A stretch of 63,748 nt of DNA, the filler included, from Folioceros fuciformis (taxonomy: Eukaryota): the NCBI GenBank assembly GCA_049999805.1. It is 6 parts of 5 records of this genome, joined end to end, with 100 filler letters (N's around TTAATTAATTAA, not from the genome) between each part and the next. Parts side by side here need not be neighbours in the genome. Positions count along the whole stretch, not along the records: positions 28,549 to 43,724 come from JBNGIO010005650.1; 5 more parts are not named here. The stretch is one strand, 5' to 3'. This document shows, one piece after another, positions 1-63,748 of the stretch (the stretch's first letter is position 1; the number at the start of each line of letters is the position of its first letter). The notes under the pieces were generated by a model that was not told the origin of the DNA, made no database searches, and worked only from the letters and a program-made list of their open reading frames with translations. A program made the position numbers and the translations under genes.

Positions 1-2170
1 GTCAGACTGAGGATAATGAAAGGCAACATCAGCAGGAACCATGTCCTTGAGCAATGGCCCTAGTGGAGATAAGTCTCTAGCATTGTGTAGGGTTATTAAA
101 GCCCAATGTGCTTAGACTAATGTGATTAGTCTAATTAAACTAATGTGATTAGTTTAACTAGACTAATGTAATTAGTTTAAGATTAGTGTCTAATTAAGTA
201 TCACTAGTTTAGATTAGCTTAAGCTAATCTTTAGGAAGCTTCCTGCATAGCTTCCTGTGAGCTTCTTGTGAAGCTTCCTTGGGAGCTTTTCTAGAGGGTA
301 TAAATACCCTCTTGAGCTCCCTTTGCAATAGAGCTGTGAGAGGTCTAAGGCTAACCTTGGTTAACTAACCCATGTTGGCTTAATCCCATTAATAGGTGCA
401 GTGACCTCAACCTCTACTGTCTCCGTCAGAACGCGGAGAACCCCTCCGTGGAAGAAAGCGTGGCTATCATCTAGTTGCTGGATGGCGTCCACCACCATTC
501 TCCTGAGAGTCTGGTACTCGAGTCACCACCTTGTCTCTGGCAGGTTGGCGTGCTGAGCGCTAGGGGTGCTAACGTACCTCCGGAGTTCTTCTAATGTGGC
601 GGAGGTGACAATGGTTGACTTTTGGAGGCGTAGGGTAGACATGGCTTATGTCTAAGCCCGAAGTAAGGCCACCTCGCGTTGGTCCTCCTGGGTCTCAAAG
701 TCCGCTAAATTGGCCTATAGCTTCTTCGGTTTAGCCCGGAATCTGTTGATCCGGTCCACTAGTTGCTTGTGTTCCTCTTCCCAGACTTGCCCATGGCTTT
801 GCATGGTTTCACAGGTGCGGGAGAGATCAGCCTTCAGAGCCCGGATTTCCTCTTGAGCGGCCTTCTCCTTTATCTACGTGGTCTGTAGCTTACCGTGCAT
901 CTCCTCCACTTGTCGGACTGCTTTGGTCAGTTTCCTTGAGGCTTCCTTCTCTACCTCGAGGGCCTAGTTGTGCTCCTTTTGGTAGCAATCCTTGGTCCGC
1001 TGTGTGCTACCTGTAGGTGGCTTGAGAGTCCGCCTCCCATTTCTTGCATCCCTGTCGCTCCTCTGCATGAATAGCCTCCATTGTAGCCTGTGACCTCTCA
1101 ATCTCCCCCTGTGCCGCTCCGAGTTGGTTCTCTAGGTTTGTAGTCCGTCCAACCACTTGGGACTTCAGTTCTTCCAACTCTTGTTGGTACCTGCCCCGCT
1201 CCTCTCGATATTTTGAGGACTCCTCTTGCAACTCGGTGGAGTGGCTTCTTGCCTTCTCCTTTAGGGTGGACAACTAAGTGGCTAGCTCAGTCATCCTTCT
1301 TCGGAGGGCGATACTCTCGCCCTCCCATGCTACAACTTGCCCAAAGGATCACGCAAGTCCTTCTGCCACGCTGGTGACAATACCTTGTGCAGCCTGGGTA
1401 GCCCTTATGAGGTGGCTCTGGTGTAGAACCCATAATTAGGAGGTAGCAGGGCCCTCTCAAAAGATGTCCAAATAGCCTTCCGCATGGCTTTTGGGTCTGT
1501 AATTCCCCCTTCAATAAGGTCCTCCAAGACTATAGATTGGAGTAAGGTCCGCCAGCGATCTACCTCCTCCAGAGCCAAGTTGGGAGCCAGTCAGGGAATT
1601 GGAGGAGGTATCACTCTACCGGGTGGTGGGCTTGGAGAGCGAGGACCTCTCCCCTTCTTCCTATCATGAGGTGAAGGCGGGCGCTTAACTCTGGAAGGTC
1701 TGATTCCGTGCCGCTCGTTGTAGTCAAGTTGTGCGGCTAATTTGACCAGCTCCATGCAGTTTGCCTCCCCCCTGGTCCTTCGCGCACCTCCTATTCTGGG
1801 TGTCGAGGCCAAGAAATCTTCTAGCTCCAAAATGGTGGGTGGTGGAGCACTCCGTATTGGGATCTGCTTGCCTGCCATGGACATGGCTAGGATATTTTGT
1901 TGTTTGGGCTATGGCACCCGGACAGAGGGTGCCTCCGCCTTCTGCTTTGGAGGCCAATTGGTCGGGGGGTTGGGAGCTGAGGCCATTGAGGAAGACGCAG
2001 GAGCTACACCGTGGCTATCCTTGAAAGGGCTCCGAGACTGGTAAGGGCACCGCAACTGTAGTCAAAGGATTAGGTAGGGTGGCTGGTACTGGGATCTTCT
2101 TCCTGGGAGCTGGTGGAGGAGTAGGGACGGGAAGGGTCGGGGCCGGAGGTAATCGGGCCAAGGTACATAA
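1..2170 (-). mobile_element. Decayed retroelement-like region: AT-rich LTR-like segment plus a broken coiled-coil / proline-rich ORF
   Basis: Positions ~105-235 hold degenerate short repeats (ctaatgtgattagt) and there is a TATAAATA at ~298. Minus-strand fragments 1007-1273 (coiled-coil-like) and 1591-1884 (Pro/Arg-rich) are interrupted by stops. No diagnostic domain seen. Confidence 0.4.
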
Positions 2171-4653
2171 TTATGAAGGTGTGCTTCCAAAGGTTTTATA
2201 CCTCCAACTAGACAATACATGTAGAGAGAATAATGTTAGACCTCAGGGTTAATTGTAACCACAGGTACTAGTTACCTAGTTACTTAGGTTAGGGTTAGGT
2301 GTATATATAGAAGGGTTATTCATAAGTAACACTTAGGGTTTAGTATTGAAGGACAACTCTTTGTGAACATAATTATTATTCAACATTTTATTATTGACAT
2401 GGTATTAGAGCTCTTTTCTGATATAATTTTATTGTTGCAATGATTTCTATGAGAGAAATCACTATCAAGAAGTGCAAGATAATTTTTAGTTGCAATGATT
2501 TCTATGAGACGAATCACTATTAAGGAGTACAGGATGCGACAATGTGCATAACCTAATATGGCTACCATATGTAGATCCCACACATTATCATTCTATACTT
2601 CTCAATAGTTTCTTTCCTTCATAAAGTTGCAAATCACTCTTTTGTGCCAATTCCACAAATGAGAAATATAGCACATATGTATTTTCTAATCTCCTATAGG
2701 CACGTAAAAACGTTTCCGCTGCACTACTAATTTAGATATGCAAAATACGTCTTTGATGCAAAATGCCTCGTAGGAACAAGAATAGGGAGCCTGGGACGCG
2801 AAGTTTCTTCAACCTTATTACTGATAGGCACAAGAGGGAAAGTGATTGCTAGAGGCGTTCAACACAAATTCCCTCAAATCCTCCAGTAACCAGAACTTCA
2901 CGAGCCGAGCCCAGGCCCGCATGCGCCACACGCCTCTGACTCCTCCAAATTATCCTGACATGGAAGTCAGATTCAGGATACCGCAACAGGACAGACAAAA
3001 CTAACAAAATATTCGTGAGCAAGCATCTAGGCACAACCTCACAGTGGAAGCCTCTCAGCTTCACTTGATTAGTGAGGTGCCTGATGAACCTATTGCTAAC
3101 CTAGGGGACCTTCAAAAGATGCTATACAGGCACACGACCCGCACACAAGCCCTTACAGGGGAAATTTTCCTGGAAATCAATGAGATCAAGGAACAATTGA
3201 GTGCCTTGGTTAAGAGATTTAGTGAGGATCTTGAGATCTGTGATGGCCCCATAGTCGACGGTTATCGCCGCATCATCTTGTGATCTAAGCGGGCATTGCC
3301 CGATCCTTTTGTTTGTCAAATCTGCAATCAAGCAAGGAAAATTCGAAGCGTCGCGAGTAGGGTCTTTTCAAGCTTCTGTGAAAGGACAAGAATCCAAGCG
3401 ACAGGCATCAACTAGAGGATGGGTTTTCAAGCGGCACCTACTTGCCGTTTGGCCTCCCAACTGCTCGCCATCCGACACTTCTGGAATTCCGTCTCCTACC
3501 ATTAGATGCTGATGATGATCTCGGGCCCTTCACTGGAGATCCTGAGTCCGCTGCAAGCGCTGCTCCCGGTGTAGGCGCATCCATGGTCACGGGCGTGTTA
3601 CCAACTTCGAGCTCTCCACCACAAGGAGCGCTCGGCACTTTTATGAGAGTAGCAAGCGCGGCAGGAAATTCAAGAATCAATAGTTCCAGCAATCTTGCAG
3701 GCACATCAGGTCAGAGTAACACTGGCATGTTCAACAATTTTTCCATGAGACCATACTTCACTGGAGCTAGAGCAACTTTCCCTGCTGTTCAAGCATCTGG
3801 TGCCTCATCCTACCCAAGTTTCTCCGCTACACAATATTTCAACCCTATGCCATTCCTCGGGGTGGGATATGGGAATCCTTTGCCTACCCCAGGAGCTGGA
3901 TTCGCCAATCCCCTGCCGGGATATGGAGTCGGGTATGGAAATCCCGTGGGTGGGCAAGGAACAGGGCTTGGACAAGGGCCTATGCCTGGACAAGGGCTGC
4001 CGCCTCCACCCCTGCCAGGCACATTGCTGGCACATCAGGCTGCTCTCTTGCCCTCCTTCTCCACATACCAACCAACCTACAAAATTGAATTTAAGGAACG
4101 TGACAAGTTTAATGGAATGTGTGCAAGTTTAGTGGAGCGTCCACATGCGCGCAGCCCTTGATGCTCGGCATGTGTGGGGCATTGTAAGCGGGCAGTTCCA
4201 ACAACCCGCTATTACTTCTCCTCAACCTGACTAGGACAGATGGGAGAATGCTAATATTGTCGCACGCGCACTCATTATAAGCGGGCTGGATGAGGTGTTA
4301 GTGCTTGATGTGGCCTTCCTCACCAAGGCCGAAGATATCTAAACACAATTGGCACAGACGTACGTTGTTAAGAACGTGCTTACCTGGTGTGCTGTCAGGA
4401 GTGAGCTATTCACTCTGCTCATGCGGGAAGGGGACAAGGTTGCTGCTTTCGTGACAAAGTTCAAACAGCTTCGAGCCAACTTGATCTCTCTATGCTTTCC
4501 AATGCCCGAACTTGATGCAGTTGTACAGCTTCTAACAAGCCTTCCTGCCAACTACCAGTCCTTTGTCACCAGTTATGGTGCCACACTCAGAGATGCTGGT
4601 AAAGCTTCTACAGCAGGACGACCAGTCATGATCAGTTTTGCAGATGTAGTTGG

Positions 4654-4838
4654 TGTTAGGATTAGTCAGTAACTAATCAGTTTAACCTGCTTAGGTTAGA
4701 AATAACCACGGGTCACACCCTTTCGGGTTACTCAATAAACAAAGTACTTTATACAAGTTGCCTAAAACTTTTTATTGTTATTACAACAACAGCATTGTTT
4801 TGCTTTGTCTGTCCAAGCCTTCCGCTGATAAACAAACA
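4654..4838 (+). repeat. 5' LTR of Copia B
   Basis: TG...CA ends, direct repeat of 11212-11396, followed by the tRNA-iMet PBS. Confidence 0.97.
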
Positions 4839-5941
4839 TGGTATCAGAGCCATTGGGCTCTTCGATCCATGCTGCTCTTGTATTTTATCTAGGCTGATTG
4901 CTAGTTTTGATACTGAACCTTTTTGGTGAAGGGTTGTTCAATGTAACTATTTTTGCAGAAAATCTGCACACTAGGCTATGTCAACTTTATTATTTTTCAT
5001 CACACGGTCAGCATTAATAGTCTGCCTATTGACAGGCACTATGTCTGTCTACATTGAGCAGCAGAGATGACGCGTAGATCTAGAAATAGATCTCGTGTGT
5101 CGCTTGAAGGAGTCACAGTTCCCGAAGCACCACGGGATATTTTTAGATTAGGTTGTCTCACTCACTTAAGTTGTCGAGGTGTGTCCCTCAATCTGCGTCG
5201 CCATGCAAGACACACCTATAAATGTCAGCCACAGCAACACAAGGGAAGAGTGCATCAAAATTCATTAGATAAGGAGTTTGTTCACGATCAATCCTATTTA
5301 GGGCTTGAGGACAGGTTGACGGACTTACAGGTCTTGATGCTCCGAGAGAACACTACTCTCAGCCTCAGAGTTGCGTTGCTTATTGACAGACTCACAGCCC
5401 TGACAGATATCGTTGAACAACATACAGAAATTGTTCAGCAGATTGCTCATTTTTTTACAAATACCTGAACGTGATAATTCTGCTGAATCTTCACGATTTG
5501 CACTTTACCTGCCAACGCTGACACCGATCATCATGTCTTCATCACAGGAGCATGATGGTCCTCCCTCAACTATGATCTCTGTCATAGTAAGAAACTCACA
5601 GTTTTTAGCGTTGCTACTCTGTGCGTTTTTCTGGTAGCAAATTGCAAGAGTTACCTTGGTTGTGCGAGACACCGGTTCGTTGAGGATTTGGATCTCAATA
5701 GTTGCGTCTCCACTGGCGCCTGTTGGTAGCAATCTCCAGGTGTCTCTTCCTTTGCAACTCTTCCTATCTGGCTAGCCAACGAACAGTTGTCAGTTCAGGT
5801 TCATGGGACACGTTTTTAGGGTAACGTTTCAATTTTCACCCTAATCAACCCTAAAACCAATGTCTCATACCTTTTCAGTTCTAGGCTGGTGTCCCTTAGC
5901 ACTTAGAGTCATTTGATAGCAAACAGCTATTATAGTATGTT

Positions 5942-8900
5942 ATGTCTTCAGACAGTAACAGTGACTCTGAAGTAGATCTCTTCTCTTGGCTATTTTTGAA
6001 TCCACCTCTACCTTCTATTCCTGTTTCTCCTGCTGTTACCATGGGCAATACAGGAGCAGGATCATCATATAATGGTGAATTTAAAGAGAAAGATCGTTTT
6101 GATGGAAAACAGTCCCAATTTGAATGCTGGCGTGCTCGGATGAAGGCTAACCTCAATGCCCGAGACGTCTGGGAGTATGTTGATGGAACAACTCCTAATC
6201 CTGCTAACACAATTCCAGCAGGATCACCAGAAGCAATTGGAAAATGGAAAAAAGGGAACAAGATCCCTTATGCCATCTTGCTTTCAGGACTTGACGAAGT
6301 CACAGTGACAGAAGTGGATTCCCTCAAAATAGCCGCTGAGGTGTGGACACAACTCACACAAACATACCCAGTAAAGAACATACTTACCTTGGTTGCTACT
6401 AGGAACAATTTTTATGGTCTAAAGTTGAAGGAAGGGGACTTAGTTGGAGCACACGTCACCCAGATGCGCACCCTACGGGCCCAACTGGCCGTGCTAGGAT
6501 GCAAGATGATGGAGTTGGACGTCGTCGCTCAACTTCTAGCCAGCTTGCCTTCCACTTACCAGAATTTTGTTTCAAGTCAAAATGTAGCTCTTCGTGATTC
6601 CTATCAAGCTCTTGCTCTTGGTCAGCCCTCAACTCTCAACTTGAATGAAGTGATAGGGGCGCTCCTGCAAGAGGAGCAAAGTTAGAATCGCCATAAGACA
6701 AATACTCGTCTCAGAGGTGACAAGGTTCTCTATGCTAAAGCAAAGGGACCCTGGAAGGGGAGGGATAAAGGAGGGAAGAAACAATCCAACGATTACTCTT
6801 CCCAACAGTCCTCTTCTACTAGAAGACTTGGCAATTGTAACTGGTGCCAGAATCCAAGCCACTGGGAACGAGATTGTCATAAAAAGAAGTCTTGAGAGCC
6901 TAAGAGGGAGTCTAAGCAGGAGGCACATATTAGTTCTAAGGAACACAAACCAGCTGCTGGATCCACTAGCTCTCAGAAACAAAGTAGCAGTACAGTCCTT
7001 ACTGTATGTCTGACTTCTACAAGAGAGAACTCAACTCGTTGGTTTGTTGACTCGGGAGCAACTGCCCATGTCTGCAACAACCGAGAACTTTTCTCAACCT
7101 TTCACCTGCAAAACACACCACAGTCAGTCTTTGTTGGGGACTCTAGAGGTGTAAAGGTCAAAGGGACCGGTATAGTGCAAATACCTCTGTTAGATGGCTC
7201 ATCCTTGATCCTTGATGATGTCCTCTTTGTTCCTAACATGAGGAAAAACCTGTTGTCAATACGAGTAGTAGCCTAGAGCAGAAAGTATGGTTTTAGGTTT
7301 GAAAATGAAAAATGTTTCATTTACTTACTTGCAGAACCTGAAGGCCACATTGCTAAGGCTGTACTGGTTGATGATTTGTATTGGCTAGTTTTGACTCCCA
7401 AGGTCAAAGGTCAAAGCCCTTCTAGCTGCAGTTCATGCACAGGCCAATCTCTGGCATGCACGTCTTGGTCATATTAACCGTGCTAAGCTTGATTTGATGG
7501 CTAACTCCAGTTGCTACAGAGAGAAGCTTCCTTTCCTGCTTCAAACACTTATCAGCATGTACCTCATGCATACTGTCCAAGCAGAAGGAGCTTCCCTTTA
7601 AGAATAAAACTGCAAATCAGGCCAAGGCTGTGCTGGAATCGATACATGCTGACATTGCTGGGAAGTTACCTGTCAAGTCCTTGGGAGGAGCTGAGTACTA
7701 TCTCACCTTGACTGACGACTTCTCCGACGTGGACTTTCCCTTTAAAGTTGAAAAGTGAGGTTTTTGAAACCATATCTAATTGGATTGTGATGGTTCAAAG
7801 ATAGACTGGACATCTTGTCAAGTGCTTTCGAACAGACAATGGAGGGGAGTTCACTGGACATCAGTTTGATGACCTGTTCACACAGTTTGGCATTGTTTGT
7901 CAACTCTCTGTTCCATACACCCAACAGCAAAACGGTGTTGCAGAGAGGAAAAACCAAACCCTAATGGGAATGGTTAGAAGCATGCTATCTTGGTCAGCTC
8001 TACCTAAGACTAATTGGGCAGAGGCTATTGTGAGTGCTACTTACATTCTTAATAGGGTAGTCACTTCCGCACTTCCTAGTAGAACACCTTACGAAGCTTT
8101 TTGGGGACGAAAACCAAGTCTGTTACATTTGAGGGTCTTCAGGTCACCTGCTTTTGCCTATATACCTGAATCCAAACGGAGAAAGTTAGATGATAGGTCT
8201 AAATCTCTCATTTTCCTTGGTTATTCAGAAGAGTCAAAGGCATACAAGCTTTTTGACCCAGTAACAGCAAAAATAACCTTGTCCAAAAGTGCCACCTTCA
8301 AAGAACTTCTGTCCCCTAGGACAGATCTTCTAGTTGATGATACTCTCTCATCTGAACCTGTTCAAGATAATAATCCTAAACTTGAAGATGGGGATGATCA
8401 ACTGGCCCCTGTGCAGTATCCGTCTTCAGATGGGGCTTCACCTACACAATCAGACATCGATGATGTCTATACTCTTCCTGCTGACAATGATTCTGTTAGT
8501 GATACTTCTGACCTAGGTATTGAGGTCTCTGGTGATGATACATAGTCTCTTGCTTCAATAGACAATAGTGACAATAATGATGTCCTTGACCTTTCTAATC
8601 CTTCTGATGAAGATCGTGTAGCACCTGTGGCAGTGGACTCAGATTCCCCTCTAGATCCTCCCGCTCGTTATCCCATTAGAGACAGACGTCCTAGGGCAGA
8701 GTGGAATGAGGTCCCATACAGCTCAGTTGATTTCAGGAAACATGCTGCCAATATCACTGACCTGCATGTTCCAGAGATCATGCCTGATCCACAGGGTTAC
8801 TCTGAAGCCCTAACTGGACCAGATGGTAAACACTAGCAGGTCTCCATAAACGACGAGTACAATTCGTTGGTCAAAAACCGTACTTGGGAACTTGCAGATC

Positions 8901-10375
8901 TACCTCCTGGAAGAAAGCCTATCACCTGCAAATGGGTTTTTAAAACCAAGTTGAAGTCAAATGGCACAATTGCCCAATACAAGTCCAAACTTGTTGCTAG
9001 AGGGTTTTCACAAATACTTGGGATAGACTATGGAGACACATTCTCCCCTGTGGTCAAGCCTCCTTCAGTCCGAATCTTACTTGCTATGGCAACTGAGTTT
9101 GATTTAAAACTGCACCAGATGGACGTCTGTACAGCGTTTCTTCATGGTGAGCTCGAAGAGGTATTGTTCATGGAACAGGCTGAGGGGTTTGTTGATAAGG
9201 ACAGTCCACACAAAGTATGTAAGCTATTGAAGACCCTGTATGGCCTTAAGCAGAGTCCTCGTGCCTGGTACAAGCGTATTATAACATTCCTGAAGAAACA
9301 TGACTTTGTTTAGTCACCAGCTGACTCAAATGTTTTTAACCTAGTTTCTGGTGACCTGTTTGTCATCTTGGCACTGTACATTGATGATGCCATTTTGCTA
9401 AGCAATAGTATAGCTCAGCTTGATGCAGTCAAGGCCCTTTTACGCTCAAAGTTTGAGATGTCTGATCAGGGCCCCTTACAGTACTGTCTTGGCATCCAGA
9501 TCCTGCGCAACAGGACACAAGGGTCAATAGTCCTTCATCAAACAAAATATTTGAAGGAGATTCTAAAATGCTTTAATATGGATGCTGCTAAGTCAGTCTT
9601 GACGCCATCAGTAGTGGGGGAAAAACTTACCAAAGAACAATCTCCACTTCCTGGTGATGATCACCTTACAATGTCTACTTTGCCATATGCTAAAGTCGTC
9701 GGCTGTCTGATCTTTCTGGCTAACTGGATACGTCCAGACATATCTTACTCTGTCAGTATAGTGTCCCAGTTTCTGCAAAACCCTAGCAAAGCCCACTGGT
9801 CAGCAGTTAAGCGCATCTATAGATACCGAACAGGTACTCTTAATTATGGTCTGCACTATGTAGCTAGTGGATAGAAACAGTTCTTACTCACAGCATTCGC
9901 AGATGCTGATTGGGCATCTGATACTGACTCTCGTAGGAGCCTCTCAGCATATGTTTTCCTACTGGCTACAGGAGCTGTGAACTGGTTCTGTAAAAAGCAA
10001 ACCTCCTTGGCACTGTCGTCCACTGAGGCTAAGTACAAAGCCTTGACAAATGCATGCAAGGAGTTAGAGTGGGAGAGACAATTCCTGGAAGCAATCCACT
10101 TACCTCAGACTGGCCCCACTACTCTGCTATGCGACAATATGTCTGCTATAGCACTTGTTCGAAACCCGAGGTTCCATGCCAGGACCAAACACATCAAACT
10201 TTATCACCATTATGTTCGTGATGTAGCTGAAAGGGGCATAGTCAGAGTTCAGTATGTCAGTACCAATGAAAATATTGCTGACATCTTTACCAAGGGTCTG
10301 TCCAAGGAGAAGCACTTCAAACACCTAGAAGCTCTTGGGCTGAGGGCATTTACTATGCCCGTTACGAGCCCCTGA
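5942..10375 (+). pseudogene. gag-pol of Copia B with stops and frameshifts
   Basis: gag 5942-6685, integrase 7964-8545, RT (QMDVCTAFLHG, LYIDD) 8867-9874, RNase H (CDNMSA, RTKHI, ADIFTK) 9977-10375. Confidence 0.95.
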
Positions 10376-10579
10376 CCTACCTAGTTCTATCCACATGGAG
10401 ACAGTTTACAAGCCAGCTTGCTCAGTTCGGGTCCTGCTGCTTGCACAACTACAGGACTTGCCTTACTGTCTCCCGTTCACAAGTAGGACAACAGTGAGGT
10501 GCTTTCAGTCGATGAAACCTCAGTTCAAAATCCAGTCGTGAGAGCATCACATGCTAGAATTCTATGGTAGTTGGCAAGT

Positions 10580-10942
10580 TTACCTTTCACTTGTTGCCGA
10601 GTGAAGGATATATCCATGTGCCTTGAGCTCCCGCATCACCGCACTGTACTCTGCAGGCGTCAAGGGATGCGACAGTTCGTCCTTTGCAGGTGTCATAGCC
10701 AGTAGCGCTTCTAGCTCTTTTGCTTTCTTCTTTGCAGACGCGAGGAGGTCTTCCAGTTCGTTGCACTTCTCTAGCACCCTGATCTGATGCCACAGCAGTT
10801 CCATATCAGCTTTGGTTGGCCACCATCGCTTTCCTATCACAGAGGGAGCTGACGAAGTTGGAAGCTGTTTGGATGGTGGGGGTCTTAGGCGCTCGATGCT
10901 GCTACTGCCTATCTCCAGAGAGTCGAAGCTGCTGCAGGCCAT
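10580..10942 (-). CDS. Antisense accessory ORF in the 3' region of Copia B (coiled-coil-like, unknown function)
   Basis: 120-aa ATG-started open frame between the pol stop and the PPT. It ends at a donor-like AG|GTAAAC (10583), so it may be a first exon. Confidence 0.55.
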   Translation of the reverse strand: MACSSFDSLEIGSSSIERLRPPPSKQLPTSSAPSVIGKRWWPTKADMELLWHQIRVLEKCNELEDLLASAKKKAKELEALLAMTPAKDELSHPLTPAEYSAVMRELKAHGYILHSATSER

Positions 10943-11211
10943 GCTGAAGGTGTGAGTGGCGATGGTGGCAACGCACTGCCACGATTGGTAGTGCCAAGTG
11001 ATGCTGCTGCTAAGTGCCGAGTCACCCTTTTGTAGCTTGGAAGATCAGAAGGACACAGGTTGTGATCACAATCAACGCCACGACACAAGAAGATATCGTG
11101 ACAACTAATGGCGGCAACTGAAGTACCTCCACGAGGAAACGCAGTGCTAGCTAGAGCTCGTGCGAGTAGTCCTTCAGTCCTTATTTTTAACCATCGCAGG
11201 TTAAGAGGGAG

Positions 11212-11396
11212 TGTTAGGATTAGTCGGTAACTAATCAGTTTAACCTGCTTAGGTTAGAAATAACCAAGGGTCACACCCTTTCGGGTTACTCAACAAACAA
11301 AGTACTTTATACAAGTTGCCTAAAACTTTTTATTATTATTACAACAATAGCATTGTTTTGCTTTGTCTGTCCAAGCCTTTCGCTGATAAACAAACA
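11212..11396 (+). repeat. 3' LTR of Copia B
   Basis: Direct repeat of 4654-4838, preceded by the PPT and followed by the TSD. Confidence 0.97.
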
Positions 11397-12380
11397 GTTG
11401 GCGCCCTCTTCCAGGAAGAGCAGTCCCATCAATCCCATTCCAACTCTAGTCGCATCAAAATTGACAAAGTACTTTCTACAACTAAATTTAAACCACAAGG
11501 CAGAGGCAAACACTTATTTGTAGCTGGGTCTTTGAAAGAGTCAAGGCCAAGACAGATCAAAAGGTAAGGCTCCTGCAACTGGTGTGGTTCTCTCTGTCAC
11601 TGGGAACGAGAGTGTAGGAAGAAGAAATCTGGATAACCCAAAAAGGCCAAGAAAATTAACCTTTGAGGCTCATGCAGTTTTCAAGGACAAACCGACAAAG
11701 GCCCCTTCAACTGGCAAGCAACCTATGGTATTGACTATTTGCCTATCTGCAGCTTCCAGGCTTGACGATGCCTGGTATCTTGATTCAAGAGCAACAGCAC
11801 ACATTTGCCATAACAGAAAATTGATGAGTAACTTCACTCTTCACATAGCTGAAAACGTTCTTCAGGGAGATGAACTCACTGGGACAGGTCTGAAAATTCT
11901 TGGTCGTGGCACTTGCTCCTTCCGACAGTCGAATGGCCAGATTTTCCAGATTGATAATGTCCTCTTTGTACCTGACATGCCCAAGCACTTACTCTCTGTT
12001 AGCCAGTTGATGCAGCTCAAGACTTTAGAGCTTAAATTCACTGCTACTGGATGCACACTTAGCGAGTCTAAATCCTCCTCTGTTGTTTCTCAGGGCTTCC
12101 TTGTTCAAGATCTATACAGGCTAGACATGCAATGTCTCCCTGTTAAAAGCGTCCATCTTGTTGCTCGGTCACAGGCTACTTTAGCACAACTGTGGCATGC
12201 CCGTCTAGGTCATGCTAATAAGGATAAGTTGGTCAAAATGTCCAACTTGGAATATTATCAGGAGCCTCTTCCTAAGTGCTTCCAAGACCTTCCTCTTTGC
12301 GATGCATGAATAGTGGCCAAGTAGAAAGAGTTACCTTTTCCTACTACTCTAGCTCATAGGTCTTCTGCTATATTGGACCT

Positions 12381-15254
12381 TGAGTAAATATGGAAATTGG
12401 TGTAGACCAATTGCTATAAAACAATTACATTATTATATTGATTAAACAATAATTATATACAGCATAGACAAATAACTAAACTTAAGCTAGGTAGGGTGAA
12501 TAGACACACCCTTTCATAAAGGACGTAACCCAAATGAACGGGCACCTAGACTTATAGTAGCTATGAACGCATTCACCAAACGAAACCTAATGTATTAACA
12601 CCCTATTCTCATCACTCCCACTTGTTAATCATTATGGGGTCAGTTTGCCTCCCCTCCACTACGTTCAGAGTTGTGGAGACTGTGACTCCAGCTGAGAACC
12701 TCACGATCCTTGTGTGTACTTTGGGGCGTAGGCTCAAGGTGGCGCTGCTGTGTGTGAAGGCGACCGTCTACAGGTTCGCACTTCTTGTAGCTGCTATTTA
12801 CGTCCCATGCCTTCTGGCAATAAAGCTCGTTGAGCGAAGGCTGAGGAAAGTAACAATGGCGTCTCCAGGGTCTGATGATGCTCTAGCAGCCAAGGGGCGC
12901 AGATACCAGCGGGACTCTGCAGGAAGGTTCATCACATCGCCTATGGCTAGAACAACTGCCATCGGAGCACGGGCAGAAGAGCATCAACTTGCACAGCAGC
13001 CAGAGACACACACACGAGGAGGAGGAGCTAGCGGCGTTAGGAGACCGCGGGGGCGGCCGCGAGGCACTACCAGAGCAAGCTTGAGCCAGTGGCGTGACAT
13101 CGCGACATCCGGACTCTCCGTCTCCCCTCCAAGCTTTCGACTTTCCAGCATCAGAGGTGGGAAGACTGCTGGCCAGATTACAGCAACTCCAGCAACACTT
13201 TCTTCAGGCGCTGTGGATGCGGGCAAAGGTTTAGGCACAGCACGAGGGAGGACGGCGGCTAGGACTGCCGAATCTTCGAGAGCCGGGGCTATGGGCGGCC
13301 TATCCAGGAGCCGCATTCCTGAGCTCGTGTACTCACGGGCTGTTGTGGAACAGAGGCGCTTCAATCGAGGTGAGTTCAAGTACGAAGGTGTTGACCAACG
13401 TCCTCCAGTTCCACCCAGATTTCCAGTTCCAAGCAACGTCATGTCAGAGACCAAGGTGATCACACCTGGTACTTGGGAAGTGTCGGGCAGCCCGCTGTGG
13501 TACAAGTGCCAAGTTTCTGGCATCACCATGAAGAGAGTGAGGGTTGAAATGTTTTTGGAGTGTAAAGGCCACATGATCAGCTTCTACAGTAAGCCTCTTG
13601 CTGATGGTAGCTTGTGGCATAATTGTTTCCTAACCCCCTGCTGATTATCATCACTTGTCTGACTTTGCTCCCACTGTCTCCTCACAGGGTCTGAAGAGCG
13701 ACTGGAGGAGGAGCAAAGCTTGGAATCTAAGGACAGAATCTCCTACAAGGAGAGGAAGAAGAGACAGTCTCCTCGTTCGGAGAATGAAGTCTTTTCCTCT
13801 GACACTGTGGAATATGCTTCATGGGAGAAGCTTGGTGATTCCACCACCTCAGAGAGTAGGGGTTCTTTTAAATCTCCTCCTGGAGATTCAGACAATGATG
13901 ATAGTCATGATTGGGGTTATGAATAGCCTGCTAGGCTAGGGCTTAGACATGGCAGTGGGATTGCCTTCATGCCTTCCCATGCCAAGTACTCTCATGTGTT
14001 TTTCATGTAGCTCCCTTCCTAGGGGCTTGGTTAAAATGTCTGTTGGATTTTCAGACGTAGGCACATATTCAAGGCTGATATCTCCAGACTTGATGAGGTC
14101 ACGTATAAAGTGATACTCAACTTCCACATGTTTAGTCCTGGAGTGAAAAACAGGATTATGTGCCAAGCTCATTGACCCTTGGTTATTTGTGTGGATTGTG
14201 GTGCAGGCTGGAAGGGGAATTCCAAGTTCCTTGAACATCAGCTTGCACCAAGCTATCTCCTTCGCAGCAGCTGTAAGTACCCGATATTCTGCTTCAGTGC
14301 TAGATAGGGCTACAGTAGGCTGTTTCTTGCTAGACCAGCAAATGGGTCCTCCAGCCAACATAACCAGAAATTGATTTCCTTGTGTCTATATCTCCAGCAT
14401 AGTCTGAATCAGTATAGACATCAAGATGTAAGGGCACTCCAGGTATGTGCTTGTATTTTACACCAATGCTGTGAGTTCCTTTCAGATACCTGAAAACTCT
14501 CTTAACACCTGTCCAGTGTGTTTGCCTTGGGTTTTCCAGATACTGTGATAAGACACTAGTAGCATAAGCTACTTCTGGCCTAGTGGTGTTAGCTGCATAT
14601 ATGAGTTTGCCTACAGCTTGTCTGTAAGGGACTAAACTCATCTTCATTTTTTCTAATTGTGTATCAGGACACATGGTTTTACTCATCTTCAGTCCACAAG
14701 GCAAAGGAGTTGTAGAAGGTTTAGCATCCTTCAATCCAAGTTGTTCCGCACTACTAAGAAGGTAATGTGGCTGTGTTAATGAGATAGTTCTCTTCGTTTG
14801 TCACGCTGAATTAGAGTACCAAGACAGCTCTGTAAGGCACCTAAGTGTGTCATTTCAAATTTGGTTGATAATAGCTTGTTCATGTCTTTGATGAAGGTGG
14901 GACTGTTACAAGCCAATATGAGGTCATCAACGTATACTGCCAGGTAACAAACCACTTCATTTGTCTTGTATACATATAGGCTCCCATCTGAGACACATCT
15001 GACAAAGCCTAACGCTCGCAGCTCTTCATCCAGGACAACATTCCATTCAAGAGTTGATTGTTTTAGATCATACAGGGTCTTGATTAAACGTAAGACATAA
15101 TCTTCTTTTCCTTTCACCTCGTATCCTTGTGGCTGTTGCATGTAAATTTATGTATCCAGCTTTCCATGTAAGAAGGCTGTCTTTACATCAAACATGTCCA
15201 ACTCATAATCATTGTGTGCTGCCAATGCACAGATAGTGCGAAATGTGGCCAGCT
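12381..15254 (-). mobile_element. Ty1/Copia element C (3' part, cut by contig end), inserted in the integrase of A
   Basis: 3' LTR 12381-12600 with a purine tract (minus strand ATGAGAATAGGG, 12601-12612). RNase H 13936-14361 and RT (YVDD) 14330-15254 on the minus strand. Confidence 0.9.
12856..13926 (+). CDS. Predicted spliced antisense accessory gene of Copia C (~323 aa, AT-hook, acidic tail)
   Basis: Exon 1 12856-13588, intron 13589-13687 (GTAAGC...CTGAC...pyrimidine tract-CAG, phase 1), exon 2 13688-13926 joins in frame. RRPRGRPRG at 13039-13065. Confidence 0.7.
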
Positions 15255-15354
15255 NNNNNNNNNNNNNNNNNNNNNNNNNNNNNNNNNNNNNNNNNNNNTT
15301 AATTAATTAANNNNNNNNNNNNNNNNNNNNNNNNNNNNNNNNNNNNNNNNNNNN
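15255..15354. other. Artificial contig linker
   Basis: N44-TTAATTAATTAA-N44, stop codons in all six frames, identical at five sites. Confidence 0.98.
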
Positions 15355-18300
15355 TGGGCTCACACCGAGAGTGTGAGCCCAACCAAATGATCATGACTCA
15401 AAGAGGCAAGTCCGCACCAGAATCGTTGACGTCAGCCATGACCGCCATGCTAAACCGTGGAGATGGAGATGGAGGCCGCTAGTCGTTGAAGTCGCACCAA
15501 GGGAGAGTGCCTGACGCTATCTTAGAAACTCAATTACTTTTGTTGTTCCAGCCATATTTGGGCTCAAGAGTTGTAAGGATTGATGTTCTTTATATCTTGC
15601 TGCAGCACCTGGTGTGATTTACCCGACTCCAAGCTGCCTGGCATAGGCAGCCTGTCAATCAAGTTCTTCCAACAAAACTGTCCAGAAATCTGCGTGTGAG
15701 CAGATTCCATGTCACTTCGACGACTAGCTGCAAGACCTGAGTGCGACTGGGCTTAGAAGAGGTGGTGACGCACCTACAGCAAGGCGCCATCCTCCCCGTC
15801 TTGCCAGCCGCCAGCTGCAACGTTGACTTAACAAGTTTAGGGTTACCAACCTTCTAGGGCTCATAGCGCCCGCATTACAGATTGGTTGCCATTGATTCTT
15901 ACATCATTTGACTCGTCTTTTCAAGGCGAGCAGTTTGGTATGCTTTGTGTGCGATTTGGAGCCCTATCTAGGGACTGACTGCATTTGAAAGTTTCGGACA
16001 ACAGGGTTTTGCTCTTGCTGCATTTGTTTTGATTTTCGATATGGCATCGCGAGTGAGCAAGGCCGCGTGCTGCAATCTTCACATGTGAGCTGGAGTTTTG
16101 CTGTGCTGTGTTCCTAAATCCTATGGCAGACATGGGGAATTGTGGGTGTTGTAGCATGATCAGATCTAGAGTAGTTGTGCTTTTCTGTTTTGTGCTGGGG
16201 AGGCATCTAGGGTTCTCTAACAGTGTGCTTGCATGCCACCTCTTGCTGAGAATTGGTTGTTTGTGTGTGAGTTGTTGCATGGGTTATGCAACCCGAGGAG
16301 CCTGAAGGCAGCCCACGTTATCACTTGCGATCGAGGAACGTCCCTGCTAGGGTTACACCGCAGCGTGGACAAGCCAGGAGGAGGAGAGTTGCATGTCAGC
16401 GACGTTTGTCTTGGGAGGAAGCGGTCCACGAGGACCATCAAGCTGGCCCAAGTGCTGTACACCAGCAACAACCAGAGATCGAGAGTTGGTCTCCGTTTGT
16501 GGGCTGGACAGCCACAACTGCCCCCACAGTTCCTTTGGGAAGCTAAGGAGCTGGTTTCAATTGTCCTGTAGTCATACCTTCGAGGTCAGGGTCTTAAGGT
16601 CGGGCAGACCTCTCTGAGGATTCAGATATTGGATCCATGGAGGGAGGAGCACCTTACAAGCAAGAGCAATTCTCCGGGAGACCAGGGACACAAACTTTGC
16701 GGGATTTCAGACTGCACCTCATTGCTGTCATCAGTTGGGTAAAATTCAAGCATGCTGGAGCTTACAACCATTTGTATATGTTCGAGCAGCTTTCAAGTTA
16801 TCTGACAGATGAAGCTCTGGACCTTTATGAGCTGCATCAGGCTGAGCTCACAACCATGGTGTCCATGCCTAATCCAAGGTTCCAGGAGGCTCTTCAGCTA
16901 GCTTACAATGCCAAGTTGGTTGCAGCCATTCAGGGCCATCAGCAGGCCATTGTTGCAACCACGATGGAACCAACAGTGCCACCCCCAACGGTCATAACTC
17001 TTACACCAGATGAAAGGATAGCAGCCACTATGGGCATACCCGATGAGCTACAGGTTCCTCAGTATGCCAACCCCGTCGAAGAATTCATGGGCATTCTGGA
17101 GAAAGCCTTCCCATTGAAGACTCCGAAGAAAATTGCAGAGCTGGCATCTTTTGCTAGGAAGAAGGGAGAAACCGTGCAGATGGCGTTCCGTAGATTGCAG
17201 AAGCTACGTGAGGGCACAGGGATGCTAATGGACCAGGAGGCAGCGGAGAAATTCCTAACAGCCTTGGAAGGAGACCCACTCTTTCACTTTCAGCTCATCA
17301 CACCGTTGGTGGATAAATATGGTGATAGGTATACCTTGGAGCAAGTACATGAAGAAGCTGAACGCAGGGAGATCGCTTTCTCTGCATATGCTTCACGACA
17401 CTCCAAGGCATTTACTCATTACTAGTCTATGTTCTCCACAAAGGGGTCTACTGCAACAGGTTCATGGGCCAAGTCACAGCAAGCCAAGCATGTCAAGGCT
17501 GGAGCAGCTGCAGCTACAGTTGCTTCTTTGTGCAACTACTGTGGCAATTCTGAGCATATGAGCCCAGCCTGCAAATGCCCAGCGGAAGGCTTGTACTGTA
17601 CACATTGTCACAAGAATGGACATGTGGTCACAGTATGTTTTCAGAAGCATCCGGAGAGAAGATCTCAGAAAAATGCAAGTAGTGGGACAGGGACTGCAGC
17701 AACCGATGCAGGAGGTACAACTACCATAGAAGCTAGTATTAGTGTTGGGGTCTCACGCAGCCGACAGCAAAGGGACAAGGCCAAAGCTAAGGCTGCATCC
17801 AATGCAGAGAAGGTATCTGCCCTAGAAGTCATTGTTGCAACGTTATCTTCACAGCTGGGCGCGCTTACAGCCAGTCTCAGTAGTGGAGCAACCTCACCCA
17901 AACCAACCAGTGTTGCTGAACTAGTCAGAGACAAGGAGGAGGATTACGGCTCACCACATCAGGTGTGTGTTGCCAACTAGATGGAGGCTGAGATGACAAC
18001 TGCTGAGTTGCCACACACGTGGGTAGGGCAACATTTATACCCACCAGTGTTGGAGACAGCAGCAGGGCCAGTCACTCAGCAGCGAGGAGCGAGGGCGGTC
18101 ATGCCCCAGTCTTTTGCACCACTGTCACCATGAAGTGCAATCCTAGTCCGAGGGCAAGAGCATTCCACATTGGCAGGAGGGCCACAGACAGTAGACAAGC
18201 CTCCACCACAACCACAGGTGTCAGCTAGTGGGCCAGTCTACTTGATGCCCAGGGCCTTCACTGTGGAACAATTATCTGAGAAACTGATTGGCATTCCTCT

Positions 18301-19644
18301 ATTCTCTTTGCAAGACATGGGGCTAGGACATGAGCGTTTGCCCAAGGAATTGCAACCAGCGCAAGCAGCTGTATTGTCTTCAGGAGCGTCATGCTGGCCA
18401 CTAGCAAATTTGCACATCGCACAGCACAGGGACACTCTTAGGTATGCCTATACCAGGAGCGGAAGTTTCAGGCCCAAACTTAAGAAGTTCCAATTTGGGG
18501 ACTTTGTGTATTTGCAGCAACAGATTGGTGATACACTAGACACCAGCACTAGCCGCCATGTGCTGCGGATCAGGGAAGTGAGACCTAACGGCGTGCTGCT
18601 TCTATAGGGGGCAGATGGCAGGACTATTATAGATCACACCAAGAATTGTGCCGCGTGCCACCTACCCAACTTGGACCCCACCATTGTCACAGCCAATTGG
18701 GTCCCTCTGGAGGATTACCCTTGCCAGGTGCGTCGCAGGGTAGATGATGCAGAGCTCATGCTCCTCTGTGATGGATGCAATGGCGGATTCCATTTGTTTT
18801 GCTTGGATCCGCCGCTGACTGAGGTACCTGAACAGTTATGGTATTGCCCCCAGTGTGCTGTTCCTATAGCTAGCTAAGGGCATGAGTACTCGGCGTGGAC
18901 GAGCCCTTTCTTTTTGCCAGGCATTCTCATCAGCTGGGGGGGGGGATGGGGGTTCCACATTTTCCCAGTGCTCAGCACCTTGCGTGATGCTAGACTTCTT
19001 ACCACTTTCTTTGGTATGTGCTGTGTTATTCAACTAATGCTCCTGGCTAGAGGTTGCCACACTTATCACCAGCTTGACCATCTGCTGTGTGCCTCGCATG
19101 ACAGCTGTCACGATACCAAAGGTGAGCTTAAGGTTGAGTAAGCAGCGTGAAACAATTATCCTTTTAAATAAGGATTAGTTTAGGATAATGCTATTTAAAT
19201 GTTGGCAATTAGCAAATGCTAAATGGTAATTAGTAAACACCAAAAGCTAGAGAACGTGGATTAGGGCATGCTTGCAGCTGCCCTGCTGAAACCCGTGGGC
19301 TCACACTGAGAGCGTGAGCCCGACCAAATGATCATGACTCAAAGAGACAAGCCCGCACCAGAATCGCTGGCGTCAGCCATGCTAAACCGTGGAGATGGAG
19401 GGGAGGCCGCTAGTCGTCGAAGTCGCACCAAGGGAGAGTGCCTGACGCTATCTTAGAAACTCAATTGCTTTTGTTATTCCAGCCATATTTGGGCTCAAGA
19501 GTTGTAAGGATTGATGTTCTTCGTATCTCGCTGCAGCACCTGGTGTGATTTACCCGACTCCAAGCTGCCTGGCATAGGCAACCTGTCTATCAAGTTCTTC
19601 CAACAAAACTGTCCAGAAATCTGCGTGTGAGTAGATTCCATGTC
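15355..19644 (+). mobile_element. Internally deleted Ty3/Gypsy-like element: gag, integrase C-terminus and PHD finger
   Basis: gag-like ORF 16637-17980 with knuckles CNYCGNSEH..C and CTHCHKNGH..C. Integrase tail LANLHIAQHRDTLRYA...VLRIREVRPNGVLLL from ~18400. PHD 18671-18877. G-tract 18936-18952. Terminal direct repeat 15355-15713 ~ 19297-19644. No PR, RT or RH. Confidence 0.8.
18671..18877 (+). pseudogene. PHD finger at the end of the retroelement integrase tail
   Basis: CQVRRRVDDAELMLLCDGCNGGFHLFCLDPPLTEVPEQLWYCPQC matches the C4HC3 pattern, with the second Cys mutated to Arg (TGT>CGT). Confidence 0.9.
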
Positions 19645-22600
19645 GGGGATGGGGGTTCCACATTTTCCTAGTGCTCAGCACCTTGCGGGATGCTAACCTT
19701 CTTACCACTTTCTTTGGTATGTGCTGTGTTAATCAGCTGATGCTCCTGGCTGGAGGTTGCCACACTTATCACCAGCTTGACCGTTTGCTGTGTGCCTCGC
19801 ACGATAGCTTTGTGTTTGTAATTTCCAGCCCATTTTGGGGCAGGAATGTTGTAAAGCTCGTGGATTTTCTATGTACATAGGCAGCTTTGGTGTGACTTAC
19901 GCGATTTTAAGCTGCCCAGCAACGGCAACCCATCAATCGTGGCATTGCTACAACTTCTAAAAACTACATGTGAGCCGGTTTCATGTCATTTTGATGACTG
20001 TCTATGAGATCTGAGGGCGATTGGGCTTAGAGGACGTGGTTACGCACCTACAGCAAGGCGTCATCTTCCCCGTCTCACCAGCCGCTAGTTACATCGCTAA
20101 CTCAACAAGTTTAAGTCTTCTAGCCTTCCAAATTCGAAGCGACCGCATTACAAGCTGGTTGTTGTTGATTCTCTTACCAAATTGTTCATCTCGACGAGTG
20201 AGTCGAATGGTATGCTTTCTGTGCGATTTGGAGCTCTTTTCAAGGATTGATTGGAAGTTTCAAACATCCGCTAGGGTTCTACTCCTGCTGCACTTGCTTC
20301 CATTTTCAAGATGGCATCGCATGTGAGCGTGGTCGTGTGCTGAAATCTCCACATGTGAGCTAGAGTTTTGTTGTGTTGTGTTCTTAAATCCTAGGGTAGA
20401 CATAGGAATTGTAGATGCTACAACATGATTAGACCTAGAGTGGCTGTGCTTTCTATTTTGTGTTAGGAAGGCATCTAGGGTTCTCTAATAGGTGTGCTTG
20501 CATGCCACCTCTTGCTGGTGATGGGGCGTTTTGTGAGTGAGCTGCCGCATGGGTTATGCAACTTGAGGAGGCTGAGGGGAGCCCATGGTATCGTCTGGGA
20601 TCTAGAGACATCCTCGCCAGGGTTACACTTGTGCAAGGACGAGCAAGGAGGAGGAGAGCTGTGCACTGGCAACATCCGTCTTGGGAGGAGGAAGGTCAAG
20701 TGGACTAAGCTGAACCAGGTGCTGAAGGTCAAGCACAGGGAAGAAGCTGGTCTCCTTTTGCAAACTGGGCGGCCCCAGTTGTTCTAGCAGCACCTGTGGG
20801 AAGTCAGGGCGGAGTGCTTAGTTGTCCTACTATTACTACTGTTGGAGTAGGAGCTCAGGGTCAGATAGACCTCTCTGAGGAGTCAGAGACTGGATCCATG
20901 GAGGGAGAAGGACCTTATAAGCAAGAGAGGTTTTCTAGCAGACCTAGAACACAAACGCTACGAGACTTCAGGCTGCACATCAATGCTGTCATTAGTTGGA
21001 GAAAATTCAAGCATGGCACTGCGTACAACCATCAGTATATGTTTGAGCAGTTGTCAAACCTGGCAGATAAGGCATTGGACCTCTATGACCTGCATCATGC
21101 AGAGCTTAGTTCAACTATGGCCATATCGAATCCCATTTATCATAGCACGCTTCAAATGGCTTACAATGCCAAGTTGGCAGCGGAAGTTACAACCTATCAA
21201 GAGGCTATTGCTGCATGCACGATGGCTCCTACTGTTCAGTCATCATCAATCACCTACCTCACTCCAGCTGAGAGGGTGACGGCCACACAGGGGATGGATG
21301 AGTACATTCACACCCCCAAGCATACCAACCCTATGCAGGATTTCCTGGACATATTGGAGGAGGCATTCCCGCTGAAGACCCCGGAGAAAATTGCAGAACT
21401 TGCTGCTTTTGCTCGCAAGAAGGGAGAGACAATCCGGATGTGTTTCAGGGGGCTTCAGAAGCTAAGGTAAGGAACAGGAATGCTGACCGATCAGGAGCAG
21501 CAGGGAAGTTTCTAATAGGCCTAGAGGGAGACCCATTGTTTCACTTTCAGCTCATCACATCATTGGTGAACAAGTATGGGGATAAGTATACCTTGGAGCA
21601 AGTGGCGAGGAGGCTAAGCACAGGGAGATTGCTTTTTCAGCGTATGCCTCACGACACTCTAAAGCATTTACCCATTACCTGTCCATGTTCTCTACAAAGG
21701 GATTAGTTGCAACAGGGTCTGGAGCCAAGCTACCGTAGGCCAAGCCTACGAAGACAGGAGCAACTATAGCCACAGTTGCCTCTTTGTGCAACTACCGTGG
21801 CAATCCTGAACATGTGAGTCCAGCTTGCAAATGCCCCTCGGAGGGCATATACTGTACACAGTGCAAGAAGAACGGGCATGTAATTACAGTATGCTTTTGG
21901 AAGCACCCATAGAGGAGGTATCAGAAAAATGCAGGTGATGGGATAACAATTGCAACAACCAAGGCAGGGTGTACCACTGTTACAGAAGCTAGTGCTAGCG
22001 CAGGGGTTTCACGTAGTCGACAACAGAGGGACAAAGCCAAAGCTAAGGTTGCATTTAATGCAGATAAGGTGACTTTGCTGGAAGCCACTGTTGCAGCATT
22101 GTCTTCACAACTGGGCGCCCTTACAGCTAGTCTCAATAGTGGAGCAAACTCACCCAAGCCGACCAGTGTTGTTGAATTGGTCAGAGATGAGGGGGAGGAT
22201 TACGGCTCACCAGATCCTGTCTACGTTGTCAACCAGATGGAGGTTGAGGTCATGGCAGCTGCAGAGCTTCCACAAACTTGGGTAGGACAACAGTTGTCCA
22301 CCCCAATGCTGGAGCCAACAACGGGACTAGTCATTTGCAGTCAGTTTGCCAGGACAATCAAGGTGGGAGATTCACATTTTTGCTTGCTGCCTTTTGTGCT
22401 CAGCACAATGTGTGCTGCTGACCATGTGTATGTGCAAATCAGCTGATGTTCATGGCTGGAGGGCTGCTACACTGTTGTCAAATGCAATCTAGAGAGAAGG
22501 ACCTTGTTTGTCTACTATTTGCCCCGCACGATAAATGCCTCTTTATCAGCTGAGGGATTTGGGACTTGAAACAACAGGATTGACCCCTACTATGTTTGCA

Positions 22601-22720
22601 CAAGAATTTGTTGATTATGAGGTGACAAATGCATGTGCTATCTTTTTTACTTTGGATGCTAATGATATATGGGCTTCTGTTCAACCTCCACCCAAAACTG
22701 AAGTTTGTCGATGTTGAAAA
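19645..22720 (+). mobile_element. Second, diverged and 3'-truncated copy of the same Gypsy-like family
   Basis: 20796-22350 is collinear with 16637-18080 (MEGEGPYKQERFSSRPRTQTLRDFRLH; FPLKTPEKIAELAAFARKKGET). The leader 19810-20900 matches 15540-16640. Confidence 0.85.
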
Positions 22721-23633
22721 TTCTTCTCAAGAATATTATCAAGAAAGGCCTATTTTAGGTCGTGTTCAAGTGGAAGATGACATTGGGTAACATTTAGGGA
22801 GGTGTAACAATTAGAGAATTCAAGTATCTATCAAAAATAAAATATTTAAATTTATTTCTCCCAACAGGTAACATTTAGGGAGGGTGGACTATAAAGAGGT
22901 TTGAAATTCTCATTGCAAACAACAATTGAAACTTGAACGGTCAAATTGTCATTGCCCATTTCCAAGGGTACAAAAGTTCACTTGCATCGTTCTTTGACTA
23001 CTGTGTTTGAAATTTGAAACACAAATACAAGTGTTAATGGTTCTCACTTCATGTGTCCTTTATCACTATGTCCACACGAGGGACATTTGTTAATTAGCCA
23101 GTACACATGTCTTACCCAACAAGAGTGATAATTTAACTACGGACATCTTGGCTGCGTAGTATACCCAAGAAAATCTAAATAAATGTTTGGATGTATGTTG
23201 GATTATCTATAAGCAAGTAGGAGCAATCATCTAGGAGAGTTTCTGGATATCACTAAGGACAGTGATTCTGCGAAGCTGGTTTATGGATGTTCCTAGTGTT
23301 GTGTCCGTGCAGAATGTTTCACCGCTGGTTTTCCCCGCACCCCGTTGCAGGGGGTGTTACTTCTTCCCCCTTTTTCATTTTCAAAATTGTCTCGTGTATA
23401 CAATGAGCTAGACATAACAAAACCGGGCTAACTCAGCACACGGATAAAAAATTATGTAAACTCTTCCTGTCGAGCGTGCTCCTCCGAAACCCTTTGCTGG
23501 TCTCTTTGATTGCGTCTTGTAATTTGAGAGTCGCTCGGGCAACGGATGCCGCCTGCCGGCGTCGTGGGAATTCTTACAGCCTTGGTTGTGTGCTACCTGG
23601 TGGACAGTTAGCTGGTCCGTTAAGAAGAGTCTG

Positions 23634-25965
23634 ATGAATTCTTCCAGCGGTGACAACACCAATTACTACGATGCGCTCGGGGTCAGCAAAAATGTTTCTC
23701 AGGAGGATCTGAGGAAGGCTTTCCAAACGGAGGTTATTGAAGGCTACCCTGACAAGAGTGCGGACTCTCAGAAGGTTTGGCGATGGAGGCTTCCCAGCTC
23801 CCGGTCTAGGTTTAGGTTTTTGCGTGCAATGTTATCGTTTCGTCTGCTAGCGTTCTTGTGTGGTATAGTGGCATGGTAGCTGGTTTGATTGTGTCACCAA
23901 TTTCCCTTGACTCATCTTGATGGCAGGCAGTTGCTGGTAAAGCCTTCTCCCGGACAGTTTGCGAGATCTGGTATCTTTCACTCGTTTCATTTTTGGAAGG
24001 AACACGGTATTTGTCCCAAGCTTTGGTGTAAAGGACTCTGCTGACTCTGGCTTGTTGGTTGGCGGACCTCCCCGTTGCAGGAGGTTTTCGCTACTTAGAT
24101 GGATGGAGGGAATTCGTCTGGGGCGCGTTGGCCGGGGGGTTTGGGGAGACCATCATGCATCCAGTGGACACTCTCAAGACGCGAATTCAGAGCCAGAGTT
24201 TCGGGCTTCAGGTATTAAATGACCGAAACTCAGGGGGCCAGTTGAATGTGCAATAGACTTGTAGGAAGTAAGCTGGCGGGGGAATGCAGCACAGGTAAGA
24301 TCGGAGAGTAACGCAACCGGTTTATCAAGATTGTTTCAGTGAATGCTGTGCTCTTAGGCAGGTTGTTGTAGGAGTGCTGTTGCCGTTCTGTTGGTGTTGG
24401 TGTTGCTGTTGATGATCCTCTCGGTGAACAATCAGAGCCAGAAGCAAGTTGGGCAGCTACTGGGACCGGTCAGAACAGTCGATGGCGTAAGAGGTAACTC
24501 GTCGACCTTGTCTTCTGTATGGTCCCCTAATCTGAGGCTCAATGTGGCTGCCAGGACTCTTCCTTCTTCTCCCTTCTTATTGCTTTCCTGGTTTTGTCTA
24601 CAGGATTGTATAGGGGAGTGGTACCTGGAATTACTGGATCTCTGGTCACAGGAGCCACTTACTTTGGATTTATCGAGTCAACCAAAGACTGGCTTCGAGA
24701 AACAAACCCAAGGCTAGAAGGTCCCTGGGCACACTTCTTAGCTGGTGCAGTCGGTAAGGTGTCAATAGCTCACATTTGCCCCACACTTGGACCTTCCTTG
24801 TTCACACCGGGGGCTTGTTTTCTCATGTGACCTTCATGTTTCAGGGGACACCATTGGATCGGTGATCTATGTTCCGTGTGAAGTGATAAAGCAGAGAATG
24901 CAAATTCAGGGCACTCCTAAAAGCTGGCAAGCAGCAGCATTGAGGGAGGCCCCCCAAGCCGTTTACTATACAGGAATATTTCAAGCGGCTAACTCAATCG
25001 TTAAACAAGACGGACTCCGAGGTTTATATGCAGGGTATTTAGCTGCTCTTACCCTCTGGGATTTCCTGTTCACCAGGAGCATGTCGGCCAACAGTGCATG
25101 TCTCGTTGACGATGCTTGTGCTTGCTGGCAGCTATCTGTCAACTCTTGCAAGGGACGTACCATTTGCAGGATTGCAGGTAAGGAGTGGGTGGCTAATGAG
25201 GTTGACGTTCGTAGCTTTGATGGCTTATCTGGTCTTCGCGTTCTCTACCTGCTACTAAGAAAGGGGGACGGTGCAGATCATGTTCTACGAAGCTCTTAGG
25301 ACTGGTGTTGAATATGGCCATCAGCAGTGGTCATCCTCCACAAATGTGGCGCACAACTTTGGTACTCTTGAAGAGTTGAGCATGGGTGGTGCTGCTGGCG
25401 GTACGTGTTTACCTGGTTTTTCTACATCGAAGCGTCCACTAGCTTGGTTCATGAACTTGAGATTTTGTAAAGTTTTGTGCTTTGGTACGAGTTGGAATAG
25501 ATGCCGATTGTGTGGAGTTGGAGTATGTGGTAAACGTCAGGTTTCTTCTATCTGCAGTCGCTTCACGCATGTCTTGTGACGCAGGTCTCAGTGCGTTTTT
25601 AACAACTCCGTTCGATGTCATCAAGACACGGCTTCAAGTCCAAGGCCTCAACGCAGTGTATGTGAAAGCCACCCTGGCCGATTTCACCCCTCTCCCGCTG
25701 TGCTCCGTCGATGTAATTAATACCATGTCTCTTCAGATATGCCGGTTGGACAGATGCTTTGCGAACAATTTGGAGGGAGGAAGGCGTAAAGGGCTTTTTC
25801 AGAGGAGCTATCCCTAGGATTTGCTGGTTTGTTCCGGCGTCAGGCTTGACCTTTATGGCCGTGGAGTACCTACGAAAGCACCTCAACCCAGAGCTTCGTG
25901 AACAATCACCTGCACCATCCGTGATCTCCGTGGTGGGCCCTCCCTTGGACGAGATCCGAACGTGA
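23634..25965 (+). CDS. Mitochondrial carrier family (SLC25) protein, At1g74240-like, with a probable DnaJ-derived first exon
   Basis: Carrier signatures PVDTLKTR, PCEVIKQR, PFDVIKTR. Predicted GT-AG exons: 23634-23774, 23931-23970, 24081-24211, 24436-24493, 24604-24753, 24845-25034, 25132-25177, 25277-25400, 25585-25657, 25737-25965. Phases are consistent; the first two exons are less certain. Confidence 0.9.
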
Positions 25966-26192
25966 CACTTGTCCCGTACGGAATTCCATTACGGGCAGGG
26001 AACTCCAGAGCCTGTCTGCCGTCTAAATAGCGGTTTTCCATATTTTCAAGAGACTTTATTGTTATCCGGACCTTTTACCAAACTGCTAGAGTAGGTAACG
26101 GCGAGACTGGAAACGGATTCACGTACTCAGGGTTCACGCATTTGCTATTGCGATTGGTTGAAGCTCAGGAGTTGCACGCTCTTAGGAGGACG

Positions 26193-27571
26193 ATGGCCAC
26201 CAGGGCGGTGCAGAGATATGGCCTCCGGGATGTTGCTGCCAGGGTGAGGCTGCTCTCCAGTGGGCGCCGCTGGCACGGTTCGTGTTGCGGGAGCTCTCTA
26301 AAGTGGAACGAAACGCCGAGCATCAGCACCTTGGGACAGGGCATATTATTGCGTGAAGAGGAAGGTCTTTGGGATCGAGGTTTAGGGTTTATGTGCGAGC
26401 AACGAAGGAGTCTGAGATTGTTGGCCAAGAGCGAGGCGGAGCGGGAGAGGCGGCAGCAGGCCGACAGGATCGTAGTTTACAGAGGCAAATGGATGCGTCC
26501 GTTCCGATTGGTTGTCAGGTGTGCAAAGGTGACATAATTCATGGTCGCCGTTCCATGCGTGGCACCCCGTTGATGTGTGCAGTCTGCTGCAGACTGAAAC
26601 TGGTTCAGCTGGCGGGCGTGGGAGCGTTGGTCATCCCCTTGGCACACTTGTCTCAACACGTAGGCTCCCGTTGCCATCGAATTCTTCACGCCTACAAGCT
26701 TGGAAGCAGCTCAATGTCTCGAAACTGCTAAACCGCTGCGATGTTGTCGTGCAAGGCGCTAGGGTAGCCTTCCACTTCCGGCGTTGTTAGCTTGTGGAGG
26801 TGTTTTGATTGGATCCGCATCCGCATCCGGTGCTCTTTGGTACTACTCTCGCAGGTACGCAGTGTGGCTGATTTATTTGTTTTTTTTTTCTAGGCTCGCT
26901 GAGCTTATTCTAATGAAGCATCCCCGAGCTCGATGTGCGCAGGTATGTAGGAGAAATGTCGCTGACACCTGACATGAAGCGAGTGCAGATCAGTGTGATG
27001 GACTTCTGGGGCAACCGCAAGGTGAAACAAAAGAGTCGCTCCTCCATTGGAAGCATCCCTCTTACCACGACCCTCCGAAATACATCTGAGAGCCGTAATC
27101 TTGTTTGGATTGTTTTGCAGGACGTGGAGGTCGATGTGAGGTGACAGCACACCGCATCCTACACCGTGGTTTCCGCTCCCGGGTTGCATCAGAACCGCAG
27201 ATAATGCTAACAGCAACAAAAATTGTATTGCTCCAGGGATGTGATCCCGCCGCTCCAGGGGTTGGACAAGGAGGAGCTTCAGGCGGTAGCGAACCACGTC
27301 CTGACCCCGCTGAACGGTAAGTCGATGCTCCCGCGCACCTAACGCCTCTCCTTTTCCCGCCATCTGTCGCGCAGCATTATGACGAGGCATTGCACCCCCC
27401 CTGTGCTGTCACCTTTGCTTTCCTTTGGTGCCATCAGTGGCAGGCGAGCGTCAGTTCGTACTGAGCCTGAAGCACGGGCAACTGGTGCACAAGGAGAAAT
27501 TGTTCCAGCTCCTCCACGGCAAGCTGTCCGGCGACGAGCAAGAGGAGGATGTGGTGGAGTCGAGTGGCTAG
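26193..27571 (+). CDS. TMEM186-like mitochondrial membrane protein
   Basis: Basic presequence-like N-terminus, two hydrophobic segments, then RRYVGEMSL...VQISVMDFWGNRK. Predicted exons 26193-26518, 26593-26659, 26763-26854, 26943-27021, 27121-27140, 27237-27316, 27438-27571. Family call is from recalled motifs. Confidence 0.75.
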
Positions 27572-28448
27572 GCAGCCGCCTCGCCTCCTCGGTGCGGGGC
27601 CTGCATTTTGTGTATTCAGTCTTAGATTGTGATCCGTCTCCGCTTACTACGTCACCTACATTCTGTACTCCACTTGTCTTCTACAGCCTGGGGAGGACGC
27701 GGCTTTTCTATTGGGAAGCAAGTACACGCGCGTTCGCACTGTATCACACTTTACGAGCACATGCGGAGGCAGCGAAGAGGTCAAATCCTTCATGTACGTA
27801 CACACATACATATGTATATGCATCAAGGGTATCGAAAGATGAGTTGTGATGCGTACAGTCCTGACATACTCTGTACATAAGACTGGCGAGCTTTACAGCG
27901 GAGGGGGTGTTCCTCCGCATACAGTACGTCGACGAGCCAGAAACAGGGCCATGAAGACAGCCAGACAGCAGGGCTAGCTAGACAAGGGCATTGGCAGGGC
28001 TCAACAGTAAAGATGGCAGCCAGATCTGATTCGCCGCGTGTTTGGCTGTAAGCTCGGCCTCCGCGGTATTTTTCACACGTGACGTTAAAACAGGGATGAG
28101 GCTCGGGAGGGATCTGATCCCAGTGGGTAGAAGCGTCAGACATTTGTGATTCTCCGCGGAATGGCTGCCTACAAATGTTGACAGTTGGGGATGGTTCGGC
28201 GGCAATCGGAATTCGGACATGCGCATTGCTGAGGAGAAGGAATTGAGCTCAGTTCGGTTCCTGCTCTTGTTTTGCAAGTGGAGGCAAGAAAGGTGTCCGA
28301 TGGTGGAGAAGGTGTCACAGTGGTCATGTTGCTCAGCGTCCCCGCGGGGGGAGCAGCAGCAGGGGCGGACTCCGTTCCGTCGACGCCGCAGCGTGGGCAC
28401 GGCTTGGGCGGGCGCCGGCGCGGGCGCGGGCTTGGGCGCGAGGAGCAC

Positions 28449-28548
28449 NNNNNNNNNNNNNNNNNNNNNNNNNNNNNNNNNNNNNNNNNNNNTTAATTAA
28501 TTAANNNNNNNNNNNNNNNNNNNNNNNNNNNNNNNNNNNNNNNNNNNN
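28449..28548. other. Artificial contig linker
   Basis: N44-TTAATTAATTAA-N44. Confidence 0.98.
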
Positions 28549-31500
28549 GCTACTGCTGACACTTCGTCAGATAGGCTGCAAGAAAAGGACAGACTTACCC
28601 CGAATAATTATGATGCCTGGAGTTTCAGGGTGCATTGCATTCTAGAAGAAAAACTGCTCATGGATGTTGTAGATGGCACTTTGCCTAAGAAGGTTGCCGG
28701 AATGCCCTCTGGATTGACAACACTAGGAGGCACAGTTAAGAATTGGAACTTAAAGGACGAACTGGAATGGACGTCCAAGGACAGGAAGGCATGTACCATA
28801 CTTGTGTCTTCTGTCTCATAGGAGATGATCCCTCATATAAAACTGACTCAGTCCTCAAACGAAGTCTGGTCACTTTTATCTGAGACTTATGAGTCAAAAG
28901 ACATGATGACTGAGGTTGCTGCAACACCGCACTTCCAAAATCTTTGCATGAAGGAAACCGATTCTGTTGAGAGTCACGTTGCTAAGTTTAGGGCTGCTAG
29001 AGCCAAACTAGCATCTTGTGGAGTCATCCTGTCTGAGTCTAGGGCTGTTGTACAGCTGCTAGCCTCACTCCCTCCTAGTTATGAGCAGTTCAGTTCCAAT
29101 CAGCAAGCAACAACAATTGTAGTTCCTGCCACTGCCACTCAGCATGCATCATCAAACCTCACTATGCAGAAAGTTGTTGGAGCCCTGTTACAGGCTGAAG
29201 CCAACAAGAAACATATGCAAAAGGGAGCATCCTCTAGTTCTTACAAACAGAGTGACACTGCCCTCTTTTCTATCAGAGGTCGAGGTAGAGGCAGGGGACG
29301 TGGACAAGGTGGCAGAGGGGGTTTTGGAAGAGGACGTGGACAGTCCTTCCAGCCCAACTCAAACTCCTCTTCATCAACCAAGCCTGGTAACTGCAATTAC
29401 TACAACAAACCAGGACATTGGGTTAAAGACTGCACGAAGAGGATTAGAGACGAAGCAGCTAAAGGTAAGCACACATCAGAATCAAATACAGCCAGAGCAA
29501 GCAGTCCTGATCTACTGGTGGCGTGCCTTACCTCATCAAAGAAAGGATGCAGAAGTGGTTCCTTGATAGTGGTGCCTTAAACCACATGTGCTCAAAGAGA
29601 AAGTCATTTCTTACTTATGAGTCTTCCCTCGTTTGCCAGCAAACTGCAATAGTATTAGGAGATGATTCTACAATACCCATCAAGGGTTCTGGAACTATAC
29701 ATATTACCTTGAAGGATGGCAGTTTCCTGTTCTTAGAAAATGCTCTACATGTTCCAGCAATTGCTAAGAATTTGGTTAGTACAATGGCACTTGGAAAGAC
29801 AAATCAATACAGGATAACTTTTGAAAGCACAGAATGTTACATTTCGAGGCTGTCAGCTCCAACTATTCCTATTGCATGAGGAAAGCCACTCTTTGATCTC
29901 TATCTTATGGATTTTATATCAGATGTACCTCCAGTATTTGCACCTGCATCAAGTGCATAAGCTCCAGACAAGTTAGTTACGAGTGCCTTTAAGTGGCACT
30001 GTAGGTTGGGGCATCCAAAATATCAAAGCTATGCGAAGATTGTTGAAAGAGAAGATGGTAATTGGATTTAATGAAGCTAAGTTACCTGACCTTGATCTGT
30101 GTGTTGCTTGTGTACATGGTAAACAATCCAAATCAGATTTTGGAAGTGGAAAACCTTGCAAGGCAACTGAGCTGTTAGATTTGGTCCACACAGATATTTG
30201 CGGACCAATGTTAGTTAACTCATGGGGAGGAGGAAGGTATTTTGTAGTGTTTGAAGATGACAGGTCTCACTATATTGTCACTGAACTTCTTCATCAGAAG
30301 AGTCAGGTCTTCGACAGCTTCAAAAGATACCTAGCATATGCAGAGAGACAGACTGGACTGAAGCTAAAATGTATACGTTCTGATAATGCAAAGGAGTACT
30401 TATCTAAGGCCTTCCAGAAGTTTTGTCAGGAGAGGGGGATCACTTGTCAACTCACCATACCATATCATTCAGACATGAATGGACGTGCAGAAAGGAGACA
30501 CATGACTATTCAAGATTCAGGGCACTTCTCTTTCAAGGGAGGTTGCCAATTCGCTTCTGGGCAGAAGCTGTACAAGTGGCAACGTACATACAGAATAGGA
30601 TAGCAGTCTCCTCTCTTCAGGGTTGTACTCCATTTGAAGCCTGGACTGGCAGTAAGCCTAATCTGTCGCACCTTCGTGTCTTTGGTAGTACAGCCTATGC
30701 ACATATCCCAGACAAGCTGCGTCAGAAGTTTTCCTTTAAGTCCAAGAGACATATCTTCATAGGGTACACTCCTGGAATACATGGTTATAAGTTGTTTGAA
30801 CCCTATACACATTGAGTCATTCATGCTCGTACTGTAGTCTTTGATGAATGCCCTGTCCTTGAGCCCCATACACATACCTTTGCTGATTCTGTAGACTTTG
30901 AGCTTGTAGAACCCGCTCAACCTATTGACTTGGGTGTCAATGATCTCATTGAAGATGTGAATGACTCGGATGTTGTGGAGTTTCTTGATTACGACTTGTC
31001 CTACCTTCTTCCTGATTTACCTGAAGGCTCTCATCTACAGCAGCAACTGTTACCTACAGAACAAGAATCTTCAGAACCATACATAGAACTTTCACTGCCT
31101 GACCATCTAGCCGGTGCCGACGATGATCAGCTTGCTGTTTTAGTTTCTATTGTTCATGATCTTTCAGTGCAGGCTGATCCTCCAGACGAGATGATTGTAG
31201 ATAATCCAGTCGAATATATGATGCCAGTTCCTTCGATTGAATCTTCTCGACGGTCTTTACGAGTTCGTTGACCTCTTGATTAGTGGCGGGAGCCCCCTTA
31301 TCGAAGTGTTGATTTTCGTCAGGATCCAAGCTCTCGTAATTCTGATGCTGCTAGGGTTGCTGTGGACAAAGCTCATGTAATTACCAATCCAGGATATGAG
31401 CCCTCCACCTATCATGAAGCAGTCACTGGATCAGAAGCTAAACACTGGAAAGAAGTTATCCAATCCGAGTATGACTCGCTAGTGCAAAACCATACCTGGG

Positions 31501-34200
31501 AACTCTGCTCCCCACTTGAGGGGAGGAAGATTGTCACATCCAAGTGGGTGTTTAAATTGAAATACAAAGCAGATGGGAGCATCACCACGTACAAAGCTCG
31601 CCTCGTTGCTCGTGTTTTTTCCCAAGTCCTAGGCCTGGACTATCACGATACTTTTTCACCAGTTGTCAAGTTTCAGTCTCTTCGAGTGTGGTTCTCCATG
31701 TCTGCTTTCTATGGGCTGCACATCCATCATATGGATGTCAAGACCGCCTTCTTGCATGGTAAGTTAGAAGAGGAAATATTCATGCAGCAGCCAAAGGGAT
31801 TTGAAGTTGCAGGAAAAGAAAGCTGGGTTTGTAAGTTATTGAAGAGCATTTACGGTCTGAAGCAAAGTCCACGTGCTTGGTATCAGTGTATCGATGAGTT
31901 TCTCCTTGGACTTGGCTTTCTAAAGGGCACTGCAAATACTTATGTGTACTTCCTGCAAGAGCAAACGTGCTATGTTATTCTGGCTCTATATGTGGACGAC
32001 TGTATTCTGCTTGGAACCAACCTAGAGGGAATCACCAGAGTTAAGGCCTTGTTGTCAAGTCGGTTTGATATGGTCGACGTTGGGGAGATGTCTTATTGTC
32101 TTGGCACTCAACTCCAACGTGACCCCGCAAACATGACACTGATCATACATCAAGAGAAGTATATCTACGACATGCTGTTCAAGTACAAGTTGTTAGATGC
32201 CAAGCCTTCACTTACCCCTTTGGAGACAGGGTGTAAACTTACCAGTTCTCAGTCCCCTGAAGGAGATGCTGAGAAAGCTGAGATGGAGCTGGTTCCTTAT
32301 CCTCAAGCTATCGGCTTTCTTATCTTCTGCTCTAACAATAGTAGCCTGATGTAGCTCTCCCGGTTAGTATGGTTTCTCAGCATTTGAAACGACCTGGAAG
32401 AGTGCATTGGACAGCAGTGAAAAGGATACTTTGATATCTTAAGGGAACCAGTGGACATGGAATACATTACACAAAACGAGGCCATGATGAGGAAGAGCTT
32501 ACCCTTGTTGGACTCTATGATGTAGACTGGGCAGCAGACCCAGACACTAGGAGGTCTATCTTTGCCTATGGCTTTTTGCTTGCAGGTGGAGCTGTGACCT
32601 AGTCTTCTAAAAAGCAATCAATAGTGTCACTGTCTTCCAGAGGCGGAGTACTTAGCCCTAACTGAAGCAGCAAAAGAGGCTATGTGGCTGCGAAGGCTAC
32701 TCACGAATTTAGGTCAGCCACAAAACAATCCAACTGTGATATATTGTGACAATCAGTCAGCCTTAGCCCTAGCACAAAATCCAGTCTTCCATGCAAGAAC
32801 CAAACATATTGAAGTACACCATCACTTTGTGATACATGCGATGGAAACTAAATAGGTAAGGCTAGAGTATATTCCTACAAAGTCAAAAGCAGCAGATCTC
32901 CTTACCAAGTCCCTACCTAGGCTGAAGCACTATCAATTCAAAGAAGCGTTGGGAGTCTTAGGCCCACTTCACACAGCCAACAAGTCCAGCAATAAGTGAG
33001 AAGAGTGGCCGTGAGGCTGACAAAACTAGTGCCAAGAGGAAGTCTACTCTATTCACTCTCCATAGTCCGACCTTTTTCCTTCAGAACTCTCTTGAGTTCG
33101 ATGTGGAAGGAGAATTGAGCTCTGTCTTTTCATCAGCTCTGTTCCTGGTATTAGGGTCGTAGTTGTGTTCCTCGCCACTTGTGATGTCATCTTCCCCTTC
33201 ACGTTGAACGTAGCCAGCCTCATCTGCCATCTTCTCCCAAGACACTGTATCATGAAGTAGGTTGTTTAGCAACAGGCCATACCACAACAACAATGGGACA
33301 ATAATCAAGGCAAGCTGTAGGTTAACTGTTTTTACCATAGCTCGATATGAAGTTTCCCTCGTGTCCGCCCCATCTCCACCAGTTCTCCTTGAACATACAG
33401 ATGTTAGTTGTTGGGCAGGTGTAGACTTCAGGAGTTTTAGGGTCGTTTACACCATTTTCGTCTGTGATGACTCGTCTGCGTAGAGTCGGGTGTCCCAGCG
33501 GCAGCTTATACTCCTTAGCCTGGAAGTCAGTTGGCACAACAACATCATCTAAGCCCTCAGTTAGCTGTTCCCTTCTTGTCCTACCCAAAGGAATGTTTAG
33601 AGAGACTCTTCGAGAGGTGGTCACACTTTTTCGTCTCAAGCTGTCTATCTCCTTGGTCAAAGCCTCTTCTCGCTTCTTCGCTATCACCAGTAAGTCCTGC
33701 CAGTACTTGGTTGCTCCCCTGTCAATGACTTTGTATGGAGGCTCCCCTTCAGGCTGGACTGGACAGGGAGGAGCATGGAGAGGAGGACAGGTGCAAATTT
33801 GACGCGCCATAGCAAGAACACCGAGTGTCCCAGCAGACATGAAGCGAGGTGGTGGGCGCACAACAGGCGGTGACGGCTCCTTGTTGATGCTGTGAGGATC
33901 GTTGCTGTCTTCTCTATCAGATGATGATAAATCAATAGGCGCAGCCCGTGTTCAAGCCATGGCGGTGACCCTCGAAGCGTGAATGAGGAGCTTCTCAGCT
34001 GGAGACTAAGTAGAGACTGAGGAGCGCACATCGAAGACTGATCTTAAGTTCAGCTTGCTTTAGGTTTTATCTGTATACCCAATGAGAGGGGGTGTTGCAG
34101 ATAATTACGATATATAATACTTTTGTTATGCATTATGTTATACCTAAAACGAAAGGGTAAACCCTAAATACAGTTATGTAACCGTTTCACGGGTACAGCC
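28549..34200 (+). mobile_element. Ty1/Copia element D (5' end lost at contig edge), decayed
   Basis: gag with RGG tract and knuckle 28549-29580, protease WFLDSGA, integrase 29983-30815, RT (YVDD) 31362-32354, RNase H to 32999. PPT ATGAGAGGGGG 34082-34092, 3' LTR starts at 34093 (end uncertain). Confidence 0.92.
33081..33960 (-). pseudogene. Predicted spliced antisense accessory gene of Copia D, with one premature stop at codon 3
   Basis: ATG at 33960 in CACCGCC-ATG-G context. Codon 3 is TGA (likely from CGA), then the frame is open to 33336. Intron 33335-33245 (GTAAAA...GCTAAAC...CAG, phase 1). Exon 2 33244-33081 is in frame. Confidence 0.65.
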
Positions 34201-34209
34201 TACATGCCC

Positions 34210-35177
34210 TTGACCCCCAGCAAATTCAGTCTAGTCCTTGTTGCAATGTTTGGTGCGCGCTGAGTTCGATCAGAGAATTTGTCAGTGCATACCAAAAACT
34301 TAACTAGGAGAGGGGGACGAATCCGCCCGCTGCGCGGAGTGGAGGGAGAGTCTCTCCTTCCCTTATTTCCTGAACCGTTGGCTGCGGAAGAGTGAGTTGA
34401 GAGGCCCTGGAGATTGCTGGGGTCACTGCAAGGTTGCTGGACCCTGGAAGAGAATCGCTGAGAGTTGGCGGGATGATTTAGAAAGAGTGCTGAAGTTTAG
34501 ATGTGATTCCTGGAGAATTTTCAAGAGATTTTAAAGTGTTTGTGAGTGGCTGTTGAAGATGGTGAAAGATTGCAAAGGATTGTGAAAGATTCGCTGGAGA
34601 TTTGTGGGCGCTACTGGAAGACTAAGACCCTTGAGGACGGGCCTGTGAGGAATAAGTGTACATCGAAGCTTCTGGTGTGTTTTGCATGTGGAAGATGGTT
34701 GCATGTGTATGTGTGTGTAGGGTGGTTGGTCCGCGAGGTCTCGTTCCCCCAAGGATTAGCACTTGCATGTGTGTGGAGCATCCAATAAAACTAGAACTGT
34801 GAGTCTAGAAGCCCCTAGGGCAGAAACCTGTGGTGGAAACCCGCAGCGGCACATGCGCCGGAAAATATTAGTTAGGGTTTTGAGTGGGACCCACCACAGT
34901 CGTAGGGACCACTACCAGTCGCGGAACCAATGACTGCGGTTGTGGAGTAGAGACCAGAGTCGTAGAGCTGGGTCTGCGGTAGCTAGGCTAACTAGAGGGT
35001 GGTGGTAGTTGAACTGGTAGGTAGTTGGGCAGTAGTGGATAAGGTCCGACCTAGGTAAGAGTCAGTAGTAGAAGAAACCTGTGTTACTTGGCACAAATCA
35101 TGCCCTTGGGAGCAAATCTTATGGCTACAACGACATAGAGGGTTTGTGTGGGCCTTGCGGTGTCCCTGGACACAACA
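34210..35177 (+). mobile_element. LTR-like fragment of a family also present at 57420-57628
   Basis: The 3' end (aatcatgcccttggg...gctacaacgacatagagggtttgtgtggg...ggacacaaca) aligns with 57545-57628. The left boundary is approximate. Confidence 0.55.
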
Positions 35178-35321
35178 TTAACTCCACAGCATGCTATACA
35201 TTCCTTCCTTAGGAACAAAGCTTGTAGAAAATGTGTGCAAATTGATTAAATCGTGTATGAGCTAAAACACATGAAAAGGAGCTTACTTATGGTGTGCCAA
35301 AGCAGATGCGTCGGTTCGTAT

Positions 35322-35555
35322 CCTATTTTCTGTGAAAGCTTTCATCACTTTTTTTTTGTGAAAGCTTTATCACTATTTTCTGTGAAAGCTTTCATCACTC
35401 TTTTTTTTGTGAAAGCTTTATCACTATTTTCTGTGAAAGCTTTCATCACTCTTTTTTTTGTGNNNNNNNNNNCTTTATCACTATTTTCTGTGAAAGCTTT
35501 CATCACTCTTTTTTTTGTGAAATCTTTATCACTATTTTCTGTGAAAGCTTTCATA
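35322..35555. repeat. ~45-bp tandem repeat containing a 10-N gap
   Basis: Unit ctattttctgtgaaagctttcatcactcttttttttgtgaaagctttatca, about 5 copies. Confidence 0.9.
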
Positions 35556-35632
35556 AAAATTTTCCATGGTCACAGAGAGCATCTATACAGCATATGCTTA
35601 AGGGTTTAGGGTTGAGGCCCAGGCCCAAGAAT

Positions 35633-35815
35633 TACCTCACTCTCGATGCATCCTTGGCTATTGTATGCACTCGCGAAGCCGCCTCTACGACCNNNNNNNN
35701 NNATGCATCCTTGGCTATTGTATGCACTCGCGAAGCCGCCTCTACGACCAACCTCACTCTCAATGCATCCTTGGCTATTGTATGCGCTCGCGAAGCCGCC
35801 TCTACAACGACCAAC
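35633..35815. repeat. ~60-bp tandem repeat
   Basis: Unit acctcactctcgatgcatccttggctattgtatgcactcgcgaagccgcctctacgacca, 3 copies around a gap. Confidence 0.9.
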
Positions 35816-36202
35816 TTGCTGATAGCCAAGCCTTTGTTTTGACAACCACAATGAAACCTTGAATCACAAATACATATGAGGTAGTACACAAAACATGTCT
35901 CCCCAATCCTACAACTTGGAGGAAGTTGTGCAGCAAAAGCCTTGGGGAAGGGTTGGTATTTTTGCCTTTGCTTGAGAAGCCTCCTATCAACCACCCCACT
36001 AGCAATTGTTGCAATAGACTTCACTTGGACAAGGCTTTACCCAATTGAGAGGCCAAACTTCAGGCTACATAGGGTCGAGCCAAGGCTCATGGCCACAAGT
36101 AGCCTGAAACAGGTTGTTATCGCCCTCGAGGTAGTTTTAGGCATGGGAAGGTAGAAGCTTAGATTCTCACACGGCCCCTTCCGGCACATTATGGATTACA
36201 AG

Positions 36203-36459
36203 TGGCCGCGCGGGCCCTTGCATCACTCCATTCATGGCTGAAATGGCCACGTGGGCCCTTGCACCAACTCCACTCATGGCTGAAATGGCCGCGCAAGCCC
36301 TTGCATCAACTCCACTCATGGTTGAAATGGCTGCGCGGGCCCTTGCATCAACTCCACTCATGGCTGAAATGGCCGCGCGGGCCCTTGCATCAACTCCACT
36401 CATGGTTGAAATGGCTGCGCAGGCCCTTGCATCAACTCCACTCATGGCTTAAATGGGCC
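36203..36459. repeat. 39-bp tandem repeat
   Basis: Unit tggccgcgcgggcccttgcatcaactccactcatggctgaaa-like, about 6 copies. Confidence 0.9.
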
Positions 36460-36616
36460 GAGTAGAGAATGAGCCTGCCATGCCGAAGGTGAGAAGATGA
36501 AATCATATGCAAAGCTAGGTGTAGTCCATTTTGTGATGCAAGTGATCGTATGGCCAAATGCAGCATCTCTCATTAAAATGAAATGGGCAACTCAAGTTGG
36601 GCCTGTAGGTAGTCGG

Positions 36617-36707
36617 GCTGTGGACTTGAGCATGGCACCTAATCTGGGTTGTAGACTTGAGCATGGCACCTAAACTGGGTTGTGGACTTGAGCATGGCAC
36701 CTAAACT
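36617..36707. repeat. ~31-bp tandem repeat
   Basis: tgtggacttgagcatggcacctaaactgggt, 3 copies. Confidence 0.85.
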
Positions 36708-37616
36708 CTAATCTGTTTTCGGCAAAAGCAAAAAGCCTGAATAGGGTTGCAGGGCAGAGCAAGGAGATAGAGAACATTCATTTTTCCTCTCCATGTTTGT
36801 GCGCAGGCACATCCTTTCAATCACCTTGCCAAGCAAACACTTTTCTTGAAGCCATCAGTGGAAATGTCTGCTTTGGCTAGGAAGGTCTAATTTGCAAATA
36901 CACCTAAGTGTACATGTATAATGTGTTTTTAAAAAAACCAAGAGGGAGATAATGCATTCGCTTTGGCATAGTCTCTCTTTGATTTGGTTTGGTTCTTTGC
37001 CACGAAATATAAAATTGGTTCTTTGCCAAAGCGGAAAAAAAAAGAGAGTAGGAATGGGGATGAATATGCTCTAGATACCCATGACAAAGAAATAATATAA
37101 TATTAGCAGAGAGAGATTTACCACTTTGGCATGCCATATGTAAGCCGTTTCTCATGTGTTTTTATTTGTCATTCACATTTGATCAATTTGCATCCGTTAA
37201 GGTGCAAAACCTTTGCCCTTCAGAAAAAGCAGTGTGGGTTACATTGGGAACGTGAAATCAGCAGTTTGAGTCGTCGGAACATCCACGTGAAATCTCCGTA
37301 TATCAAGTGCAATCGTAATTCTGACAGTAAAGGATGCAACCCCTTTGCGACAATCCTCTGGTACCTACAATTACCAACGCGTGGTGATGCAATTCAATGG
37401 CAGTTGTAAACAGCTGCCGCTCACCTGACTGGACGGAAGCGAGGGAGCCTTCGAGGAATGCAGCTTCCTTAGCTTGTGTTGGGAAAGCTAGCCCCTCTCC
37501 TCCTTGAACTGGACAAGGCTGACAGGGATCTTACACGGAAGGAATTGGGCAAGAGCTCTTGTGGCCCCTGACAGCTAGTTGTCGAAGCCACCAATCCCCA
37601 CCAAACCATCTACCTT

Positions 37617-40600
37617 ATGGCTGCCCAGCTGGCCGCGTCGAATATCCACAAAGGGGTTGCTCCACTTGGGTCTAGCTGGAGCGTGGCGGATGATGCTCAA
37701 CTTCTCACGCCTGCAGGATACGGAAGGGCCGTGACGGTTGAAACTGTGAACAAACTATGTGAGCAGGGGCAAGTCGAAGGGGCCATTGAGGCTCTAGGAC
37801 TTCTGGTGCGCACACATTGTCATATTACCACATCTCTGTTCTATCATGTCTTGCGGGAATGTGTGGGTAAGAAGAATCTGCCTCTGGGTCGCCGTGTTCA
37901 TGCTCTAACGGTGAGGCAGGGGTATGAGTCGGACACGTTCGTTTGCAGCCACATCCTGCGAATGTATGCCTCGCATTCCAGGCTGCAAGAAGCTACGGAG
38001 GTGTTCGCTATGCTTGCGAAACCCGATGCTTTCGCCTGGTCTGCCATCATTTCCGCTCACATAAAAGTCGGACAAGAAAAACAGGCCATCCGACTGTATC
38101 ATGAGATGCGGAAGTCACGTGTGAAGCCGGATGGACATGTGTTCGTAGTAGCCCTGCATGCTTGTGCAAGGGGACTAGACTTGGAATCTGGGAAGCAGGT
38201 GCATGCCCATGTGTTGGCTACTGGTGTCGATTGTGACTTGTTTGTTTGTAGTTGCTTGGTAGACATGTATGCAAAGTGTGGCAGCTTGGAAGACGCTCAG
38301 AGACTGTTTGACGGGCTTCCTCGAAAGGATGTGGTGGTGTGGAATGCCATGATCGCAGGATATTCCCATAATCGCAGGGGTCAGGAAGCCCTTCGTCTTT
38401 ATGCCTGTATGCAGCAAGGTGGTGTGGCCCTGCCCAATTCCGTGACATTTGTGTCCGTCCTGCTGGCGTGTGCGACTCTTGGCAGCCCAGCTTTGAAGGA
38501 GGGCAAGCAGCTTCATGCACAGATTAGAGAACTAAGGCTTCAGGATGACCCAGTTGTAGGTGGGAGCCTGGTAAATATGTACGCAAAGTGTGGCAGCCTT
38601 GAGGATGCCCGGGCTGTTTTCGACAGACTTGTTCAAAAAACTGCCGTGACGTGGAATGCCATGATAGCAGGATACTCCCAGAATGGTATGGGTCAAGAAG
38701 CTCTTCGTCTTTATGGTTCGATGCAACAGAATGGAATGGCTGCACCCAATTGCGCCACGTTTGTGTCCCTTCTGCAGGCTTGTGCAGGTGTGGGCACTGC
38801 TGCTTTGGAGAAGGGATCGCAGCTTCATGCACAGATTAGGGAAGGAGGACTTCAGGCTGATGTGGTTACAGGTGGCAGCCTGGTGAATATGTATGCAAAG
38901 TGTGGCAGGCTAGAGGATGCGCGGGGCGTGTTTGATGGACTTCATCGGAAAAATGTGTTCACGTGGAATGCTATGATAGCAGCATATTCCCAGCAGGGGA
39001 TGGAGGAGGAAGCCTTTCGACTTTACCAGACTATGCAAGAAGAAGGCACTGTTGCGCCCGATTCTGTAACATTTGCATCCCTCCTGCAGGCATGTGCAAG
39101 TTTGGGCACACCTGCTTTAGAGAAGGGGCGCCAGCTGCATGCACGCATCAGAGAACATGGACTTCAAGCTGATACGTTTGTCAGCAGCAGTTTGGTAAAC
39201 ATGTATGCAAAGTGTGGCAGCCTAGACATGGCTCGAACAGTTTTTGATGGACTCTGTTCAAAAAATGTTGTGACATGGAGTGCCATGATAGCAGGATATT
39301 CACAACAGGGTATGGGGCAGGAAGCCCTTCATCTCTACAATGCAATGCAAGAAGAAGGAAGTGCTACACCCAACTCTGTGACATTTGTGTGCCTCTTGCA
39401 GGCATGTGGAAATCTGAGCACCCTGGGTTTGGAGAAGGGAAAGCAACTTCATGCCAAAATTAAGGAACGAGATCTTCAAGCTGATGTGTTTGTTGGCAAC
39501 AGCTTGGTAAGCATGTATTCAAAGTGCAACAGCCTAGTGGATGCTCAGGTTGTGTTTGATGGACTTGCTCAGAAAGATGTGGTGACGTGGAATGCCATGA
39601 TTGCAGGATACTCCCAGCAGGGGATGGGGCAGGAAGCTCTTCGTCTCTACAGGGCTATGCAGGAAGAAGGCATTGTTGCCCCCGATTGTATGACATTTGT
39701 GAGCCTGCTGCAGGCATGTGCCAAAGTGGGCAACCCAGCTTTGCAGTTAGGAAAACAGCTTCATGTACAAATCGTAGAACGAGAACTTCAAGCTGATATG
39801 ATTGTGGCATGCAGTTTAGTAAGCATGTATGCAAAGTGTGGGAGCATAGAGGATGCCCAAGGTGTCTTTGATGGACTTCCTCAAAAAGATGTGGCTACGT
39901 GGAGTGCTATGATCGCTGGATATGCCCAGAAGGACATGGGGCAGCAAGCCCTTCATCTCTACAGGGCTATGCAAGGGGATGGCCTTGCTGCTTCTGATTC
40001 TGTGACATTTGTGTCTCTCCTCCAAGTATGTGCAAATGTAGCAGCTTTGCAATTGGGTCGGCAGCTTCATGCACAGATCAAAGAGCAAGGGCTTCAAGCG
40101 GATGTGCTTGTTGGTGGCAGTCTGATACACATGTATGGAAAGTGCGGCAGCATGGGTGATGCACAGCAGGTGTTCGAAGCATTGTCCGAGAAAGACGAAA
40201 TCACCTGGAATGCACTAATGTCAGGATACGTACAACAGGGAGACAGTGAAGAGGTCTTCAATTTGTTGGTCAGAATGAGAAAAGATGGGATACAGCCAGA
40301 TGGCGTCACTTTCCTCAGTGTTCTAACAGTCTGCGGTCATACGGGTCTGGTGAACGATGGGCGAGAGTACTTCGAGGCTATGAGCGATCACTATGGCATA
40401 ACTCCGGGGGTGGACCACTACACGTGCATGGTGGATCTTCTGGGTCGTGCAGGACAAGTAGAAGACGCATTAGCTTTAGTCCAGGCCATGCCTATTCCAG
40501 CTGATGCAGCGGTTTGGCACACTCTATTGAGCGCTTGTCGAAAGTGGAGCAATGTGGAGGTGGGGCAAATTGCTTTTGATGAGGCAATGAAGCTAGACAA

Positions 40601-40796
40601 GCAAGATACTGCAGCATATCTGTTGATGTGGAATGTTTACAGCGATGCCCAGATGTGGGAGAAGGCACAGCAGATGCGGTCAAGGGGAGCAAGAATCAGG
40701 GAACGGAAGCAGCCAGGCCAGAGCTGGTGGACGGACATGGATGGACTGGTGCATGGTTTCTCGGTCGGGTGCAAGAAGTATCGCAGCGAAGAATGA
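37617..40796 (+). CDS. PLS-class pentatricopeptide repeat protein (organellar RNA-editing factor type) with E domains and a truncated DYW:WW-type tail
   Basis: 1059-aa intronless ORF with ~104-aa P-L-S triplets (LVNMYAKCGSLEDA..VF; WNAMIAGY). C-terminus HYTCMVDLLGRAG, VWHTLLSAC, PGQSWWTDMDGLVHGFSVG, then stop. No HxE or CxxC. Confidence 0.95.
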   Translation: MAAQLAASNIHKGVAPLGSSWSVADDAQLLTPAGYGRAVTVETVNKLCEQGQVEGAIEALGLLVRTHCHITTSLFYHVLRECVGKKNLPLGRRVHALTVRQGYESDTFVCSHILRMYASHSRLQEATEVFAMLAKPDAFAWSAIISAHIKVGQEKQAIRLYHEMRKSRVKPDGHVFVVALHACARGLDLESGKQVHAHVLATGVDCDLFVCSCLVDMYAKCGSLEDAQRLFDGLPRKDVVVWNAMIAGYSHNRRGQEALRLYACMQQGGVALPNSVTFVSVLLACATLGSPALKEGKQLHAQIRELRLQDDPVVGGSLVNMYAKCGSLEDARAVFDRLVQKTAVTWNAMIAGYSQNGMGQEALRLYGSMQQNGMAAPNCATFVSLLQACAGVGTAALEKGSQLHAQIREGGLQADVVTGGSLVNMYAKCGRLEDARGVFDGLHRKNVFTWNAMIAAYSQQGMEEEAFRLYQTMQEEGTVAPDSVTFASLLQACASLGTPALEKGRQLHARIREHGLQADTFVSSSLVNMYAKCGSLDMARTVFDGLCSKNVVTWSAMIAGYSQQGMGQEALHLYNAMQEEGSATPNSVTFVCLLQACGNLSTLGLEKGKQLHAKIKERDLQADVFVGNSLVSMYSKCNSLVDAQVVFDGLAQKDVVTWNAMIAGYSQQGMGQEALRLYRAMQEEGIVAPDCMTFVSLLQACAKVGNPALQLGKQLHVQIVERELQADMIVACSLVSMYAKCGSIEDAQGVFDGLPQKDVATWSAMIAGYAQKDMGQQALHLYRAMQGDGLAASDSVTFVSLLQVCANVAALQLGRQLHAQIKEQGLQADVLVGGSLIHMYGKCGSMGDAQQVFEALSEKDEITWNALMSGYVQQGDSEEVFNLLVRMRKDGIQPDGVTFLSVLTVCGHTGLVNDGREYFEAMSDHYGITPGVDHYTCMVDLLGRAGQVEDALALVQAMPIPADAAVWHTLLSACRKWSNVEVGQIAFDEAMKLDKQDTAAYLLMWNVYSDAQMWEKAQQMRSRGARIRERKQPGQSWWTDMDGLVHGFSVGCKKYRSEE

Positions 40797-42570
40797 TAAC
40801 TCTTACATGGAAAGGAAAAACTTACGTACAACATGTGGACTTGGTTTCTGCCGGAAGTATCTGACGAGGATAGGCCATTCACTTCTGAGTGGACAGGGAA
40901 ATATGTTCAGGTGCGCATTGTAGAGAGTGAAGCCCCAGAATAATCGACAACGTTGTTCCGCTTCCATAGACATGGAGGGGGAAGCTGGTGATGCCTTCGA
41001 AGCCAAACTCTCAAAGGGATGGCAATTCCTATACCTATTAAAGAGACATGCAGGACTAAGAAGAGACAAACAACGGGGTGCTCCTTCCAGGTCGTATTGG
41101 TGAAGCAGCAGTCCGGATGGATGCAATGGCTTTTGAGACAGCTCTTTGCGGCGTCGTTCTGGATATATTAGGATGCTTCTCAATGGCCGGTGACGTCTTA
41201 CCACGTTTGTTGGCGGGACTAAAGAAGGATTTTTGGTGGCATCAAGGGAATGGCCAAGAGTTTTCCATTTCAAACCTAAAGCTGGCTCAAACGCTTGAGA
41301 GCTGGATGCTTGAAAACGCTTGAGACGTAGTTGGTTGAATTCCAATCTTTCCTCCGCACACTGGGAAATTCTTGGCCAAGCTCTCCTGATGTGTAAGCTG
41401 TCTACACGCCTTGGATTTACTGTTGGACGTTGGTGCCGAAATCCTCTGGTCCAGCTGAGATGCAAAGAATCCTCCAGTAGATACTTTGGGCCATTCGTTC
41501 TACACTCGATGTCTTAAACTATGACTTGGAGATTGGAAAAGCTCATCTGTGTTTCAGCTATGGCACCGAAGCTCGAGCTGTGTGAATCAAGCTTCTGCGA
41601 GAAAACTAGCTCAGTTCCGAAGCCGAAATCTGGAACCTTGCACATTTTTGTTTCGAACACTATACGTTATTCTTCTTACAACAACTACTACGAGCAGACG
41701 GACAGCATCCAGCAGTAAGACACTGGGAACTTCTGGTCTGCTCCTTCAGCGAGAGCGAACGAGATGTGCTGTTCAAGCTTACCAGTCAAGAGCGACAAGC
41801 AGAAATCTGCTCAAACGTAAAGGTCGAAGAAAATTGTGATTTCAGACCCCTATCAGCTACCATCTATACACAAGAGCAACTGCCCCCAGTCTACACCTCG
41901 CAGACTCGCCAAAACCCCTAGCACCAGCCAATAGAACAGAACTTTTCGTTTACGTGCACGAAGAATTGTCATTGAACGGAGAAGACTTTGAGAAGACACG
42001 GCTTTTAGTGGATATTTGCCACTGCGAACACCCTCTTCGCGAACACGGATTCAAAACACCAAAAACGGAGGAGCTGCAAGACATACAAAAAGGTGGTAAG
42101 CGAGCGCATAACAGCCCGATTTAAGGTCTGCCATGGGCTATCCATTAATCGGACTGAGCTGCCATCGTCAAAGGGGATCACGCAGAACGAGAGGGGGAGA
42201 GCCAACTCCACCCAGCTAAGTGGAGAAAACGGACATACCTGTACACGAGGCAAACATGTCCGTTACAAGGCTGTAGAGACGTCGTAGTGCGCCAACATGT
42301 TTGAAGAGCGAGCGCTCTCTAGAACGATCTCCTCCTCCCCTGAGAAGATGGCCTTGAATGAACAGATATAGCACTAGTCAAACCACAAAACCTTCACCAA
42401 GATTTCGCTAGGGGCGTACTCATATCCTCGGGGGAGCTTGGAAGGCAGCTGGCGACTGTCCACAGGCCACAGCAGGAACTCGAGATTGAGTTTGAGGAGA
42501 GGAGGCACGGCCAGGCCCCTTTCACTCATGGGACTGGGGGACGGCTAGGCATAAAACTGCGGGACGGCTT

Positions 42571-43525
42571 TCAATCATTAAACTGCTCATCATGGGAGCC
42601 TCCGGGGCGGCTGGGCATAGTCCTTGACTGAGCAGGGATGGCAACGGCCTGCCTGTGCATACGGGCGTCGACAGGTCTTCCCGGTGGCCGAAAACCCCAT
42701 TCATTGTTCGCACCTCTGTTCTCCTGAGTATAGAACGCACCAGGTACAAAACTGCACCGGTTGTTGCCTTCGCGTCCTTCATCCCCGAAAAATATATCCT
42801 CAAGCGCGGAAGACAGATCTGCATCACCAGGGTTCTGGATTCCCGCAGAGGAGGACGGCGCGGCGTTGCTAGCAGACTGCCTCGGCACACCCCTTCTTGA
42901 ACGCATCGACAACGCGGACGATGCCATCACAACCTTCCCCTCACACTCCTCGACGCCCTTGAGACGATTGCCTGCGGGCTGGGAAAAACAGCTCCAAGGA
43001 ACCTCCACAAAACCGCGTGCCTCCAGCAGCAAAAACATCCTCAATCCCAACTGTTTGCACGGCTTTCCCCATCCTACGCTCCACTTCAACCTCCTCGGCT
43101 CGCTGCCGAGCATTCGCGGCAAGTGTCTCTTCGATAAACGCATCTATTGCAGTCATGTCCAGCGAGTCCCAGAATTCGTCGCCGTAACCATCGAAACACC
43201 CAACGTTCCCACGGTCGTCGGCCTTCGCAGCTGCTTCCCCGCACTCAAGCTGAGGTGCAGATCCGTTTGCAGCCACAGCGCTGTATCCGACAGATAAACT
43301 ACTCTGACTTACCAACTGGCCCTCCATAAGCATCGCCTCCGCATGAGCAGTTGCTTCCGCTGACAACGACACAGTTCTTTCAGAAGCCATGAGAACGAGT
43401 GCGGCTGTCTCATCCCTGGAAGCCACACACTTTTGCTTCTTCCTCCCATTCCCTTCTCCCTCGCCACGGTCAGGGATCTGCATCGACACAGACTTGTCTG
43501 CAACATTGCATCCTCTGCCAGCCAT
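42571..43525 (-). CDS. Hypothetical gene or pseudogene (orphan)
   Basis: GC- and CpG-rich overlapping minus-strand ORFs (42941-43603, 42571-43143), a GTAAGT donor at ~43311 and intron-like signals downstream. No recognisable domain. Confidence 0.35.
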
Positions 43526-43724
43526 CTTCAGCGAGATGACTACAACACTGCACGAGCGCGGCAGTCGAGGGGTGAGAAAGTTGCTACGAGAAGAGACCGA
43601 CAAAGGCCGGCAACTTCAGACTCCAGCATATCGATTAGGTCCGTAAGGAAGGCGGGCTTTCTTCCCGCCCAGGCCTCGGCAAAAGCTCCTTTTTCTTAAC
43701 AGCTTAGCCCCCAAACCTTGGAAG

Positions 43725-43824
43725 NNNNNNNNNNNNNNNNNNNNNNNNNNNNNNNNNNNNNNNNNNNNTTAATTAATTAANNNNNNNNNNNNNNNNNNNN
43801 NNNNNNNNNNNNNNNNNNNNNNNN
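43725..43824. other. Artificial contig linker
   Basis: N44-TTAATTAATTAA-N44. Confidence 0.98.
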
Positions 43825-44169
43825 TCCTTGGGCACCCCTGCAAGTTGCTTCCCATGTGAATGGTTGTTGTGCTGCTATAGGTGTGTGGCAATACCTATGT
43901 GGCTGTTGGCTTGAGGGTAGACTCCAGGGAAAGACTCCCTAAAAGTTCTCGCTAATAAGTGCAAGCACACAACAACCGGCCCAAGGAAAAACTTGTTGGC
44001 CGTTTTTTGGATTGTAAGTGTTTCGAATAGTGAACCAACTTTCGTAAGCCTGCGTGGACATCCTAGCGGAAGGGGGAGTTGCGAGTGCCCTTTCTGTTGC
44101 CGATCGCAAAGGTTCTTGTGGTGTCTGGTTGGGAGTGTTGGATGTAGGGAAACGAGCAGTTGGATAGTG

Positions 44170-44662
44170 TGGAAGGTGTTGTGAGGAGACTTGTGGGGAA
44201 AGGTGTAGGGTGTAAGAAGCTAGAAATTGGTAGGAGAGGTACTGGGGCCCTTCCAAGTGAGAAATGGTGCCTACCTACTGACTGGACGTGAGGAAGGTGT
44301 TGTAGGGAGCCTTGTGAGGAAAAGGTATTGAGTGTAGGGAGGTAGAAATCGGTAGGGGAGGTACTGGGGCTCTTCCAAGTGAAGGAATGGTGCCTACCTA
44401 CTGGCTGGACGTGAGGAAGGTGTTGTAGGGAGCCTTGTGAGGAAAAGGTATTAAGTGTAGGGAGGTAGAAATCGGTAGGGGAGGTATTGGGGCTCTTCCA
44501 AGTGAAGGAATGGTGCCTACCTACTGACTGGACGTGAGGAAGGTGTTGTAGGGAGCCTTGTGAGGAAAAGGTATTAAGTGTAGGGAGGTAGAAATTGGTA
44601 GGGTCTCGGTACTGGGGCGCTTCCAAGTGAAGGAATGGTGCCTACCTACTGACTGGACGTGT
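44170..44662. repeat. ~123-bp tandem repeat inside an LTR-like segment ending at 44824
   Basis: Unit starts at 44241, 44363, 44486 and 44611. The segment ends ...ctacaacgac...gggataccaca next to Gypsy integrase sequence. Confidence 0.85.
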
Positions 44663-44824
44663 GGCAGGATTGGTAGGTACGTGGTTGGGAGGGTTGACTA
44701 TTGTAGGGGAACGATAGACGTAGCTAACCAGGCTTAGAGGGGAGTGATTTCGGGGAAGCCTACAACGACCGTGGGATTGATGTGGCCACGATACATGTGA
44801 GCGGGTGCCTGGTAGGGATACCAC

Positions 44825-45340
44825 ACCCGCTTGCCCACACCCAACAATATCTTGGCATCAACATGCTCAACGTGCGGTTGACACCAAAATGTCTCAGTTG
44901 CTCGTGCACTTGCATAACCAATGCCTCACGCTCCATTGGTGCTGGCACCACCTTACGCTGACCATTAGACTACAACATGTACAACTTGCTATCATCCCAC
45001 ATGTATCATTTTGCCCTGTGTTGTAGCTGATCCTTGTGTCGTTGAATAGTCTCATCAACTATCTAGCCAATTCAAATGTAGTCCATTAACTATTAATTTG
45101 CCCATGCATCTCGAACACAATTGGCCCTCATAATGTAGGCTTCCTCCTTTAGTTCATATGTTGCAAGCTCAGCCAAGTTGCGACTCATAGTGACAACCTG
45201 CAATGTCATGATCCAATCATGTTGTGCCTCATTGAGATCCATGCTACTTTTTGATGGGTTCCTAGATAGTGCATTAGCATTCAAATTTGTCTTCCCTGCA
45301 CAATGTGTTATAGTGAAGTCAAACTCTTGCAAGATCATAA
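44825..45340 (-). pseudogene. Ty3/Gypsy pol fragment (RNase H end and integrase zinc-binding domain)
   Basis: ILQEFDFTITHCAGKTNLNANALSRNP followed by VPAPMEREALVMQVHEQLRHFGVNRTLSML, in Gypsy RH-IN order. Confidence 0.85.
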
Positions 45341-46336
45341 TGGGTTTCCTTCCCACTAAGGAGCAGCGGAGTCCCTCTTTCTTTCTTTCTCTCTCTCGAA
45401 TGGATGGGATGGATGGATAGCCTACCTCTCTTGCTAGCTCTTTCTCCCAAGTATCTTGTCCACTCCTTGCCCTACCGTGGCCCCTATGTCACAGCCAATC
45501 AGACAGACAGTTGAGTCAACCTCCCTGCCAACCCATAGATAGATCCCACAAACTGATGCCGCATAGGGCTCCCCTCCGGCTCCTGTCAGGCGTAGGACAG
45601 GCTTCCTGTCCAACACTCCTTGGTGCTTCTTGAAGTGAGCAAGAAGATGGAGTGGAGGCAACAGGAAGACGGAGGAGCAGGAGAGCGTAGGAATGGGTCC
45701 CAAGTAGAGTGGCGGGAGGGAGAGGAGGAGGTCGGGGCATATGCAAGTGTAAAAACTTACACTCAGCCTGCAACTGTCTGGGAATAGTTATGCCTCCCTT
45801 CCTGATAGGTACACCGGATCTTAAATGGATCGTCCTTACTGTCAGTCCGTTCGCTCAGTGGCTGTCCGAAGGTCTGGCATGTCTTCTACTCGGAAGAACT
45901 TAAGGTTGCCAAAAATAGCCCTTTATTCAAAAAAATGAATATCTCGCTTACTCCGGAAACAAGTGTGGCGGGTCGTTGGAGTGTCACTCCAATGATTATT
46001 TTTGGGCCTAACAGTTACTAAGCTTAGAATAACAACATTAGCATAATAGGTGGTTTCCACTTGAACTAACAATATGTAGAGACCATAATCTTAAGATGTA
46101 CCTACTCATATCATGCTCAAGGTGAAGCGTCCTTCAAGGTTCCTCATTCTTCTTCCTTTGGCAATCCTTTCCCATGTGATTTGAGATTCTACGTTACTTG
46201 CTTGTAATCCGACTCTTCTTATTACCTCTGGCAGGTGTTAAAGGAGATGCCTCTCCATGTTGGGAAGTATATGTAGGATATTGGAGTTGTTCACTTGTAG
46301 AACCTTGGCCTTTACCTTGTCCTCTTCCTCTACCCC

Positions 46337-46588
46337 GTGGGAGTACATCATATGCTCTTTGTTGGCTCTAGAGGGATAGTGATATCTACTTGCCTCCTCG
46401 TGGGAGTACATCACATGCTCTTTGTTGGCTCTAGAGGGATAGTGATATCTACTTGCCTCCTTGTGGGAGTACATCACATGCTCTTTGTTGGCTCTAGAGG
46501 GATAGTGATATCTACTTGCCTCCTCGTGGGAGTACATCACATGCTCTTTGTTGGTTCCAGAGGGATAGTGATATCTACTTGCCTCCTC
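46337..46588. repeat. 63-bp tandem repeat
   Basis: Four copies of gtgggagtacatcacatgctctttgttggctctagagggatagtgatatctacttgcctcctc. Confidence 0.9.
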
Positions 46589-47787
46589 TTGCGGCAATGC
46601 TTCGATAAGCTTGGAAACACTAATATTTGGATCTTCATGAACACCTTCTATTTAGCATTGTGAATCATTCCATTTTCATTTGTAATAAAGGGCCATAGGA
46701 AGATGGCAATGAAGTAGTCACCAATGTCCTAGTTACTTTCGGTAGTTTGTCTAACCTCTTTCAAGGTAAATAGGGTTTCCATCTTGATTTTTTTAAGTGA
46801 AGGAGAGTTTTGCAAGCATGGTATTGGAGGGGGCTAGTTCTCCTTTATGGCTTTGGCTTTATTGGGGTCTCCTTGGCTATGGAAAGTAAACCTTAGCCCT
46901 AACCGCAAATTGAAAGTCACCATCGTGGAATATTGCGAGTGAATACCAACTTCGCAAAGTTTGTTTTTTTTAAAGATTAAAGAGATGCTTCATCCACAGC
47001 TTCATGAGACTCAGGTCCTATTGGATGTTTTATTTATCACAAAGTGTTAGGCTCAAGGATATTCTCTCCTGAGCATTTTTTGGGATAAGTCTCCAATTTT
47101 TTTTCTTTTAATTAAAGTTACATATTTATATAATCTATAATATATTATAATGATAAAAACAAAGCTGCTAGAACATATTTTAATACAATATGAAAAAGAA
47201 AATATAACAAACGGTTTCACAACTAAGAATGGCCTTGTTTCCACAACTAACAACAGCTTCTTTCAACAACGCGTATCCATTACTTTGTAAAGAGCATTGG
47301 CCAATGCGGTTTTTAGAACAAGCACAGGTCAAGTGGCGGGTTTTAGAATAGCAACAAGTACAGGTCAAGTGGCGTTGGCACTGATGTAGGTAGGATTTTT
47401 GTTATTCCATATCATCACATTTTGGGAGCAGTAGATAATTTTGAAGAATGATATTTGAAGGGACTAGTACTCCTTTTAGCCGTCTTGGTTGTTCCTCCAA
47501 TCTTTGGAGTAGATGAAACTTTCTGTCTTTTTTTAATACTCTTATTTCACTAATAATGTGGATATACCATAGTTTGTATAAGGTTGTAGTCACTAAGGTG
47601 TACTAGGACTCTTAGTAACGTCTAGACAGGGATGCCAGGTACAACCTCAATAGCATATATGTACTGGTTCTGTTGAGACAAACATATGTACAATTGTGTT
47701 GGCGTGGTAGAACTAGAACCCAAGGAGGTTCTAGTAATAACCACCCCGGTATACGCGCTGGTCTCGTTCTCTTGAACTTGGATCCGT

Positions 47788-48468
47788 ATGGCTGCAGGTG
47801 GAGAGCCTAATGGAGTAGCAGCGGAAGACGATCTCTCGAGATCGATAAGCAGGAGTCTAGGGACTCCAAGGCGCGCGCCTGCACGTTTGCCCTAATTTGG
47901 CTCCCGTGTTTATTGTGGATGTATGTGCTTGAGCCATTTTACGATTAGGGTTTAGCACGGACTGTCGCTGGGCCTTGTCGTGTCGTGGGTTTCTGGTCTC
48001 GAACTCTCCAGTGCTGTGTGCGCGGATCCCGCATCCGCGCACTGGACAATGTCAGCACAGGTGGAGGAAGAAGAAGGTCCAGTGGATATGGACACAGACT
48101 CCGTGTCGGAAGGAAGTCCGGATTCTGCTGAGCCCTTCCTACGTACACGCGGGGTGCCCTTAGACAAGAAGGTTCTGAGCCGCAAGGAGATGCGCAAGCT
48201 GGTGGACTCTGATGTGTTGGAGATGAAGGCGTCGCATTCTCCGCTAGGTTATGTTTACTTTGGCTACCCGTCGTGTGAGGTTGTGGTGCAACCGGACCGC
48301 CATGGACGAGGAGATGCTGTGGTGTGCCGGGGGCTCGACCCCTCACTTTGCGATCACATCTTCATATGTAAGGGCAAGAGGTACTTCAGGTCGCGCTTGT
48401 CGTATTACGGAGTGGCTCGCATTTCTGACAATCAGGTTTTATCAGTCTTCGGGTCTTACCCCGAGTAG
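47788..48468 (+). CDS. Hypothetical protein (~180 aa)
   Basis: ORF 47980-48468. A possible first exon 47788-47870 joins in frame through a GC-AG intron (47871-48011). Acidic N-terminal half, aromatic beta-rich C-terminal half. Confidence 0.5.
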
Positions 48469-49033
48469 GTGAGCTTGCTTTTGCAAAGGCACGACCACCA
48501 CGACTGTGTACCCTTTTTCCTATTAAGTGGCCCCTGTTGTCACCTCTTCTGATTCTTGTACAAGGGAGTGTAGGAGTGTAGTTCATCTACGTACTTCATC
48601 TAAGACAGTGGAACAGTGGGAAATATGTCGTTGTTCAACACTAGTGCGTCCCTCCTAACGATGCAACATTAGACCCTTGTCCAACGCAAACGTGTGTTCG
48701 GTGGATGACGGATAGGTAGGGCATGCAAACCTCGCAAAGCAGGGGATTTGTAGCTTCTCTTGAACTCGTGCCTCGTCTGCGACGTGAATCCCTCGCTGGG
48801 ACGTCTGCGAGGGAGGACAACTTGCTTGCGAAGAAAATCATGTGCTGACACATTCAATGCAAGCAAGTAACGTGTTTGTTGAACAATCGGGTGCATACGC
48901 TGTCTTCACTCGCTTCCTCAATTCTGCAGTCGCCCTCTATCTGCTGTGGGAAGCTCCATATTACACTTGCAAAACTGCACAGACCCATCAGGCCGGGGGA
49001 CCTCGTCAGCGTTTTCGGCGCACGCATGGTTGG

Positions 49034-52000
49034 TTACGTCGTCTTGAACTTCTGTGCTATCTTCTCTGCTTCCTGTTTCAGTCCGTATGCCAGTTTCCTC
49101 GTGCCCTGAGACACACAAGTCGAAACTCCAGTCGCCGCGGATGTGGCTCCCCGATGCAGCTCCTGTGCCTTCACTGAGGCCAATGACAATACGCCTTGCC
49201 TCCCCTTGTCAGTAGCATCTGCCAATTGAGATATGCTGTGAGACACGTCTGCTCTCAGCTTCGCAAGGATATTTCGCAAGGCCTGGACCACTCGCCGTAT
49301 CAAGTCCAACAACCTGGCTCGACTAGCGTTCACAAAATCTACCACTCCGTCCCGGACCTGTTGAACAAAATTCCGGTCACCTGTGTCAACGGTGGCAGAA
49401 GCAGTCTGCTCGGATTCAACACCAATGATCATTTCGGAATACGTCCACGTTTGCTCTGGGATGTTTTCTTCAGCGAGTTTGTCATCCACAGTCACTTCGA
49501 TTCCCTGACTTTCCCACCGTTTCCTTGCCTCCTCGAGCACCTTCGAATGGGTCCTCGCATTCCTGGCCTCTTGTTCTGCCCACTGTCTAGCCAGCATGAG
49601 GGCCTGCTTCTCCACATCAAGCTGGTTCTTCAAGTTTTCCACTGCCTCTCTCTCTTGTTCCACTGCAACCCAAGACTTCCCGGCCCTATCCTTCTCAAAA
49701 GACAATTCCACTCTGAGAGCTGCAAGGGCTTGCAGCTCCTGCTCAAGTTCTCGCCGATATTCTGCGATCACCTCTTTCTCCGCATCTACAAGAGCCTGCT
49801 CCCGTAGCACCGAGTACTTCTCTTGCTCCCTATCAAGTTTCAGACTTTCCAGCTGCGATTGAAGAGTCTCAGCTAGTGACAGTGCCTGGACCTTGCCCTG
49901 CCTCTCCAACTCCACCATTTCCTTCAGTGCTGCATCAACCTCCTGGAAAACTCGGGCTTCCATTTCCACTTCCGCTCGAACCGCTTGTTCCGCTATCTTC
50001 TCGGCTTGCAGCCTAGCTGATTCATCTGCCACTAGCGCTGACGCCTCACCGAGTACAAGAGCAACTGCTGCTTGTCCTTTCGTGGTAGGCTTACTGGGGT
50101 GAAACCTTCTCGTGTACCCAAACGCTGTGGCTATGATGCTGTCCTCTCCCGCTGAGAGATCAGCAAAAACAGCTGGCCAGGCATCCTCATGTATACGGTC
50201 GATGTCAATGAAGCCAGATTTTGTTTGCAATGATTGCCTGTCCACTTTCTGAAGTCCTCCATCCAGAGACAGCTTCCACGACAACAGATCCTGTCGAGAG
50301 AGTGGATCATCAGGTGCAAAGTACACACCACCATCCTCTGCACCTTCCAAGTCCTCCTGGCTCAACCTGCTAGCAATAAGTCCCGCTTCTGCCAGACCCT
50401 GAATGGATGGGAAATCCGGGTCCTCGGGAGTCACATCATCGAAAGCAAGTTCTGTCACATTCTGAATATACATAGCTGGAAACACTTTTCGAGACGAGCT
50501 CTTGGCCAAAATATTGCTAGCATTTATAAGCCAGCGTGCATACTCTCGCCGCGTGCAGATGTTACCACCTTCAACGCCTGTTTCTATCACCTTGAGGGCC
50601 TGTAGAACTGCCAAAGCCTGCTCTTGCACTTGATCAACCACCGCGGGGATGACTACTTTCCCAGGGCTCACTCGCGCCGCTGTAGAAGGAGTGGATGGAG
50701 CCGGTATGCCAAAAGATCCGAACCTCACAGAGTCAGAGTGGAGTGATTTTGTATTCAAAGGGTAAGGTTCAGCAGCAGTAACCTCCCCAGGCACAGAGAT
50801 GTGTTCATCAGGCTCAGCAGGAACTCCCAAAGACACGGTGGGCTCTGTGGCAAGGGCCGGTGGCACTATCGGCTCGACCTGGGACGACGCCGCAACGGCT
50901 TCAGACAAGACAAGACCCGCCAAGTTGACTGCCTCTATAGACATGGGAATCCAGGAGGTTGTTGCCAAGTCCTGACTAGTCTCATCAAGGGGACTTGATG
51001 AAGACTCCACGACACCAGTACTACTTGGTGAAGACAACGGCACGGACGCCACCCTCGTGGCAGTCGCCTCCTCAAGGAATCCTGGCTGGCCCATACCGTT
51101 GGTGGTGGAAGGAGGGGGCGAAGGATCAAAGTCGCCACTAGACACTAGAGACGATTCCACGCAGAAATCGTCCAGCCCGGGGTCAGACGGAAGCCTAGCA
51201 CTGGCAGCAGCAGCGGAGGAGATAGCAACCGACTCTAAGGCCAAGTTCTGAACAACATTTCCAGATTCCAAGACTGTTGATCCCGTAGCTGGTACTGCAG
51301 TGATGACAACTTCTTGTGTGAGGACGCTGAACTCCTCGGAAAGGCCCTCTGAAGCAGCAGATTGCTCCGACTGAGACGAGGAAGGCACCGCCCCCTCCCC
51401 CTGGTTGGAAGCAGGTGGTTGGCCCTCTTCAGCAGACAAGAGAAGTGTATCAGCCCCATGTCCCTCCACCACGTCAGAAGGCTCGGAACCTTCATCGGGA
51501 GCTACATTCTCGGGGATGGAATCTTGGCCAAGACCTAACTCGGTGTCATAGGGCAGCGGAGCAGCAGATACAACAGCACCATCACCATGCCACTCTGCAA
51601 CCTCCTCATGCGGATAAGAGACCTGACCTGGCACAGCCTTCTGTTGGAACTTGTCTCGATCCTCCGCATCATCCACTGCAACTGCATGCCCATCCGGGCC
51701 CTGCCCCGCCGCCGGCTCAGCCACAGCTACAGCCTCGGCCTGCTTCCGTTCCTTCCCGACCCCGACAAACCCTGGCGAATCGTGCTCCACTGCCGCTCCC
51801 GCATCCACTTCCAACAGCACGGCCTGCGCAACAGCTGCTGCAGGATCAACAGCCTCCCGCACACCTCCTCCTCCTCCACGCCTGCCATACGCTGTGTGAG
51901 TCACGAGAGAAAACCCCAAGGCCAGCGCCAAACCCGCCCCGATCTGCAGCACTCCTGTCCAGTAGTCCGTCTCGGACTTGGAGTCCAGAGTATCCCAGCC

Positions 52001-52222
52001 GGCGTAGGGCTCGGATGAGGATGCCCCCTTCCTGGCGCTGTCGCTGGCCGACACCTCCACACTCTGCTGAGCATGAGCCTCGCACTGGACGCACACTCGT
52101 CGCACCCGTCCCCTGGCCGTCAGAGGCCCCGGTCCCAGCCCCAGCCCCAGGGGTTGGGACCCCTGGCCATGGCCAGTCCACAACGGCAGCGACAGGCACG
52201 TCAATCTGATAGCGCACGCCAT
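49034..52222 (-). CDS. Plastid envelope S-layer-homology (SLH) domain / coiled-coil protein (At5g23890/At5g52410-like)
   Basis: Single ORF, first ATG at 52222. Transit-peptide-like start, one TM segment, acidic linker, conserved core CTRREYARWL...ELAFDDVTPEDPDFPSIQGLAEAGLI...FAPDDPLSRQDLLSWK, C-terminal coiled coil. Confidence 0.92.
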   Translation of the reverse strand: MACAIRLTCLSLPLWTGHGQGSQPLGLGLGPGPLTARGRVRRVCVQCEAHAQQSVEVSASDSARKGASSSEPYAGWDTLDSKSETDYWTGVLQIGAGLALALGFSLVTHTAYGRRGGGGGVREAVDPAAAVAQAVLLEVDAGAAVEHDSPGFVGVGKERKQAEAVAVAEPAAGQGPDGHAVAVDDAEDRDKFQQKAVPGQVSYPHEEVAEWHGDGAVVSAAPLPYDTELGLGQDSIPENVAPDEGSEPSDVVEGHGADTLLLSAEEGQPPASNQGEGAVPSSSQSEQSAASEGLSEEFSVLTQEVVITAVPATGSTVLESGNVVQNLALESVAISSAAAASARLPSDPGLDDFCVESSLVSSGDFDPSPPPSTTNGMGQPGFLEEATATRVASVPLSSPSSTGVVESSSSPLDETSQDLATTSWIPMSIEAVNLAGLVLSEAVAASSQVEPIVPPALATEPTVSLGVPAEPDEHISVPGEVTAAEPYPLNTKSLHSDSVRFGSFGIPAPSTPSTAARVSPGKVVIPAVVDQVQEQALAVLQALKVIETGVEGGNICTRREYARWLINASNILAKSSSRKVFPAMYIQNVTELAFDDVTPEDPDFPSIQGLAEAGLIASRLSQEDLEGAEDGGVYFAPDDPLSRQDLLSWKLSLDGGLQKVDRQSLQTKSGFIDIDRIHEDAWPAVFADLSAGEDSIIATAFGYTRRFHPSKPTTKGQAAVALVLGEASALVADESARLQAEKIAEQAVRAEVEMEARVFQEVDAALKEMVELERQGKVQALSLAETLQSQLESLKLDREQEKYSVLREQALVDAEKEVIAEYRRELEQELQALAALRVELSFEKDRAGKSWVAVEQEREAVENLKNQLDVEKQALMLARQWAEQEARNARTHSKVLEEARKRWESQGIEVTVDDKLAEENIPEQTWTYSEMIIGVESEQTASATVDTGDRNFVQQVRDGVVDFVNASRARLLDLIRRVVQALRNILAKLRADVSHSISQLADATDKGRQGVLSLASVKAQELHRGATSAATGVSTCVSQGTRKLAYGLKQEAEKIAQKFKTT

Positions 52223-53739
52223 GGACTCAAGCTCTCCCGCGTCCCGCTGCTGCCCTTCTTGCAGATGCCGCCTCCCTTGCAAATCACTCACGAGACCCTA
52301 GCCTACCCGGCCGCGCGCGCCATGCATTCGATGGCGCCCCAGCTTCATCACACAGCCAGCATCGATCGATATCGAATCTCCACCCTCCGCTGCCACCGCC
52401 AACGCACGGCCGGTGTCCGGACCGGACAAATGGCGATCTCGACAGATGGCTGACCACCAGCCTTTCATACTTCCCGCACGGTATTCTTCTCACGCTTGTT
52501 CTTATGCTTTCCGCCCATCCAACTATTTTGGACCTTACCTTTCACATATCTTGATCATCTACTGCGCACCTATCTAGCTCTCTCACCACCACTTATTTAT
52601 CTGTCGTGTAATTAGCTCTAAATTTCTTTTCTTATTCCTTTTTTCTTTCCGAGTTACAGGTACATATTCAGACAAAATGAGAAGAACACATCCGTCATAC
52701 AAACCGAGGCTCCGAAAAGCTCAAGGTGTCCGAACGGATAACCCCAAGAACCATCAGCTACGTGCGCACAACCGGAACTCCCGCAGGCCCTACCCGTCCA
52801 CACCACCGACAAAAACAGAAATACCTATTTGTACCCCCTTCCCCCTTCGCTCTTTCCTTGTCCTCGTTAGGGAAGTAAGTTAAAGCGCCCAATACTCCGG
52901 AGGCAGCAATACACAATGCAAACCAACTAGTCAAACACGATGTACACTAATATGTTTTACTTCATTCCACATGTAACCAAAGCTCAAGTTAATAGCTGCC
53001 CCACATCCAAACAAAGAATGCTTCCATGCCTGTCTTGAGGTCAAACATATTGCAATGTCCTCCCACACCAACACCGTGACAAACATTTGATCTGGTTAGT
53101 TGACATGATCTACCAAGTAATGCTATCAAAATGCACCCTATTTGGCTAATTGGCACAATCCACCATAGGAGGCTTTCAAAATGCACTCTATTTGGCTAGT
53201 TAGCATGATCCATAGGTTGACATTTGTTTTTGTTTGTTTATCTGTTTTTTTTTTTTTTGTGCACACTAATTACTATCATTGACCTCCGGTTGTTGATGTC
53301 GCAACTTGGCACCTGTCTCTAGCTTCGCTGGCCTACAAGGCTATTGGCTTCCTTCCCTCCAGCAACCTTCAATCCTACCGAGACCCAATGCTAAGTTCCT
53401 TGTTTTTTTTCCTTTTCTCTAGTTTGATGGGGCCAACATGTCCCCGTCTATTGCTTTGTTGTTGACCTTGCCTAATACTAAGTGCACCTAGGTCTACAAT
53501 GGCTCCAAGCTCATGTTTAAGGAGGCCCGAAATCTAAAGCGGCAAGTTAAAGCTCAATAACAGCAGGCTTCGTAGATCGATGCCTTGCTGAAGGACACAT
53601 CCACCTTTCCATGCCAGGCATTGGAACTAGCATGATAACTATGGTCAATTTTGAAGTAATCGCGGCTGACAATGTACAAACGAAGCCCTCCCAGGGACCC
53701 CAGATTGTACATTCTAGTCTGGCCAAATTCAGCTAGACC

Positions 53740-54207
53740 TATCCGGAGCATGCGGAGGTTGTAAAGTGGCATGATGATGGTGCCGTTGTATATGTTGCTT
53801 TGCTTCCCTATGACACCGAGTTAGGTCTTGGACAAGATTCCAACCTTGAGAATGTAGCTCTCGATGTAGGTTTCAAGCCTTCTGACGTGGTGGAGGGACA
53901 TGGGGCTGATACATTTGTCTTGTTTGTTCAAGAGGACCAACCACCTACTACCAACCAGGCGGCGGGGGGCAACGCCTTCCTCGTCCCATTGGAAGCAATT
54001 TGCTGCTCCATAGGGCGTTTTCGAGGAGTTCAGCATCCTCACTTAAGAAGTTGTCATCATCGCAGTACCAACTACAGGATCATCAGTCTTGGAATCTGGA
54101 AAAGGTTTTCAAAACTTGGCCTTAGAGTCGGTAGCTATCTCCTCCACTATTGCTACCAATGCTAGGCTTTCAATTGAGCCCGTGCTAGACGATTTCTAGG
54201 TGGAATC
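53740..54207 (+). pseudogene. Inverted, degenerate partial copy of the SLH gene (~51152-51616)
   Basis: LPYDTELGLGQDS..ENVA.D.G..PSDVVEGHGADT matches the gene, and nucleotide similarity extends ~465 bp with frameshifts. Confidence 0.93.
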
Positions 54208-55573
54208 CCTACTCCCTAAGCCCCTCCCTTCAGGAGCCTCCCTTTGGGAATGAATGGCTGCCCTCCCGATCATGATTTAGGGCAAGGAGTCTCCTCCCGA
54301 ACTCACTTTGACTGTGCTGACACCTACTGCCATACCTTCGAGCACACTAACTAACACAGCTACTGCCACTCCTTCAAGCCATTAAGCCAAGCTAGTTGTC
54401 ATGCCGTCTAGGACGCCGCCAAGCTAGCGAAAATCAAGATTCGTGGACAGTCAGATAACCAAGGGGATAGGATAGTAGACTTTTTTTTTGCTTTAATGAC
54501 TTTTGGCCAGACTCTAGGTCCAGTGCCTAATAGAAATTTTGGCTCCCTCTCTCAGGGGGTGCCACTCTCCCATTGTGTTAACCAATGTTGCAGGCTATGC
54601 TCGTATCATGTTCTAGTTCCCTCGGTTGTATCTCTTTTCAATGAAGAATTTTTGTCAGTCCCCCTCTGCTTCCTCCTCATGATAGTTTGAGTTCGGAGGA
54701 GAAGGCTGGTACATCTCCAATCACAAGCACGTGATCCGCTATAGGAGCTACTTAGATTGCTCGACATTTGCAGGACAAACCCTGGTCCGCTATCTACACC
54801 GACCTCGAGTAGTTTTGCCCCTCGCCGTTCTTGTCGCTGCTCTTCATTCCAACCTAATCTATCTCACGTGCCTTCCCACTTGTCTGCCCATAGTTCGCAC
54901 GTAGGAACAATGACCCCCCTACCTTTGTTCCCGTCTCATAAACTCCTTCTCCTTTCCCAAGACTAATCTCGTTGTCCTCCCACGTCCACTTCCACTACTC
55001 ACTACAACTGTCCTACTCATGGACCTCCACGGCCATCTTATGGTGGGTCTAATGGTCCGTTCAAGCACTCTGGACCCCCAATTTCCTCCCTCTTTCTACC
55101 TACTTCCTTTGCTTCAAAGATAATCTACGACTTAAGGATCGGCAGGGCGCTCCACCCACTTGACTGGGACTCGAACCTTCCTTGGGTGGCCCGGACCTTG
55201 AGATCTACTATTGTTTCATTTAAGAGGTCTAGACCTTGGCTTCTTATTTCCCTATTGTCTATGCCTGATTTGTCTTCTACAACACACACCCTCTCCCTCT
55301 TCCATGGGCACTAATTTCACATGGGTGACATATGTACAGCTGCTACTCGTGAGCATTTCATCAATTAATGCTTAGCCGTCTTCTAGTACAAAGGCTTTAG
55401 GCACATTTGTGGTCAATTCATCATCCTTGTCCATTTCATCACCCTTGACAATTTGTGACAACATAACCCCATCTGCCTAATTAGTTGTCATTGCGGTCAC
55501 TTTGAGCATTTCACCACTAGTTGCAACCTCTCCTAAGGGACCCACATCGCCACCCAATGCCACTGACATGATG

Positions 55574-56440
55574 TGCTAGGTATAGATAGCGTATGCAAAA
55601 CACAAAACAACAATGAATAAAATTATTGAATAAAATTGTGTCTTATATAATTGTATGCTAATGTAATCTAAAGGTATGGTCAACTAACCTTGTGAGGTTA
55701 ACTAATTGTGGTTAAGTACTTACCCTAACACCCCCTCTTAACCGAACACAGTTAACCAGGAGATGTAAGTGCAACTAAGCGCATGCAAGCATCGTGATTG
55801 CCACTTGAACTGCTGAAGGAAAGATAGAGCAGGGGCACGTGGAGATTGTGAGATTCTAGCTAAAATAGGGATAAGTATCCCCCTCACCCTCACCATTATG
55901 TGCATCGCGATGGCTTCAAGTGTAGCTCAATCCAACAACATGGTGCGCAAGCATAACAGATCGAAGTTGTAATGTACATTATAGATTGGCGGACAGAAGA
56001 AGTCTTGCGATTGTACCTCCCAGCACCACAACAAACCGAACATACACTCAGTCTCTGTGAACTCCTTTCCTGCAAGACTGTCATGGATTTGCAAAATCCC
56101 CCCTACCATGGCATCGCTATGTCCACTCTGTCTAAACGATCCTTTAACTTAGACCACACTTCCTCGGTGAGCGCCTCGTGGGGCTTCAAATCGACATCCC
56201 CAAATCCTGCAACTGGCTTGTCGGAGTGCACAACATCATAAAAAGAGCAAATAGCTCCGATAGTCCTAGTCTTCCACATAATGTCCCAAAAACCCGAGGG
56301 GTAGCTAGTACAAACGTTTTTGCCACAACCTCTTTGGAATTCCGCCCCTTGTACACCAGATTGTGGGCGAACAAATCTCGAGATGCGAATTCTGGTAACA
56401 TCTACGCTTCTGCTGCCTGGTTGTATGTGGTGTACCACAT
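55574..56440 (-). mobile_element. 3' LTR, PPT and 3' internal region of a Copia-like element
   Basis: The minus strand reads GGTTAAGAGGGGG|TGTTAGGG at 55742-55722, nearly the same as the PPT/LTR junction of element B. LTR is ~55574-55729. Confidence 0.65.
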
Positions 56441-56444
56441 GACG

Positions 56445-56841
56445 TCCTAAGGGCAAGAAGGTGTTGCCATGCAAATGGGTGTATAAGATGAAGAACATAC
56501 CCCATTATGGCAAACCCAAGTACAAGGCACAATTGGTTGCTAAGGGTTTTAAGCAACAGCAAGGTATTGACTTTGATGAGATTTTCTCACCAGTTGTCAA
56601 AATGACCACCTTGCGATGTGTCCTTGGTCTAGTTGCGAGGCACGACATGGAACTTATCCAGATGGATGTGAAGTCGCCATTTCTACATAGTGATCTCCAG
56701 GAAGAGGTATACATGCAGCAACCAGAAGGTTTCATTGAGAAGGACAAAGAGAGACTGGTGTGCAGGTTAAAGAAGAGCCTTTATGGTTTGAAGCAGGCAC
56801 CCAGGTAGTGGTATTTAAAATTCCACTCGTTTATGCTTTCT
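56445..56841 (+). pseudogene. Copia reverse transcriptase fragment, cut by an LTR-like insertion at ~56842
   Basis: CKWVYK...KAQLVAKGF...QMDVKSPFLHSDL...KKSLYGLKQAPR. Confidence 0.9.
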
Positions 56842-57319
56842 TGTGGAGGCAAAACCCCGGGCACCGATTGCCAATGGGTTCCACCTTTAGTGGCCACACT
56901 TATCCCACTGTCGTTGAGACATTGGGTTTCGTTCCCACGAAGGAGCGATGGGGTTCCTTGCTGCTGTGGATGGAGAGACGGACTTATCAACTCGATGATG
57001 GATTCGAGGGCTCCCCTCCAGCTTCGATCAGGCGTAGGACAGGCCTCGCTGTCCGGCGGTCGGCTGCACCTTTCTTGGTGCCCACAAACTCACTCTAGTC
57101 ACTACAACGACCCTAACCTCTTAGATCTGCAACTTCCCTCACTCACTTCACTCACTCTCACTCCAGCACCAACACCAGCAACTAACAATGACACCACTAC
57201 CTTCTACACTTCCCTACTGACTCCTCCTACCCGGCAAGAGTCACTAGACTAACCCCAAAGAAAAGAAAGAAGGGAACACACTCCCCTCTTGGATATCTTC
57301 CCCCCACAACCTTACCAGA

Positions 57320-57419
57320 NNNNNNNNNNNNNNNNNNNNNNNNNNNNNNNNNNNNNNNNNNNNTTAATTAATTAANNNNNNNNNNNNNNNNNNNNNNNNN
57401 NNNNNNNNNNNNNNNNNNN
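57320..57419. other. Artificial contig linker
   Basis: N44-TTAATTAATTAA-N44. Confidence 0.98.
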
Positions 57420-57628
57420 GTAGGAGAGTCGTCTGGTGGGAGAAGTAAGGGGGCTGGGTAAGGACCGAGCACTGGACGTGTGTGCGTGGGTCAGTCGAGT
57501 TTAGGTGCTAATTGACTTTAGAAGCTAACCTGTGTAGTTTAACACGAATCATTCCCTTGGGATTGAATCCCAGAGCTACAACGACATAGATGGCTTGTGT
57601 GGAACTCGCGGTACCCCCGGGTACCATA

Positions 57629-60600
57629 TTTTAACCCCACAGAGAGCTGCAGCACCTGAAGCCAACATAGTGGCAAAGAAGGAGAAGTCAGCTTCCCCGT
57701 CAGTCCTTCTAGTTCAGTCCACTCCCAGCACTAAATATGTTTGCGAGCACAAGTCGTTACAAAACAATACAGAGTCTAAGAAACCACGAGTCTCACCACA
57801 TGCACTGACTGTATGCTTGTCAACTACTGTAACACATCAGTCATTCTGGTATGTAGACTTGGGGGCCACCGCACACATTTGCCACGACAGATCGGTTTTC
57901 TCTGGTTACACCGCACACAGTATTGGTCAAAACGTTGTATTAGGTGACGATAGTGAACTACCAATTAAAGGGGTAGGCACTGTGCACTTACGCCTGCAAA
58001 ATGGGGGCACACTCTCACTCCAAAACGTCCTTCACATTCCCACAATCACGAAAAATCTGCTGTCGGTGTCTCAGCTTACACAAAACCACAGTTATGAGAT
58101 TACCTTCCGCGGGTCCATGTGTGTCATTCGAGTGTCAGGCAAGACTGTTGCCTTAGGGAAGCTAGTCCATGATCTCTTTATGCTGGATGTTATGAGTATT
58201 CCTGCACCATCTGCCCAGGTTGCTGGAGGTAGTTCACATGTAACAGATTCAGAGGTTACAAAAATCTGGCGTATGCGATTCGGGCATCCCAACCCTCGCA
58301 AGTTGCAGGACATGACTAAGCAGGACCTGTATGCAGATGGTGTACCATCTAATTTAAGTCCCTTACCTTTTTGTGAAGAGTGTGTATATGGGAAGCTTCC
58401 ACGAGCTCCATATCCAAAAGGAGGTGGCACTAGGGCGACAAAGGTATTGCAGCTGGTCCATGCGGACCTATGTGGACCAGTGTCCTCACCCTCACTCGGT
58501 GGAGGCCTTTACTTCTTGACCTTCATCGACGATTACAGCAGATATTCATATGTTTACATCCTCAAACTGAAAAGTGAAGCATTTGAATATTTTAAGGAAT
58601 ACAAAACCTTGGCAGAACAGCAGACTGGAAAGAAGTTGCGTTGCTTACGCACTGATAATGGTAAGGAGTTTGACTCGAATGCCTTCAATTCTTACTGCAA
58701 GTCCTTGGGCATTGCTCGTTAATTTACTGTCCCTTACAGTTCTTCATAGAATGGGGTAGCAGAAAGACGGAATCGTTCTGCACAGAATGTTGCTCGAAGC
58801 ATGCTCAAACAGGCTGGATTAGCGTTGGCATATTGGGGTGAGGCCATCACAACAGCAAACTACTTGTACAATAGGCTGCCCGGCAAGTCTACTAATGGCA
58901 AAACCCCATATGAGCTCTGGTGTGGACGCAAGCCTTCAGTGCAGCATTTGCGTGCTTTTGGGTCTCCGGCTTATGCATATGTTCCTAAAGAAAAACGCAC
59001 CCATCAGAAGCTGTCAGACCGTGCAGAGAAGTTGTTGTTCATTGGATACACTGAAGGTGTCAAGGCATATAAGTTGATCAATCCAGTCACTTACCAGGTG
59101 CAGCATGCCCATACTGTCATCTTTGATGAAGCATCGTTATTGAGTTCTTCTGTTCCTGCATCTGTACCCCTCGATCTCTCCTTCGAGTCTGAAGACCCAC
59201 CTGGCGAGCTTGCAGTCTTTGATATGTCCCCTCACAGCATATCTCTGCCTGCTGAAAGTCATGACATTTCACATGAAGAGGAAGTTCTGGAAAATCAAGA
59301 TGCCGTTCTTGAAAAACAGTCACATGAAAATCATGACGTACCTGAAGTACTTGCTGACATGCAAGCGGATGTGGATCCAGCATCAGCACCTAAACCAGAA
59401 CCTGAACTTGTTCAAGTTCCAGCTTCAAGTTCTCGTCCTCAGCGTACTCGAGCTGCCCCAGTGCTGTACGACCCTGCACAATGGACTACACGGCGCAGTC
59501 ATACAGATTGGGCTACTAGTGAAGTTACTACCAGCGTACCTACTATTCCTGATCCAGTGGGGGACCCTTCGGAGGAGCCGGTATCAGCTCTTGTAGCAGC
59601 ACTCCAGAATCTCTCTCCAGTCTCATTCACGGTGGAAGAAATTCAGGCTTTGGCTATTGCAACCCCGAATCCTGCTGATCCTGTAAGCAGAAAGAAGCAT
59701 TCAGTGGACCTGATGTTGCTCACTGGAAAAAGGGAGTGCAGGAGGAATACGACTCACTTATAGAAAATGGGACATGGTCTCTTGAGCCGTTGCCTCGTGG
59801 ACGCCTTGCCATATCCAACAAGTGGGTGTTCAAGACCAAGTATAACCAAGATGGGTCCATTGGACGCTATAAGGCAAGGCTCTTTGTGCGAGGATTCTCT
59901 CAGAAGCATGGGGAGGACTACTTCGAGACTTTCGCCCCTGTAGTTAAGTTCCCAACCTTGCGCTTGGTGTTGGCACTTGCAGCCCACAGTAACCTTGATG
60001 TCCACCAAATGGACGTAAAAACTGCATTTTTGCATGGTAAGTTGGAGGAAGGAATTTACATGGCACAACCTAAGGGGTACGTACAACTTGGACAGGAACA
60101 CCTGGTCTGTAAGCTGCATAAGACCATTTACGGTCTCAAACAAAGCCCTCGGGCTTGGCATACTAGGATCGACCAGTTTCTGGTCAAGTGTGGATTTATA
60201 AGGGGGACAGCAGATTCTAACTTGTATATTCTAAGAAAGAAAGAAGTTTACCTACTGCTGCTGGTTTACGTCGATGACTTAATCATGGCTGCTTCCACTG
60301 GACCCAATAACCTGCTGAAAGTGGTCAAGAATATGCTAAGGTCAGAATTTGACATGACTGATGTAGGCGAGTTGAAATTTTGCCTTGGCGTTGAGGTGAC
60401 TCGAGACAGGAAGGCCGGGACACTTACTTTATCACATAAGAAGTATATTGGAGACAGTCTTCGGCGCTTCCATCTCTTCAAGGCACATGGAACAAACACA
60501 CCATTGACAGCTGGGGTTAAGTTGACCAAGGATCAAGCAGCCACAACCAATGCAGACATGCAAGAGATGAGCAAGATCCCCTACAAACAAGCAGTTGGGA

Positions 60601-61797
60601 CGTTGATTTATCTCACTTGTCTGACGAGGCCGGACATAGCGTATGCAGTGCACCTGGTTTCGCAATTCTTGGCGAATTATGGGCGTGACCACTGGACTCA
60701 GGTAAAACGAATTTTCAGGTACCTGAAGCAGACTATGGCATACAACATAGTGTACCGAGCCTCCAGCAAGCCAGTGCTGAGTCTTGAGGGGTTCTGCGAC
60801 AGTGATTGGGCCGCAGACCCCGATACCAGAAAGTCTATTGCTGCATATATTTTCACAATTGCAAGTGGACCCCTCTCGTGGTCGTGCAAGAAGAACAGTT
60901 CAATATGCCTCTCCAGCACGGAGGCAAAATACAAATCACTAATTGTTGCAGCAAAGGAAGCTATCTGGGATAGGAGGTGCCTGGAAGATGCAGGACACCG
61001 CCAAGAAACACCTACTGTGCTGAACTGTGACAACCAGGGGGCCATAGCACTAGCCAACAACCCAATTTTCCATGCCCGTACAAAGCATATTGAGGTGTAC
61101 CATCACTTCATCAGGGAAGTTGTGGCCAACGGAGAAGTAACTCTAGCGTACATCAATACCTCTGAAAATCTTGCAGATATCTTGACGAAGGCATTGCCAA
61201 GCAAGGTACACTTGAGACACTGTGAAAGACTTGGGCTGTTACCTGGAGATAGCAACAAGAACAAGACTTGAGTCAGAAAGACTGGACAGACCTGGACTTA
61301 GAGTGCTAGCATGCATGTTAGGTCAGCAAGATCAGAACATGCCTGTCTGCTGGGTGAAGCACGCCTTATGTCGGCAATTCGCAGTCAGGCACTGTCCGTG
61401 CATACACACACAAGCTTAAGCACAAACTCTCATGCACCTGCTAACAGTAACCAGAGCTGCATCTTAAGCACGGGTTGAGTGGGGGTGTAGGAGGGTTTTA
61501 GGTTAAGTAGTTTGATTATATATACAACCCGCGCTTTAGGGTTAGATAAAGTTAGGTTTAATAGTCGTTATTTGACAAGTCGTTATAACGGTCGCCGCGT
61601 GAACCGTGGAGTCACCTTCGAGTGACTATGTAAGGCACACTTGTGCCACATTCTTCAGTTCTAATTTCCTATCCACTATGTGCATTTTCTAGTCTGCTTC
61701 TTGATATCAGAGCTGACGCCAAGGCGTTGAAGTGATCCACCCGCCTTCTGTCAAGAAGATCCAATTTTCTGGACAGAATGCAAATGGATTGCTTCAA
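57629..61797 (+). mobile_element. Ty1/Copia element E (PR-IN-RT-RH and 3' LTR), lightly decayed
   Basis: Protease WYVDLGATAH, integrase (FIDDYSR, RTDNG), RT YVDD and RNase H in 59736-61271. PPT TTGAGTGGGGG 61475-61485, LTR from 61486. The 3' internal region is only ~210 bp. Confidence 0.93.
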
Positions 61798-61897
61798 NNN
61801 NNNNNNNNNNNNNNNNNNNNNNNNNNNNNNNNNNNNNNNNNTTAATTAATTAANNNNNNNNNNNNNNNNNNNNNNNNNNNNNNNNNNNNNNNNNNNN
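61798..61897. other. Artificial contig linker
   Basis: N44-TTAATTAATTAA-N44. Confidence 0.98.
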
Positions 61898-63263
61898 GTA
61901 TGGAAGTCTTGAACTGCTTGTAGGCAGGTGTTAACCCGTGCAAGCAAACTTCGACCTTGTCATCATCTTCCACACTGACACCAATGGACGCAAGGGATTC
62001 CACTATCCCTTTGATCTTTAACGCGTACTCATTGATTGATAAGTTCTTCTTCATAACTGTGTTGAAGTCATTCTTCAACTGCAGTTTTCTCGCCTTCGTG
62101 TTAGTCTCATAGAGTTTTGCCAACTCATCCCATGCTTCTTTGGGCGACTCTGCATCCTGTATGTGCCCAACCATGGTGTCATGAATGCTGATTGACAGCC
62201 AATACATGACCTTCCGAGATCCTTGACTCCAATCCTTCAGCGCCTTAATCTGCTCCGCTGTTGCATTCCGTTCAAGTACCACAGGGGGTTTTTCATGCTC
62301 CCCCTCAATGTAGTCCCAATAACCCTTTCCCATAAGAAAGTTTGTAAAACGAAACTTCCAGGCATGGAAGTTGTTTTTGTCCAGCTTCTCCTGTACGATC
62401 TGGTTAATACTATCACTGGCCATTCTTGCCACCACTCAAGGTTGACACTCAATCCTTTCTTGAGTACTCATACCTGATAAATGTTTGAAAGAACCAAACT
62501 GCTTCTGACTGGAGTTTTACTCACAAGACCTTAAGTCTCTTCTTCCTAAGAGCAATCTGGTGCGGAATCACGCTGCCTTGCGTGAACCAGATTGTCTCAT
62601 GCTCCGTGTCCTTACAGACTCTTGACTGTCTGCCCACAAAGCTCCCGTGAGATTTCCTGTCAATTCCTTCCCTGCTGCCAAGCTAGGGTTAGCACACTTT
62701 CTTGCAGCTGCTGAGGCTATTGCAGCTGTTGCCTCCACTTGTCAGCCCTTCCACAGAGCTCTGGGGATCAACAGCTAGTCCAGTAAGCTGACAGGGCCTT
62801 GTTGCCCTTCTCCTCACTTCCTGCACACACCGATATGAGAGTTAGCTGCCGGGACGCTTGCTGCCGATATGAGAGTTAGCTGCCGGGACGCTTGCTGCCG
62901 ATCTCCCTCCAAGCTGCTCCAACTTCTCGTAGCTGCTCTAGCTTCTGGTGTGCACTCTTGCAGCACCTCCTACGCCGATCTTGCACCGCCTGCACCGGGC
63001 TCTAATACCATGTCAATACGATCGACTCCAATCTACGTGCAAGTGTAGGATAGGAGAGGAGAGAAGAGAGGGTGGTATTGGTGATCACAACCATGAAAAC
63101 AATACACATCACCATTGTCTTACTATGGAGGTCCGAGGTCTCCATTTAAGTAGTACATTTAGGGCTACACAACTTCCAGGTTCAATATGGGATAATCTAC
63201 ACTATCCTAAGTTCACTAATAACTAGAACTAGTCTAGTATGAACCCAACTGGGATAACTAACA
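61898..63263 (-). mobile_element. Ty1/Copia element F, 5' part (LTR, PBS, gag)
   Basis: LTR 63011-63263, PBS TGGTATTAGAGC on the minus strand (63010-62999), gag MASDSINQIVQEKLDKNNFHAWKF. The leader has a 34-bp duplication at 62830-62900. Confidence 0.9.
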
Positions 63264-63452
63264 CCACATGAGTTTAGCTCATATAGAGCTCGATAACTCA
63301 ACAGCATACTCACGACCTGATGCAGCTAAGTGGAAGTTTGCTGTTGTTGATGAATATAATTCACTTATTAAAAACAACACATGGAATCTGGTCAATCTGC
63401 CCAAGGGCAGGACAACTGTTAAATGCAAGTGGGTTCTCAAAACTAAGTTCCA
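63264..63452 (+). pseudogene. Copia RT N-terminal fragment next to the LTR of F
   Basis: WKFAVVDEYNSLIKNNTWNLVNLPKGRTTVKCKWVLKTK. Confidence 0.85.
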
Positions 63453-63748
63453 GGAGGTTGAGCCTTGTATCCACCTGTGAACCTCCAAAGTTTGGGGTAG
63501 TAGTTTGTTTTGGTTGAAAAAGGTTTAATAGTGGTATGGTTTGGTTTTCTTTTTCTACTTATTTTCCCAAATTTTCCTTGATTTTCTGGTTATTTTTCCT
63601 ATTTTTCTTTGTGCTAATTAGGTTAATTGACTAGGAAATAGTTGGTTTGGTTATAAGAGTGGGCATAGGTTTGGTCCCAAACCTGGGAAGGTTTAGGTTC
63701 GGTACCAGGCCATAGGGTTGGGTGATTAGTTTAATATTAATTAAAGAT

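Follow-up and report, generated by a model that had tools for sequence, protein, structure and literature searches.

A long antisense open reading frame with a predicted intron between pol and the 3′ LTR of a Copia retrotransposon from Folioceros fuciformis

Introduction

A truncated Copia retrotransposon (element C) in the land plant Folioceros fuciformis carries a long open reading frame (ORF) on the strand opposite to pol, between the end of pol and the 3′ LTR. The question that this locus raises is whether the frame is a gene of the element family, a piece of a host gene that came to lie in the element, or DNA in which a frame was left open. The explanation that we favor, and hold with about even confidence, is that it is a lineage-specific antisense additional ORF (of the “aORF-3R” type) between pol and the polypurine tract (PPT)/3′ LTR of a low-copy Ty1/Copia family, which would be novel in being carried by a Copia element and in being spliced. 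Positions are given along the window, i.e., the whole stretch of DNA that was analysed (63,748 nucleotides, filler included).

Organization of element C and its antisense ORF

Element C was assigned to Copia based on an RVT_2 match (PF07727, E 2e-22) followed by RNase H at the pol C-terminus. The RNase H piece had 77% identity to its closest relative (P0003), with a pol C-terminus of equal length, and 44–53% identity to Copia polyproteins of ferns, liverworts and mosses. The element and the ORF comprise the following features.

12401 to 12642, minus strand: 3′ LTR of element C, 242 bp, read from the sequence, with TG...CA ends on the minus strand and TATATAA at 12459–12453
12643 to 12660, minus strand: polypurine tract AGTGGAGGGGAGGCAAAC, immediately before the LTR when the minus strand is read
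12856 to 13588, plus strand: exon 1, 733 nt (244 codons plus 1 base), with its ATG at 12856–12858 in the context AACAATGGC, which fits the plant start consensus
13589 to 13687, plus strand: predicted phase-1 intron, 99 nt, GTAAGC...CTGAC...CAG
13688 to 13926, plus strand: exon 2, 79 codons with the split codon counted, followed by the stop TAG (13924–13926), with an RKKR basic patch and an acidic tail
13936 to 15254, minus strand: Copia pol from RT (RVT_2) to RNase H and its natural C-terminus, in three frames (14776–15147, 14330–14800 and 13936–14385), cut off at 15255 by an N block

The contig depth at 12399–12695 was 217–376, versus ~54 in the ORF, which fits a multi-copy 3′ LTR, and other copies of the repeat diverge from the window near 12396 and 12638. 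At the latter position the loose ends of two other contigs have a pyrimidine run on the plus strand that is similar to the PPT complement. No second LTR for element C was found within the window, the 5′ part of the element being lost behind the N block. The internal region from pol to the PPT/3′ LTR is 1.27 kb, and no Rfam families or tandem repeats were identified in 12200–14100.

The spliced antisense ORF totals 323 codons, and the intron is phase 1 because exon 1 has one base beyond its 244 codons. The stop of the ORF is 9 nt from the minus-strand pol stop (13936–13938), such that ORF and pol are convergent and the ORF occupies the position, opposite strand included, that characterizes aORF-3R. 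An earlier note on this DNA had described the same arrangement, namely a frame antisense between the PPT/3′ LTR and the Copia pol stop, with this ATG, these exons and intron, a stop at 13926 and a frameshifted pol, and our analyses agreed with it on each point. The window copy of element C is dead and truncated, so any function of the ORF belongs to the family and not to this locus.

Frame length, splice signals and codon usage

Within positions 12641–13935 the plus strand has an open frame of 333 codons. None of 3000 dinucleotide-preserving shuffles of this region reached 334 codons in any of the six frames (the maximum was 319 codons, and 0.17% reached 244 codons). The antisense two-exon frame is too long for chance, and the uninterrupted frame of ~323 residues that had been reported is thereby upheld as non-random.

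A GT..AG pair that restores the frame says little by itself because there are 675 such pairs here. Only 47 pairs, counted over the two strands of the window (127.5 kb), combined GTRAG, at least 12 pyrimidines in 15 positions and YAG at a spacing of 60–200 nt. The predicted intron has the donor ACA/GTAAGC and the acceptor ...CTCCTCACAG/GG, a branch-like CTGAC (13659–13663) 25 nt upstream of the AG, and 12 pyrimidines among the 15 letters before CAG. It is T-rich (35% T, with a GC content of 47.5% versus 57% in exon 1) and its codon score is negative. Exon 2 had a codon score of 0.232, the highest of the six frames, where known genes of the window scored 0.11–0.21. The codon score of exon 1 (0.064) was tied with that of the opposite-strand frame (0.051) and was below that of every training ORF.

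The predicted protein and searches for relatives

The composition of the predicted protein bore out the basic N-terminal part and acidic tail that the earlier note had claimed: A, G, R and S are abundant in residues 1–160 (net charge +15), and S, E and D in residues 245–323 (net charge −8). One short motif stands out in the basic part.

13039 to 13065, plus strand: RRPRGRPRG, residues 62–70, an AT-hook-like motif matched by eye to the R-G-R-P core, flanked by basic residues, that marks an AT-hook

The motif occurs once and had no Pfam AT_hook match even at E 10, a search that often filters out short motifs. The stretch encoding it is GC-rich and near-palindromic and yields PRGRPRG from either strand. 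The motif lies within 12980–13338, which does not align at 80% in the paralogous contig described below. AlphaFold, which the earlier note had put forward as a check on the protein, gave no confident fold (AlphaFold2, single sequence, exon 1 alone, mean pLDDT 39). The ESM recognition score of exon 1 was 1460, below the value of 2300 that is reached by 91 in 100 proteins of known families.

A full HMMER search of exon 1 (P0001) against 1.84 billion representative proteins, plant proteomes included, identified no relatives. The same outcome was obtained by a word-based search (0 of 1748 candidates), among PDB sequences (0 matches), and among pattern matches in metagenome contigs (0 of 518) and viral contigs (0 of 36), and the ESM Atlas returned no usable match. 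Neither exon had a Pfam family, even at E 10, or a match to TRP28/Transposase_28 (PF04195) or SMC. For pol, the sole metagenome relative with flanks (locus L001, 52% identity over 46 residues) was without any ORF of 100 codons. Judged by these searches, the antisense ORF is without known relatives; for exon 1 there was neither of the matches that the earlier note had named as counting against its reading, to a captured host gene or to an already described TE ORF family.

Copies of the ORF region

In an independent DNA sample (X1/X2) the stretch 12923–13979 was present with no length differences and 15 substitutions in 1057 nt. Of those listed between X1 and the window, 14 fell in the ORF, 11 of them nonsynonymous and 3 synonymous (pN/pS 1.18); codon positions 1, 2 and 3 had 5, 6 and 3, i.e., with no third-position excess. 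These differences look neutral, and if the two copies are alleles of one insertion they would be uninformative about the active element.

A paralogous contig of 1357 nt from an independent DNA sample was ~84% identical to the window and colinear with it from ~12587 to ~13980. Its blocks corresponding to 12790–12876, 12946–12979, 13339–13505 and 13594–13776 were 83–85% alike where measured, and the final 27 codons of exon 1 along with the donor are replaced by 128 other letters. Within block 13594–13776, conservation was not visibly lower in the intron part than in the exon part. The layout of the ORF region is shared with this second, diverged copy. Because colinearity with the paralog extends from the edge of the LTR to the end of pol, the ORF belongs to the Copia element and lies inside it rather than in flanking host DNA. 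Only two versions of the ORF region were found at a likeness of at least 80% (depths of ~54 and ~58), with the LTR and pol ~4–10 times deeper, although contig depth is a poor count of copies.

These data bear on two alternatives to a gene of the element family. The first is that no protein is made: the pol-to-LTR spacer would be non-coding, GC-rich DNA with a frame left open, or a decayed former gene, in which at most antisense RNA matters. An exon 1 that is an orphan with no fold and a codon score tied with that of the other strand, the unusual openness of both strands of the ORF region, the neutral pattern of substitutions and the about equal conservation of intron and exon in the paralog would all be expected under this explanation. 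It does not account well for a frame that no shuffle equalled, for a high-quality intron that extends this frame exactly, or for an exon 2 whose codon score is the best of six, and we regard it as unlikely.

The second alternative is a capture, or an acquisition specific to one small Copia subfamily: part of an orphan host gene, with its intron, would lie antisense in the element and play no role in its life cycle. That the ORF region has just two versions, with the LTR and pol several-fold more abundant, is in keeping with this, as aORFs in one or few copies are described in the available text of PMC7264820 as fitting transduction (gene capture), whereas an aORF-3R would be expected in all or most copies of a family. 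The kept intron and the good start context also resemble those of an ordinary nuclear gene. However, the search of the 1.84 billion representatives yielded neither a donor gene nor a homolog, the two copies have kept their layout at ~16% divergence, and classical transduction through RNA yields intron-less inserts in the sense orientation. Capture is an improbable source of the ORF in our estimation, and we continue to favor an additional ORF of the element family.

A putative internal promoter

Only one block upstream of the ORF is conserved in the paralog (12790–12876); it is internal to the element, 148 nt outside the LTR, and contains a candidate promoter element.

12794 to 12800, plus strand: TATA-like CTATTTA, a putative internal promoter 56 nt before the ATG, in the block that is at least 80% alike in the paralog

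Transcription from the 3′ LTR, as the earlier note had supposed, is unsupported, given that the sole conserved upstream block is internal. No RNA run was listed with the stretch, and one possible RNA run (X4) and a further data set (X6) had no contig on the ORF, which is not evidence either way.

The pol-strand frame and other Copia elements of the window

Exon 1 is overlapped by an open frame on the strand of pol.

12984 to 13583, minus strand: 199-codon open frame, overlapping exon 1, with coinciding third codon positions

It is very unlikely that this frame (13583–12984) is the real extra gene, a sense ORF after pol like the env-like ORFs known in Copia (Sireviruses; PMC7264820, in the text available), with the plus frame as its shadow: although it has an ATG at its fourth codon and a first-part codon score equal to that of the plus frame (0.088 versus 0.078), it has 199 codons against 364 stop-to-stop or 323 spliced for the plus frame, at least 200 codons are reached in 1.4% of shuffles, it has no homolog or Pfam family, its core part scores −0.023 versus 0.037, and it is itself probably the shadow of the plus frame, as would be expected because the two share third codon positions and the plus frame is poor in Tyr, His and Gln.

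Long antisense open frames immediately follow pol in two further Copia elements of the window as well (A and B, which are unrelated), with 154 codons (reached in 2.4% of 2000 shuffles) and 209 codons (0.25% of 2000). Such a frame was present in all three window Copias with a readable pol end and downstream DNA (A, B and C). No significant similarity was found between the three frames: BLASTP among the antisense frames gave only E values > 0.005 at lax settings, and the best Smith-Waterman score, against a fourth frame, had a z of 2.6 that was equalled by 1.8% of 500 shuffles. A common “RPPP ... charged helix” pattern in A, B and C was considered and rejected (Smith-Waterman z −0.5 to 0.9, within shuffles). 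The element B frame had no match in the ESM Atlas. After the fourth Copia, the frame at 61842–62435 (minus strand) proved to be the gag of another element and not an accessory ORF. It is possible, but doubtful, that rapidly evolving antisense genes after pol, with their own promoters and, at least here, an intron, are a regular feature of the Copias of this non-seed-type land plant genome, as a plant Copia counterpart of retroviral antisense genes.

Comparison with known systems

The closest likeness is to the aORF-3R of plant Ty3/Gypsy elements, reported in the available portions of PMC7264820 and PMC11963269 for maize Grande (gene23), rice RIRE2, Silene Retand (with a TRP28 domain) and Phaseolus PvRetro13. 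These ORFs share with that of element C the position between pol and the 3′ LTR, the opposite orientation and, mostly, the lack of similarity to known proteins, and a nuclear or DNA-binding role is suspected for them, as it might be, by analogy, for element C. There are also differences, as far as the accessible text of these sources extends. An own promoter upstream of the ORF was shown for Grande, whereas for element C one is only suggested by the sequence; the pol-to-LTR region is 2.9–6.6 kb in Gypsy Tat/Retand versus 1.27 kb here; the Gypsy ORFs are in most copies versus two versions for element C (by contig depth, a poor copy count); and the intron predicted here is not among the features described there (PMC7264820, PMC11963269).

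Sirevirus (Copia) env-like ORFs likewise are an extra frame between pol and the 3′ LTR, but they are sense-oriented according to the text available of PMC7264820, whereas the long frame of element C is antisense. The earlier note knew of no spliced antisense genes in Copia, and we too found none in the literature searched; its statement needs qualifying in that additional ORFs in Copia as well as Gypsy reportedly have been catalogued in one paper (PMC11728184).

The comparison made in the earlier note with VANC of VANDAL elements would hold in concept only, that of a TE-borne accessory protein that acts on chromatin. VANDALs are Mutator-like DNA transposons, a class of TE other than the Copia that carries this ORF, and there was no sequence or family match to VANC (no homolog of exon 1 among the 1.84 billion representatives and no Pfam family for either exon).

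HBZ of HTLV-1, for which a spliced form beginning in the 3′ LTR is known, and other antisense genes of retroviruses are likewise encoded on the strand opposite gag-pol, near the 3′ end of an element that replicates by reverse transcription. In contrast to HBZ, the element C ORF has no bZIP or other domain in Pfam and its promoter seems to be internal rather than in an LTR; its carrier is a plant retrotransposon and not an infectious retrovirus. Retroviral antisense genes have been cited as a functional analogy for aORFs (PMC7264820, PMC11963269, in the portions available).

Proposed mode of action and significance

If the ORF is an additional gene of the Copia family, its plus-strand transcription would start from the internal TATA-like promoter near 12794–12800, and not necessarily from the LTR. 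The 99-nt intron would outlive retrotransposition because the genomic RNA of the element has the opposite polarity, from which the intron cannot be spliced. The 3′ end of the mRNA would have to extend antisense into the pol coding region. The product may be a protein that is mostly disordered, basic at first and then acidic, with a single AT-hook-like motif plus an RKKR patch; by analogy to Grande gene23 and retroviral antisense genes, it could influence the expression of its own element in the nucleus. In addition, dsRNA could form between the convergent transcript and the genomic RNA at its 3′ end.

In plant retrotransposons, antisense accessory genes have been described almost exclusively in Gypsy elements (Tat/Retand). 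Should the frame be merely captured or decayed, it would be an ordinary by-product of TE turnover. If our favored explanation is correct, a spliced Copia case outside the flowering plants would mean that this strategy arose repeatedly. It would also be a small, tractable case, in which the 99-nt intron in the gene of a 323-residue protein would itself report antisense expression, and it would allow testing of whether such genes act as proteins or via convergent transcription.

The frame and its host element

Element C, the truncated minus-strand Copia element at about 12401-15254 in the first part of the window (JBNGIO010005645.1), carries an antisense reading frame between its 3' LTR and pol. 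The earlier note had described this frame as spliced, and every element of that description, from the ATG, exons and 99-nt phase-1 intron to the 323 codons of the joined frame, the spacing of the stops and a pol in several frames, was found again on re-reading. Exon 1 is 733 nt long, so the predicted intron is in phase 1.

Features of the element C region
12642-12401, minus strand: 242-bp unit with TG start, CA end and TATATAA within, directly after the purine run
12660-12643, minus strand: purine run AGTGGAGGGGAGGCAAAC, read from the sequence
12856, plus strand: ATG, start context AACAATGGC
12856-13588, plus strand: exon 1, open frame
12984-13583, minus strand: opposite open frame of 199 codons
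13589-13687, plus strand: predicted GT..AG intron, donor ACA followed by GTAAGC, acceptor CTCCTCACAG followed by GG
13659-13663, plus strand: CTGAC inside the predicted intron
13688 to the TAG at 13924-13926, plus strand: exon 2, second open frame
13936-13938, minus strand: pol stop, 9 nt from the stop of the plus-strand frame

The pol of element C matched RVT_2 (E 2e-22), is spread over three frames and is cut off at 15255 by an N block. Its RNase H part was 77% identical to P0003, the Logan-derived protein closest to it, with equal C-terminal length. Among named relatives, those nearest to this pol come from ferns, liverworts and a moss (44-53% identity), and the pol of the other three Copia elements of the window is only 35-46% identical. 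Past 12401 there is a plus-strand fragment of a different Copia, with gag, protease barrel and pre-integrase domain at 11536-12309; because the integrase-coding part of this fragment was found beyond 12401, element C sits inserted in it. A second copy of 12300-15254 was not found within the window.

Copies of the region in an independent sample

The region was compared with contigs of one independent DNA sample (runs X1 and X2), aligned at 80% likeness. At 12399-12695 the contigs were 217-376 deep; most of the ORF had a depth of about 54 and pol one of about 120-620, with one bin at 2252. Other copies cease to match the window close to 12396 and 12638. A paralogous contig of 1357 nt, at about single-copy depth, was colinear with the window from ~12587 to ~13980. 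It could be aligned in four blocks, 12790-12876, 12946-12979, 13339-13505 (29 differences in 167) and 13594-13776 (27 differences and 3 gap letters in 183), with likeness below 80% between them and 128 other letters in place of 13506-13593. The layout of LTR edge, ORF region and pol end therefore occurs in two copies, ~16% diverged, which argues that the ORF region would be part of a small Copia subfamily and not flanking host DNA. We consider a lineage-specific antisense accessory ORF of such a subfamily the most likely reading, at about even confidence.

The capture of an orphan host sequence, which we regard as unlikely, would fit the finding of just two ORF-region versions at 80% likeness among these contigs, as PMC7264820 associates few-copy extra ORFs with gene capture. 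Among the best-supported substitutions between the window and the X1 copy, which put the ORF total at no fewer than 14, 11 of 14 were nonsynonymous and 3 of 14 synonymous (pN/pS 1.18), falling 5/6/3 on codon positions 1/2/3. The pattern among the substitutions listed is neutral, and this would argue against a constrained host gene. Should both sequences be alleles of a single dead insertion, neutrality says little about an active element. The X1 copy had no length differences from the window over 12923-13979 (1057 nt); pol contigs had small ones near both frame-change places of the window pol, which may be decay, or allelic or assembly differences.

Departure from chance

The stretch 12641-13935 was shuffled 3000 times with its dinucleotides preserved. 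Across all six frames, the longest open frame per shuffle had a mean of 122 codons and was at most 319, short of the observed 333 every time. A GT..AG pair that preserves the open frame is no evidence by itself, because 675 pairs do likewise. Under a strict criterion (GTRAG, a 12-of-15 pyrimidine run and YAG, 60-200 nt), only 47 pairs were found on both strands of the 63.7-kb window, and by our arithmetic ~0.007 of them would be expected to have the right phase and a donor within the final 54 nt of the frame. The predicted intron is T-rich (35% T, GC 47.5%; exon 1 GC 57%), a shift in composition that is expected of plant introns. With a codon log-odds score trained on 4806 codons from recognisable genes of the window (training ORFs 0.11-0.21), exon 2 scored 0.232, the top of six frames, and the predicted intron -0.082; exon 1 reached only 0.064, level with the 0.051 of the opposite-strand frame. 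Together, the two-exon gene model is better than chance, and a non-coding or decayed frame appears to us improbable. A sense-strand ORF is very hard to credit, since the 199-codon frame has its third codon positions in common with the plus-strand frame and returned no Pfam family or homolog, and it is taken as a probable shadow.

The predicted protein

Residues 1-160 are A/G/R/S-rich with a net charge of +15, residues 161-244 are of mixed composition, and residues 245-323 are S/E/D-rich with a net charge of -8 and an RKKR patch. Exon 1 had no relatives among 1748 word-sharing candidates or, by full HMMER, among 1.84 billion representatives, no match in PDB sequences, metagenome contigs or viral contigs, and no usable match in the ESM Atlas; for both exons, Pfam yielded no family at thresholds up to E 10. 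The ESM recognition score of exon 1 was 1460, and most known families reach 2300. AlphaFold2, one of the checks proposed in the earlier note, gave exon 1 a mean pLDDT of 39 when run without an alignment.

The AT-hook-like motif RRPRGRPRG (residues 62-70) was matched by eye to the R-G-R-P core of AT-hooks. Its coding stretch (13036-13060) is near-palindromic and GC-rich, with PRGRPRG read on both strands, and this part has no alignment in the paralog. The chromatin or anti-silencing role put forward in the earlier note would have this single short motif as its sole support.

Comparison with known antisense ORFs

As described in PMC7264820 and PMC11963269, the Gypsy elements Grande, RIRE2, Retand and PvRetro13 carry extra ORFs in antisense orientation, placed between pol and the 3' LTR and mostly without known domains. 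According to these papers, the Grande ORF has a promoter of its own and its product is nuclear, and the TRP28 domain occurs in 97% of Retand clusters; both liken the ORFs to HBZ and other retroviral antisense genes. PMC11728184 states, second-hand, that bioinformatic work has turned up almost 4000 extra ORFs in plant Copia and Gypsy elements. The element C frame fits the positional definition of an aORF-3R (antisense additional ORF between pol and 3' LTR); by copy number, it stands at two versions at 80% likeness, and unlike Retand it lacks a TRP28 domain. No spliced antisense ORF in Copia was described in the openly available main texts searched.

Two other, unrelated plus-strand Copia elements of the window, with pol ends near 10375 and ~32957, have antisense frames directly after pol:
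10580-11044, minus strand: 154 codons, a length reached by 2.4% of 2000 shuffles
33322-33951, minus strand: 209 codons, a length reached by 0.25% of 2000 shuffles

Neither frame matched a Pfam family, and no significant similarity linked the two with one another or with that of element C. Because one of the elements, element B, has no recognisable LTR, the parallel is only a lead.

Other features of the window

4653-4838 and 11211-11396: direct repeats of 186 bp, 96.8% alike
15471-19644, plus strand: element flanked by 243-bp direct repeats (96% alike), with a gag-like ORF, CCHC zinc knuckle and PHD finger PF00628 (E 2e-12, 18608-18877); second copy, 77-78% similar, from ~19960
37572-40796, plus strand: intron-less 1074-codon PLS-class pentatricopeptide repeat gene with E motif; 312-nt periodic repeats at 38121-40177 are P-L-S triplets; the gene identifies the window as nuclear DNA of a land plant
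44260-44628 and 46274-46650: tandem arrays of 123-nt and 63-nt units, central copies 97-98% identical
49034-52297, minus strand: 1087-codon frame, probably a host gene, with a weak S-layer-homology domain match (E 2.5e-4) and a coiled-coil-like long C-terminal half
15255-15354, 28449-28548, 43725-43824, 57320-57419 and 61798-61897: N blocks, each 44 N, 12 bases, 44 N

The N blocks, taken as scaffold gaps or masked sequence, interrupt several elements, including the pol of element C, and the element at 15471-19644 adjoins the block that ends element C. The 186-bp repeats may not represent the LTR pair of a single simple element, because the gag and protease after the second repeat (11536-12309) are only ~34% identical to those after the first. 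The tandem arrays received no annotation from any search made.

A putative promoter and transcript

Among the sequencing runs listed as matching the stretch, none was RNA. A candidate for an own promoter of the antisense frame is CTATTTA (12794-12800, plus strand), 56 nt before the ATG and in a block conserved in the paralog. A transcription start ~30 nt 3' of it would also bypass a short upstream ATG at 12807. As the two stops are so close, the 3' untranslated part of the putative plus-strand mRNA must be antisense to pol. If both RNAs are made, the plus-strand transcript and the pol transcript would overlap.

Follow-up and report, generated by a model that had tools for sequence, protein, structure and literature searches.

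Does the minus strand of a decayed retrotransposon in Folioceros fuciformis hold the remains of a gene of its own, and is that gene related to one in a second, divergent element? The question is raised by a reading frame at 33960-33081 (minus strand) of the window, that is, the whole stretch of 63,748 nucleotides analyzed here, which consists of six contigs joined through N44-TTAATTAATTAA-N44 linkers. We refer to the elements concerned as Copia A, C, D and E. The frame lies in Copia D, on a contig separate from that of Copia C, as had been stated in the original prediction, which compared the two. With about even confidence, we interpret 33960-33081 as a decayed two-exon antisense accessory gene, of the aORF-3'R type, in a land-plant Ty1/copia element and as probably distantly related to the antisense gene carried by Copia C.

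The host element was characterized first by its protein-coding domains. A broken gag-pol (gag, protease, integrase, RT and RNase H, identified by Pfam and tblastn) occupies 28576..32999 on the plus strand, and its frame stops at a TGA at 32997-32999. The Pfam order on this strand is Retrotran_gag_2, rve, RVT_2; the position of integrase before RT and the Copia-type Pfam families place the element in Ty1/copia. The Copia A and Copia E proteins, used as tblastn queries, matched 28576-32987 and revealed at least seven in-frame stops and at least five frame changes. This copy of Copia D is dead. No LTR pair was found for it; the contig begins at 28549, within the element, and the 5' LTR and PBS lie outside the sequence. 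At the other end, a polypurine tract (PPT), AATGAGAGGGGG, is present at 34081-34092 and the 3' LTR starts at 34093 with TGTTGCAG (34093..34130, far end not fixed), both on the plus strand.

Between the pol stop and the PPT is a spacer of approximately 1.08 kb, nearly all of which is taken up by the antisense frame (33081-33960). The frame is thus flanked by the pol stop and the 3' LTR, is oriented opposite to gag-pol and converges with pol. Read on the minus strand, a leader (33961..34080) extends from the PPT to an ATG at 33960-33958 in the context CACCGCCATGG, and the frame has a stop 16 codons upstream of this ATG. Proposed exon 1 (33336..33960, 625 nt) contains a TGA at codon 3 (33952..33954) followed by 205 open codons, includes PPVVRPPPRF near the N-terminus of the protein, and ends with GNFISSY directly before G/GTAAAA; the open frame itself runs from 33951 to 33325 (209 codons). 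The length of exon 1 puts the proposed intron (33245..33335, 91 nt, GT..AG, donor TG/GTAAAA, acceptor ATACAG/TG, 34% T) in phase 1. Proposed exon 2 (33081..33244) begins with (V)SWEKMAD and codes for an acidic tail (14 D+E among 53 residues) that terminates at a TGA at 33083-33081, 81 nt from the convergent pol stop. All of these features (a start near the PPT, the ATG, both motifs, the end of exon 1, the 91-nt interval and the acidity of exon 2) had been described beforehand and were found on re-reading the strand. The codon-3 TGA, described there as the only lesion, is the only stop in the proposed coding sequence. Because of this stop, the copy is unable to make the full protein.

The gene used for comparison is in an element on the minus strand and is itself read on the plus strand. 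Exon 1 of Copia C (12856..13588), whose frame is open from position 12550 and includes Met codons at 12856 and 12943, ends with GHMISFY followed by A/GTAAGC. It is followed by a proposed 99-nt GT..AG intron (13589..13687, phase 1, 35% T) and by a proposed second exon (13688..13926) coding for an acidic tail with SWEKLGD, whose stop (13924-13926) and the convergent pol stop (13938-13936) are 9 nt apart. The Copia C reading frame also codes for RRPRGRPRG, which resembles an AT-hook. The MARTTAI start at 12943, RPPVPPRF and the other features attributed to this gene are likewise present (GHMISFY, the 99-nt phase-1 GT..AG interval and SWEKLGD).

Are the two genes related? The original prediction had assigned them to one accessory-gene family on the basis of shared position, orientation, intron placement and motifs. 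Position, orientation, the phase-1 introns and a match anchored at the donor sites support this assignment, whereas BLASTP gave no support (E=6 for exon 1, no match for exon 2) and tests without an anchor were marginal. Among the latter, an alignment of the two proteins with shuffling statistics, which had been proposed as a check, gave p=0.037 by Smith-Waterman. By phmmer, the real pair ranked 12-13 of 3001 in the direction D to C and 48-49 of 3001 in the direction C to D; reversed-sequence controls ranked 1945 or were absent from the list. When anchored at both donors, an ungapped alignment of 29 residues was the best of 56,286 window pairs, for window lengths that were picked after looking at the data; at 15 residues the anchored score ranked 1037 of 63,412, and at 20 residues 376 of 60,822. 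The donor pair 33335/13589 gave the best anchored peptide alignment of 162 GT-donor pairs (score 26, the next being 11). In exon 2, the 7-mer match at SWEK was equaled in 0.18% of 5000 shuffles (p=0.0018). Both predicted introns are in phase 1 and directly follow G..IS.Y. Motif sharing between the two proteins is borderline with regard to chance. Distant kinship of the Copia D antisense gene with the Copia C gene, with the same predicted intron position and phase, is probable but not demonstrated.

The alternative is that both ORFs are real and once coded for protein but arose independently, either de novo after the spacer had expanded or by separate acquisitions, and that the shared motifs and phase-1 position are coincidental. 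We consider this unlikely. Its arguments include the blank BLASTP result and the spacing of the motifs, which differs by more than 100 residues between C and D; differing spacing had been conceded when the motifs were aligned by eye, and it was confirmed. At the DNA level, likeness among the C, D and A spacers was limited to a 21-nt block in the Copia D leader (34007-33987; 17 of 21 positions identical to Copia C 12683-12703), which is not significant, as shuffles average 0.28 such matches. Copia A has an antisense ORF at the corresponding site, too, which resembles neither gene: BLASTP gave E=0.097 to D over a coiled-coil-like stretch of 21 residues and nothing to C, and by phmmer it came in at 438-582 (against D) and about 1420 (against C) among 3001. 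On these results (ranks 438-1422 of 3001) it was rejected as a third family member. In addition, the extra ORFs of LTR elements were described as highly heterogeneous by Neumann et al. (2019), who suggested fast evolution or independent acquisition (PMC6317226). Against independent origin stand the donor-anchored alignment, best among both the donor pairs and the window pairs, the phmmer ranks of 12-49 with clean reversed controls, the exon-2 7-mer, and the fact that the intervals in C and D are both T-rich as well as in phase 1.

The pol proteins of C and D are only 41-46% identical and form no closer pair with one another than with that of Copia E, which is as distant from C and D as these are from one another; Copia E has a spacer of only ~250 nt and no antisense ORF. 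If the system is inherited, then either E has lost it or its ancestry is very old. An RT search with Copia D recovered six distant Copias (32-45% identity), none of which encodes a relative of the antisense ORFs of A, C or D; they were set aside because of this distance. That the two-exon gene might be ancient, passed down vertically as the third gene of a land-plant Ty1/copia clade, with its phase-1 intron kept at this depth of pol divergence because it is backwards on the genomic RNA, is an extension of the preferred reading that we regard as rather doubtful.

Same-organism DNA contigs were also compared with Copia D. Pieces 4-18% different were found across parts of the gene, and one form is without 33143-33511; weaker joints skip 33454-34063, 33948-34065 and 32976-34070, and several sister contigs stop or diverge at 34077-34116. 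Across 33152-33319, neither of two sequencing runs gave a second DNA contig of 80% likeness or more. The deleted forms suggest that relatives do not all keep the gene. The copy studied here is a dead relic, and its family link to Copia C, based on a few short collinear matches, is suggestive but unproven.

Does Copia D have an intron at all? The interval is predicted as a likely intron: it is canonical (GT..AG), in phase 1 and T-rich. T content is 34-35% in the proposed introns of C and D, compared to 18-25% in the exons, and both donors match the consensus, G/GTAA in D and A/GTAAG in C. In Copia C, both exons and the interval share one frame, yet the interval contains two stops; it is the sole stop-bearing part of a 1.3-kb frame. 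For Copia D alone, a different explanation also fits, namely a single-exon ORF with a one-base frameshift, in which the GT..AG interval would be misframed coding sequence. The exon-2 frame is open through the interval, from 33446 to 33081, and overlaps the exon-1 frame by 125 nt, and the gag-pol of this element already has at least five frameshifts. In addition, the third frame is likewise open across most of exon 2, so that an open exon 2 is by itself weak evidence. However, a frameshift would need a second, independent accident at the same protein position in Copia C, where the in-frame interval has its two stops, and the plant-intron-like T richness in both elements and the fit of both donors to the consensus also count against it. 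We judge a frameshift without an intron to be improbable.

A further possibility is that there was no gene: a chance or 'shadow' ORF would simply have appeared in the noncoding spacer of a dead element. The length of the frame argues against this: among 2000 dinucleotide shuffles of the Copia D spacer, none had an antisense frame as long as 209 codons, nor a frame of this length on either strand (maximum, 195 codons), and the 345 codons of the Copia C antisense frame within its spacer were likewise not reached in any of 2000. Sense-strand frames in these spacers are shorter, at 125 and 199 codons, leaving no longer ORF of which the antisense frame could be a shadow; they share no similarity with each other, have no Pfam family and were rejected as true genes. 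Tandem Repeats Finder reported no repeats in the antisense ORF (0 rows), and no Rfam family scored above its own threshold in the region. Since the frame fills the spacer between pol and PPT and beats all shuffles, the Copia D minus-strand frame most likely represents an aORF-3'R, an antisense additional ORF, that once coded for protein. Codon usage was also scored. With a table built from the Copia ORFs of the window, the proposed frame was top of six for all 6 segments, and with one built from the PPR gene alone the Copia D exon 1 frame was second (-0.263, compared to -0.18 for an opposite-strand frame), in both cases with scores that favor any stop-free frame. Lesion density was discarded as a sign of selection, as ~12 lesions in ~4.4 kb of gag-pol and 1 stop in 789 coding nucleotides are too alike.

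What speaks for the absence of a gene is the stop at codon 3, the sister DNA forms with deletions inside the frame, and the lack of any homologue in the databases searched. Copia D exon 1 had 0 phmmer matches among 1.84 billion representative proteins, and a word-index protein search limited to 'near' lengths was empty for D exon 1, C exon 1 and the Copia A ORF. At E<=10, Pfam gave no family for the Copia D gene, Transposase_28 (PF04195) and SMC-like domains included, and two chance-level rows only for C exon 2 and the Copia A ORF. Neither metagenome contigs (searched with the D gene) nor viral contigs (searched with the D and C genes) contained a match. The Copia D protein reached a best protein-atlas score of 0.76, below lead level, and a recognition value of 1872, compared to the 2300 reached by most known families. 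Fold confidence was low, with single-sequence AlphaFold2 models having a mean pLDDT of 47.8 for D and 39.3 for C. Weighed against the shuffles, the missing sense-strand ORF and the absence of tandem repeats, this explanation is likewise left with little probability. Capture from elsewhere, in which a piece of a host gene or other mobile element would have entered in reverse with its intron, by transduction or nested insertion, and would not belong to the Copia itself, is very improbable: captured gene pieces are documented in LTR elements, typically in one or a few copies (PMC7264820), and relatives in DNA runs appear to lack parts of the region, but no host or transposon protein matched in the phmmer and Pfam searches, no second copy of the antisense sequence occurs elsewhere in the window, and two other Copias have an ORF placed and oriented alike.

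Returning to a decayed two-exon accessory gene as the preferred reading, we propose a model for live copies in which a promoter belonging to the gene, around the boundary of the PPT and 3' LTR, would drive its transcription. The LTR, read on the minus strand, has a TATA-like run at 34118-34109; lying ~150 nt 5' of the antisense ATG, this run is a candidate antisense promoter by inference only; output of a bacterial promoter/terminator scan of the region was discounted as not applicable in a plant. The 91-nt intron would be removed from the antisense transcript only. On the genomic RNA it would be backwards and unspliceable, and so could be copied faithfully in each round of retrotransposition. 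The predicted product would be an orphan, mostly disordered protein in which a proline-rich N-terminal part, one long helix and, where exon 1 ends, a short beta-hairpin precede an acidic tail. Judging from antisense genes of other retroelements, it may have a nuclear role, acting on the expression or replication of its own element; another option is that the element might be regulated by the antisense RNA.

These possibilities matter because antisense extra genes, recognized but functionally unexplained in plant Ty3/gypsy elements, are nearly absent for Ty1/copia in the summary table of PMC6317226. If a conserved, intron-bearing gene were shared across divergent Copias, accessory genes would be wider and older in plant retrotransposon biology than annotated, and ORF-length filters would systematically hide split genes. 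In addition, the function of antisense extra genes could be approached through such a gene, whose protein would be small and tractable.

The closest known counterparts are the aORF-3'R genes of Ty3/gypsy elements. Antisense ORFs between pol and the 3' LTR, without database homologues, are listed in PMC7264820 for Grande, RIRE2, Retand, PvRetro13 and Boty. The plant representatives are maize Grande gene23, rice RIRE2, Silene Retand ORF4 and common-bean PvRetro13 ORF2, and the Copia D gene occupies the same spacer in the same opposite orientation, according to the descriptions given in PMC7264820, PMC4093653 and PMC11963269. As in those described systems, its protein is an orphan and the spacer is longer than in ORF-less elements. 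The Grande antisense gene is reported to have its own promoter and a nuclear product (PMC7264820). Several differences are also evident. The host element of the Copia D gene is Ty1/copia and not Ty3/gypsy; the ORF is much shorter, with ~260 residues compared to 211-939 in the table for the bean elements and >200 codons in Retand; the gene is without the Transposase_28 or SMC-like domain of Retand/Tat-type aORF proteins; and it has a proposed intron, whereas the word 'intron' does not occur in two aORF texts that were searched for it. The same source separates an aORF from a one-off capture by its presence in all or most copies of a family (PMC7264820). A similar arrangement is known outside plants: brtn, the antisense gene of Boty-like elements in Botrytis and Sclerotinia, is named in PMC7264820, and brtn and the Copia D gene are both backward-facing extra genes between pol and the 3' LTR, although the host of brtn is a fungus. 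The HBZ gene of HTLV-1 is also mentioned, in PMC7264820 and PMC11963269.

Within Copia, the extra ORFs summarized by Neumann et al. are almost all sense, and most lineages in the table have none; SIRE is given with 74% eORF-3'F and 1% eORF-3'R (PMC6317226). Like these ORFs, that of Copia D is downstream of pol in a Copia element, but it is antisense. The survey considered only uninterrupted ORFs of >=250 codons (PMC6317226), a cut-off that would miss both split genes in general and Copia D with its 209 codons. In the literature, a search for Copia antisense genes that bear introns returned nothing relevant; PMC12477816 was rejected as a precedent, its subject being DNA transposons. Compared to the SIRE-type env-like ORF, the long frame of Copia D is on the strand opposite to gag-pol and not on the same strand.

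A spliced antisense gene is known from a vertebrate retrovirus. HBZ of HTLV-1 is transcribed from the 3' LTR and codes for a bZIP nuclear regulator. It has no sequence or domain relation to the Copia D gene, and its promoter and splicing are demonstrated, whereas those of Copia D are inferred. What the two would share is the principle that a retroelement has, at its 3' end, a promoter in antisense orientation and encodes a nuclear regulator opposite to gag-pol.

Copia D, the Ty1/copia LTR retrotransposon of the third contig, was originally predicted to carry a minus-strand gene, and a direct reading of that strand confirmed that all of its predicted features are in place. Pfam detected Retrotran_gag_2 (28822-29580), rve (29977-30603) and RVT_2 (31284-32354) on the plus strand of the element, and the region from gag to RNase H could be traced over 28576-32987 by tblastn with proteins of two other Copias of the window. 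The pol frame stops at 32997-32999 (plus), and the polypurine tract (PPT) AATGAGAGGGGG (34081-34092) immediately precedes the 3′ LTR, which starts with TGTTGCAG at 34093. The 5′ LTR and PBS are missing, and the contig start lies inside the element. Because gag-pol contains at least seven in-frame stops and at least five frame changes, this copy is dead.

The antisense gene of Copia D starts with an ATG at 33960 (minus; context CACCGCCATGG), has a TGA at codon 3 (33954-33952) and then stays open for 209 codons (33951-33325). Its proposed exon 1 encodes PPVVRPPPRF and, later, GNFISSY directly before G|GTAAAA. A 91-nt GT..AG interval, entered in phase 1, follows at 33335-33245 (minus), and the proposed exon 2 is an acidic tail of 53 residues (14 D+E) that starts with (V)SWEKMAD and ends at a TGA (33083-33081); this stop and the convergent one of pol are 81 nt apart. 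About 80% of the ~1.08-kb spacer between the pol stop and the PPT is occupied by this gene. None of 2000 dinucleotide-preserving shuffles of the spacer reached 209 codons (maximum 195); in the spacer of Copia C, an element of the first contig, the antisense frame has 345 codons, which was also not reached in 2000 shuffles (maximum 286). The D and C spacers offer no sense gene of which the antisense frames could be shadows: their sense-strand frames are shorter (125 and 199 codons), show no mutual similarity and match no Pfam family. Codon scoring is weak evidence, since it favours any stop-free frame; trained on the window's Copia ORFs it put the proposed frame first among six for each of the six segments tested, and trained on a PPR gene alone it put the D exon 1 frame second. 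No tandem repeats were found, and no Rfam family scored above its threshold. A non-random antisense frame fills the spacer of this Copia, and neither the element copy nor the gene is intact.

In Copia C, the RT lies at 15147-14779 and the pol stop at 13938-13936 (both minus). The features predicted for its antisense gene were borne out as well: GHMISFY is followed by A|GTAAGC and a 99-nt phase-1 GT..AG interval (13589-13687, plus), and the acidic exon 2, which contains SWEKLGD, ends at 13926. The frame is open from 12550 (plus) and has Met at 12856 and 12943. The true start is uncertain because about 100 codons upstream of Met 12856 (12550-12855) remain open, past the PPT into the 3′ LTR; this stretch includes a hydrophobic segment and, near 12634, another Met. 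The C protein has an RRPRGRPRG stretch (~13035-13065, plus), similar to an AT-hook DNA-binding motif, for which Pfam gave no match; the D protein has no such stretch. A truncated Copia fragment with Pol_BBD and gag_pre-integrs occupies 11536-12381 (plus), and the Copia C 3′ LTR appears to abut it or to be inserted in it, as nested Copia debris.

The D gene is probably split by one intron, judging from sequence. Taken alone, D would fit equally well a single-exon ORF with a one-base frameshift and no intron, because its exon-2 frame is unbroken through the interval back to 33446. The C interval is in frame with both exons, and the sole two stops of a frame of ~1.3 kb fall within it. C and D break at the same protein position, which favours an intron. 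Both proposed introns are canonical GT..AG and T-rich (34% T in D and 35% in C, versus 18-25% in flanking exons).

The original prediction had suggested that the D and C genes form one family. Smith-Waterman alignment of the spliced proteins (X at the D stop) scored 47 versus 35.5 ± 5.2 in 1000 shuffles (p=0.037), and BLASTP was not significant (E=6 for exon 1, no match for exon 2). With D as the query, phmmer placed the real C target at rank 12-13 of 3001 among shuffles, and with C as the query it placed D at rank 48-49 of 3001; reversed targets ranked 1945th or were unlisted. The last 29 residues before both donors, aligned without gaps, gave the best score (26) of 56,286 exon-1 window pairs, at a window length picked after looking at the data; shorter windows ranked 1037th (15 residues) and 376th (20 residues). 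Nine GT sites near the frame end in D and 18 in C make 162 donor pairs, and the proposed pair, both phase 1, was the best of these (26, next 11). The exon-2 SWEK 7-mer (score 33) was matched in 0.18% of 5000 shuffles. The distance from PPRF to the donor is ~170 residues in D and ~50 in C, block distances from the N-terminus are very unlike, and the D and C DNA have in common a single 21-nt block (17/21), not above shuffles. Evidence of kinship is weak in tests without anchoring and stronger in those using gene structure. The link is suggestive but unproven, and we rate common descent slightly better than an even chance.

The window (63,748 bases) joins six contigs (1-15254, 15355-28448, 28549-43724, 43825-57319, 57420-61797 and 61898-63748) through N44-TTAATTAATTAA-N44 linkers at 15255-15354, 28449-28548, 43725-43824, 57320-57419 and 61798-61897, and features are not readable across these artificial joins. 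The 3′ region is visible in four of its Copias (A, C, D and E). Pol identity among them is 35-48%; that of C and D is 41-46%, and these two are no nearer to each other than to E. Copia A (LTR starts at ~4654 and ~11212) has an antisense frame of 154 codons between pol and the 3′ LTR (11044-10583, minus; p=0.0075 versus shuffles) that ends in ATSER, its TAA stop falling within the donor-like AG|GTAAAC. Its resemblance to D and C is not convincing (BLASTP, E=0.097 and 3.4, respectively; ranks of 438-1422 of 3001 by phmmer). Copia E (57538-61797), with nearly intact pol ORFs of 394, 337 and 530 codons, has no antisense frame, and its pol stop (61269-61271) lies only ~250 nt from a purine run that resembles a PPT. 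Elsewhere within the window, no second copies of the A, C or D antisense genes were found. An intact PPR protein of 1074 residues (37572-40796, Pfam), which carries an E motif, points to a land plant. Between it and the Copia D 3′ LTR region lie three direct-repeat arrays (35314-35563, unit ~51-108 nt; 35634-35808, ~57-60 nt; 36183-36498, ~42 nt); a short Copia fragment resembling integrase is at 35087-35179. A 1087-codon open frame at 49037-52297 (minus) has a chance-level SLH (E=2.5e-4) as its sole Pfam row.

No homologue was detected by word-index protein searches with the D, C and A antisense proteins or by searches of metagenome and viral contigs, and phmmer with D exon 1 gave no matches among 1.84 billion representative proteins. 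Pfam assigned no family to the antisense genes, the best protein atlas score was only 0.76, and none of six distant Copias fetched with the Copia D RT had a relative of them. Contigs from two DNA runs contained the window's own copy and pieces that diverge from it by ~4-18% across portions of the gene (33695-34116, 43 differences in 422 nt; 33789-34077, 33 in 289 nt; 33347-33453, 19 in 107 nt). One DNA form in these runs lacks 33143-33511 (shorter side of the joint, 152 letters), and weaker joints skip 33454-34063, 33948-34065 and 32976-34070. Relatives exist, and not all of them keep the gene. In another run of the same sample, X3, nearly all differences over 32900-34150 were G>A (119 places) or C>T (44 places), a pattern suggestive of a bisulfite-converted library, from which the methylation state of Copia D could be read.

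In live copies, the gene would be transcribed from a promoter at the border of the PPT and 3′ LTR; a TATA-like run is present at 34118-34109 (minus), ~150 nt before the ATG. Splicing would remove the intron only from the antisense RNA; on genomic RNA the intron would be backwards and unspliceable, and may survive reverse transcription intact. The logic of a backward intron is established and is the basis of intron-marked retrotransposition reporters. AlphaFold2 without alignment gave poor models (pLDDT 47.8 for D and 39.3 for C), with a fairly confident predicted helix at residues 78-110 of D and a predicted short beta-hairpin at the exon 1 end of both. The two proteins are likely largely disordered with an acidic tail. 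By analogy to Grande gene23, whose product is reported to be nuclear (PMC7264820), a role as a nuclear DNA-associated regulator would suit the disorder, the acidic tail and the AT-hook-like stretch of C. A role at the RNA level, with antisense RNA feeding silencing, is equally open.

The D stretch most plausibly represents a known kind of antisense accessory gene, the aORF-3′R (an antisense additional ORF between pol and the 3′ LTR), here as a dead copy in a plant Copia. Its importance would rise if a conserved spliced gene were shown genome-wide across Copia lineages. In the Neumann et al. survey, whose cut-off was 250 uninterrupted codons, such ORFs (eORF-3′R) are essentially absent from Copia lineages, with 1% in SIRE and none in most lineages (PMC6317226). 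In common bean, the 15 families that carry such an ORF all belong to Ty3/gypsy, and extra ORFs are lacking from 63 of the 65 Copia families (PMC4093653). Most Retand antisense ORFs are reported to contain Transposase_28 (PMC11963269). The word "intron" is absent from both of the aORF texts that were searched for it. Grande, RIRE2, Retand, PvRetro13 and Boty are described as carrying antisense additional ORFs in the region from pol to the 3′ LTR, for which neither database homologues nor a function are known (PMC7264820), and the D gene is like them in being antisense, in its place between pol and the 3′ LTR and in having no homologue in the databases searched.
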